The notes beneath the pieces were generated by a model. It was not told where the DNA came from, did not search any database, and worked only from the letters and a program-made list of their open reading frames with translations. From an uncultured virus (IMG/VR IMGVR_UViG_3300036766_001722) (Duplodnaviria; Heunggongvirae; Uroviricota; Caudoviricetes), in the IMG/VR virus record IMGVR_UViG_3300036766_001722: a stretch of 40,952 bases of DNA. The stretch is one strand, 5' to 3'. Within the stretch, counting starts at the first letter, position 1. Each line of letters opens with the position of its first letter. Both the position numbers and the translations under genes were made by a program. Of this stretch, positions 1 to 40,952 are shown one piece after another.

Positions 1-1
1 A

Positions 2-280
2 AACCCCGTCGAGTCCCGGCTCAAGGAGCAGGGGCCGCCGGTTCGCTACCCAAAGGCGTTCACACGCCTCGGCTACTGTCTCGGCGTGTGGTGCCGCCGC
101 TACGATGTCGACGAGGGCTACTTCTCGACCCATCCGCGTGGCTGCGACCTCTACTGCTCGCCGAGCGGCAACCTGCTCGGCGTGTATTCGCCCGAGGAGC
201 AGCCTGACGGATCGATCGGATGGCTGGCGATCATGGCTGGCGGCAACCTTCGCGTCATCGCAGACGGGATCGACGGATGA
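2..280 (+). CDS. hypothetical protein, 5'-truncated by window edge
   Basis: The frame is open from base 2 and its stop overlaps the next ATG (ATGA at 277-280). Confidence 0.55.
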   Translation, partial: NPVESRLKEQGPPVRYPKAFTRLGYCLGVWCRRYDVDEGYFSTHPRGCDLYCSPSGNLLGVYSPEEQPDGSIGWLAIMAGGNLRVIADGIDG

Positions 281-879
281 AGCCGGAAGATTTGATCCCT
301 GTCGCCACGGCCGTCGGTGCGACGCTAGCCACGCTCGGCGTGCCGCGGCTCATCAAGGCGGTTGGCGAAGCGTGGAAGAAGCGGGCGGAGGCCGGTGCCG
401 ATGTCGTCGTGATCAACGCGACGACGCAGGCCAAGACGCGGGAGGCCGACAGCACCGCGAAGCACAAGCTGGAAGCCGAACGCGCCGCGCTCGACAGCGA
501 GCAAGAGAAGCGTGTGTTCGACCGGCTCATGGCGAAGGTCGAGGAGCACGACAAGACGCGCGAGGATAGGATCATCTACCTCGAACAGCACGTTGCGACG
601 CTGGAACGGGAGCGGGATGCGGCGAGAACTGCTCGCGACGACCTTCAGCGCACGGCGCAAGATCTCGCTGAGCGTGCTTCGATGGTCGCCACTACCCTCG
701 CGAAGACGGAGCGTCGCGTGCTCGAGTTGACCGCGACTTGCACGCGTCTCGAAGAACTGCTGGCGGGAGCGAAGGAGCAGATCGAGCAGCTTCGAGCAGC
801 GCTGCACATCGCGCACCTGGAGAAGGCAGATCTCGAAGCGCAGCTCGAACGAGAGCGCGCCCGCGGCACCGCCGGTTAG
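277..879 (+). CDS. N-terminal membrane anchor plus long coiled coil (possible lysis/envelope protein)
   Basis: Hydrophobic LIPVATAVGATLATLGV segment followed by E/R/L/A heptad-rich sequence. Confidence 0.6.
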   Translation: MKPEDLIPVATAVGATLATLGVPRLIKAVGEAWKKRAEAGADVVVINATTQAKTREADSTAKHKLEAERAALDSEQEKRVFDRLMAKVEEHDKTREDRIIYLEQHVATLERERDAARTARDDLQRTAQDLAERASMVATTLAKTERRVLELTATCTRLEELLAGAKEQIEQLRAALHIAHLEKADLEAQLERERARGTAG

Positions 880-1244
880 GCCGACTTCGCCGCCCAGACG
901 AGGAAGCCGAACGCGCCCACGTAGATCGCCGGAATGATCCACGTCGGCATCGGCGTCATTATGTCGGCGGGCAGAGGCTGCAACTGGACGGTGGGCTGCA
1001 TCGGCACCGTGCTGTTCGTGGTCGTCACGGCCGGGCTCATCGTCTGAACCGCCACGTCCGCCGCTGTCGGCTGCGGCATCGTCAGCACGTCCGTGGGCGG
1101 CTGCGCTTTGAGGTGGTGCTCGCGACACATGGCGTCCGCGTCTCCGCCCGGTGGCATGCCGATGATGGAACCGTCGGCGCAGGTCACAGCGACTGCCTGT
1201 GGCACCTGTCCGAGACTGCGACGCGTAGGCCGGTGATAGCTCAT
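876..1244 (-). CDS. small putative virion membrane protein (MSYH...SLGQ leader, P/T-rich, C-terminal TM)
   Basis: Starts MSYHRPTRRSLGQ and ends in hydrophobic WIIPAIYVGAFGFLVWAA-K. Confidence 0.6.
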   Translation of the reverse strand: MSYHRPTRRSLGQVPQAVAVTCADGSIIGMPPGGDADAMCREHHLKAQPPTDVLTMPQPTAADVAVQTMSPAVTTTNSTVPMQPTVQLQPLPADIMTPMPTWIIPAIYVGAFGFLVWAAKSA

Positions 1245-1288
1245 GCGTGGATGATAGCTGGCTCCGATGATGACGATCAAAATAGTTC

Positions 1289-1317
1289 TTGACGTGAGCT
1301 TGGGCCCCAGTTAGGGT
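1289..1317 (+). promoter_or_regulatory. sigma70-type promoter upstream of structural operon
   Basis: TTGACG-17 nt-TAGGGT. Confidence 0.5.
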
Positions 1318-1367
1318 GCTCTTCGAGACTAAGCCGCTGCGGGTCGAAGTGCCGAACCCTGTGCAAA

Positions 1368-2291
1368 ATGGCTCTGGTCTACACTGCAAGCAGCGAACGA
1401 GAGGCGCGTGAGTACGCGCGGGTTCCTGGGATGGAACCGAACGGTCCCGGCGTCAGTGCGCTGACCGTCGTCAACCCGGGGAAGGCCCCTCGGGGTCGCG
1501 GTTTCAAGTGGGTCTCCAACGGGAGCAAAAAGAAGATGCCCTATACGGTCGCCAGCCTCCGTCGTGCTCGTCGCAATCCCGCGACCGGGCATCGTTCGGT
1601 GTTGGAGGCCGCGCGTGCGATGGACATCGGCAGCACGCCTTCGGGTACGCGCAAGCGCAAGTCGAAGGTGTCGGTCCGCAAGGGCAAGACGCACGCGAAG
1701 GTCCACGCCCACGGCAAGAAGAGCCGCAAGGGCAAGCGCAAGTCGTCGGGCGCGGCCCGCGCGACTCGCAAGAGCAGCAAGAAGAGCCGTCGCAGCGGTG
1801 GCGGTCTCCGCCGCATCTCGCGGCTCTTCAACCGTCCGGTCACGAGCAACCGTCGCAGCAAGCGTCGCAGCAAGCGCAAGTCGATGAAGAAGAACGCGGG
1901 AGTCAACATGTCCAGCCGTCGTAGAGGGCGCCGAGTGCGCCGCAATTCGCGTCGTCGTCGTACCCGTCGCAACCCGGGCGTGCGCTACGTGGTGGCCAAC
2001 CGCTACCGCCGCAAGTCGCCGCGCCGTGGCCACGGCCGCCGCACCCGCCGCAACCCGGGCGTGCGCTATGTGGTCGCCAACCGCGGTCGTCGCCGTTCTC
2101 GCCGCTCGGTGCGCCGCAACGTGATGCAGGCAGCGGCGAACCCGCGCCGCTCGCGCCGCTCGCGTCGCCGTCGCGGCACACGTCGCAATCCGTTCTACGT
2201 GCTGGCGAAGAACCGCGGCACGTCGAAGGGCCGCCGCTCGCTCGCGGCGAAGAAGGGCTGGGCGCGTCGTCGCCGTTCGGTGCGTCGGTGA
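1368..2291 (+). CDS. Arg/Lys-rich protamine-like putative DNA-condensing core protein
   Basis: Very basic, with repeated RRNP-GVRYVVANR units; ends RRRRSVRR; stop overlaps the next GTG. The start could be 1431. Confidence 0.7.
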   Translation: MALVYTASSEREAREYARVPGMEPNGPGVSALTVVNPGKAPRGRGFKWVSNGSKKKMPYTVASLRRARRNPATGHRSVLEAARAMDIGSTPSGTRKRKSKVSVRKGKTHAKVHAHGKKSRKGKRKSSGAARATRKSSKKSRRSGGGLRRISRLFNRPVTSNRRSKRRSKRKSMKKNAGVNMSSRRRGRRVRRNSRRRRTRRNPGVRYVVANRYRRKSPRRGHGRRTRRNPGVRYVVANRGRRRSRRSVRRNVMQAAANPRRSRRSRRRRGTRRNPFYVLAKNRGTSKGRRSLAAKKGWARRRRSVRR

Positions 2292-3688
2292 AGCGCAAGT
2301 ACCGCAAGTCGCGCCGTCACGGGCGCCGGGTGCGCCGCAACGTGACGCAGGCGGCGGCGAACCGCCGTCGTTCGCGTCGCCCGCGCCGCAACGTGATGCA
2401 GGTGATGGCGAACCGCGGTCATCGTCGCTCGCGCCGCCGTCGCAGCACGCGCCGCAACCCGACCTACTTCGCCATGGCGAACCGTGGTCGTCGTCGCTCG
2501 CGCCGCTCGGTGCGTCGCAACCGCTTCACCGGCTCGCGCTTCCGCGGCTTCCGCGTGAACGGCCGCCGCAGAAGCCTGCGTCGTAATCTGCTTGCGACCC
2601 AGGGTGGTCGCACGCTGCAGATCGTGGAACTCGGCCCGCGCTCGGGCCGGATGAAGGGGCACAAGATTCACGTGCCCGGCTTCGACACTGTCGGCTACCG
2701 CCGTGGTTTCACGTTTGGCGGTGCTGCCAAGCGCGCTCACGCCCGCAAGCGCGGGATGTCCAAGAACTCGAGGAGAACGTCCATGCGTCGCAACCCCCGT
2801 TACGTATTCGCCCCCAACCGTCGTCATTCGCGTCGGAGCCGTCACCTCCGCCGCAACCGTCACGGCCGCATGCTCCGCAACGCGGCGGTGGACGTGATGC
2901 AGCAGGTGATCATCCCGGTCGCGGGTGGCACTGCCGGGTTCGTCGGCGCGCGCGTGATCGCCAACGCGATCTCGCAGGTCGGCGCCATCACGAACATCCT
3001 CGACAAGGGACAGCCGCCCGAGATGGCGGACAACACCAAGATCGTCGCGAACCTGCTGACGATCGCCGCGACGTTCGGCGTCGGAGCGAAGGTGGAGATC
3101 GTGCGCAAGAACCAGGGCGCGATCGTCACCGGCATGGGCCTCGCGCTCGTGGACAAGCTGCTCGGCAAGATCGGCGGCACCGCCGGCAACTATCTGAGCG
3201 GCGTCGGCGAGTACTTCGACCAGCCGGTCGCGGGCGTCGGCGAGTACTTCGACCAGCCGGTCGCGGGCGTCGGTGAGTACTTCGACCAGCCGGTCAGTGG
3301 ACTCGGGGCCTACATCTCCGACCCGACGGCGGGTATGGGCGAGTACTTCGACCAGCCGGTCGCAGGCCTCGGCGCGATGTACGCCACGGCGGGCGCGGAT
3401 GGCCTCATGGACATCGCGGAGGCGCAGGCCGGTGTCGGAGCCGTCGAGCAGGCGGCAGCGGGCATGGGCATGATGTACGCCACCGCGGGCTTCGGTGACG
3501 ATGCCGGTCCGCCGGTCGTCGCGCTGACGCAGGTGCCGTTCACCAGCATCCAGACGCCGACGGACGTCGCGTCGCAGATCACGAACACGCAGCCGTACAC
3601 CCAGCAGGTCGAGTCGTCGATGGTTCCGGGCGAGGCCACTGGCTACGCGTCCGGACTCTTCGCCGGCACGATCTTCGAGGGCTGCTGA
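2288..3688 (+). CDS. Arg-rich N-terminus, hydrophobic helices and acidic GxGEYFDQPVA repeats; putative core/internal-membrane protein
   Basis: About 200 aa of RRN/ANR repeats, then hydrophobic segments (VIIPVAGGTAGFVGARVIA; GAIVTGMGLALV) and 11-aa tandem repeats. Confidence 0.7.
   Translation: MKRKYRKSRRHGRRVRRNVTQAAANRRRSRRPRRNVMQVMANRGHRRSRRRRSTRRNPTYFAMANRGRRRSRRSVRRNRFTGSRFRGFRVNGRRRSLRRNLLATQGGRTLQIVELGPRSGRMKGHKIHVPGFDTVGYRRGFTFGGAAKRAHARKRGMSKNSRRTSMRRNPRYVFAPNRRHSRRSRHLRRNRHGRMLRNAAVDVMQQVIIPVAGGTAGFVGARVIANAISQVGAITNILDKGQPPEMADNTKIVANLLTIAATFGVGAKVEIVRKNQGAIVTGMGLALVDKLLGKIGGTAGNYLSGVGEYFDQPVAGVGEYFDQPVAGVGEYFDQPVSGLGAYISDPTAGMGEYFDQPVAGLGAMYATAGADGLMDIAEAQAGVGAVEQAAAGMGMMYATAGFGDDAGPPVVALTQVPFTSIQTPTDVASQITNTQPYTQQVESSMVPGEATGYASGLFAGTIFEGC
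3200..3364 (+). repeat. five tandem 33-bp coding repeats (GVGEYFDQPVA; fourth unit diverged)
   Basis: GGCGTCGGCGAGTACTTCGACCAGCCGGTCGCG units start at 3200, 3233, 3266, (3299) and 3332. Confidence 0.9.
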
Positions 3689-3690
3689 AC

Positions 3691-4473
3691 ATGGGCCGCC
3701 GTCACTCGCGTCGCCGGCACAGCCTGCGAAAGAACCGCGGTCACCGCCGCGTGCGCCGGAACCCCGACTGGATGCGTGAGGTCGTGGTGCCGGTAGCCGG
3801 TGGAGCCGCGGGCTTCATCGCGGCGCGCGTCGGCGGCCACCTCCTCGCCAACCAGAGCCTGCCGGTCGTCGCCGGCAACCCGAACGCTGCCAAGCTCGTC
3901 GCGGCTGCGGTCGGAATCCCGCTCGCAGCGTGGGGCGCGTCGAAGGTGGACGTGCTGCGCGAGAACCTCGGCGCGGTCGTCCTCGGCATGGGCATGGCGC
4001 CGGTGGAGGGCTACCTCCGCGGCGTGCCGTTCATGGGCGGCTCGCCCATGATCGCCATGCCCGTCTCGACGCCGATGACGACGCCGGCTCCGGTGGTCGA
4101 CACGGCGCAGTCGCCGAATGCGGCGACGGGTCCGACGGCCGGTCTCTCCGACTACTACACGTCGGGGATGCTCGGGCTCGGCACCGGCATGGACGTGAGC
4201 CACTTCGGTGCGCCCTACCAGGGCATGCTGGGGATCGGCGACGCCGATGCCGTGATCACCAGGGCGGAGCACGCCGACGCGAGCGCGACGCGTGGCGGTC
4301 GGTGGGGCTCGGTCCCCGCGGTCTCCATCGTCACACCGACGGACGCGATCGCTCGCGCACACGAGGAGCCGTTCGCGGCTCCGATGACGGAGACCTTCGC
4401 TTCGCCGGGAGGTCGCGGGTACGCGGGCGGCATCTTCGCTCGCCAGCTCTTCAGCCAGGGGATGGACGTCTAG
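3691..4473 (+). CDS. paralog of 2288..3688 with a short Arg-rich N-terminus; putative virion membrane protein
   Basis: Shared blocks: VVVPVAGGAAGFIAARV, vRxNxGAxVxGMG, SIxTPTD and GYAxGxFA. Confidence 0.7.
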   Translation: MGRRHSRRRHSLRKNRGHRRVRRNPDWMREVVVPVAGGAAGFIAARVGGHLLANQSLPVVAGNPNAAKLVAAAVGIPLAAWGASKVDVLRENLGAVVLGMGMAPVEGYLRGVPFMGGSPMIAMPVSTPMTTPAPVVDTAQSPNAATGPTAGLSDYYTSGMLGLGTGMDVSHFGAPYQGMLGIGDADAVITRAEHADASATRGGRWGSVPAVSIVTPTDAIARAHEEPFAAPMTETFASPGGRGYAGGIFARQLFSQGMDV

Positions 4474-4642
4474 GTCCACATGATCGTCAGCGGCTCGGTC
4501 ACCGCAAGGTGAGAGCTGTCCGACTGCCGGGCAGCAAGCGAGTCGCAAAGAGGGCCGTCGCGATAGACGGATCCACGGCAGGAACAGAAACCCAACATGG
4601 TGTTGGGTGGACTCTCAGAGACAGAAGCACGAAGGACAACAC

Positions 4643-5494
4643 ATGCCCAAGATCGTAGGAACGCGCGAGCGCGTTCACCAGCCGTTCTATGACTCCCTCA
4701 TCCGCGTCGACGGGTCCGCTGACCTGCGCTCGGGGAACCAGGGCGTCTTCCAGGCCCTCAACGGCCGCACGCAGCTCTTCACGCGCCAGGGTTCGGACAT
4801 CGCCGTCTGCAACCTGACGACCGGCTCGACGTTCCCGTCGGACCAGACGTTCATCACGCTCGCGATCCGCGTGTGGACGTACTTCCGCTTCAACACGGAG
4901 TCGACGCGCACCGTCGCGCCGGGCGCGACCTACATGGGTCAGCTCCCCGGCAACGTGGCGCCCGTGGGTGCCATGGGCGGCGTGACGGTGGACCGCGTGC
5001 AGCGCGTCCACAAGCTGTACTACCAGGCCGAGAACCAGCTCTTCTGGCAGTTCTTCGCCGGTGACAAGCCGCAGATCACCACCTTCACGGCGTACACGCC
5101 GTTCGCGGGCGGCATCGACGGCTACTTCTCGGACTCGCGCCTGTACGTGGCGAACAACGGCGAGCCGACCTCGAGCGCGCTCATGCGCCTCGCTCGTCCG
5201 ATCCTCATCCCGCCGCGCCAGGGTTTCCAGGTCGTGTGCCAGGAGTCCTCGATCGGCCAGGCAGTCGGCGCGAACTTCGTGGACCAGGCGAACGGCCTCG
5301 TCCCGAACAACGACGGCTGGGGCCCGATCACGGGCGGCACGACTGGCACGGTCACGGCCGGCTTCGTGAACCAGACGACGAACCTCGGCCTCCTCGCGAA
5401 CAGCGGCGCCGGCCTCTCGGTGGCAGGCGCGGACGACATCGAGAAGGACTGCAAGTATCTCCTCGATGGGCTTCACAGCCGGGACGTTCTGTAA
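4643..5494 (+). CDS. putative major capsid protein (single jelly-roll-like)
   Basis: 283 aa and beta-rich. The pattern QPFYDS...LF...NLTTGSTFPSDQTFITLAIRV...LARPILIPPRQGFQV...LDG resembles capsid proteins of tailless prokaryotic viruses. Strong C/G-ending codon bias, GAAGGA RBS. The fold is inferred. Confidence 0.55.
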   Translation: MPKIVGTRERVHQPFYDSLIRVDGSADLRSGNQGVFQALNGRTQLFTRQGSDIAVCNLTTGSTFPSDQTFITLAIRVWTYFRFNTESTRTVAPGATYMGQLPGNVAPVGAMGGVTVDRVQRVHKLYYQAENQLFWQFFAGDKPQITTFTAYTPFAGGIDGYFSDSRLYVANNGEPTSSALMRLARPILIPPRQGFQVVCQESSIGQAVGANFVDQANGLVPNNDGWGPITGGTTGTVTAGFVNQTTNLGLLANSGAGLSVAGADDIEKDCKYLLDGLHSRDVL

Positions 5495-5610
5495 TCTGAA
5501 TGGTTCCGCCTAGTTACGGCGGAAACATCAGACACAGCACGAACTGATCGGGCAGCTCCGGCCCTACAAGCGGAGTGACACAGACGCGGCGGCGAGCTTC
5601 GGCTCGCCCC

Positions 5611-5652
5611 GCGACTCCTGAGCAGGAGCGAGAGTTCCTGCGCAGGAGTCGC
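5611..5652 (+). other. long intergenic hairpin downstream of putative MCP gene
   Basis: GCGACTCCTG-A-GCAGGA...TCCTGC-G-CAGGAGTCGC inverted repeat. Confidence 0.6.
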
Positions 5653-5715
5653 GGCAACGCGAAAACCGCCGTAGGCCCGACGAGGAGTCGGGTGATGGGC
5701 AAGGTAACTAGACAC

Positions 5716-6684
5716 ATGGCCGATCCGAATCTCCCGCAGCTCCCCACGAATCTTCACCCGCAGCTCGCTTCTCACCTCGCTGCCCTCGGCGACAAGAACG
5801 AGCGGCAGGAGATGCAGCTCAGAGCCCTCTACAAGAGGGTCATGCAGCTCGCGCAGCAGCACGCTGACGATCAAGTCGCGATCCGCGAGCTGCGCGCCGC
5901 CTACAAGAAGGCGGCCGACCGCATCCGCTACATCGAGGACATCCCCGGCAAGCGCGTGCCGTACTTCCTCGGGTTCAACATCGAGATCCCAGGCCCCGAC
6001 AGCCCGACCGAGACCCTGCGCGGCGCCCGTCTGCCCGACGTGAAGCAGGTCTCGATGGACGGCCCGTTCGTGTGCACGTCCTACATGACGGCCTTCCTGA
6101 TGAAGACGTTCTCGATCGGTCCCTATACGATCGACAACGATCCGAACACGGGCCGTCCGAACGATCCCCAGGCCGGTATCGAGGTGATCACGCCGCTCTC
6201 GGGCCGCTTCCGCCCGTGTGCGAGCACCGCCGATCCGTTCTCGGGCGCTTACATCGGCGCGCAGGTCGGTCCGTTCAACGAGGCCGGAGCGTCGCTCGTC
6301 AACACGTTCCGCCCGGGCGAGATCGACTTCCTCTTCGAGGTCCAGGACAGCGGCGTCGATCGTCTCCGCCAGAACCAGGTCCCGATTCCGTCGCGCTACC
6401 TCGTCACGGAGTTCGACCGCCCGCTCTACCTGCCGGTGTCGGACTTCTTCGAGCGTGGCACGACGATCACGTTCACCGCCACCCTCACGCGTGACCTCGG
6501 GTTCGCCGAGGTCAACTACGCACAGCTCCCGAATGGCTTCGCCGAGGGCAATCAGAATCCGCCCCCGAATCCTCCGCTCACTGGCGCAGTCACGTCCTCC
6601 CGTGCAGTGGTGTCCATCGGCGGCACGCTCTACTTCACGATGGTCGGCTACAAGATCCTTCAGGCGCAGAGCCCCGGGGTCTGA
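5716..6684 (+). CDS. putative second/minor capsid protein (N-terminal coiled coil plus jelly-roll-like domain)
   Basis: DGPFVC...FEVQDSGVDR..QN..IP...PLYLP...FERGTTITFT...LYFTMVGYK beta-strand pattern. Confidence 0.5.
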   Translation: MADPNLPQLPTNLHPQLASHLAALGDKNERQEMQLRALYKRVMQLAQQHADDQVAIRELRAAYKKAADRIRYIEDIPGKRVPYFLGFNIEIPGPDSPTETLRGARLPDVKQVSMDGPFVCTSYMTAFLMKTFSIGPYTIDNDPNTGRPNDPQAGIEVITPLSGRFRPCASTADPFSGAYIGAQVGPFNEAGASLVNTFRPGEIDFLFEVQDSGVDRLRQNQVPIPSRYLVTEFDRPLYLPVSDFFERGTTITFTATLTRDLGFAEVNYAQLPNGFAEGNQNPPPNPPLTGAVTSSRAVVSIGGTLYFTMVGYKILQAQSPGV

Positions 6685-7373
6685 TGTCGCCTCGCTCTCA
6701 CCAGGTACGTCTCGCAGGGACTCACGCACAAGCGCCGAGCCCCCTGCCGCAGTCGTACCCGGCCGTCGGACCAGTCGTTTCGACGCAGGTCGTCAACGGG
6801 TTCTCGTCGTGGCTGCCTGGGCGCACGCGGGTCTTCTATCAGCGGAACCTGTTCCTGGCGTACCCGCGGCCGATTCAGATGGCGCCCGGAGCCCCGTATC
6901 CGACCGACCGTACGATCTTCAAGCTGCGGGCGCCTCAGGAGCAGGTGATCGTAGTTCGGCAGATCGCGTTCCGGGTGTTCATCCACTCTGGCATCGGCAA
7001 CGACGACCTCGTGGAGCTGCAGCGGTCGCGCTCGACGACGTTCCTCGGGTTCAGTTTCGCGAGCGGCAACCGCGGGATCACCGACTACGTCACGAACGTC
7101 TCCTCCATCAAGGGCGCGGTCCAGCAGGGACCTAACGGCGCGACCGTTGCGCCGCAGTCGGGCAGCGGCACCATCTGGCCGTTCACCGGCAGCATCGTGC
7201 CGGGGGGAGACCAGAACTGGGCCGGCTACATCATGCCGAACCAGGAGTACGACGCGAAGGTGGTGATCCTTCGCGAGCCCAACTTTGATGTTCGGGTCAT
7301 CTCGTGCGAGGTCAGCGGCTGGGTCCTCGGCGAGACGCAGTTCAACTACATGATCGACAAACTCACGGGGTAA
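6684..7373 (+). CDS. putative minor capsid/penton-like protein
   Basis: Translationally coupled; beta-rich (IFKLRAPQEQVIVVRQIAF ... CEVSGWV). Confidence 0.45.
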   Translation: MSPRSHQVRLAGTHAQAPSPLPQSYPAVGPVVSTQVVNGFSSWLPGRTRVFYQRNLFLAYPRPIQMAPGAPYPTDRTIFKLRAPQEQVIVVRQIAFRVFIHSGIGNDDLVELQRSRSTTFLGFSFASGNRGITDYVTNVSSIKGAVQQGPNGATVAPQSGSGTIWPFTGSIVPGGDQNWAGYIMPNQEYDAKVVILREPNFDVRVISCEVSGWVLGETQFNYMIDKLTG

Positions 7374-7387
7374 CCACGCACTCTCTC

Positions 7388-7517
7388 GCTCGACCATCAG
7401 AACCGGGGCCTGCATTCCTTGAAGGAAGAACCTCAACCAATGGGTCATTCTCCTCCAGGCGCCCCACCTAGCCGCCTCGCAGCGGAAGGGATCGGGCCTC
7501 GGTTCGGATGGTCGAGC
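7388..7517 (+). ncRNA. candidate structured intergenic RNA closed by a 23-bp terminal stem
   Basis: 7388-7410 pairs with 7495-7517 (one mismatch, one G-U). Confidence 0.4.
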
Positions 7518-7552
7518 CTCTCACCAACCGGCAAGTCGAAAGGGACTCTCAC

Positions 7553-7891
7553 ATGAAGAAGAAGCGTCGTCGTCACACCAAGGCTCGCTACGCACTGAAG
7601 ATCGCCGGCAAGCGCCACAACTTCCGCCTCAAGCGCGCAGCGCGTAAGGCAGCAGTGGCCGCTCGTCGCAGCGGTCGCTCCGTGGTGGCGGTGCCGGGTC
7701 ATCCGACGGGCCTCGCGGCGCGTCGCTCGAAGAAGCGCCGCAGCAGCAGCAAGAAGCGCCACTCGGTTCGCAAGAACCGTCGTCGCTCGCGCCGCGTGCG
7801 CCGCAACGTGAGCTACGCGACGGCGAATCGTCGTCGTTCGCGCCGCCACTCGGTGCGCCGCAACCGCCGTCACCGTCGCTCGCGCCGCTAA
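7553..7891 (+). CDS. small Arg-rich protein, RRSRR-tail array member 1
   Basis: GAAAGGGA RBS; RRN/ANR repeats; ends HRRSRR. Confidence 0.75.
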   Translation: MKKKRRRHTKARYALKIAGKRHNFRLKRAARKAAVAARRSGRSVVAVPGHPTGLAARRSKKRRSSSKKRHSVRKNRRRSRRVRRNVSYATANRRRSRRHSVRRNRRHRRSRR

Positions 7892-7897
7892 GGTCAG

Positions 7898-7917
7898 GCC
7901 CTCCTGAGAAGGAGGGC
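7898..7917 (+). terminator. GNRA-capped hairpin (possible terminator or processing site)
   Basis: GCCCTCCT-GAGA-AGGAGGGC, with no clear U-tract. Confidence 0.4.
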
Positions 7918-7965
7918 ATGATCGTCTTCAGGGTAGCCACCGCTGATCGTCAAGGAGAAGACCGC

Positions 7966-8259
7966 ATGAGACGCCGCATGAGGAGACCCGTCACTCGCAG
8001 CCGCAAGCCGCGGGCGAGCGCGTCGAAGTACGTCGTGTTCACCGCGAAGCCGCGCCGCAAGCGTCCGACCGAGCGGTACTTTCGGCTGAGGAGCGCGGCA
8101 CAGAAGGCCGTGCGTCGCGCGAAGGCGCATGGATTCCAGTCGCACATGGAGTCGATCACCGGCTCGTGGGGTGGCGGGTACCGCGCACCGCGCAAGCGTC
8201 GTAGCGTGAGCGCGAATCGCGCGCGTCGTCGCTCGGTACGCCGTCGCAGCCGCCGCTGA
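7966..8259 (+). CDS. small basic protein, RRSRR-tail array member 2
   Basis: AAGGAG RBS; ends RRRSVRRRSRR. Confidence 0.75.
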   Translation: MRRRMRRPVTRSRKPRASASKYVVFTAKPRRKRPTERYFRLRSAAQKAVRRAKAHGFQSHMESITGSWGGGYRAPRKRRSVSANRARRRSVRRRSRR

Positions 8260-8280
8260 TCGTCAAGGAGGAAGACGCGC

Positions 8281-8481
8281 ATGGCCAAGAAGAAGAAAGA
8301 GGACGTGGCGGCCGAGATCACTCTGGCGATCTGGGGAGCGATGTTTTACGGACTCACCAGGAAAGAGATCAACCACGCCATCCGTGAGGGCTTTTCGCCA
8401 CAGGCCGTGCGCTACTACCGCCACGGTCCTCCGAAGCGCAATCCTCGCCGTCGCTCGGTACGCCGTCGCTCTCGCCGCTAG
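8281..8481 (+). CDS. small protein, RRSRR-tail array member 3
   Basis: AGGAGG RBS; helical head followed by KRNPRRRSVRRRSRR. Confidence 0.75.
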   Translation: MAKKKKEDVAAEITLAIWGAMFYGLTRKEINHAIREGFSPQAVRYYRHGPPKRNPRRRSVRRRSRR

Positions 8482-8492
8482 GAGAGAACACC

Positions 8493-8714
8493 GTGAACAC
8501 GAAGAAGGACTACGAGCGCGCAGCGATGATCGTCCGTGGATACCCGCCGACGGGCGTCAGCGACGTGGTCTGCGACGCGTTCGTGATGTTCTTCCGGGGT
8601 GACAACCCGCGCTTCGACGGTGACCGCTTCCGCGCGGCGTGCAAGGGCGGCGCAGTGCGTCGGAACCGTCGCTCGCCGCGTCGCCGTTCGGTCCGTCGTC
8701 GGAGCCGTCGATGA
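8493..8714 (+). CDS. small protein with DNPRFD..RF..AC head, RRSRR-tail array member 4
   Basis: AGGAG RBS; the head resembles a small phage protein family (TxKDY...DNPRFDxxRFxxAC); tail RRRSVRRRSRR. Confidence 0.75.
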   Translation: MNTKKDYERAAMIVRGYPPTGVSDVVCDAFVMFFRGDNPRFDGDRFRAACKGGAVRRNRRSPRRRSVRRRSRR

Positions 8715-8959
8715 AGAAGATCTTCCAGACGGAGCTGGACAAGGTCGAGGCCGCCGCCGCACAGGCGTGGCAGTACGGCGCGACGCCGAGCGAGGTGGCC
8801 ACCGCTGCCAAGAAGGGCGTGAGGCATGCGATGGGCGGTGGCCTTTTCCGTTCGGCGCGCAAGTTGCGTCGCCATTCGACGGTCCGCGCCAACGGCTGGC
8901 GTCGTCGCCAGGCGGCGCAGACGCGTCGCCGCTCGCGTCGTCGTCGGAGCCGTCGATGA
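8711..8959 (+). CDS. small protein, RRSRR-tail array member 5
   Basis: ATGA overlap; the GGAG RBS lies inside the preceding tail codons; ends RRRSRRRRSRR. Confidence 0.75.
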   Translation: MKKIFQTELDKVEAAAAQAWQYGATPSEVATAAKKGVRHAMGGGLFRSARKLRRHSTVRANGWRRRQAAQTRRRSRRRRSRR

Positions 8960-9174
8960 TGAAGAAGAACTTCAGAGCCATCGCCGAGCACGCGAAGCGC
9001 CAAGAAGACCTCTACTACGACATCGTGAACGCGCTGAACCAGGCGTGGTTCTACGAGATGAAGCCAGGGCTCGTGTTCAAGGCCATCAGGGAAGGCACGA
9101 CCGGGCCCTTGGCGAGCGGCTACCGCGGGCTCAAGAAGCCGAAGCGTCGCAGCAAGAGAAGGAGCCGTCGGTAG
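8956..9174 (+). CDS. small protein, RRSRR-tail array member 6
   Basis: ATGA overlap; ends KRRSKRRSRR. Confidence 0.75.
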   Translation: MMKKNFRAIAEHAKRQEDLYYDIVNALNQAWFYEMKPGLVFKAIREGTTGPLASGYRGLKKPKRRSKRRSRR

Positions 9175-9226
9175 CAGCGCCCGACGTGCTAGAACGCCAC
9201 GACACGGTCTACTGAGGAGTCTCTCG

Positions 9227-9646
9227 ATGTCCTACCACCGCCACCACCAGTCCCTGCCGCCCGAGTACTTCGGTCACACCGTCACGCCGGTAGACGGGCT
9301 CGGCCTCACGTTTGCCGAGGCCGACGGGATCGCCGAGAGAGCCGGTCGTCGTCTCGGCGCGTGGCCGTACCGCGCGCGGGTGATTCCGGGGCGTGCAGGT
9401 TTCGGTCAGGCACCCTACTACCCGGTGGTCCAGCCGGCTCTTCGTGGGCTCGGCGGCAGCGGTCTCTTCCGCGCCGACATCTTCGGCAAGCAGACCGGCG
9501 CGCTCGGTGACGGGCTCTTTCGTGCGGACATTTTCGGTCGTCGCAATGACGGTCTCGGCAACTGGATCGCGCGCCTCTTCGGACGTGGCCGTCGTGGGCT
9601 CGGTGGTTCTGGTGACGGTCTCGGCAGCGTGCTCGCTGTCCTCTGA
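9227..9646 (+). CDS. Gly-rich protein with repeated GLG and GLFRADIFG motifs; putative virion protein
   Basis: GAGGAG RBS; MSYH start; multiple GLG motifs. Confidence 0.7.
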   Translation: MSYHRHHQSLPPEYFGHTVTPVDGLGLTFAEADGIAERAGRRLGAWPYRARVIPGRAGFGQAPYYPVVQPALRGLGGSGLFRADIFGKQTGALGDGLFRADIFGRRNDGLGNWIARLFGRGRRGLGGSGDGLGSVLAVL

Positions 9647-9660
9647 GGGAGCCCGAATAG

Positions 9661-10221
9661 ATGCCGCCGCGTCGCCGTCTTGATGGCCTCGACATCCTCG
9701 ACGACGTCGTCGACAACGCCATCGGTTCGCTCTTCGATAGAGGCGCGGAGTTCGTTCAGCGTGTCCGAGATCAACAGCCTCGCCCGCTTCCGGGCGTGCT
9801 CTACGTCTGTATCCTCTGCAAACAGCAGAAGCCGTGCGAGATGGCGAAGGCCAATGCGAAGCCGGGGGACGAGGGCTACGGTTTCGGGTACTGCAAGGAG
9901 TGCCTCGACTTCTCGTGGCAGGCGGCTCAGGAGAAGATGGCGTACCTCGCGAGGCAGCAGGCGCGCGCCCGAGCAGGGGGAGGTGTTCCTCCGGGTCCTA
10001 CGCCGCCTCCGCGTCGTCCACCGTGGGACGTCCTGGAGATCTCAGCGGACGCATCCGAAGAAGAGATCAAGAAGGCCTACCGCCGCGTCGCTGCACTCTG
10101 GCATCCGGACCGAGTTCCGGCCGGGTCTCCGGACGGCGAGAAGGAACGCTATCGGGCGAAGTTCGAAGAGGCAACGAGCGCTCGCGATGCGATGCTCGCG
10201 GTGAGACAGGTGCGCACGTGA
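9661..10221 (+). CDS. J-domain (DnaJ-like) protein with N-terminal CxxC/CxxC zinc motif
   Basis: PWDVLEISADASEEEIKKAYRRVAALWHPDR with the HPD motif; CILC and CKEC. Confidence 0.85.
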   Translation: MPPRRRLDGLDILDDVVDNAIGSLFDRGAEFVQRVRDQQPRPLPGVLYVCILCKQQKPCEMAKANAKPGDEGYGFGYCKECLDFSWQAAQEKMAYLARQQARARAGGGVPPGPTPPPRRPPWDVLEISADASEEEIKKAYRRVAALWHPDRVPAGSPDGEKERYRAKFEEATSARDAMLAVRQVRT

Positions 10222-10391
10222 ACGAGATGATCGTCACGCGTCGCTGTCCGCGCTGCCTGCTCCCGGTGTGGGTCGGGCTGCACGAGTGCGGTGAGCCGCT
10301 CGAGGCGGAACTGATGGACGAGGTGCCGATTCGGCGGCGGAGTGAGAAGCTGCGACCGGAGTCGCAACCGGTCGCCGAGGCGGCGCCGTGA
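10218..10391 (+). CDS. small zinc-ribbon-like hypothetical protein
   Basis: Coupled on both sides; CPRC...HEC. Confidence 0.5.
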   Translation: MNEMIVTRRCPRCLLPVWVGLHECGEPLEAELMDEVPIRRRSEKLRPESQPVAEAAP

Positions 10392-10807
10392 CCGCGGGAG
10401 CCGACTTCGTTCACGACGTTGCGCTGGCGATGCAGCATCGCGTTGCCGTGCCGCGGGGGATGGTGCCGGACTTCGCGAGCTTCAAGCGGCGCGTGTGGGG
10501 CTACGAAGACGAGCAGGGGTTCTCGCCGATCGGCGCGCCGCCGAAAATGTTCGCGGCATTCGTGGTGAGCGAGGACACGCTGCTTCGGGAGCATGCGCTG
10601 TCGCTGCGTCGGCTCGACCCTGAGAAGATCGACGTCATCGATCACGGCGCCGAGTACGAGGTCGCGTTCCACGATCTCGACGCGCTCCATCGCATCCTCT
10701 TGTCGCTCGCAGAGCAAGGCCGAAACGATCGCGACGAGGACACCCGCGCGTACGCCCGCGCCACCGCTGAGAGGTTTCTGTGGCTACTCGGCTACCGCTG
10801 GGCGTGA
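10388..10807 (+). CDS. hypothetical protein
   Basis: Coupled ORF with typical codon usage. Confidence 0.6.
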   Translation: MTAGADFVHDVALAMQHRVAVPRGMVPDFASFKRRVWGYEDEQGFSPIGAPPKMFAAFVVSEDTLLREHALSLRRLDPEKIDVIDHGAEYEVAFHDLDALHRILLSLAEQGRNDRDEDTRAYARATAERFLWLLGYRWA

Positions 10808-10853
10808 CCGCGGTAGGTAGGGGGCCAGACTGACCCCCCTGCGGTCGTTCCGC

Positions 10854-11627
10854 TTGCAGTGCAGTGCATGCGGCGCTCGAGACGTCGATTCAGCAGACGG
10901 AGACTGGTGGACAGTGGATACGCGTGATCGTCAACGGCGTTCGCTGGCAGGCGGGGACTCGGCACCGGCGTTGAGTTGGTTCCCCGTGCTCGCACCGCCC
11001 GGATGGAGGGCGACGGAGCGCGCCGTGAAGTCCGACGGAACACGTTGTCTGAACGACGCTGGCAACACGTACCAGCAGGCTGGCGCGTCGTACCCGGCAG
11101 AACGTCCGATCCTCTACGACTCCTTCAACGACACGCGTCACGGCGTGCCGCATCAGGCGATGGACATCATGGCCGCGCGAGGCGCGCCGGTCGTCGCTCC
11201 GCTCGACGGCGTAGTGCCAGTCACCGTGACGTACAAGGGAGCGACCTATCCTGGCCAGGGTCAGTCGGCGAAGGGCGGCAACTACGTCTACATCGACGGC
11301 GCTGACGGCTGGCAGCACTACTTCGCGCACATGCGCAACGTGCGCGTGAAGCCTGGCCAGAAGGTCGTCGCCGGGCAGCAGCTTGGCGAGGTCTCCGACA
11401 CGGGCGACGCCATGGGCGGGTGCACGCATCTGCACTACGCCACCGAGCTGCCCGACGGGACGAAGTTCAATCAGTATCAGCTCCTCAAGCAGCTCTACGA
11501 CGCCGGTCTCTGGCAGGGGAGCCCTGTGGCGACGCTCCCGTCGTGGGTCTGGCCGACGGTGGCAACCGTGACAGTGGGTGGTGTCGCGATCGCTGGGATG
11601 TGGTGGTGGCGGCGGCGGAAGCGGTAG
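10854..11627 (+). CDS. M23-family peptidoglycan endopeptidase with C-terminal TM anchor (start uncertain)
   Basis: HQAMD, GGNYV, YFAHM and HLHY motifs; C-terminal TM followed by RRRKR. Confidence 0.9.
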   Translation: MQCSACGARDVDSADGDWWTVDTRDRQRRSLAGGDSAPALSWFPVLAPPGWRATERAVKSDGTRCLNDAGNTYQQAGASYPAERPILYDSFNDTRHGVPHQAMDIMAARGAPVVAPLDGVVPVTVTYKGATYPGQGQSAKGGNYVYIDGADGWQHYFAHMRNVRVKPGQKVVAGQQLGEVSDTGDAMGGCTHLHYATELPDGTKFNQYQLLKQLYDAGLWQGSPVATLPSWVWPTVATVTVGGVAIAGMWWWRRRKR

Positions 11628-11695
11628 CGGTAAAAGGACGATAAACGCGTGGGCGACGGTTGACGTCCTCTTGTTGCGGTGATAGACGTTGCCCG

Positions 11696-12745
11696 ATGGC
11701 TGACGATCAGGGCTACGGAAGCATTCATCCGCTGGCCGACTACGCGGAGCTTCTCGGGGCGGTGTTCGGCGACGGATACATCAAGCGCCGCGCGACACGC
11801 AGGCATGACTCATGGATCGTGTCGGTCTGCGTGAGCGTCCAGTATCCGGTGTGGGCTGCCCGAGTGCCGGAGCTGTTCGAGATCGTCTTCGGCCGGGTGT
11901 CGTCCACTCCAAGGAAGGGCCGCAAGACGCCGACCAAGGACTGCTACGTCACGACCTCGGACCTCTACGGGCTCCTTCGCGTGCGCGGCAAGTACGACGA
12001 GAAGGGACGCATGGCCCCGCCGTCATGGATTACGAGCGACGCGGAGTACACGCGTCGGTTCATGCTGGGTCTCGTGGAGACGGATGGCATGTTCAAAGCG
12101 ACATCGGACAAGAGGTACTCTGGTAACGAGTGGGCTCGTTTCGCTTTCACTCAGAAAAACGAATACCTGGTGAACTGGTTCGCTGATCGTCTTCGTGAAC
12201 ACGGATTCGAGCCAGCACTCTCCTATGGGGAACAGGCGGGTGTATGGAGTGTCCGCGTCAATCGTCAGGTAGACGTCCAGCGGCTTGGCGAATGGCTAGG
12301 CTCCTGTAAGTGGAAGGCGCTCCTCGAGTCGGGGTACGAACCGCACGCTGGGCGTCGCGCGGCCGGGGTGAGCGAAGCGAAGATCTTGAAAACCGTTCCC
12401 ATGGCAGACCAAGAGCGGTGGCGTGCTCTTCGTCAGGCTGGGGCGTCGGTGGTTGCGATCGCGCGTGACACGGGTCGGGCGAACAATGTCGTTCACGACG
12501 TGATTCGGGACATCGTTCCGACGAAGAATGCTAGCGCTCAGGAGCTTGGGCTTACGGTGCGACCGCGGTTCCCGATGGAAAGGCGCGTGCCTCGCGCTGA
12601 GGTGGAGCAGTGGCGCAAGGAGGTGGAGGCTGGCGAGTCCGCGCGGCAGGTGGCGATCAAGTACGGACGTCCCTGGTGGACGGTCACCGAGGCCACGTGC
12701 GACTTGAAGCGTCCGCGCAACATGGGGCCGCCTCGTGGTGACTGA
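11696..12745 (+). CDS. free-standing double-motif LAGLIDADG homing endonuclease-like protein with C-terminal HTH-like repeats
   Basis: YAELLGAVFGDG and FMLGLVETDG motifs; C-terminal GASVVAIARDTG and GESARQVAIKYG. Confidence 0.8.
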   Translation: MADDQGYGSIHPLADYAELLGAVFGDGYIKRRATRRHDSWIVSVCVSVQYPVWAARVPELFEIVFGRVSSTPRKGRKTPTKDCYVTTSDLYGLLRVRGKYDEKGRMAPPSWITSDAEYTRRFMLGLVETDGMFKATSDKRYSGNEWARFAFTQKNEYLVNWFADRLREHGFEPALSYGEQAGVWSVRVNRQVDVQRLGEWLGSCKWKALLESGYEPHAGRRAAGVSEAKILKTVPMADQERWRALRQAGASVVAIARDTGRANNVVHDVIRDIVPTKNASAQELGLTVRPRFPMERRVPRAEVEQWRKEVEAGESARQVAIKYGRPWWTVTEATCDLKRPRNMGPPRGD

Positions 12746-13856
12746 CCCGAAAGACATCGTCCGGGATGGAGAGATCGCAATCGGGCCGGAGCTGTGGGCA
12801 GTGCTGCGGCAGGATGTGGATAGAACGATGGCGCTGATAGGGTCAGCCATAGACGATCTTCGCGTCCCTTACCCCATCAAGATGCCTTCGGAGGCCGAGT
12901 CCGTGGTGGACTTCCGCCGCCTTCGTGAGCGCCGAGCGGCACCGCTGCGCCACGGGAAGTGGTTCAGCCCGTTTGGGTACAGAGCGTCGCTGTCCGATGA
13001 ATTTGTAGACATCGACCTCGCTGGCATGAAGGCGTCCGACCTCTTCCACTCGCAGGCACGCCACGCGTGCAACGTCCGCGGTTACCCGTCGCCGCTGCGT
13101 ACGTGGGCAAATCCGCGGCTGCGGCACGGACTGCTGAAGGCGCTGTGGACGCTGAACTACAAAAAGGTCACGTCGAGCGAGCTTCGGCGCGCGATGAGTA
13201 TGCGTAAAGCGATCGCTGCGCAGTTTCGTCCGGCGGCGGCGAGAGACTTCTTCGCTCGATACAAGGCGCGCCGGGTCTTGGATTTCTGTGCAGGCTGGGG
13301 AGATCGGCTCGTCGCGGCGCTCGCGGACGAAAGGGTCGAGGCGTACATGGGCATCGACCCGAACACGGCGCTCCATCAAGGATACAGGCGTCAAGTCGAG
13401 ATGTTTGCTCCGCTTCGTTCGACTCCTATCGACGTCACCATGGTCTGCTCTCCGGCGGAAGAGATGATGCTGCCACAGGCGACGTACGACATGGTTTTCA
13501 CCAGCCCGCCGTACTTCGACAAGGAGAGGTACACGGACGAGGATACGCAGTCATGGGTGCGACACCGAACGGTGAGCGAGTGGTTGCGGGGGTTTTTGTT
13601 TGAGTCGGTGACGCGGGCGTGGGCTGCACTGAGTCCCGGCGGACACATGGCGATCAACATCGCGGACATTCTTTCCAGGCGCCGCCTTCCCAGTGGCGTT
13701 CGCGACGTTGACCGGTTGTGCGACCCGCTTTGTGAGTTCGTGGCGACTCTGCCCGGATCGGGTCTGGTCGAGGTGATCGGACTCCGCGTCCCTGGACGTC
13801 CGCAGGTAGCCCATGTCGTGCGATGTGAGCCGGTGTGGGTGTGGCGAAAAAGTTAG
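12735..13856 (+). CDS. amino-DNA methyltransferase (SPPY, N4-C/N6-A type)
   Basis: QFRP, VLDFCAGWGDRL (SAM binding), GIDPN, FTSPPYF. Confidence 0.9.
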   Translation: MVTDPKDIVRDGEIAIGPELWAVLRQDVDRTMALIGSAIDDLRVPYPIKMPSEAESVVDFRRLRERRAAPLRHGKWFSPFGYRASLSDEFVDIDLAGMKASDLFHSQARHACNVRGYPSPLRTWANPRLRHGLLKALWTLNYKKVTSSELRRAMSMRKAIAAQFRPAAARDFFARYKARRVLDFCAGWGDRLVAALADERVEAYMGIDPNTALHQGYRRQVEMFAPLRSTPIDVTMVCSPAEEMMLPQATYDMVFTSPPYFDKERYTDEDTQSWVRHRTVSEWLRGFLFESVTRAWAALSPGGHMAINIADILSRRRLPSGVRDVDRLCDPLCEFVATLPGSGLVEVIGLRVPGRPQVAHVVRCEPVWVWRKS

Positions 13857-13889
13857 CAGCGGGTGACGATCAAATCGACGCACGAGCAC

Positions 13890-13929
13890 TTGACGATCCC
13901 CCTGGCCGTGTATAACCTGTCGGACAGGT
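13890..13929 (+). promoter_or_regulatory. promoter with a perfect palindromic operator ACCTGTCGGACAGGT over the -10/start region
   Basis: TTGACG at 13890; 15-bp palindrome at 13915-13929. Confidence 0.65.
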
Positions 13930-13933
13930 ACTC

Positions 13934-14467
13934 ATGACGACGCGCTCCATACTCTGTCTCGTCATCGTTCTGGGCGGCTGTGCTGCGGCTTCGCAGGATC
14001 CCATCAACGACTACGGCATGCACATTGCCCGGCATGAGGCTGCCACCGTCGGCCAGATCACGGTCGACTTCGACTGGCAGGACTTCGGCGATGCCGGCGG
14101 CATTCATGCCGAAAAGGCCGCGCAGATCTTCAACGCAGCGTTCGTGGCGTGGACGGCGCGCTTCGGGAGTGCCCCGGCCAATCTCGACCATGTCCACGTG
14201 GTCCTCGTAAACGAGAACGGGGATGACTGGGTTCGCGTCTGTGACTCACGCGAGTTCGACGGCTGCTCCAAGGGCTACGTGGTCGGCGCAGACTGGACTA
14301 TCTTCATTCGTTCTGACCAGATGAACGACTCGGGGCTCTTTCTGCACGAGATTCTCCACGGACTTTTGTACTACGCGAATGGAGACGGCGACGTAGGCCA
14401 TGCGACGCCGGGCGTTTGGGAAACGGACGAGAACTCGGTGTTCTGGGACGCGTACAATGCGCTTTGA
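13934..14467 (+). CDS. lipoprotein with HExxH zinc-metallopeptidase motif
   Basis: Lipobox LGGC; LFLHEILHGL. Confidence 0.7.
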   Translation: MTTRSILCLVIVLGGCAAASQDPINDYGMHIARHEAATVGQITVDFDWQDFGDAGGIHAEKAAQIFNAAFVAWTARFGSAPANLDHVHVVLVNENGDDWVRVCDSREFDGCSKGYVVGADWTIFIRSDQMNDSGLFLHEILHGLLYYANGDGDVGHATPGVWETDENSVFWDAYNAL

Positions 14468-15137
14468 CAAGCTCTTCTTTGTCGTCACGGTTCTGATGGC
14501 ACTGACGGGCTGTTCAGCCGAACGCAGCGGCCTGGCTGGCGTCCTGTACGCCGCGGACGGCAGCACGCTGCCGGACGGGCAGGCCTGCCCGTCCGAGGGC
14601 TGCGTGGAGGTCGATGGTGGTACGCCGGATGTGGACGCCGGCCTTGGCGTGGACGCAGGGCCGCTGGTGGATACGGGTATGCTTGGCGAGGACGCCGGGA
14701 TGATCGTCATGGATGCGGGGACGGGCGCGGGGCTGCCCGATGCCGGTCCGGTCACTGTCACGTTCCCGCTGAGGCCCCCGGACACTGCTTCGGCGACGAT
14801 TAGCGGTGGCCACTACTATTACTATACGTACGGGGACTACGTGAGGGGCTCTCGCACCACGTCGCTCCCGCAGACGTCTGGGGCGACTGTCTCGCTTGGC
14901 ATCGTGTACAACGGCCTCGGCGACGCGTGCGACTTTCGAATGCTGATCAACGGCATCCAGGTTGGCACGTTCCGCGTCTCGCCCGGCGCGTCGACGGTCT
15001 CGGCGTCGTTCTCGTTCGCGACGATCACCGGTCCGACGTACACGCTCGAATACGAAGTCACGCGTACTGTTCGTCTGGGTTCTGGATCGATCCAGCTCAA
15101 CATGGACGGTGGCAGCACCGTGACGCTGACGCCTTGA
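14457..15137 (+). CDS. lipoprotein with DAG/DGG low-complexity linker and beta-sandwich C-terminus
   Basis: Lipobox LTGC; repeated DAG motifs. Confidence 0.7.
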   Translation: MRFDKLFFVVTVLMALTGCSAERSGLAGVLYAADGSTLPDGQACPSEGCVEVDGGTPDVDAGLGVDAGPLVDTGMLGEDAGMIVMDAGTGAGLPDAGPVTVTFPLRPPDTASATISGGHYYYYTYGDYVRGSRTTSLPQTSGATVSLGIVYNGLGDACDFRMLINGIQVGTFRVSPGASTVSASFSFATITGPTYTLEYEVTRTVRLGSGSIQLNMDGGSTVTLTP

Positions 15138-15149
15138 GACCGACCCTCT

Positions 15150-15983
15150 TTAGTACACGAACACGGCCACCACCGCGACGTTCTCGATGCTCGGCGGTTG
15201 GTTCTGCTGTGTCAGGCCGCTCGCCGGAGGAGTCGTGGTGACGTACGTGAGCGGAGCGTCCGGGTACACCAGCGAGGCGTCGACGTAGCTGTCGGGGTTC
15301 ACGCCGTCGAGCACGGGAAGCGTGAGCGTGTCCTTCACGCCCTGGAAGAAGGCTTCGACGGTAGCCGTGGGCAGGCCTCCCGGAGAGACCGACGCTCGCG
15401 TCGTCAGGCCGTTGATGTGGATGCTGTCGCCGCCGACGAGGAGGGCCTGGCCAACCGTGAACCGGTTGGCCGTTGCGGGGGGCGCGTAGTAGATGCCCTG
15501 CGCCGCGGTGTTCTGATCGGCGATGTTGGCGAGGCTGCCAGCGACAGGGATGTACAGCTTGCCGACCGTTTCAAGGCCGTCGTCGTAGATGTCGACGAGG
15601 AAGGGCCACGCGCAGCCAGGTGTGATCGGGCCGCCGTCGAGCGTGACGGTGCTGCTGTCCGTGAGTACGTAGGTGACGTTGAGGTGGCCACCAGCGGTTA
15701 CCTCAATGAGCCAGCCCGCGCCTAGCTGGTTCGTGGTCCGGGCAGCAATCGCTGCTCCGCCGGAGAAACCGGTCGGTACGAGGACACATCCGCCGATGGC
15801 GAAGCCCGGGGTTGCGCTCCCGAGAAACCACGTGTCCCCCGCGATGCCCGTTGACCGGTAGAAGCTCTTGGTCGGCTCGGCTGCGCTCACGAAGTTCGTG
15901 AAGAAGTCCATGTCGATCAGCGACAGGCGTCGTCCCTGACTGCCTCGTCCTCGTGACGTCTTCCACAGCGTTCTCATCGTCAT
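15150..15983 (-). CDS. beta-rich putative virion/lectin-like protein
   Basis: G/T/A/V-rich; LamG-like pattern (weak). Confidence 0.55.
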   Translation of the reverse strand: MTMRTLWKTSRGRGSQGRRLSLIDMDFFTNFVSAAEPTKSFYRSTGIAGDTWFLGSATPGFAIGGCVLVPTGFSGGAAIAARTTNQLGAGWLIEVTAGGHLNVTYVLTDSSTVTLDGGPITPGCAWPFLVDIYDDGLETVGKLYIPVAGSLANIADQNTAAQGIYYAPPATANRFTVGQALLVGGDSIHINGLTTRASVSPGGLPTATVEAFFQGVKDTLTLPVLDGVNPDSYVDASLVYPDAPLTYVTTTPPASGLTQQNQPPSIENVAVVAVFVY

Positions 15984-16032
15984 GGCCCGAGCCTACCACA
16001 CGTGTCCGATGATGATCAGGACTGCCCATCCC

Positions 16033-16061
16033 TAGACAGCGTGTCGGCTGGCCGCTACCAT
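16033..16061 (+). promoter_or_regulatory. degenerate copy of the operator-bearing promoter
   Basis: TAGACA-N3-TGTCGGCTG-N5-TACCAT, 6 nt before the ATG at 16068. Confidence 0.5.
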
Positions 16062-16067
16062 CGGCGC

Positions 16068-16595
16068 ATGGCCAAGAGCAACGATCCCCTCGTGGAAGGC
16101 ATGGCATCCACTCTCTGGGGCAGCGCATGGGCGAACCACGCAGAAGAGCACCGCTGCGCGAGTCTTAGCGGGGTGGAGATCACCGAGATCATGCCGGAGA
16201 TCCCGCCGGAGGCCTACGCGATCGCGAAGGGCTTCATCAAGGACATCGAGAAGGAGAACGGCAAGTCGATCCACGCGCTACTCGAGGACGCCGCCGCCGC
16301 TGATGGCGTGAAGATTCATGACGCGCGAGGAATGGCAACGTCCGCGTACGACCGCTATGCCTACGCGTTCGGCAGCGACCTCGCGTTCATGGTGACGGGC
16401 GCGGGCGTCTCGTGGTTCGACGACCACGAGGAGTTTCCACTCGAGGTGCCGTATCACGAGGAGAGTGAGCTGCAGATCCTCGCCGACGAGCAGTGCGAGG
16501 ACGAGGGTCGCCCGCAGGCAGGGTGCGGGCACTACTGCGACCCGAGCAAGAAGAAGTGCCCGGAGTGCGGGTCGGCTACCGGCTTCGGAGGCTGA
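16068..16595 (+). CDS. acidic hypothetical phage protein with C-terminal zinc ribbon
   Basis: Acidic composition; CGHYC...CPEC. Confidence 0.65.
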   Translation: MAKSNDPLVEGMASTLWGSAWANHAEEHRCASLSGVEITEIMPEIPPEAYAIAKGFIKDIEKENGKSIHALLEDAAAADGVKIHDARGMATSAYDRYAYAFGSDLAFMVTGAGVSWFDDHEEFPLEVPYHEESELQILADEQCEDEGRPQAGCGHYCDPSKKKCPECGSATGFGG

Positions 16596-16680
16596 CCGTG
16601 GACGGCGGCGGGCACAGCGTGTACCATCCGCGTGTGATCCGTCGGACGGTGGGGCCGACACGGCGGATCGCCACGACACC

Positions 16681-18162
16681 ATGACCGCGCGCTGGCCCCC
16701 CAGAATTCCATCTCCGTTCGGCACGGGGGTTACTCCTCCGCCTCCGTCGGTGGCGGACAAGTTCGCACCGCGGATCATCGTGGGTAACGTTCCCGCCGGT
16801 GACGACAACGCCGCTCAGGTCCCGCCGTTCCAGTACATTCCCGACCCAGGCGATGGCTCGGGTATCGCAGCGGCGCTCGTAGCGGCGGCGGCGGGCTACG
16901 ACGTCCGCATCCGGCCCGGCACCTACGACTTCGGCGCGGGCACGGTCGCTACGCCGCTCACGATCCCCGCGGGCGTGAGGGTCTCGGGCGCAGGTCCGAC
17001 GACCATCCTGATCGCGCCTGTCGGTACCGGGGCCGTCTCGCAGGACGTGTTTTCGCTGGGAGCGGACGCGGAACTCGCAGACCTGTGGATCAAGGTGCCG
17101 CCAGGTGCGGTCGGAGGCCTGGCGGGGTCCTCGATCGTGCAGATCCCGAACGCGGGGGCGCACGTCACCAATGTCAAGATCGATCTGACGTACACGTCGG
17201 CCTTGGGCCAGCGCAACACGACGTTCGGGATTGGCACCGGTGTCGCAGCGGCACCGTCGGACCGAGTGCGTGTCGAGGACTGTGAAATCATCCTGCCGCG
17301 AATCGCAAGCGGCGGGGGTCCGTACATTGGCCTCGTTTTCGGCGCGCTCGGGGTCGATTCCACTGGCGCCGATTCGGCGGGCCCCGTGGTGCGTGGTTGC
17401 TATGTAGAGGGCGGACAGGCGGGAATACTCTGCGCGAGCATCTCCGGCGGTACGGTGGAGGACTGCGAGTTCGTCGAGATCCTCTCGTCGGGCGATGGTG
17501 TCTTCTGGGTGCTGGAGCTGACGGCGCTGACGGCGGTGCGTGGCCCGAAGATCACGGGGTGTCGTGTGATCTTTTCGGCGGTCGACGACAGCGCGGGCTC
17601 AGGGGCGGCGGGAATCGAGATCACGAACATCTCGACCGACGCCGTCACGTCGCGGAAGATCGTCGGTAGCCTGATCGCGAACATCATCGTCGAGTACCGG
17701 AACCCGGGCAACCTTGTCGGCGACCGTCAGGCGATCAAGATTCGCGTCGACCAAGACGGAACCGGTCAGAACAATCAGGGCACGATCACCGGCATCACGA
17801 TCATCAACGCCGGCATCGGCGTCCTGATCCAGACACTGACGATCAACAACGCCGCGACGGATGTCGGCGCTATCCTCGACTGGACGGTGTCGAGCGTCGT
17901 CGCGCGTGGCGTCGTCAAGTACGGCGCGCATTTCCCGTCCGGCTGCCATGTCGAGGTGAGCGCATCGACGCAGACGAAGATCCGCCGCGTCACCATCACC
18001 GGGTCCGACTTCTCGGGCGCCCCGGCGACAGGCTCTGGTGTCTCGATCACCGCGCAGGTGGACAGCACGATCGTCGTCGGTAACCAACTCGCTCCGAACG
18101 GCGGCACGGCGATCGCAGACGCCGGTACCGGCTCGCAAGTCGGGCAGAACATCCTCGTCTGA
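16681..18162 (+). CDS. right-handed beta-helix (pectate-lyase-like) spike/depolymerase
   Basis: IRPGTY, IPAGVRVSGAGPTTIL and repeated V.V.(D/G)C / I.GN rungs. Confidence 0.75.
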   Translation: MTARWPPRIPSPFGTGVTPPPPSVADKFAPRIIVGNVPAGDDNAAQVPPFQYIPDPGDGSGIAAALVAAAAGYDVRIRPGTYDFGAGTVATPLTIPAGVRVSGAGPTTILIAPVGTGAVSQDVFSLGADAELADLWIKVPPGAVGGLAGSSIVQIPNAGAHVTNVKIDLTYTSALGQRNTTFGIGTGVAAAPSDRVRVEDCEIILPRIASGGGPYIGLVFGALGVDSTGADSAGPVVRGCYVEGGQAGILCASISGGTVEDCEFVEILSSGDGVFWVLELTALTAVRGPKITGCRVIFSAVDDSAGSGAAGIEITNISTDAVTSRKIVGSLIANIIVEYRNPGNLVGDRQAIKIRVDQDGTGQNNQGTITGITIINAGIGVLIQTLTINNAATDVGAILDWTVSSVVARGVVKYGAHFPSGCHVEVSASTQTKIRRVTITGSDFSGAPATGSGVSITAQVDSTIVVGNQLAPNGGTAIADAGTGSQVGQNILV

Positions 18163-19502
18163 TGGCAAACCGCAACGGATCCAACTCCATCCCGTTCTGG
18201 GGCACCTACGCGACGGCTGCAGTACTGCCGAACGTGGCCGCGGCCCCGACGCAGACGCCGCAGTTGCAGGCTGGCGATCAGGCCTACGTGTCCGGGGTCT
18301 CGGGCTTCTTCGTCTGCACGACCGCGACCCCGGGGGCCGCCGTCTGGGTGCAGCTCGTGTCGAGCACGGGCGGCTCGCGGTACTACGACATCGTCGTCGG
18401 CAATGCGCCGGCCGGCGACACGCTCGCCATCTGCGACTACTTGGACACGGGCAACGGCGAGCAACTCCAGGCCGCGCTCACCGCAGCGGGCGCAGCGGGG
18501 CCGAAGAAGACCGTCTTCGGACGCCGCGGCACCTACGATCGCGGCGCAGCGGGATCCACGGGTGGGCCGATCACGGTGCCCGCCAGCGTGACGCTCATCG
18601 GCGACGGCACCACGCCTACCGTGATCAAGGGCGCGTCGGACCCGCAGGCGAAGGCGGTCAAGAGCGCGGTCGCGCTCGACGTCTCGGGGGACGTGCGCGA
18701 AATCGCCGTCTCGATCCCGAACCTCGCCTCGGCGGACGCGTCGGGTCTGAAGGGTTTCGTCGTCGTGCGCTCGACGGGCGAACTCCACAACGTACACGTC
18801 GCGATGTCGGCGGTGCTCACGACGCCCGCGCGTCTCGTCACGATCGTCGCGATGATCGACTGCGCGGACGGCGCATTTCTCCAGGACTGCCGCGTGACCA
18901 GCGCGCCTCCGGCGACCGCAGCGGCGACGCCGTTTGCGGGCATCCGCGCGAGCGGCGGGAACAGCGACATCATCGAGATTTTCCACTGCGACGTCGTCGG
19001 CGATGCGGTGCTCGGGATGCCCGGGTACGGGTTCGACATCGTCGATGCCGTGCACGTACGCCTGATCGCGCCGCGCGCGATCGACTGGGTCGATGCCGGC
19101 ATCGCGTTGAGGACGGTCGCTGCCGACACGTCCGACGTACAGATCACGCAAGTGGTCTCTCTTCTCACGGGCAACCCGCAAGCCGTTGAGGTCGGGATCC
19201 TGCTCGAATCGACGAACAACCATCCCCTCAGCACCGTGCGTGTGATCGGCGGGACGATCGACCTGAACACCACACGCGCCACGGGCACGATCGGTGTCCA
19301 CATCACCGGCATCGGCACCACCACGCAGACGAACACCATCTACGACATGCTGATTCAGAACGCAGACACGGCGGCGGTGATCGACCAGTCGGGCGGCGGC
19401 ACCGTGGCGGGCAACGGCATCCTCGGCACCGGCGCCTTCAACTGCTCGGCGGGCATCGACAACATCGACGACGCGAGCTTCCGCACCGGCGGGAACTACT
19501 GA
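18162..19502 (+). CDS. second beta-helix spike protein
   Basis: RGTY, ITVPASVTLIGDG..TVI; the N-terminal domain is shared with the next gene. Confidence 0.7.
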   Translation: MANRNGSNSIPFWGTYATAAVLPNVAAAPTQTPQLQAGDQAYVSGVSGFFVCTTATPGAAVWVQLVSSTGGSRYYDIVVGNAPAGDTLAICDYLDTGNGEQLQAALTAAGAAGPKKTVFGRRGTYDRGAAGSTGGPITVPASVTLIGDGTTPTVIKGASDPQAKAVKSAVALDVSGDVREIAVSIPNLASADASGLKGFVVVRSTGELHNVHVAMSAVLTTPARLVTIVAMIDCADGAFLQDCRVTSAPPATAAATPFAGIRASGGNSDIIEIFHCDVVGDAVLGMPGYGFDIVDAVHVRLIAPRAIDWVDAGIALRTVAADTSDVQITQVVSLLTGNPQAVEVGILLESTNNHPLSTVRVIGGTIDLNTTRATGTIGVHITGIGTTTQTNTIYDMLIQNADTAAVIDQSGGGTVAGNGILGTGAFNCSAGIDNIDDASFRTGGNY

Positions 19503-20968
19503 TGAGCACCTCCTTCCCGCAGCAGACGAGCCGTTACTGGGGCCAGTTCGCCAACGCGGGAGCACTGCCGGGCGTGGGCGCGGCCGAGATCAACCTCAAG
19601 GCCGGCGACTATGCGTACACGGCCGATGGTTCGATCTTCGCATGCATGAACGCGACGTTCCCGGCAGTGTGGACCGCGCCCGGTAACGCAGCGAGCGTGC
19701 GCGTCGCTGCAGGCAACACGGACACGCTGCTCGTGACGGATGTGATCGTCGAATACACGTTCGCGGGCCCGGTCGCAGTGACGATCCCGGCGGGCCTGTC
19801 TCCGGGCACGCTTCTGTCGCGCACGCTTCTCCTTCAGCAAGCGGATCCGGCGACGCAACTCACGATCACGCCGCCGGGCGGCGGAAGCATCGATGGCGCC
19901 GCGAGCGTCGCGTACGCCGCCGGCATCGGAGCGGTGCCGCTGCGCAGCAAGGCGGGGTCTTCGACGGTGTGGTACTCGGGAGCGCCGCTTCTCGCGCCCC
20001 CCGTGAACACCGTCGCTCCGGTCATCTCGGGCAGCGTCGGCACGATCGGCGCGACGCTCGCGACGACGAACGGCACGTGGACCGGTGCGGTGACGTTCAC
20101 CTATCAGTGGCAGAAGGCCGGCCTCGACGGCATCTTCGCCGACATCGGCGGCGCGACCAGCACAACGTCTCCCGCGCAAGCTGCCGGAGACCAAGGGCCG
20201 GGGTTCCGGTGTCGCGTCACGGCGACCAACACCACCGGCAGCACCTCGGCCTTCAGCAACGTGCTCGCGTATACGCCCACGGGGGATACGGGCGTGGTCG
20301 ACTGGTTCGACCCGCTCCCCCTGACTCCCGGCAGCGTCTCTCCGTGGACCGGCACGATGGGTGTCGTTGCGCTCACCGAGGCGACGAACAAGCCGGTGGC
20401 GTCTCAGACGTCGATCAACAATACGCCGGGCGTCACCGGCAACGGAACGAACCAGAAGCTCGCCGGACCCGTGAACCTGTCCGGCGGGCACGCGGCGCGC
20501 ATCGTCGGGGCGTTCATCGATTCCACGGCGGTGCTGAGCGGCATGTTCAACCACGCCGGGTCCATCGGCTCCGTGCCTGGGTCGTTCGACATCTACGCCA
20601 ATGACAACGCGGGCCGCGTGTCGGCGTACACGCGCGGAGCCACCGGAAGCGGCGGCGCACGCACCACGAACACGGATGCTCCGCTGACGTTGGCGACTGT
20701 GGTGACGTGGTGTCCGAGTACCGATGTCGTTGACGGCTGCGCGTTCATCCGCGTCAATGGAACATCGGTGGCACTGACCGCGATTCAGAACCTGACCGAC
20801 CCGGCTAACCTGGCGAGCGGCACCTTCGTCGCCTTCCGCGACGAGGCAGTCACCTTCTGGGCCGGGACCATGGGGGCCTGGGCCATCATGTCCGGCAACG
20901 CACAGGACGCCGCGCTCGATCGCGTAGAGAGGTTCTGCGCGTACCGCGCCGCCATGGCGGTGTGGTGA
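19502..20968 (+). CDS. virion receptor-binding protein with Ig-like and LamG-like domains
   Basis: PVNTVAPVISG...GTWTG..TFTYQWQ...CRVTATN Ig-like motif; C-terminal lectin-like region. Confidence 0.7.
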   Translation: MSTSFPQQTSRYWGQFANAGALPGVGAAEINLKAGDYAYTADGSIFACMNATFPAVWTAPGNAASVRVAAGNTDTLLVTDVIVEYTFAGPVAVTIPAGLSPGTLLSRTLLLQQADPATQLTITPPGGGSIDGAASVAYAAGIGAVPLRSKAGSSTVWYSGAPLLAPPVNTVAPVISGSVGTIGATLATTNGTWTGAVTFTYQWQKAGLDGIFADIGGATSTTSPAQAAGDQGPGFRCRVTATNTTGSTSAFSNVLAYTPTGDTGVVDWFDPLPLTPGSVSPWTGTMGVVALTEATNKPVASQTSINNTPGVTGNGTNQKLAGPVNLSGGHAARIVGAFIDSTAVLSGMFNHAGSIGSVPGSFDIYANDNAGRVSAYTRGATGSGGARTTNTDAPLTLATVVTWCPSTDVVDGCAFIRVNGTSVALTAIQNLTDPANLASGTFVAFRDEAVTFWAGTMGAWAIMSGNAQDAALDRVERFCAYRAAMAVW

Positions 20969-21720
20969 TGTCGCGCCCGCTTCTCGTATCTCCGTATAGG
21001 CGTCAGCGGACGTTTACGGGTCTCGTGATCGATGGTGGGCAGAGCAACGACGTCGGGGCAGGTGCGCTGATCGCCGCCGTGCCCCTCGACTACAATCGGC
21101 ACGGCGACAAGATTCTGGTCTGGAACAGCGCCGGACAGATCGCGCCGTCGACGGAGTCGCTGTCGCTCAACATCGACTGGTACGTGACGGCGAACCCCAC
21201 GTTCGGGCTCGGCGCAATGAAGACGGCGTCGAACGACTACCTCGACGCGTACCCGGATGCGCGGATCCTTCACGTGCCTTGCGGTTTTTCGGCCAGCGGC
21301 CTCGACGTGGAATGGGCGATACCGAATGGGCCGGAGACGGTGCGCATGATCGCGCGCGTCAACGCGGCAGTCGCCGCGACCGGCTGCATGAACGCGGTGC
21401 TCATGTGGTACCAGGGAGAGAATCACCCCACGCCCCCGTCGTCGTGGGGCGCGAAGACGCAAGCGCTGTGGAACTACATCCAGGCGGAGACCGGGGTGAC
21501 GTTCTCGCTGATCCTGTACTGCCAGCTTGCGGCGACTCCGTGGCCACCCGCAGCGGCCGGGTGGGAGGACGTTCGCATCTCGCAGGCGACCATTCAGACG
21601 CCGACGCAGATCATGATCGTGCCGCCCGACTGCGGCCCGCAGGTCCACCAGGACGCGACGCAGCAGCAGACGATCGGTCACGCGTACGGGGCACTGCTCG
21701 TGAGCGGGTGGCCGCCTTGA
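20968..21720 (+). CDS. SGNH hydrolase (sialate/carbohydrate O-acetylesterase-like)
   Basis: GQSN, WYQGE and C-terminal D....VH motifs. Confidence 0.8.
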   Translation: MSRPLLVSPYRRQRTFTGLVIDGGQSNDVGAGALIAAVPLDYNRHGDKILVWNSAGQIAPSTESLSLNIDWYVTANPTFGLGAMKTASNDYLDAYPDARILHVPCGFSASGLDVEWAIPNGPETVRMIARVNAAVAATGCMNAVLMWYQGENHPTPPSSWGAKTQALWNYIQAETGVTFSLILYCQLAATPWPPAAAGWEDVRISQATIQTPTQIMIVPPDCGPQVHQDATQQQTIGHAYGALLVSGWPP

Positions 21721-21724
21721 CCGC

Positions 21725-22237
21725 CTAACGCGCCGAGTAGCCGGCGCCGTGGCCGAACTTGGAGCGGGTCGTCTCCTTGACGATCAACTTCGCGGCGACG
21801 AGCTTCTTCAGGTGGTCGCGCACCGTCGTGCTCGGGATGCCGGTGTCGAGCGACAACCTGCCGGGACCGATGCCGGGCGTCTTCCGAACACGGTTCAGCA
21901 GGACGGTCGAAAGGCCGCGGATGTCGAGGCCCTTGAGTGCCGCCTTGGCCTTCGGGGTCTGGGTGGTGTCCGTGCCCTCGGAGATGACCGAGGCGCTCCG
22001 GACGACCATGCCCTCGGCCTTGGCCATCTGCTCGACGCTCTTCTTCGCTTCCGCGACCGGCATCCTCACGGTGCTTGTCGTCGCCGGAGCGGGCTTCGGC
22101 TTCGACGGCCGGGACTTCGGCGGCGGCGGCGCGTCCGAGAGCGTGGCGCTGACGCTGGTCAAGATCTCCTCGGCGACGCGGTCGCGGTAGGAGAGGGTGA
22201 GCTTTTGGATCTCGGAGACGAACTCGTCGTGGGTCAT
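21725..22237 (-). CDS. protein with C-terminal winged helix-turn-helix (candidate regulator)
   Basis: GGAGGA RBS; LLNRVRKTPGIGPGRLSLDTGIPSTTVRDHLKKLVAAKLI. Confidence 0.7.
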   Translation of the reverse strand: MTHDEFVSEIQKLTLSYRDRVAEEILTSVSATLSDAPPPPKSRPSKPKPAPATTSTVRMPVAEAKKSVEQMAKAEGMVVRSASVISEGTDTTQTPKAKAALKGLDIRGLSTVLLNRVRKTPGIGPGRLSLDTGIPSTTVRDHLKKLVAAKLIVKETTRSKFGHGAGYSAR

Positions 22238-22256
22238 GGATGGGCTCCTCCGGCGT

Positions 22257-22285
22257 TCAGTACATGGTGTCGGACACGATGTCAA
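22257..22285 (-). promoter_or_regulatory. operator-bearing promoter (minus strand)
   Basis: TTGACA-TCG-TGTCCGACA-CCATG-TACTGA on the minus strand. Confidence 0.7.
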
Positions 22286-22535
22286 CTCGTGACGGCCTCG
22301 GACCCCAGTGGCTGTGCCAGTAGAAGTCGTCGCTCGCCAAGAATGTTCGCGCCCACGAGGCGGCCTCCTCGGGCGACTCGAAGACGTGCGGCGTGATCAC
22401 GATCGACTCCGGGTCCGGGTGGTCGCTGCGGTCGATCCACAGTCGCCACTGGTGGGCGCCGGGAACGACCGTGACCGTGTACGACGAGCAGTCGAACCAG
22501 CCGCCGTCCTTGTCGAGGTGGTCCCAGCTCGTCAT
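22257..22535 (-). CDS. hypothetical protein
   Basis: Coupled to the upstream minus-strand ORF. Confidence 0.55.
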   Translation of the reverse strand: MTSWDHLDKDGGWFDCSSYTVTVVPGAHQWRLWIDRSDHPDPESIVITPHVFESPEEAASWARTFLASDDFYWHSHWGPRPSRVDIVSDTMY

Positions 22536-22771
22536 CGTGGCGTCTCGTAGATGGTGACGTGCTGCAGACACTCGGGGCAGGTGGGACGGCGCCGTTCGTA
22601 GCCGCGGTCGAACTGCATCCACTTGGCGCACGACGTGAAGCAGCCCTGCCCGCGCAGCGGAGGCGGTGGGCTCATCTGTTCCTGCGTGAGATGCCACTCC
22701 CCCGACGTGGAGAGCACGCACTGGTAGCCGTTCGTGACGAGGTCGGTTGGGACTTGCTTCCGCCGGGGCAC
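22532..22771 (-). CDS. small Cys-rich hypothetical protein
   Basis: CPEC motif; preceded by a TTGCTG-17-TAGAAG promoter overlapping the operator. Confidence 0.55.
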   Translation of the reverse strand: MPRRKQVPTDLVTNGYQCVLSTSGEWHLTQEQMSPPPPLRGQGCFTSCAKWMQFDRGYERRRPTCPECLQHVTIYETPR

Positions 22772-22793
22772 CGTGCTCTTCTACGCGACAACG

Positions 22794-22802
22794 TGTCGGA
22801 CA
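22794..22802. promoter_or_regulatory. TGTCGGACA operator between divergent genes
   Basis: Exact palindromic core. Confidence 0.6.
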
Positions 22803-22837
22803 GCAAGCGCATCCGCTGCATCGGTCCTCCGGAGGCG

Positions 22838-23356
22838 GTGACGGTGATCGTCAAGATCGAGCGCGGCGACGAGTACGTGGCGCTCGTGTCGAGCCGGACG
22901 GGCGTCTTGACGATCAAGGGTCCCGACGACGTGTACGGCGCGCGGTGGAGCACGAAGCCGGAGGCTCTCGGTGCCGCGAATCTCCTCGCGTTCATCGCTG
23001 CGGGCGATAAGACGATGTACCTCGCCGAGAAGCTGACGGCGAAGGGTCAGCGGTACGAGATCGACGAGAAGGCGACGGTGAAGGCGTTCAAGCAGGCCGT
23101 GGCGGCGAAGAGGCCCGCGGACCTCGACGAGCTGTTCAAGGAGATCGACGGCACCCACTGGCGCCACGCGACGTTTACTGGGGACTATCCGGCGATCGAA
23201 GTGGTCGGCGACGACGCTGAATCGCTCGTGTGTCACCGGTACCGAAGGGCGTACGAGGTGCTGCGGACCGAGGTACTTCCGGCTCTCATCCTCGCGCTGC
23301 GCGACGCGAAGGAGACGCTGGACATGGCCAACATGCCTCCCTCCGGAGTAGCATAG
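22838..23356 (+). CDS. hypothetical protein (start approximate)
   Basis: GGAGG before the GTG; typical codon usage. Confidence 0.55.
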   Translation: MTVIVKIERGDEYVALVSSRTGVLTIKGPDDVYGARWSTKPEALGAANLLAFIAAGDKTMYLAEKLTAKGQRYEIDEKATVKAFKQAVAAKRPADLDELFKEIDGTHWRHATFTGDYPAIEVVGDDAESLVCHRYRRAYEVLRTEVLPALILALRDAKETLDMANMPPSGVA

Positions 23357-23365
23357 GCGCATGAG

Positions 23366-24672
23366 CGGAGCGCGAGGCGAATCCCTGTGGTGGACCAGTC
23401 TAAGTGAATCTTTCGTCAGTCCAGTCGTCGGAACACGTCCAGGTCATGTGATCCGCACCTTCCGCTACCCGCTGCACCCGACCAAAGCACAGGAAGCCGT
23501 CCTGGGGTCCTGGCTCAGAGCGTGCTGCACACTCTACAACGCGGCGCTAGAGCACCGGCGCAACGCGTGGCGATACGAGCGCGCGCAGCGGCAGGCGGCA
23601 GAGGACCGCGACGTCCAGCGCAAACACGAGCCGGTGCCTGGCTACGTCGAGCAGTCCGCCGAGTTGACGGAGATTCGAGATGCTGACGATGCATGGGAGA
23701 CTGTTCCGCGGAAGGTGACGCAGTCAGCGCTTCGGCGTCTCGATAAGGCGATGAAGTCGTTCTTCCGCCGTGTGAAGTCCGGCGAGAAGCCTGGCTATCC
23801 GCGCTTTCGTAGTCGTGACCGCTACGACAGCTTCGACTTCTGCTCATCGGTACGTGGCGAGCACATCGGCATCGACGACAAGCGCGGCGAGCTTCGCGTG
23901 CCGAGGCTCGGTCCGGTGCGCTTCAAGGCGTACCGTCCGCTGAAGGGTGCCGTACGCGACGTGACGATCAAGCGTACGGCGAAGGGCTGGCAGGTCGCCA
24001 TCGTGTGCGACCTCTGCGTAGCAGCCGAGAAGCAGGCAACGGTGCGCAGCCGGGTCGGTATCGACCTCGGCCTGACGTCGTTCGCCGCGCTGAGCGACGG
24101 CACACTCATCGATAACCCTCGGCACTATCGTCGCGCCGAAGAGCGCCTCGCTGCCGAGCAGCAGGTTCTGTCGAGAAAGAAGAAGAGCAGCAAGTCGCGC
24201 CGCAAGCAGCGCGGCGTCGTCGCACGAGTGCACGAGCACGTCCGCAACCAGCGCCTCGACTTCCACCGGAAGCTCGTCGTGCTGCTGTTCGCGAAGTACG
24301 ACCTCGTGGCGTACGAAGACCTGAACGTCCGCGGGATGGTCCACGGGCGGATGGCGAAGTCGATTCACGATGCCGGGTGGGCGCAGTTCATCCGGTGCCT
24401 CCAAGCCAAAGCGGAAGAAGCTGGGCGATGGGCGGTGCCGGTAGATCCACGCGGTACGAGTCAGCGATGCAGCGCATGCGGCTGCACGGTGAGCAAGGAC
24501 TTGAGCGTCCGGGTTCACGCGTGCCCGTGCGGCTACGTCGAGGACCGTGACGTGAACGCGGCGAAGAATGTTCTGGCGCTCGGTAGGAGCGCGGTACCGA
24601 TGCTCACGGCAAGCGTGAGCTAGGACCGGAGGGTTAGAGTGACCCACTACCGAATTGGTGAGTCGTCATGAG
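23366..24672 (+). mobile_element. solo TnpB element (IS200/IS605/IS607 group, no transposase), bounded by a CATGAG direct repeat
   Basis: CATGAG at 23360-23365 and 24667-24672; excision would rejoin the upstream stop to the downstream ATG. Boundaries are inferred. Confidence 0.55.
23448..24623 (+). CDS. tnpB: RNA-guided endonuclease TnpB
   Basis: RTFRYPLHPT...YNAAL, GYPRF, RuvC motifs GIDLG / YEDL / DRDVNAAKN all intact, TSQRCSACG and CPCG zinc finger. Confidence 0.95.
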   Translation: MIRTFRYPLHPTKAQEAVLGSWLRACCTLYNAALEHRRNAWRYERAQRQAAEDRDVQRKHEPVPGYVEQSAELTEIRDADDAWETVPRKVTQSALRRLDKAMKSFFRRVKSGEKPGYPRFRSRDRYDSFDFCSSVRGEHIGIDDKRGELRVPRLGPVRFKAYRPLKGAVRDVTIKRTAKGWQVAIVCDLCVAAEKQATVRSRVGIDLGLTSFAALSDGTLIDNPRHYRRAEERLAAEQQVLSRKKKSSKSRRKQRGVVARVHEHVRNQRLDFHRKLVVLLFAKYDLVAYEDLNVRGMVHGRMAKSIHDAGWAQFIRCLQAKAEEAGRWAVPVDPRGTSQRCSACGCTVSKDLSVRVHACPCGYVEDRDVNAAKNVLALGRSAVPMLTASVS

Positions 24673-24889
24673 TTACCATTCCTCCTCGCTCGGCGGGCCC
24701 GTCTACTGCTTCGACGACGCGCACCTGCTCCGCATCCAGCCGCGTGCGGCGGGGCCGCTCTTCCGCGACCTGCAGACGCTGACCGGTCCCTACCAGAGCT
24801 GGACGATCAACCCGAACCGCGGGCTCCTCGTCGTCGACCCGCGCTACGACAACCTGCCGATCGGTCGGGGGTGGGAGCCTCGGATATGA
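24668..24889 (+). CDS. hypothetical protein (MSYH...SLGG start)
   Basis: ORF coupled to the next gene. Confidence 0.55.
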   Translation: MSYHSSSLGGPVYCFDDAHLLRIQPRAAGPLFRDLQTLTGPYQSWTINPNRGLLVVDPRYDNLPIGRGWEPRI

Positions 24890-25023
24890 AGGCGCTGACG
24901 AAGCACTCGCACGGCGTGGACAAGCACTGCCGGTGCTGTAGTGCCGGACGTCGCCGACTGTGGAAGAAGGCGGAGCGTCGAGCTGTGCGGCGCACGCAGC
25001 GTTTGCGGACATGGAGAGAGTGA
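24886..25023 (+). CDS. small basic Cys-containing hypothetical protein
   Basis: ATGA overlap; HCRCC followed by an Arg-rich helix. Confidence 0.45.
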   Translation: MKALTKHSHGVDKHCRCCSAGRRRLWKKAERRAVRRTQRLRTWRE

Positions 25024-25024
25024 A

Positions 25025-25585
25025 GTGACGCCGACCTGGCTTACCGCAGACGTTGTCCTTCTGACGACGCAGGGGCACGCAGACATGCGCGGCGCCGTCG
25101 CGGAGACATTCCGTGACGAGTGGTTGAAGCAGATCGGGGTGGACACGCCGATTCGGCAGGAGAACTTCTCCTACTCGGCGAAGGCTGGGACGGTACGCGG
25201 GCTGCACTGTCAGATCGCGCCGAAGGCGCAGGGCAAGCTCGTCAGGGTGCTGCGCGGGGAAATCGTTGACGTCGTGGTCGACATCCGGCACGGGTCGCCG
25301 TCTTTCGGAAAGCTCGTTGTGATGCCGCTCAAGGCCGGAGAGCCTTACCAGCAGTTGTGGGTGCCGGTCGGGTTCCTTCATGGGTTCGTGACCCTGGTCG
25401 ACGACACGGAGGTTCTCTACAAGATGACCGACGTGTACTCGCCCGAGCACGAGCGGGGCGTCGCGTGGGACGATCCCGACCTCGGCATCCCCTGGCCTAT
25501 TCCGCAGACCGGTCCGATCGTGAGCGAGCGCGACAAGCGGCATCCGCGTCTTCGTGACGCTCCGGCGTGGTTCACGTTTGGTTGA
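25025..25585 (+). CDS. rmlC: dTDP-4-dehydrorhamnose 3,5-epimerase
   Basis: DMRG, QENFSYS, GTVRGLH, QGKLVRV, DVVVDIRHGSPSFG, WVPVGFLHGF, WDDPDLGIPWP. Confidence 0.93.
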   Translation: MTPTWLTADVVLLTTQGHADMRGAVAETFRDEWLKQIGVDTPIRQENFSYSAKAGTVRGLHCQIAPKAQGKLVRVLRGEIVDVVVDIRHGSPSFGKLVVMPLKAGEPYQQLWVPVGFLHGFVTLVDDTEVLYKMTDVYSPEHERGVAWDDPDLGIPWPIPQTGPIVSERDKRHPRLRDAPAWFTFG

Positions 25586-25610
25586 CAACCTGTCCGACAC
25601 GTAGTAGGGT
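25582..25610 (+). promoter_or_regulatory. operator-bearing promoter
   Basis: TTGACA-ACC-TGTCCGACA-CGTAG-TAGGGT. Confidence 0.8.
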
Positions 25611-25616
25611 GCGGTC

Positions 25617-25856
25617 ATGATGACCATCGGCGAGGCGATCGCAGCCCTCAAGAACGGCCGCCGCGTTAGGCGCGACGGCTGGAACGGCAAGGGGATGTGG
25701 CTGCGCCTCGTGCGTGGCTCGAGGGTGCTGTCGAACGACATCGAGAACTTTCCGCATCTCGACTACATCGAGATGAAGACGGCGAACGATAAGCTCATCC
25801 CGTTCTGCTCGCAGTCGGAGGATCTCCTCGCGACTGACTGGGAGATCGCCGAGTGA
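25617..25856 (+). CDS. DUF2829 / Tad2-like anti-defence nucleotide sponge
   Basis: MTIGEAIAALKNGRRVRRDGWNGKGMW...MKTA...DLLATDW. Confidence 0.85.
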   Translation: MMTIGEAIAALKNGRRVRRDGWNGKGMWLRLVRGSRVLSNDIENFPHLDYIEMKTANDKLIPFCSQSEDLLATDWEIAE

Positions 25857-26107
25857 CGATCGACATCGAGAACACAGCGCTCGCCGACGTACGGATGCAT
25901 CTGCGTCAGCAGCTCGAAGAGATGCACGGGGACGAGCAGGACGCGGACGACGCGGCGAGCGAGTTCGAGCGTGCGTTCCGCGACATCGAGCGCGCGAAGC
26001 TGGCGCGTGAGGCCGAAGAGTGGGCGGAGCGCGTCAGCAAGGAGGCGCAGCCGGTCAGCGCTGTGAACGTGCTCCGTGACTTCGCTCGGCACCTGAGAAG
26101 CGCATGA
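25853..26107 (+). CDS. hypothetical protein
   Basis: Coupled ORF. Confidence 0.55.
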   Translation: MTIDIENTALADVRMHLRQQLEEMHGDEQDADDAASEFERAFRDIERAKLAREAEEWAERVSKEAQPVSAVNVLRDFARHLRSA

Positions 26108-26298
26108 CGCTGCGGTTCACGGTCGAGGTGACGTCCGAGAATCACGACGGCCCTGCGTTGGCCTCGTTTCTCGATCGGCTCGGAGCGTATGTCATCGTGC
26201 TGACGCACGAGGAGCTGAAGAGCGGTTCGTCGTTCCGCATCGCGAGCAACGACGGCAAGACCGTACTCGTTGCTCGGGGTGAGGAGAACGGGCGATGA
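26104..26298 (+). CDS. hypothetical protein
   Basis: Coupled ORF. Confidence 0.5.
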   Translation: MTLRFTVEVTSENHDGPALASFLDRLGAYVIVLTHEELKSGSSFRIASNDGKTVLVARGEENGR

Positions 26299-26618
26299 TG
26301 GAGGACAGCACTGCGTGGGCGTGGGTCAGGCTCCTGGTCGTCATCGTGATCATCGCCGCAACGATCGTCTTCTTCAGCCACGTCGACGATCTGAAAGACC
26401 GAGCGGCGTACGGAGAAGGACGGCGCGCCGGATGGAACGCTGCCCATCGGGAGGCGACCCGTGATCAGCTTCGTGATCGTCAGGCACTCGACGCGGCACG
26501 CCGCGAGTGCGAGGAGGAGTGCGAGGACAGCCTCGCACGGCAGAGAGGCGTACTGGTGGAACAGATCGAAGAGTGCCAGGGCGAGCTGGTGGTGAGCCGA
26601 ATCAACGAGCGGCGATGA
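26295..26618 (+). CDS. membrane-anchored coiled-coil hypothetical protein
   Basis: N-terminal TM; GAGGAG RBS. Confidence 0.6.
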   Translation: MMEDSTAWAWVRLLVVIVIIAATIVFFSHVDDLKDRAAYGEGRRAGWNAAHREATRDQLRDRQALDAARRECEEECEDSLARQRGVLVEQIEECQGELVVSRINERR

Positions 26619-26839
26619 CCCTGCCCATCAAGAAGCTGCCGCCGTCGGGGCCCGACACGCCGCGCAAACTGTCGCGCCGGTACCGCGTCGACTGCGAGTT
26701 GATCGCCGGGATGCGTGGCGGGTCCGGGTTGTGGCTGGTCTACGACACGCTCGAGAAGTGCAACTACGCCATCGGGATCGAGACCCGTGACGGCGCTCGC
26801 GCGCTCGCGCGCGAGCTGAACGACGGAGGAAAACGTTGA
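26615..26839 (+). CDS. hypothetical protein
   Basis: Coupled ORF. Confidence 0.5.
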   Translation: MTLPIKKLPPSGPDTPRKLSRRYRVDCELIAGMRGGSGLWLVYDTLEKCNYAIGIETRDGARALARELNDGGKR

Positions 26840-27108
26840 CCGTGATGAACGACCAGAACCGGCGCATCTACGTGGGCGGCCTGCCGTGGGAGACGACGAG
26901 CGATCTCCTCAGCGACCTCTTCAACCTTGGCGAGCGCGCCGCTGAGCGCATCGACATGCCGAAGGATCGGGAGAGCGGCGAGTTCCGCGGCTTCGCCTTC
27001 GTGACGATGAAGACGGACCGGCTGGCGCAGATCGCGGTGGCCCTCTTCGATGGGTTCAGGGTCGACAGCCGGCAGATCCGTGTCCGCATCGCGGAGGCTC
27101 GCAAGTGA
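26836..27108 (+). CDS. single-RRM RNA-binding protein
   Basis: RNP2 IYVGGL, RNP1 RGFAFVTM, DRESG. Confidence 0.92.
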   Translation: MTVMNDQNRRIYVGGLPWETTSDLLSDLFNLGERAAERIDMPKDRESGEFRGFAFVTMKTDRLAQIAVALFDGFRVDSRQIRVRIAEARK

Positions 27109-27374
27109 TGATCGAGGTCATCGTGGTTGCCATCCTGACGTTGCTGTTGCACGTCTGGATCTGGGCGTACGGACGCATCGACCGTCGTTACAACGTGCAG
27201 ATGGTGCGGATCTGGCGGCGCTACAAGCGCCAGGCCGAGGAGGACCAGCGGCACTACAAGGAAGAGCGTCGCGAGATCGATCGGCAGTTTCAGGAGAACG
27301 TCGAGCGGTTTCGCGCGGAGATGCGAGGCCCGTTCGGCATGAGCGCCCCGAAGGCGCCGACGAGGCCGAGCTGA
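27105..27374 (+). CDS. membrane-anchored hypothetical protein
   Basis: N-terminal TM followed by a charged helix. Confidence 0.55.
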   Translation: MMIEVIVVAILTLLLHVWIWAYGRIDRRYNVQMVRIWRRYKRQAEEDQRHYKEERREIDRQFQENVERFRAEMRGPFGMSAPKAPTRPS

Positions 27375-28297
27375 TGACGAAGCGAACGAAGATAATCCTC
27401 GCGGGGCTGATCGCGCTTGTTCCCGTCAGTTTCTGTGGGTGCTGCGTCGTGACCGGCGTGATCGCATCGCACGAGACCGCGGAACAACAGCGTCTCATCG
27501 CCGAGGGACGGGCTGCGTGCCACGCGCCGTCCGTCTGGCGCGTGCGCAAGGACCAGAACGGTAGTCAGGCGTCGGACTGGGAATGCGCGTCGGCAGACGT
27601 CGTCGCGGCCGAGACGCGCGCAGCGGACGCGCACACGGCGGAGGTCAACGCTGCCGCGGCCCGCCAGGTCGCGGCAGCGCAAGCCGCCCAAGCAGCCCAG
27701 CCTGCCGCGCCAGTAGCCGCGGCCGGATGCACGAACACGTGCGAGTACGCGAACGATCACGGATGCGACGATGGCCGCCCGAACTCGGTAACGTCTCTTT
27801 GCGATCTCGGCACTGACTGCAACGACTGTGGTCCGTTGGGGCAGGCGATGCGCGTGCCCGAGGTAGCGGCGGCAGACAGCGTCGTGACTGGTGAAGCGCA
27901 GATCGCATGGCTACCCACCGTCCACGCCAACTGCGAGCGATACCAGGCGGCAGCGAACGAGATCCAGCAGAGCGCCATCTTCCGAGAGAACGAGCGGTTC
28001 GTTACCGGCAAGGAACTGCGGAACGTAACCGGCACGCTAGACACGTTGAGCACCGACCAGGGAGGGGACGGTCTGACCCTGGCAGTCAAGGTGGGCGATG
28101 ACGTCGATCTCTCCACCGACGTTTCTCATCCGATTCCACTGCGGTCGGCTGTCTACCAGCAAGCATCGGTGCTCGCGGAAGATCAGTGCGTCGTGTTCTC
28201 GGCCACGGTGCTCGGCGCGTCGTCGATGATGGAAGAGAGCAAGGTATGCGACACGGAGTACGTCGTGCGCTTCTCCTCGATCCGTCCGTGCCCGTAG
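27374..28297 (+). CDS. exported/membrane protein with Cys-rich CxNTC...CDDG...GTDCxDCG module and possible OB-fold C-terminus
   Basis: N-terminal TM; CTNTCEYANDHGCDDGRPNSVTSLCDLGTDCNDCG. Confidence 0.65.
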   Translation: MTKRTKIILAGLIALVPVSFCGCCVVTGVIASHETAEQQRLIAEGRAACHAPSVWRVRKDQNGSQASDWECASADVVAAETRAADAHTAEVNAAAARQVAAAQAAQAAQPAAPVAAAGCTNTCEYANDHGCDDGRPNSVTSLCDLGTDCNDCGPLGQAMRVPEVAAADSVVTGEAQIAWLPTVHANCERYQAAANEIQQSAIFRENERFVTGKELRNVTGTLDTLSTDQGGDGLTLAVKVGDDVDLSTDVSHPIPLRSAVYQQASVLAEDQCVVFSATVLGASSMMEESKVCDTEYVVRFSSIRPCP

Positions 28298-28393
28298 CAC
28301 CGGTGCCGTGCTACGGTCGTTGGGCCGGCCAGCGTTAGCGCTCTCTCCCCTCCCCCCAAAGAGCGCGGTAGGGCGTTGGCCGGCAACTAACTG

Positions 28394-28765
28394 ATGGACC
28401 GCGTCACCGTCCTGATCATCGACCCGCGCACGAAGGCAGCGCACCTAAAGGTGTCGGCCGACGTCGCGCGCTCGGCGGCGGAGAGAGCAAAGGGCTACCA
28501 GCACGCGCGCGCCGTCGCGTCTGGCACCGGCTTGCTCTTCGTCTTCCCGTCCACGGCACGGTGGGCCTTCTGGATGAAGGACACACCGGTACCGCTCGAT
28601 CTCGTTCTCGCAGACGCGGACGGCTTCGTCGTGGGGAAACAGCAGTTGCGTCCGCTCGACGAGACGCGCGTGGTCCCGTCCCGTCCGATCCGTTACGCGC
28701 TCGAAGTCGCGCGGGGGGCAGCGGGGAAGGTGCGGCTGGGCGACTACGTGACGATCAGCGGCTGA
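28394..28765 (+). CDS. DUF192 family protein
   Basis: GLLFVF...FWMKDTPVPLD...YALEVARG. Confidence 0.85.
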   Translation: MDRVTVLIIDPRTKAAHLKVSADVARSAAERAKGYQHARAVASGTGLLFVFPSTARWAFWMKDTPVPLDLVLADADGFVVGKQQLRPLDETRVVPSRPIRYALEVARGAAGKVRLGDYVTISG

Positions 28766-29585
28766 GGTGATCCCGCGGACCGTGGTCCGCGAGCATCTTG
28801 CCAGCGAAGCCGTCGCACGCGTGGCAGATGTGGGCTTTGCACCCGAAGCAGTACTCGTCGCCGAGAGCCGGCTGGCCGCAGTGGAAGCAGTTGCCATCTT
28901 TCGCCGGAGCCCACACTTCCCCTTTGCTGACATTGGCGTCGCCGAGGGAACCGAGATCAACCGATGCGACGTCGGCACCGCCGAGCGCGCCAAGTCCAGG
29001 CGTCGCGACCTCGGGCTCGTCGAGCATGCTGTCGTGATCGTCGGCGAGGACGCCGTCGTTCGCGTGTGCGTCGGCAACGGCTGTCGGGGCAGGCTGTCGA
29101 GCCGGAGGAACGTCACCGCGGGCGGCGGCGCAGGCACGGCACATGATGCCGTTCGCGTCGTTGTAGAAGATGCCGCTGTGCGGGGCGATGGTAGAGCCGC
29201 ACACGGTGCAGCGACGAGGCCGACGCGGAGGCGCCTCCTCCGTCTCGGCGACCTCGTGGCACATCGGGCAGTTCGGATGAATGCACGCGACGAGGAGGTC
29301 GTCGGGATGGCGACGGAACGCACGATGCGCGTACGGAGGACGCCCGTACGGCGTGTACGCGTACGGAGGCATGACAGGGTACGTCTCTGCCGGGGGCAAG
29401 GCTGCGGCGGGCAGCGGCGGACGGCTCACCTCGATCAGCGCGCTCAGCGTGGCGCGGTGGATGTCCGCGATCGCGTCGGCGATGGAACGCCCCTGCGGCT
29501 TGTCGTCATCGGCGCCGCGCATGCGCTCGTAGTTGCCGAGCAGCTCCTGGTTCCACATCGATTCGAACAGCGTGTTCTCGCTCAT
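28755..29585 (-). CDS. multi-zinc-finger hypothetical protein
   Basis: GGAGGA RBS; several CxxC pairs. Confidence 0.6.
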   Translation of the reverse strand: MSENTLFESMWNQELLGNYERMRGADDDKPQGRSIADAIADIHRATLSALIEVSRPPLPAAALPPAETYPVMPPYAYTPYGRPPYAHRAFRRHPDDLLVACIHPNCPMCHEVAETEEAPPRRPRRCTVCGSTIAPHSGIFYNDANGIMCRACAAARGDVPPARQPAPTAVADAHANDGVLADDHDSMLDEPEVATPGLGALGGADVASVDLGSLGDANVSKGEVWAPAKDGNCFHCGQPALGDEYCFGCKAHICHACDGFAGKMLADHGPRDHLSR

Positions 29586-29772
29586 GTCTCGTCCTCCTGG
29601 CGCCCGTCGCGACGTCGAGAGAAACACGTTGCACGCTCGCGGTCAACGCGCTACAAGCTCTTCGTGACCGATCGTCCGCAGCTCCTGGCCCTACACGGTG
29701 TGCTCACCCTTCTGGGTGAGCACCTTACCGTGGCCGTGGCGCGCTGACGACGACGCTGCGGCCTCCTAGCTA

Positions 29773-29858
29773 GGCCAAGTGGCGTAAGGGCAGCCGCGCT
29801 GCGTTCAGAACGCAGTGTCCTCCGGGACGTGCAGGTTCGATTCCTGTCTTGGCCACCA
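29773..29858 (+). tRNA. tRNA-Leu(CAG)
   Basis: Acceptor GGCCAAG/CTTGGCC, anticodon arm CTGCG-TTCAGAA-CGCAG, long variable arm, GGTTCGATTCC T-arm, A73 and encoded CCA. Confidence 0.93.
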
Positions 29859-29862
29859 GTTA

Positions 29863-29948
29863 CCACCCGTGGTGGAATGGCAGTCACGCTGGCTCGAGGT
29901 GCCAGTGCCCGCAAGGGTGTGCGAGTTCGACTCTCGCCGGGTGGACCA
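29863..29948 (+). tRNA. tRNA-Leu(GAG) with atypical C33
   Basis: Acceptor CCACCCG/CGGGTGG, CTGGC-TCGAGGT-GCCAG, long variable arm, TTCGA T-loop, A73 and CCA. Confidence 0.88.
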
Positions 29949-29952
29949 GGCG

Positions 29953-29981
29953 TTGACATGGTGTCGGACAGCATGTAGAAC
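29953..29981 (+). promoter_or_regulatory. operator-bearing promoter of rtcB
   Basis: TTGACA-TGG-TGTCGGACA-GCATG-TAGAAC. Confidence 0.8.
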
Positions 29982-29993
29982 GGACGCTACAAC

Positions 29994-32174
<2,181 letters not shown>

Positions 32175-32176
32175 CG

Positions 32177-32455
32177 ATGACGCCGCTCGAAGAAGCACAG
32201 CGGGCTCGTGACGCGGCGGCATCGGAGCTACGTCGTGCGGAGCAGGCGCTTCGCGATGCCGATGCACACGTCGAAGAAGTCGAGACACGGCAGATGCTCT
32301 TCGATCTGACGGCGGTGCTTCCGAGCCTCTCGGTGTCGGAGCTATGTGAAAGGGTCGCTGACCATGCGCGCGCCCATCAGACCGGCAAGACCGATGCGCA
32401 CTGGCGCTGCTTTCGCGCAGCGCTCGCGGAGCTAGCGCGGAGAGCCCTGCGATGA
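32177..32455 (+). CDS. hypothetical protein
   Basis: ORF directly after rtcB. Confidence 0.55.
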   Translation: MTPLEEAQRARDAAASELRRAEQALRDADAHVEEVETRQMLFDLTAVLPSLSVSELCERVADHARAHQTGKTDAHWRCFRAALAELARRALR

Positions 32456-32940
32456 CGATCATCGCCGGTACCGGTCACCGGCCGAACAAGCTCACCGCCC
32501 ACGTGGCGCTCCCGAAGCTACACGAGTTTGCGACCATGGTGCTCGCGTCGAAGTTCAAGCCTACGCGCGTGATCTCCGGCATGGCGGTCGGCTGGGACAT
32601 TGCACTGGCCGAGGCCGCGCTGGGGCTAGGGATCCCGTTCGTGGCTGCTGTGCCGTTCAGGGGGCAGGAGAGCGCGTGGCCGCAGGACGCGCAGCGGCGG
32701 TACGGCTCCCTGCTGGGGCTCGCCGCTGAGGTCGTCTACGTCTGCGAGCCGGGCTACGAGGCGTGGAAGTACCAGCGCAGAAACGAGTTCATGGTCGATC
32801 AGTGCGACGTGCTGTTCGCGCTCTGGAACGGCTCACCGGGCGGCACCGCGAATTGCGTGAGGTACGCGCAGAAAGTGGGAAAGAAGATCGTCAACGTGTG
32901 GGACGACATGGAGCGCTGGTCGGCGTGCTCCGATGGCTAA
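32452..32940 (+). CDS. YspA/DUF1273-like SLOG family protein
   Basis: TGHRP, ISGMAVGWD, RRNEFMVD, GGTANCVRYA. Confidence 0.88.
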   Translation: MTIIAGTGHRPNKLTAHVALPKLHEFATMVLASKFKPTRVISGMAVGWDIALAEAALGLGIPFVAAVPFRGQESAWPQDAQRRYGSLLGLAAEVVYVCEPGYEAWKYQRRNEFMVDQCDVLFALWNGSPGGTANCVRYAQKVGKKIVNVWDDMERWSACSDG

Positions 32941-33121
32941 GCTCGTCGGCGTGTACGAGGTGGTCAACGGCAAGCGCGTGCTCCTGCGCTGCGAGTGGGA
33001 GTGCTGCATCGCGCCGTCCGTGAGCATCGTGACCGTGAAGGGCGTCACGGCGAGCCTGTGCGCCGCGCATGCGATCGAAGCACGCAAGACGGGCGGGCTG
33101 ATCCTTCGACACCGCCGTTGA
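32933..33121 (+). CDS. small hypothetical protein
   Basis: Overlapping ORF with Cys/His motif. Confidence 0.45.
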   Translation: MAKLVGVYEVVNGKRVLLRCEWECCIAPSVSIVTVKGVTASLCAAHAIEARKTGGLILRHRR

Positions 33122-33146
33122 CAACGTGTCCGACAGGTAGTACGTT
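33118..33146 (+). promoter_or_regulatory. operator-bearing promoter
   Basis: TTGACA-ACG-TGTCCGACA-GGTAG-TACGTT. Confidence 0.8.
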
Positions 33147-33152
33147 GCGGCG

Positions 33153-33515
33153 GTGACGGTGATCGAGCTAATCGCTGTCGTGTTCAATCCCGTGACCCTC
33201 GTGGTCGCGGGATTGGTCGGGTACTTCTTCCTCCTCGGGAAGACCGACGGGCAGGGGACGGGTGAGCGCGTCAAAGAACGGCTGCAGCGTCAGCACTACT
33301 ACCGGCTCGTCGAAGACCAGGCGGAAGAGCAGCAGCGTCATCGTCGGCTTGGCCAGGAGGAAGGGCGGCGCGCTGCGCTGCGCATGATCGTCAAGGACAA
33401 GACGCAGGAGCCGTCGTACCGGACAGCGGCGGCACGGCTGCTCAAGTGCTGCCCGGTGTGCTCCCGGCAGTGCATTCACTGCGCGAAGGAAGACAGGGAG
33501 CACGATGCTGCGTGA
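33153..33515 (+). CDS. membrane-anchored protein with C-terminal Cys cluster
   Basis: N-terminal TM; CCPVC..CIHC. Confidence 0.6.
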   Translation: MTVIELIAVVFNPVTLVVAGLVGYFFLLGKTDGQGTGERVKERLQRQHYYRLVEDQAEEQQRHRRLGQEEGRRAALRMIVKDKTQEPSYRTAAARLLKCCPVCSRQCIHCAKEDREHDAA

Positions 33516-33530
33516 ACGGGGAGGTCGTCG

Positions 33531-34193
33531 ATGACCAACGAGAAGGAAGACGTGCGGCACGCGTTGACGGTGCCGCCGATGACGTGGGCGGCGGAGGACG
33601 AGGCCCGGTGCCTGCGCGACATCGGTGACGACGCTGGCTACTGCATCGGCGCGGAGTTCGGCGCCCTTCGCGCCGCCCTGGCAGCCGAGCGGGAGAAGTG
33701 CGCGAGGCTGCGGGCCCCAAGACTGGCACCCGTCCAGGGCGAGCGTGGAGTGCCGTTTCCGGGTCGCGTCCCGTGGGAGTTGTCGGCCCGTGCGTGGGGG
33801 CAGTACGCCGCCCTCGGGCACGGCGGCCAATCACACGAGCGCTTGTGCGAGCGCGGCGGGTTCGGCGTGTACGAGTTCGTGCACCTGCTGCACGGGCGCA
33901 ACCCGTACCGCACAGCGGCGGTGCCCTCCGCCGAGGAGATCGCGGCCGTACGCGACGAGTGCGAGGGGCGTACCGCCCTCCACGCCCAGGTCACCGCGTT
34001 GACGGTGGACCTCACCTCTCTCCGCGCAGAGCACGAGGCGCTCAGGGGCGCGGCGGAGAAGCTGCTGGCGGTGGACTTCGACGATGGGGGGTTCGATTGG
34101 TGTGCGGCGTGCAAAGAGCATCCGAGCCGCGGACACCGGACCAACTGCCCGCTTCTTGCCCTCCGCGTCGCGCTCGGGAACGGAGGCGGGTGA
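33531..34193 (+). CDS. mosaic phage hypothetical protein (GQS.ERL.ERGGF motif plus zinc motif)
   Basis: GGAGG RBS; ends ALGNGG. Confidence 0.6.
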   Translation: MTNEKEDVRHALTVPPMTWAAEDEARCLRDIGDDAGYCIGAEFGALRAALAAEREKCARLRAPRLAPVQGERGVPFPGRVPWELSARAWGQYAALGHGGQSHERLCERGGFGVYEFVHLLHGRNPYRTAAVPSAEEIAAVRDECEGRTALHAQVTALTVDLTSLRAEHEALRGAAEKLLAVDFDDGGFDWCAACKEHPSRGHRTNCPLLALRVALGNGGG

Positions 34194-34405
34194 TGGGAGC
34201 GATCCTTCCTCGCGCCTGGTGGGAACTCGTCGAACAGGCGAACGGACGGCTCTACCTCGGGCAGGACGGCGTCCGTGACCCGGACTTTCCGTGCGTTGAG
34301 TTCGTGCGCGGTGCGCCAAACGGGTGGTGCGACACGGACGGGCACTACATGTGCAGAGAGTGCACATGGTCGAGCGCCGCGCTCGGGAAGGGAGGTGGGG
34401 CGTGA
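34193..34405 (+). CDS. small Cys-rich hypothetical protein (CDTDGHYMCREC)
   Basis: TGATG coupling; ends ALGKGGGA. Confidence 0.6.
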   Translation: MGAILPRAWWELVEQANGRLYLGQDGVRDPDFPCVEFVRGAPNGWCDTDGHYMCRECTWSSAALGKGGGA

Positions 34406-34872
34406 CGACGCGCATCGCCAGCGTCCGTCAAGAAAGCCTTCTTGCGCGGCTGCCCGACGCGCCGAGCGACGGAATGCGCTGCGTCGGCGGAATCAAGCGC
34501 ACCGCCGAGTCGCTCGTTGAGCGCGGATGGGCCCGCTGCGTCGGTGAGGGCGTGATCAATGGACGGCGGTTCTACGTTCGCACCGTCGAGGGTGCGAGGA
34601 TGCTCGCCAACCTGCGGCTCGGGAAGGGAGGCGGGTGGATGGCGCGAAGAGGACCGACGATGCGCCGTCCCGGAACGTCCGAGGTGGGGCCGCAGCGCGA
34701 GGTGATCGCGGAGTGGCGCGCGCTCGGTACGATGCTCGCGCCGCCTGGGTTCGTGCTCGCCGGGTGGGATCCGGGGCTCCGGTTTGTTCACCCGTCGCAG
34801 CGCAGCATCGAACTGGACGAGCGCTTGGCCGTGCATCTGCACGCACTGCTGACGCGGAAAGGCTCCCCGTGA
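34402..34872 (+). CDS. hypothetical protein, probably a fusion of two small genes at an LGKGGG junction
   Basis: Internal junction repeat at 34617-34637 followed by an in-frame ATG. Confidence 0.5.
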   Translation: MTTRIASVRQESLLARLPDAPSDGMRCVGGIKRTAESLVERGWARCVGEGVINGRRFYVRTVEGARMLANLRLGKGGGWMARRGPTMRRPGTSEVGPQREVIAEWRALGTMLAPPGFVLAGWDPGLRFVHPSQRSIELDERLAVHLHALLTRKGSP

Positions 34873-35051
34873 CGCGCGCGAAGAAGCCGCCGCGGGCGTG
34901 GTACGCGCGGGGCCTGGACATCGTCAGGTGCGGTCCGTTCGACACGTACGACGAGGCCCTTGCGTCCATCCGACTGGTGCCCCGTGCGGACAGGCGCGTG
35001 TTCCCGGACAATGCGTTTGTGTGGAGCGAGCCGAAGGAGAAGAAGCGATGA
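34869..35051 (+). CDS. small hypothetical protein ending PKEKKR
   Basis: Coupled ORF. Confidence 0.5.
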   Translation: MTRAKKPPRAWYARGLDIVRCGPFDTYDEALASIRLVPRADRRVFPDNAFVWSEPKEKKR

Positions 35052-35242
35052 AAGCGAAGAGGCCGCCGCAGCGGATAGTTCACCACGGCCGCGACGTCAA
35101 CCCATTCGGCGACGTGCGCGCCTCATGCGGGCGCCGCGTCGGGCCGAGCGCGTCGCGGCGGTACACGTGGGAGGGCGTCACCTGCAAGGACTGCCTGCGC
35201 TACCGCCTCGACGAGCCGAAGCCGAAGGAGAAGAAGCGATGA
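35048..35242 (+). CDS. small zinc-finger-like protein ending PKEKKR
   Basis: H...CG...VTCKDC. Confidence 0.55.
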   Translation: MKAKRPPQRIVHHGRDVNPFGDVRASCGRRVGPSASRRYTWEGVTCKDCLRYRLDEPKPKEKKR

Positions 35243-35655
35243 AGGACGACACGGTCACGGTCATGCAGGCCGTATTCAACGAGGCCCCTGCCGGCTGGCT
35301 CCACAATCTCGCGATGGGCATGGCCTCGCACATCGCGGCCATCGACAACGACAGCGCCGCCGTCGCCTCGTACATTGAGCGCCACCTGGCCCCGCTCGCC
35401 GCGTTGGCGCGCTCGGAGGGACGCACATGGATGATGCTGCGCGATCTCTCCCGCCGGCACACCCCTGCTGCCGCCCCGCCCGCGCAGAGCACCGCGGAGG
35501 TGGTCGACGCGATCGTGGCGTGGCTGCGGGAGCGCACGCGAGAACACTGGCCCGATCCACCCGGCACCGTGCCTGGCGACGCGCTAGACGTATGGAGCGC
35601 GGCTGCGTTCAAGTCCGCCGCCGACCACATCGCCGCGACGTGGGGGAAGCGATGA
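35239..35655 (+). CDS. hypothetical protein
   Basis: Coupled ORF. Confidence 0.55.
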   Translation: MKDDTVTVMQAVFNEAPAGWLHNLAMGMASHIAAIDNDSAAVASYIERHLAPLAALARSEGRTWMMLRDLSRRHTPAAAPPAQSTAEVVDAIVAWLRERTREHWPDPPGTVPGDALDVWSAAAFKSAADHIAATWGKR

Positions 35656-36449
35656 GCGCGCTCGAACGGGTTTGTCCACGCTGCAAGTGGGATGGCTGCA
35701 AGGCGCCCGAGTGCTGGCCGCTGTGCTCGTCGTGCCTCGCGCGGGCCGGCGCGCCGGTTGAGACGGTGCGCGCCGCAGTAGTTCGCGAGGCCGCCTCCTC
35801 GTGTCCGGAGCCCGGCAGCTTCGACGTTCCCGACGCGAGGGGCCACGTGCGTACGTACTCGAAGAGCTGTGACAACTGCGGCGCGACGAACGCCGCGGCT
35901 TTCGCGGAGCCGTGTCCACGTGCTGTCGCTCCACCGGAGCGACAGGTTCGCGAGGTGGCGCCGGGCGTGTTTCAAGCGACCTGTTCGTACTCGATCTTCG
36001 GTTCCACTCCTCCCTCGCGCCCGGAGGCGCCGAGCGTGGAGGAGGCCTACGGCGACGTCGTGAACGCCATCGGTCCGACACGCGACGGTGTCGTGCTGGT
36101 GGGTGCCCTCATCGCCGCCGTCCGCGCCGAGCAGTCCTCCGTGCGGCTGACCGAGGAGCGGGACGAGGCGAAGCGGCGGCTGCGCTTCATCGGCGGCATC
36201 GTCGGCAACGAGGACGAGGCGACGATGGACATGGCTGTCCACCGTCATCAGCACGAGCGCGTGGCAGCGCTAGCCGCCCTCGCCTCCCTGCGCGCCGAGC
36301 ACGAGCGGCTGCGGAGCGCGGCGGAGGTCGCAGAAGCCGAGTTGCATGCACATGCGCTGCTAGCGGCCGACCCGCGACACGGCCGCCGCGCCGAGGTGTG
36401 TGCCGATGCCCTCCGCGCCGCGCTCGGGAAGGGAGGCGGTCGTGACTGA
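35652..36449 (+). CDS. mosaic hypothetical protein with zinc ribbons, ending ALGKGG
   Basis: Coupled ORF; shares SLRAEHE with 33531..34193. Confidence 0.55.
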   Translation: MSALERVCPRCKWDGCKAPECWPLCSSCLARAGAPVETVRAAVVREAASSCPEPGSFDVPDARGHVRTYSKSCDNCGATNAAAFAEPCPRAVAPPERQVREVAPGVFQATCSYSIFGSTPPSRPEAPSVEEAYGDVVNAIGPTRDGVVLVGALIAAVRAEQSSVRLTEERDEAKRRLRFIGGIVGNEDEATMDMAVHRHQHERVAALAALASLRAEHERLRSAAEVAEAELHAHALLAADPRHGRRAEVCADALRAALGKGGGRD

Positions 36450-36786
36450 CGAGAAGACGATCAACAAAGCGATCGACCACGCGTGGATCGACATCCGGAG
36501 CAGCTCGAACTTCGACAAGGAGGAGGCGATCACGAAGCTGATCGAGGCTCGTCTTCTCGCGCGGCTCGCGTCGAGGCCGCCCTCGCGCGACGTCGCCGAG
36601 CGGCTGGCGAAAGCGGCAGAGCAGATGCACGCCTCGCTTACCGAGATCGCGGGATGGGTCGAGGAGCACCCGCTCGAACGCGACCGTGATGGTGGTCAGG
36701 CGCTCGACCGGCTTCTGCTTCTGAAGGCGTGGGGGGAAGCTATCGCGTCCTTCCGCAGCACGTCTGCCGAGGTGAGCGATGGCTAA
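36442..36786 (+). CDS. hypothetical protein
   Basis: GGAGG RBS within the junction repeat. Confidence 0.55.
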   Translation: MTDEKTINKAIDHAWIDIRSSSNFDKEEAITKLIEARLLARLASRPPSRDVAERLAKAAEQMHASLTEIAGWVEEHPLERDRDGGQALDRLLLLKAWGEAIASFRSTSAEVSDG

Positions 36787-36988
36787 GCGCAAGGTGAAGC
36801 TCACCGAGCAGGAGTGGCAGGAGGTCTTCCGGGCGCGCTGCCGTTCGAAGGAAGCCCGCGCATCGCAGGCGGACCACGACTTGTGCAATCGAGCATGGAA
36901 GGAAGACTTGAAGCGCTACGGCGCGATGGAACCCGATGTGTTCGATGCCACGGTGCCGTTCGGGTCGAGCGTGCGGGCCAAGCGGTGA
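36779..36988 (+). CDS. hypothetical protein
   Basis: GAGG RBS; coupled. Confidence 0.55.
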   Translation: MAKRKVKLTEQEWQEVFRARCRSKEARASQADHDLCNRAWKEDLKRYGAMEPDVFDATVPFGSSVRAKR

Positions 36989-37203
36989 CTCGGAAGAAGG
37001 CATCTCCGGGGAACCCGCTCGGCCTCGTACTGTTCCTCTTCTGGTTCCACGGCCCGCGAGACACGCTGCACGCGCTCGGCGACTACTTCCACACGCTCGC
37101 GGATGCCGCGGAGCCGCTGGAGATGCTGACGGGGCGGAAGCTCGGCGCGCTCGTCTCCCAGATTCTTCTTGATCGTCTTGACAACCTGTCGGACACGGTC
37201 TAA
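36985..37203 (+). CDS. hypothetical protein
   Basis: Coupled ORF. Confidence 0.4.
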   Translation: MTRKKASPGNPLGLVLFLFWFHGPRDTLHALGDYFHTLADAAEPLEMLTGRKLGALVSQILLDRLDNLSDTV

Positions 37204-37206
37204 CTT
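37178..37206 (+). promoter_or_regulatory. operator-bearing promoter of ro60
   Basis: TTGACA-ACC-TGTCGGACA-CGGTC-TAACTT. Confidence 0.8.
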
Positions 37207-37226
37207 CGCGGCCTGGGGACTTCGAC

Positions 37227-38870
37227 ATGGCGAACACGGCGCTCTTCACGAGCACGCGCGGCAAGACGCCGCGGGTAGCAGACGCGGTCAACGAGGCAGG
37301 CGGCAGGGCGTACGACCCGGGGGCCAAGCACAGCCTCGGGCAGTACGCGATGACCGGAGTCTTCACCGACAAGTACTACACGTCGGCGGACGAGCAGCTC
37401 AAGGCCGTGCTCGATCTCGCGTCGAAGGTGGACTCGCGCTTCATCGCGCAGCTCGCCTGCTTCGCGCGCGAGAAGGGCCAGATGAAGGACATGCCGGCGT
37501 TCCTCTGCGCGGTGCTCGCGTCGCGCAAGGACCCGGAGTCGCTCCGTCTGCTCAAGGCGGTCTTCCCGGTCGTCATCGACAACGGGAAGATGCTGCGGAA
37601 CTTCGTGCAGATCGTGCGCTCGGGCGTGACGGGTCGGAAGAGCTTCGGCACCGCGGTGAAGAAGCTCATCAACGGCTGGTTCGCGGCTCGGACGCCGGAG
37701 AAGATCTTCCGCGACTCGATCGGCGCTCGTCCGTCGATGGTAGACGTGATCAAGATGGCGCGCCCGGCTCCTCGTGACGAGGAGGAGCGTGCTCTCCGCG
37801 CGTACATGATGGAGCACGACGTCGAGAAGAAGGCGGCGACGGCGGCGCGCCCGCGTGCGGACCTCAGCAAGCTGCCGGAGGTCGTGAAGGCCTTCGAGGC
37901 GTGGAAGAAGGACGCCGCGCAGCCGATGCCGGACCTGCCGTTCCAGATGCTGACTGGGACGCCGATCTCGGACGAGCACTGGAAGACGATCGCCCAGCGC
38001 GCCAACTGGCACACACTCCGCATGAACCTGAACACGTTCGAGCGTCACGGCGTTCTCAGGGACGCCGCGATGGTCAGGAGCGTGGCGGCGCGTCTCCGCG
38101 ACAAGGAGACGCTCGCGAAGGTGCGCGTCTTCCCGTACCAGCTCCTCGTCGCGTACATGAACACGACCGTGGACGTCGCGATCAAGAACGCGTTGCAGGA
38201 CGCGCTCGAGTTCGTAACGGGCAACGTACCGGTGCTCGCCGGCCGCGTGGTCGTGTGCCCGGACATCTCGGGCTCGATGCACGACGCGGTGACGGGCGCG
38301 CGTGGTAGCGCGACGTCGAAGGTGAAGGTGATCGACGTGGCGTCGCTGATCGCGAGCTGCATCCTCCGCACGAACGGGGAGGCGCGCGTCATCCCGTTCA
38401 ACAACAGCGCGCACGAGATCGCGCTGAACTCGCGTGACTCCGTGATGACGAACGCGCGGAAGATCGCGGAGCTGCCGGAGGGCGGAACCGACTGCGCGGC
38501 GCCGCTGCGTGTGATCACGGGCGAGGTGGACCTGATCGTCATGATCTCGGACAACATGTCCTGGGTCGAGTCTCCGACCGCAGGAGGCGGGTACGTGCGC
38601 GGCACCGGCATGGCGCACGAGTGGGCACGCATTCGGGGCAAGAACCCGAAGGCGAAGCTCGTCTGCATCGACATCGCACCGACCGCGTCGGTGCAGGTCT
38701 ACGACGAGAAGAACGCCGTCCTGAACGTGGGCGGCTACGGGGATCACATGTTCGACCAGATCGCGGCGTTCATGCGCGGCGAAGGCCCGGACGCCTGGGT
38801 CAAGGAGATCGAAGCAACGAACATGCTTATCCGGTTGACAACCACGACCACAACGGAAGGTGGACCATGA
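37227..38870 (+). CDS. rsr: Ro60/TROVE-vWA RNA-binding protein (Rsr-like); last codons derive from an inserted cassette
   Basis: NEAGG.AY, MKDMPA, DNGKMLRNFVQIVRSG, RMNLNTF.RHG, vWA DISGSM, GGTDC, ISDN.SW. Confidence 0.93.
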   Translation: MANTALFTSTRGKTPRVADAVNEAGGRAYDPGAKHSLGQYAMTGVFTDKYYTSADEQLKAVLDLASKVDSRFIAQLACFAREKGQMKDMPAFLCAVLASRKDPESLRLLKAVFPVVIDNGKMLRNFVQIVRSGVTGRKSFGTAVKKLINGWFAARTPEKIFRDSIGARPSMVDVIKMARPAPRDEEERALRAYMMEHDVEKKAATAARPRADLSKLPEVVKAFEAWKKDAAQPMPDLPFQMLTGTPISDEHWKTIAQRANWHTLRMNLNTFERHGVLRDAAMVRSVAARLRDKETLAKVRVFPYQLLVAYMNTTVDVAIKNALQDALEFVTGNVPVLAGRVVVCPDISGSMHDAVTGARGSATSKVKVIDVASLIASCILRTNGEARVIPFNNSAHEIALNSRDSVMTNARKIAELPEGGTDCAAPLRVITGEVDLIVMISDNMSWVESPTAGGGYVRGTGMAHEWARIRGKNPKAKLVCIDIAPTASVQVYDEKNAVLNVGGYGDHMFDQIAAFMRGEGPDAWVKEIEATNMLIRLTTTTTTEGGP

Positions 38871-39088
38871 ACATCCGAGCGAAGTTTTCCTGCAACGCGG
38901 TCACGAAGAACGCCGACGGCTCCGAGCGCGTGGAGCTTGTGGCCGTCTACGGCGACGAGAACAAGCCGTGGTCGAAGTTCACGCCGAGCGGCAACCTGGC
39001 GATGACCATCTCGAACCCAGACGCACAGGGCGCGTTTGTGCCTGGGAAGACGTACTATCTCGATCTCTCTCCTGCCGAGGTGCCGTAA
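38867..39088 (+). CDS. conserved small phage-type hypothetical protein (RAKF...TPSG...GKTYYLD)
   Basis: Recognisable motif pattern; GGAAGG RBS. Confidence 0.7.
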   Translation: MNIRAKFSCNAVTKNADGSERVELVAVYGDENKPWSKFTPSGNLAMTISNPDAQGAFVPGKTYYLDLSPAEVP

Positions 39089-39321
39089 TGGGGCCCTGCC
39101 AGTGCCCCTGCCACCGCCGGGCGGCCTGCACATGCGCCTGTGCGACGCGTGCGACGGGTTTCGCAGAACGCGCGTATCGCGGAGCCGCGAGCGCGGCCTG
39201 CGTAGAGTACATGGCGGCGCGTGGGCGCGTTGCGCCGCAGGCGAAACGGGAGCGCGAGGGAGAGCGCATCCTCGATCTACTGGACCTGCGCCTTACCACC
39301 GGCAGTGCCCGTGGTTGCTAA
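39088..39321 (+). CDS. small Cys-rich hypothetical protein
   Basis: TAATG coupling; its stop lies in the right TIR. Confidence 0.45.
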   Translation: MGPCQCPCHRRAACTCACATRATGFAERAYRGAASAACVEYMAARGRVAPQAKREREGERILDLLDLRLTTGSARGC

Positions 39322-39347
39322 CCGGATAAGCATGCAACGAACCATGC

Positions 39348-39698
39348 CTATCCGGTTGACACCACCTGGTACCAGGGATAGTGGCTGCTGACGCGCGGTA
39401 GGTGGCGCGCGCACTCGACGGCGAAGGCGTTGATCTCCGCGTCGCTCAGGCCGTTCCACGGCGAGCCCGGCCCGAAGGCGCCACGCCGACCGAGCAACGT
39501 CTCCCTGACCACGTAGCGCACCGGCAGCGGTTCCAGCACGAGCACCTGCGCGATGTTCCGCGCCAGCTCGTAAGCGTCGCGCTTGCCGACGCGAGCCATG
39601 AACACCGCTGCGAGGATCTTCGTCACGGCGGCGAAACTACCACGATCCGCTGATCGCCGATCGCCGATACCGCGCGATCTGGCCCAAATCACAGGCAC
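39348..39698 (-). CDS. hypothetical passenger protein
   Basis: The ORF terminates inside the TIR; start uncertain. Confidence 0.45.
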   Translation of the reverse strand: MPVIWARSRGIGDRRSADRGSFAAVTKILAAVFMARVGKRDAYELARNIAQVLVLEPLPVRYVVRETLLGRRGAFGPGSPWNGLSDAEINAFAVECARHLPRVSSHYPWYQVVSTG

Positions 39699-39877
39699 GG
39701 TCGGAAGATCGACCGCCCTGCCGTTGACTCCGTCTCGAAAAGATCAGATCGATTGGGGTATTCGGCGTGCTCTGGCACATCGCCAGCACGACCGGACGGC
39801 GAACGGAGCAGGCGGCAGCGAGCTTAGACCCTCGCGGCTACCCGGCACCCGACGCTGAACATGCTCGAAGAGGTCAC

Positions 39878-40114
39878 ATGTCGTACAGCATCGTTAACCG
39901 CGCTCATCGTTCGCAGTCCGGTCCTGCCGGCCATCCTCGTCACATCGCCTACCGCGCCGTCGGCGACGATCCCTCGATCACCGTCGGCCCCACTTCGGTG
40001 AAAGTCAGCGCGTCCACCGTGGGCGAGACACTCAAGCTCGCCGGTGGCGCGCTCGCGCTCCTGACGGTCGCGTACGGCGTCAAAAAGTACGCCGACCGCT
40101 ACATCGGTAACTGA
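39878..40114 (+). CDS. small membrane protein (MSY start, C-terminal TM)
   Basis: GAGG RBS; LAGGALALLTVAYGV-KK. Confidence 0.6.
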   Translation: MSYSIVNRAHRSQSGPAGHPRHIAYRAVGDDPSITVGPTSVKVSASTVGETLKLAGGALALLTVAYGVKKYADRYIGN

Positions 40115-40122
40115 CCTGATCG

Positions 40123-40952
40123 TCATACCCACGACCCCACCGGCAGCCGCAGGGTCCACTGATCGTCAGGCGGATTCGGATGGACCCATTCGCCGCTGTA
40201 GAGGCCCTCGTACGTCGGCGCCGGAACGTCCATTCCGATCCCAAGCACAGAGTTGAACGACGTCATCGGGTAAAAGCGGCGATTGAACCGGAAGACGAAC
40301 TCGTTGATGTAGGCCGGCAAGTGCTGCTGGCTGACGCCGTGGTGCGTGCCTTGTAGCCACGTCTTCAGATTCGAGAACAGCAGGTGGACCATCGGCAGGA
40401 ACTCCTCGGCGCGCTCAGGGTCCCCGTGGAGCACTGCTTTCTTGTGGAGGTAGCCGAGCCTCGTCAGGCCATCATAGCCGACCCATCCATCTGTAATGAC
40501 CGCTGCGCCCGGTTGCACGTTGTCGGTGACGAACTTCTGTAGCGTCTCCGCACCACGGTCAGACACCACACCCATGCGCAGCCGGCCGGCGTAGACCGAC
40601 CGTCGGCCCTTGGGTGTTTTCTTCTCACGGACCTCGACGGCGCCCACGACGATGGTCATGTGGTGAACGCCGCGTCCTTCGCCGCGCGTCTTGCCACCGA
40701 TGTACGTCTCGTCTATTTCGACCGGCCACTCTTCACCGATGCGGTCGCGGTCCGGCCGGACCATCGCGGCGCGCAGCTTGTGGAACATCTGAAACGCCGT
40801 CTCGTAGCGTGTCAGCCCAAGCTGCCGCTGGAACTGCAAGGCAGACATGCCGGGCGTCTGTGTAGTGACGAGGTACGCCGCCCAGAACCAGACGTGTAGC
40901 GGCTGCTTCGTGCGGTGCATGATGGTGCCGGCTGTGAGCGAGGTGTCTTTGC
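40123..40952 (-). CDS. IS1595-family (ISXO2-like) DDE transposase, 5'-truncated
   Basis: TSLTAGTIMHRTK, MSALQFQRQLG, VEIDETYIGG, ITDGW.GY, GTHHGVS.QHL..YINEFVFRFNRR. Confidence 0.93.
   Translation of the reverse strand, partial: KDTSLTAGTIMHRTKQPLHVWFWAAYLVTTQTPGMSALQFQRQLGLTRYETAFQMFHKLRAAMVRPDRDRIGEEWPVEIDETYIGGKTRGEGRGVHHMTIVVGAVEVREKKTPKGRRSVYAGRLRMGVVSDRGAETLQKFVTDNVQPGAAVITDGWVGYDGLTRLGYLHKKAVLHGDPERAEEFLPMVHLLFSNLKTWLQGTHHGVSQQHLPAYINEFVFRFNRRFYPMTSFNSVLGIGMDVPAPTYEGLYSGEWVHPNPPDDQWTLRLPVGSWV

What the first reader, a model, noticed from the sequence alone, without database searches (positions are those of the whole stretch)
7553..9174. Array of six small genes with different heads fused to one C-terminal RRSRR tag: candidate virion cargo-tagging system
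Seen: six consecutive genes directly after the capsid-like genes all end in RRSRR, three of them in the identical RRRSVRRRSRR. The upstream core-like protein (1368-2291) ends RRRRSVRR. The N-terminal parts are unrelated or highly diverged. One head (TxKDY...DNPRFDxxRFxxAC) resembles a small phage protein that I recall occurring without such a tail. Inference: the Arg tail is a portable DNA-binding/encapsidation tag that loads diverse effectors into the virion core so they enter the cell with the genome. This would be analogous to T4 internal proteins (IPI-III), but with a C-terminal polybasic tag instead of an N-terminal capsid-targeting sequence.
Basis: partly seen in the sequence, partly recalled or inferred. 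Interest (0 to 1): 0.88.

Follow-up and report, generated by a model that had tools for sequence, protein, structure and literature searches.

The report
Arginine-tail gene array, uncultured virus
Six small neighbouring genes of an uncultured large bacterial virus all end in the same arginine-rich tail, which this virus group attaches to many unrelated proteins, probably to stick them to the viral DNA.

Summary
Six translationally coupled + strand genes (7553-9174) each end in RRSRR-stop. These are the only six RRSRR-stop sites in all six frames of the window (dinucleotide shuffles: mean 0.16).

The tail is a lineage-wide module: an Asn-led Arg/Ser peptide ending in -(S/T)RR. It sits on 76 of 1,295 non-redundant proteins called in relatives. 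These proteins are 55-818 aa long, mostly of no known family, and 28 have a membrane helix just before the tail.

The tail is one unit of the Arg/Ser repeat that fills the neighbouring giant basic protein (1368-3688).

- **Portability is supported.** The head of gene 4 belongs to a widespread ~65-aa family, and 0 of its 150 best homologs carry such a tail. Several heads occur with and without the tail among relatives.
- **The array is hypervariable.** It holds 6 genes plus a relic here, 1 in the closest locus fetched, and 4 in another slot elsewhere. The tail-stop-start junction is repeated in its DNA.
- **Function is inferred.** DNA binding, packaging into particles and any effector role remain untested.

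The virus (relatives 160-298 kb) shows no recognisable terminase or HK97 capsid gene. The upstream "capsid-like" genes are only weakly jelly-roll-like.

The parts
7553..7891 (+). Gene 1, 112 aa. It is basic throughout (37 Arg, 13 Lys, no Asp/Glu). It consists of about 2.5 units of the lineage's Asn-bracketed Arg/Ser repeat and ends RRHRRSRR.
7892..7965 (+). Spacer between genes 1 and 2. It holds a perfect 8-bp hairpin (7898-7917) that covers the AGGAGG before the ATG at 7918. It also holds a relic of a tail end plus junction (AGC CAC CGC TGA at 7935-7946, then TCGTCAAGGAG). This relic is 96% identical over 23 nt to the gene 2/gene 3 junction.
   Evidence: repeat family D8
7966..8259 (+). Gene 2, 97 aa, ends RRRSVRRRSRR. 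It is the only array member with a homolog in related loci (L001 6964-7434, same slot). That homolog's tail differs and carries the SLAAKKGWARRRRS stretch that here ends gene 1368-2291.
8281..8481 (+). Gene 3, 66 aa. It has a short helical-looking head that is a paralog of the gene 6 head. The tail is KRNPRRRSVRRRSRR.
8493..8714 (+). Gene 4, 73 aa. Its head (residues 1-52) is a member of a widespread small-protein family (TKKDY...DNPRFDxxRFxxAC). Here the head is fused to VRRNRRSPRRRSVRRRSRR.
8711..8959 (+). Gene 5, 82 aa. Its start overlaps the gene 4 stop (ATGA). The tail runs from ANGW to RRRRSRR.
8956..9174 (+). Gene 6, 72 aa. Its start overlaps the gene 5 stop (ATGA). The tail is KKPKRRSKRRSRR. 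It is the only one of the six without an Asn before the Arg run.
1368..3688 (+). Two genes (1368-2291, 307 aa, 26% Arg, ends RRRRSVRR; 2288-3688, 466 aa). Together they correspond to one 632-973 aa protein in relatives. They hold 13 RRN sites of the repeat RRN(P/V)-6 or 7 residues-N-(Arg/Ser run), followed by a hydrophobic stretch and a conserved C-terminus. This repeat is the likely source of the tail module.
3691..4473 (+). Paralog of 2288-3688. It has an Arg-rich N-terminus (ending RRNP), then a hydrophobic stretch, and the same conserved C-terminal motif (GYAGGIFARxLF).
4643..7373 (+). Three strongly conserved beta-rich genes (4643-5494, 5695-6684, 6684-7373) that define the block. Fold matches to jelly-roll capsid proteins are weak.
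9227..10221 (+). Conserved downstream flank of the variable slot: gene 9227-9646 (C-terminus GDGLGSVLAVL) and a DnaJ-domain gene 9661-10221. Both are found in most relatives.

Best explanation
The six genes are real small genes. They sit in a hypervariable slot of the conserved, probably virion-forming gene block of an uncultured large bacterial virus. The window's contig is about 165 kb, and complete relatives are about 160 kb with direct terminal repeats.

Each gene is a short head joined to the lineage's shared C-terminal module. The module is an Arg/Ser(Thr) run, usually led by an Asn, almost free of Lys and acidic residues, and ending in -(S/T)RR at the very C-terminus. It is one terminal unit of the repeat that fills the neighbouring giant basic protein.

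Shown:
- The module is portable. It is attached to many unrelated proteins and is gained and lost on the same head.
- The array turns over by duplication and loss at a repeated tail-stop-ribosome-site-start junction.

Inferred:
- The tail is a polycation that binds the viral DNA.
- Tail-bearing proteins therefore coat and condense the genome, and sit on it when the particle forms.
- The wholly basic members (gene 1, the giant protein) do the bulk of charge neutralisation.
- The headed members (genes 3-6) ride along as variable accessory core proteins, and could enter the next cell with the DNA.
For: **Tail motif and enrichment**
- 56 of 889 closed called genes in the window plus 79 loci have >=5 Arg in the last 10 residues. 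The figures are 3 of 873 for random internal 10-mers and 20 of 889 for N-termini.
- Adding two full genomes, 76 of 1,295 non-redundant proteins carry the tail.
- Of those 76, 55 have Asn-(x)-basic-basic in the last 22 residues, against 20 of 1,219 untailed proteins.
- 32 of the 76 end in [ST]RR, against 1 of 1,219 untailed.
- Arg outnumbers Lys 6.07 to 0.43 in the last 10 residues.
- A strong Arg-over-Lys bias is the reported mark of nucleic-acid-binding arms of capsid proteins (PMC7096446, abstract).

**Selection on the peptide**
- The identical tails of genes 2 and 4 differ at 7 synonymous sites.

**Portability**
- 0 of the 150 best homologs of the gene 4 head have the tail.
- L067_18186, L040_2767, L016_3187 and the PcfJ-like protein carry the tail, while their homologs in other relatives do not.

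**Diverse carriers**
- Carriers are 55-818 aa long.
- 8 of 52 scanned carriers have any Pfam hit: weak PcfJ-like in 3, plus PG_binding, M23, hexapeptide, and weak TPR and YhaL.

**Location**
- In the window, all 7 tail-bearing genes of 65 called lie in 1368-9174, inside the conserved block.

**Source repeat**
- There are 13 RRN sites in 1368-3688, and gene 1 is built of the same units.

**Turnover**
- A 44-nt junction is repeated 4 times at spacings of 222, 233 and 245 nt, and a relic junction lies at 7935-7957.
- The window has 6 genes, L001 has 1, and L028 has 4 in another slot.

**Precedents for DNA condensation by Arg/Ser-rich virion proteins**
- Ascovirus P64 (PMC6163548, abstract).
- Baculovirus P6.9 (PMC12159748, abstract start in the listing).
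Against: - No binding, virion or expression data exist. No RNA run was available.
- The virion role of the gene block is itself inferred. The two structure models are of low confidence (pLDDT 65 and 51). Their best matches (Z 6.0 and 6.3) lie below the level the tool calls meaningful.
- 28 of 76 tail carriers have a membrane helix directly before the tail. There the tail could simply be an exaggerated positive-inside anchor. If the particle had a PRD1-type internal vesicle, cytoplasmic tails would face the shell and not the DNA (my inference from textbook topology).
- High G+C favours Arg codons, which may inflate the Arg-over-Lys bias.
- In the complete relative G004, tail genes also lie far from the block and on the other strand (7 of 20).
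- Large motor-packaging phages are reported not to use Arg arms (PMC7096446, Discussion passage). The idea therefore needs this virus to be unusual.
Confidence: 0.45

Rival explanations
1. Pure genome condensers. All six are protamine-like charge neutralisers. The heads are only small oligomerisation or bridging pieces, and nothing is delivered as an effector.
For: - Genes 1 and 2 are 33% and 30% Arg, with net charges +50 and +34.
- Relatives carry a single wholly basic 117-130 aa protein in the neighbouring slot (L014, L016, L021, L023, L024).
- Heads 3 and 6 are paralogs.
- Small protamine-like proteins are the norm in large eukaryotic DNA viruses (PMC6163548 abstract).
Against: - The gene 4 head comes from an independent family that exists widely without any tail.
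- Carriers include 400-818 aa proteins and enzyme-like domains.
- The content of the slot turns over quickly, which is unexpected for a bulk structural role.
Confidence: 0.2
2. Intracellular address, not virion cargo. The Arg/Ser tail takes proteins to nucleic acid inside the infected cell (host nucleoid, RNA, ribosomes or a viral replication condensate). It acts there without being packaged.
For: - Arg/Ser-rich peptides bind any polyanion.
- Tail genes in G004 are spread over two distant regions and both strands.
- The heads have no structural-protein signature.
Against: - In the window and in most loci the tail genes lie within the conserved block and on its strand.
- The giant repeat protein of that block is built of the same units.
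Confidence: 0.15
3. Membrane-side signal. The tail is an extreme positive-inside / anionic-lipid-binding anchor of membrane-associated assembly proteins. The small soluble members are peripheral membrane proteins.
For: - 28 of 76 carriers have a hydrophobic helix directly before the tail.
- In G003 most carriers read helix-KxxPV(S/T)xN-RRRRRR.
Against: - 48 of 76 carriers have no such helix, including all six genes here.
- Lys is almost excluded, whereas membrane anchors use both Lys and Arg (my knowledge).
- The same unit is repeated 13 times in a soluble-looking basic region.
Confidence: 0.12
4. Not genes. The ORFs are by-products of a G+C-rich, CGN-rich stretch, or of genes on the opposite strand.
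For: An antisense ORF at 7950-8345 also has high GC3 (0.80). Arg-rich open frames are common in all frames of this window.
Against: - Six exact RRSRR-stop ends against 0.16 expected.
- Ribosome sites and coupled starts.
- Synonymous-only differences between identical tails.
- 261 homologs of the gene 4 head.
- A syntenic homolog of gene 2.
Confidence: 0.02

Closest known systems
Internal proteins of T-even phages with their capsid targeting sequence (CTS)
   Same: A diverse, fast-changing set of small proteins shares only a short targeting peptide and is packed with the DNA. [quoted passage not shown] A variable array with one shared terminal peptide is what is seen here.
   Different: - The CTS is N-terminal, binds the scaffolding core and is cut off by the prohead protease (my knowledge).
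- Here the shared peptide is C-terminal and polybasic, with no shared N-terminal leader.
- No protease or scaffold gene was recognised.
- There is no sequence relation.
Protamine-like core proteins of large eukaryotic DNA viruses (baculovirus P6.9, adenovirus pVII/mu)
   Same: These are small Arg/Ser-rich proteins that condense the genome in the particle. I saw only the abstract starts in the listing (PMC12159748, PMC5899202, PMC10548178). Gene 1 (33% Arg, no acidic residue) looks like this class.
   Different: - Those are eukaryotic viruses.
- They are dedicated condensers, not a tag on many unrelated heads.
- No homology was found.
- Phosphorylation control is documented there and is only a guess here.
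Ascovirus P64 family
   Same: A large virion protein whose basic C-terminal domain condenses the viral DNA (PMC6163548, abstract). It resembles the 1368-3688 protein with its 13 Arg/Ser repeat units.
   Different: No sequence relation was tested or found. It is an insect virus, and no family of tail-tagged accessory proteins is described there.
Arginine-rich arms of icosahedral capsid proteins (R-arms; also the hepatitis B core C-terminal domain)
   Same: Terminal, disordered, Arg-biased segments whose total charge scales with genome charge (PMC7096446, abstract and passages).
   Different: - R-arms belong to the capsid protein itself. Here the three conserved beta-rich proteins lack them, and the tails sit on other proteins.
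- That paper states that complex motor-packaging phages lack typical R-arms.
Gly-Gly-joined Arg/Lys tails on unrelated proteins of giant viruses
   Same: A terminal polybasic peptide on roughly 1 protein in 8-14, read as a DNA or virion address label.
   Different: - Those tails are joined through Gly-Gly and are suspected to be clipped by a viral protease.
- Here GG at the head-tail joint is not enriched: 2 of 76 against 11% of control windows.
- The joint is instead marked by Asn, Lys is nearly absent, and the host is bacterial.
The stand-alone TKKDY...DNPRFD...RF..AC small-protein family (partly covered by phrog_2922 / phrog_19432, function unknown)
   Same: The gene 4 head aligns over its whole length at 41-60% identity, with all family-invariant residues present.
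   Different: - Family members are about 65 aa (median) and end soon after the RF..AC motif.
- 0 of the 150 best have the Arg tail.
- One (P0266) has a long mixed Arg/Lys/Thr tail.

Membership tests
T4-type internal proteins (CTS-targeted) | Shared N-terminal capsid targeting sequence | tested here: not met
   The N-termini share only Met-Lys-Lys-like starts. The shared peptide is C-terminal.
T4-type internal proteins (CTS-targeted) | Prohead protease and scaffolding core that receive and process the proteins | tested here: inconclusive
   No protease or scaffold family was found by Pfam or PHROGs in the block. None was found among 136 proteins of the complete relative G003. Divergent ones could be missed.
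T4-type internal proteins (CTS-targeted) | Presence inside the capsid and ejection with the DNA | not testable with these tools
   The virus is uncultured and no proteome is available.
Protamine-like viral DNA condensers (a functional class, not a homologous family) | Very high Arg content with Ser/Thr, and almost no acidic residues | tested here: met
   Gene 1 has 37 Arg, 13 Lys and 0 Asp/Glu in 112 aa. Gene 2 has 29 Arg in 97 aa. The 76 tails together hold 3 acidic residues in their last 15 positions.
Protamine-like viral DNA condensers (a functional class, not a homologous family) | Binds and condenses the viral DNA in the particle | not testable with these tools
Capsid-protein R-arms | The Arg-rich segment is a terminus of the capsid protein itself | tested here: not met
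   The three conserved beta-rich proteins (4643-7373) have no Arg-rich terminus. The tails are on other proteins.
TKKDY/DNPRFD small-protein family (gene 4 head) | Full-length alignment with the family's invariant residues | tested here: met
   261 proteins match at E<=1e-3, the best at 2.4e-10. The invariant columns A10, F34, N38, F41 and F46 are present. The window protein itself scores no PHROG at E<=0.01. Nine and 8 of 30 aligned members hit phrog_2922 and phrog_19432.
Gly-Gly-joined cleavable basic tags (giant-virus notes of this scan) | Gly-Gly or Ala-Gly at the head-tail joint | tested here: not met
   GG lies within -12..+6 of the joint in 2 of 76 carriers, against 11% of control windows.
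Jelly-roll capsid proteins (for the upstream 'capsid-like' genes) | Confident jelly-roll fold matching a known capsid protein | tested here: inconclusive
   For 5695-6684 the model has pLDDT 65. Its best match is Z 6.0 to the Sulfolobus polyhedral virus 1 capsid chain 6oj0_T (129 residues aligned, rmsd 3.8), and Foldseek gave E>=0.02. For 4643-5494 the model has pLDDT 51. Its best match is Z 6.3 to birnavirus VP2 (112 aligned, rmsd 3.8), mixed with non-viral beta-sandwiches.
Tailed phages (Caudoviricetes), for the virus as a whole | Terminase large subunit and HK97-fold capsid protein | tested here: inconclusive
   Terminase_6N, TerL_ATPase and Phage_capsid matched 0 of 4 (near-)complete relatives in six-frame searches. 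None appeared among 136 G003 proteins. Only a few Pfam models were tried, portal families were not searched, and divergent genes could be missed.

The most novel reading that the evidence does not exclude
A widespread lineage of 160-300 kb bacterial viruses has no recognisable terminase or HK97 capsid gene. It builds an adenovirus- or ascovirus-like nucleoprotein core. It uses a portable Asn-led Arg/Ser C-terminal peptide (-SRR end) as a general loading tag that takes 8-20 unrelated proteins per genome, soluble and membrane-bound, onto the DNA and into the particle.

The six-gene array would then be a recombination-driven cassette store of co-delivered early-acting (for example anti-defence) proteins. 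That would be convergent with the CTS-tagged internal-protein loci of T-even phages and with the Gly-Gly tags noted in giant viruses.
Probability: 0.2. Interest if true: 0.9.

Novelty: new variant of a known kind. Interest (0 to 1): 0.7.

Why it matters
Polybasic nucleic-acid-binding termini and peptide-targeted virion cargo are both known. A single C-terminal Arg/Ser tag shared by dozens of unrelated proteins of a bacterial virus has not turned up in my literature searches (full text of open papers and bioRxiv only). Large phages are reported to lack Arg arms (PMC7096446).

If the tail loads proteins onto the genome, three things follow:
- It would show that some bacterial viruses organise their DNA with protein cores, as large eukaryotic viruses do.
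- It would give a simple rule for listing the particle's internal proteins from sequence alone.
- It would point to a hypervariable locus where co-delivered counter-defence proteins could be sought.

The short tail would also be a candidate tool for targeting reporters to DNA or into such particles. The lineage is abundant in sediment, soil and freshwater metagenomes, and its virion genes are unrecognised. It deserves attention on that ground alone.

Tried and rejected
- **Family scans.** Pfam, PHROGs and NCBIfam on the six genes and the whole 220-9646 block found nothing.
- **Phage collection.** tblastn of the gene 4 head, of a family member (P0125) and of the 369-aa form of the 5575-6684 protein found no match.
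- **Word-indexed protein search** with the gene 4 head found only itself. The exhaustive HMMER search then found 261 hits, so the first blank was a sensitivity limit.
- **ESM Atlas** on the gene 6 head gave no usable hit.
- **PDB sequence search** with the gene 4 family profile and with gene 2 gave no match at E<=1.
- **phmmer of the six heads, and a profile of the gene 4 family, against all ORFs of 84 related loci** returned only the gene 2 homolog in L001.
- **Large proteins with a gene 4-like domain.** P0123 gave only fragmentary repeat-like Pfam hits and P0189 gave none. The phrog_2922 matches fall at positions 686-737 of a 1,237-position profile. This is uninformative on function.
- **Gly-Gly joint hypothesis** was rejected.
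- **HerA/FtsK-type packaging ATPase.** A DUF87 hit appeared in one protein of the Planctomycetota-MAG contig (E 2.2e-7), but in 0 of 4 complete relatives.
- **Promoter and terminator scan** of 7300-9700 showed nothing above shuffles.
- **Expression.** No RNA holder was listed.
- **Contigs of a second sediment run (X2)** were laid on 4600-11700. Identical pieces cover 7119-7647, and a diverged piece covers 8996-9486. There was no usable cover of 7918-8628, so strain-level turnover of the array could not be judged.
- **Whole genome of the window.** It is not held. Metagenome records behind L010 and others are not searchable.
- **Not spent.** Complex prediction and the last word-indexed search were not used, because no protein-protein claim is made.
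Full report
**Observation**

The region 7553-9174 holds six consecutive + strand ORFs of 112, 97, 66, 73, 82 and 72 aa, and every one ends in RRSRR-stop.
- Genes 2-4 end in the identical RRRSVRRRSRR.
- The upstream basic protein (1368-2291) ends RRRRSVRR.
- RRSRR-stop occurs six times in all six frames of the 40,952-base window, and all six are these genes. One hundred dinucleotide-preserving shuffles gave a mean of 0.16 and a maximum of 2.

The ORFs behave as genes:
- GC3 is 0.74-0.81.
- AGGAG-like sites precede genes 2-4, and genes 5 and 6 start in ATGA overlaps with the preceding stop.
- The identical tails of genes 2 and 4 differ at seven synonymous positions and at no amino acid.
- Gene 4 and gene 2 have homologs elsewhere.

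An antisense ORF with high GC3 exists, but nothing else supports it.

**Where the window comes from**

No whole genome is held for the window. The conserved 329-aa protein encoded at 5695-6684 lies on a 164,952-base contig. It has at least 217 relatives (E<=0.001; the listed best 120 share 60-90% identity with it) in metagenomes, on contigs up to 298 kb.

Thirteen loci lie in IMG/VR records:
- Two are complete genomes with direct terminal repeats, of 159,872 and 161,502 bases.
- Two are linear records of 171,466 and 297,749 bases.

Five loci lie in bacterial MAGs, among them Planctomycetota and Lentisphaeraceae. Binning alone does not prove a host.

The gene content is phage-like:
- Bacterial ribosome sites; TnpB and IS1595 genes.
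- In G003, an integrase, primase, helicases, endonuclease VII and thymidylate synthase.

Yet six-frame searches for Terminase_6N, TerL_ATPase, Phage_capsid and DUF87 matched 0 of 4 (near-)complete relatives. No virion hallmark appeared among 136 G003 proteins or among 90 proteins of a 106-kb MAG contig.

**The block around the array**

Relatives share this order:
1. A 632-973 aa protein with a huge Arg-rich region. It is split in the window into 1368-2291 and 2288-3688, and is also split in L011.
2. A 209-271 aa paralog.
3. A ~260-290 aa protein (4643-5494).
4. The ~310 aa protein (5695-6684).
5. A variable slot.
6. A ~200-230 aa protein (6684-7373).
7. Further genes.
8. A DnaJ-domain protein.

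None has a Pfam, PHROGs or NCBIfam family.

AlphaFold models built on 37- and 40-row alignments are of modest to low confidence:
- **5695-6684:** pLDDT 65. It shows a long N-terminal helix plus a beta domain. The best match is the Sulfolobus polyhedral virus 1 capsid chain (Z 6.0, 129 residues aligned, rmsd 3.8). Foldseek gave only weak circovirus, poxvirus D13 and chlorovirus capsid rows.
- **4643-5494:** pLDDT 51. It is a beta sandwich whose best match is birnavirus VP2 (Z 6.3, 112 aligned, rmsd 3.8), among many non-viral sandwiches.

These values lie under the level the tool itself calls meaningful. 'Capsid-like' therefore stays a reasonable guess and not a result.

**The tail is a lineage-wide module**

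With a codon-usage gene caller of my own, the counts are:
- 56 of 889 closed genes in the window plus 79 metagenome loci have at least 5 Arg in the last 10 residues.
- The figure is 3 of 873 for random internal 10-mers and 20 of 889 for N-termini.
- I added the full genomes G003 (8 of 240 genes) and G004 (20 of 263), removed duplicates and dropped L016, which is part of G004. That leaves 76 of 1,295 proteins carrying the tail.

Properties of the carriers:
- They are 55-818 aa long.
- 57 of 76 end in RR.
- 32 of 76 end in [ST]RR, against 1 of 1,219 untailed proteins.
- 55 of 76 have Asn-(x)-basic-basic in the last 22 residues, against 20 of 1,219 untailed.
- The last 10 residues hold on average 6.07 Arg and 0.43 Lys.
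- Only 3 acidic residues occur in all the last-15 stretches together.
- 28 of 76 have a membrane-like helix directly before the tail.
- Of 52 carriers scanned, 8 have any Pfam hit: weak PcfJ-like in 3, then PG_binding_1, Peptidase_M23, hexapeptide repeats, and weak TPR and YhaL hits.

In the window, the 7 tail genes of 65 called all lie between 1368 and 9174.

A Gly-Gly joint, as noted by this scan for giant viruses, is not present: 2 of 76 joints hold GG, against 11% of control windows.

**Origin of the tail**

The proteins 1368-2291 and 2288-3688 contain 13 RRN sites. These belong to a repeat of the form RRN(P/V), six or seven mostly hydrophobic residues, N, and then an Arg/Ser run.
- Gene 1 is made of about 2.5 such units.
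- The tails of genes 2-5 are the last Asn-led Arg/Ser run of such a unit.
- The tail of the gene 2 homolog in L001 carries the SLAAKKGWARRRRS stretch that in the window ends 1368-2291. Tails are therefore exchanged between genes.

The leading Asn may cap a helix formed by the Arg run. That is my inference.

**Portability and turnover**

*The gene 4 head.* Residues 1-51 were searched by exhaustive HMMER against 1.84 billion representatives.
- It has 261 matches at E<=1e-3.
- The best 150 have a median length of 65 aa, and 0 of 150 have 5 or more Arg in the last 12 residues.
- One (P0266) has a long mixed basic tail.
- Alignment shows the family ends shortly after RFxxAC.
- Nine and 8 of 30 aligned members hit phrog_2922 and phrog_19432, both of unknown function.

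*Heads with and without the tail among relatives.*
- L067_18186 has the tail; its homologs in L059, L066 and L040 end ...QKTGA or ...DKVGAL.
- L040_2767 has the tail; its homologs in L062 and L063 do not.
- L016_3187 has the tail; its homologs in L003 and L004 do not.
- The tailed PcfJ-like ~500-aa proteins have an untailed counterpart in L032.

*The six heads of the window.* Only gene 2 has a homolog in 84 related loci: L001, the closest locus fetched (75% identity in the marker protein), in the same slot. L001 has one tail gene where the window has six.

*Other relatives.*
- L028 has four small tail genes in the slot before the 6684-7373 homolog.
- L014, L016, L021, L023 and L024 have one wholly basic 117-130 aa protein there.
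- Several relatives have none there.

*DNA repeats in the array.*
- A 44-nt piece is repeated four times at spacings of 222, 233 and 245 nt. It covers the tail end and stop and the bases that follow, which in two copies hold the next start.
- The gene 4/5 and 5/6 junctions are 89% identical.
- The sequence before gene 2 holds a relic of a tail end with stop and ribosome site. It is 96% identical over 23 nt to the gene 2/3 junction.

Genes 3 and 6 are paralogs (E 4e-5).

The array thus grows, shrinks and swaps heads through recombination at the conserved junction.

**Most likely mechanism**

- **Shown:** a conserved, selected, portable C-terminal Arg/Ser peptide on many unrelated proteins, concentrated in the conserved block.
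- **Inferred:** the peptide binds the viral DNA, so carriers coat and condense the genome and are enclosed with it.
- **Basis for the inference:** the extreme Arg-over-Lys bias is the reported hallmark of nucleic-acid-binding arms (PMC7096446, abstract). The giant repeat protein resembles the DNA-condensing basic domain of ascovirus P64 (PMC6163548, abstract). Gene 1 resembles protamine-like core proteins (abstract starts seen).
- **Speculative:** the headed members act after entry, as T4 internal proteins do (PMC3012670, passages).

**Points against the mechanism**
- There are no binding, particle or expression data.
- A third of the carriers are membrane proteins, for which the tail could be a topological anchor.
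- In G004, 7 of 20 tail genes lie far from the block on the other strand.
- High G+C favours Arg codons.
- Motor-packaging phages are reported to lack Arg arms.

**Comparison and novelty**

The finding works like CTS-tagged internal proteins, but it fails their defining features. It has a C-terminal rather than an N-terminal peptide, and no protease was found.

It belongs to the functional class of polybasic nucleic-acid-binding termini. It differs from capsid R-arms because the tails are not on the shell proteins. It differs from the giant-virus tags because the joint is Asn rather than Gly-Gly.

I found no description of such a tag in bacterial viruses in four full-text searches. These cover open-access papers and bioRxiv only.

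I rate it a new variant of a known kind. The surrounding virus lineage, whose virion genes are unrecognised, is an additional and possibly larger point of interest.

Noticed in passing
window 4643-7373; relatives G003-G006 (L094, L099, L100, L102): The whole lineage (genomes 160-298 kb, two with direct terminal repeats) shows no Pfam-detectable terminase, HK97 capsid or HerA-type ATPase in 4 of 4 (near-)complete records. Its conserved block has only weakly jelly-roll-like proteins. This may be an undescribed virion type for a large bacterial virus.
   Followed up: partly
window 1368-3688: Genes 1368-2291 and 2288-3688 overlap by 4 bases. Together they match one 632-973 aa protein in relatives (L001 902-3301 is 799 aa). 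L011 is split at a similar place (404 + 599 aa), and its first half ends in the tail. This looks like a natural split inside the Arg-rich repeat region.
   Followed up: partly
window 2288-3688, 3691-4473; L003 3046-7675: Two to four paralogs per genome share a conserved C-terminal motif (GYAGG[IL]FARxLFxG) after unrelated middles. In this window both begin with an Arg-rich N-terminus followed by a hydrophobic stretch.
   Followed up: no
window 7898-7917: A perfect 8-bp hairpin (GCCCTCCT GAGA AGGAGGGC) lies right after the stop of gene 1 and sequesters a strong ribosome-binding site. It could be an attenuator or an RNA-stability element.
   Followed up: no
window 29773-38870: An RNA-repair-like set. 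Two tRNA-Leu genes (CAG, GAG) lie directly before an RtcB ligase gene that is interrupted by a LAGLIDADG intein-like insert (29994-32174). A SLOG/DprA-like gene (32452-32940) and a Ro60-like gene (37227-38870) follow. No Y-RNA family was found by Rfam.
   Followed up: no
window 23361-24623 and 40123-40920 (-): A TnpB (OrfB_IS605 / Cas12f-like) gene and an IS1595-family transposase gene sit inside the viral genome.
   Followed up: no
window 11660-12745; L067 8927-9889; L013 7064-9210: An HTH-containing gene of the window has a 37%-identical copy inserted between the two most conserved block genes in L067. L013 carries a LAGLIDADG gene plus a PAPS-reductase/DUF3440 gene at the same place. Mobile insertions seem to target the conserved block.
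   Followed up: no
window 16750-21720: Three consecutive 446-488 aa genes are followed by a sialate-O-acetylesterase-like gene; the last two begin alike and one has a pectate-lyase-like beta-helix. They are likely fibres or spikes with glycan-degrading activity.
   Followed up: no
window 9661-10221 and most relatives: A DnaJ-domain protein is conserved just downstream of the block in nearly all relatives with enough flank.
   Followed up: no
G003 (L113 16257-16694): A dual-specificity protein-phosphatase-like gene (Pfam DSPc, E 2.4e-7, below the curated cut-off) occurs in a complete relative. It is of possible interest if the Ser/Thr residues in the tails are phosphorylated.
   Followed up: no
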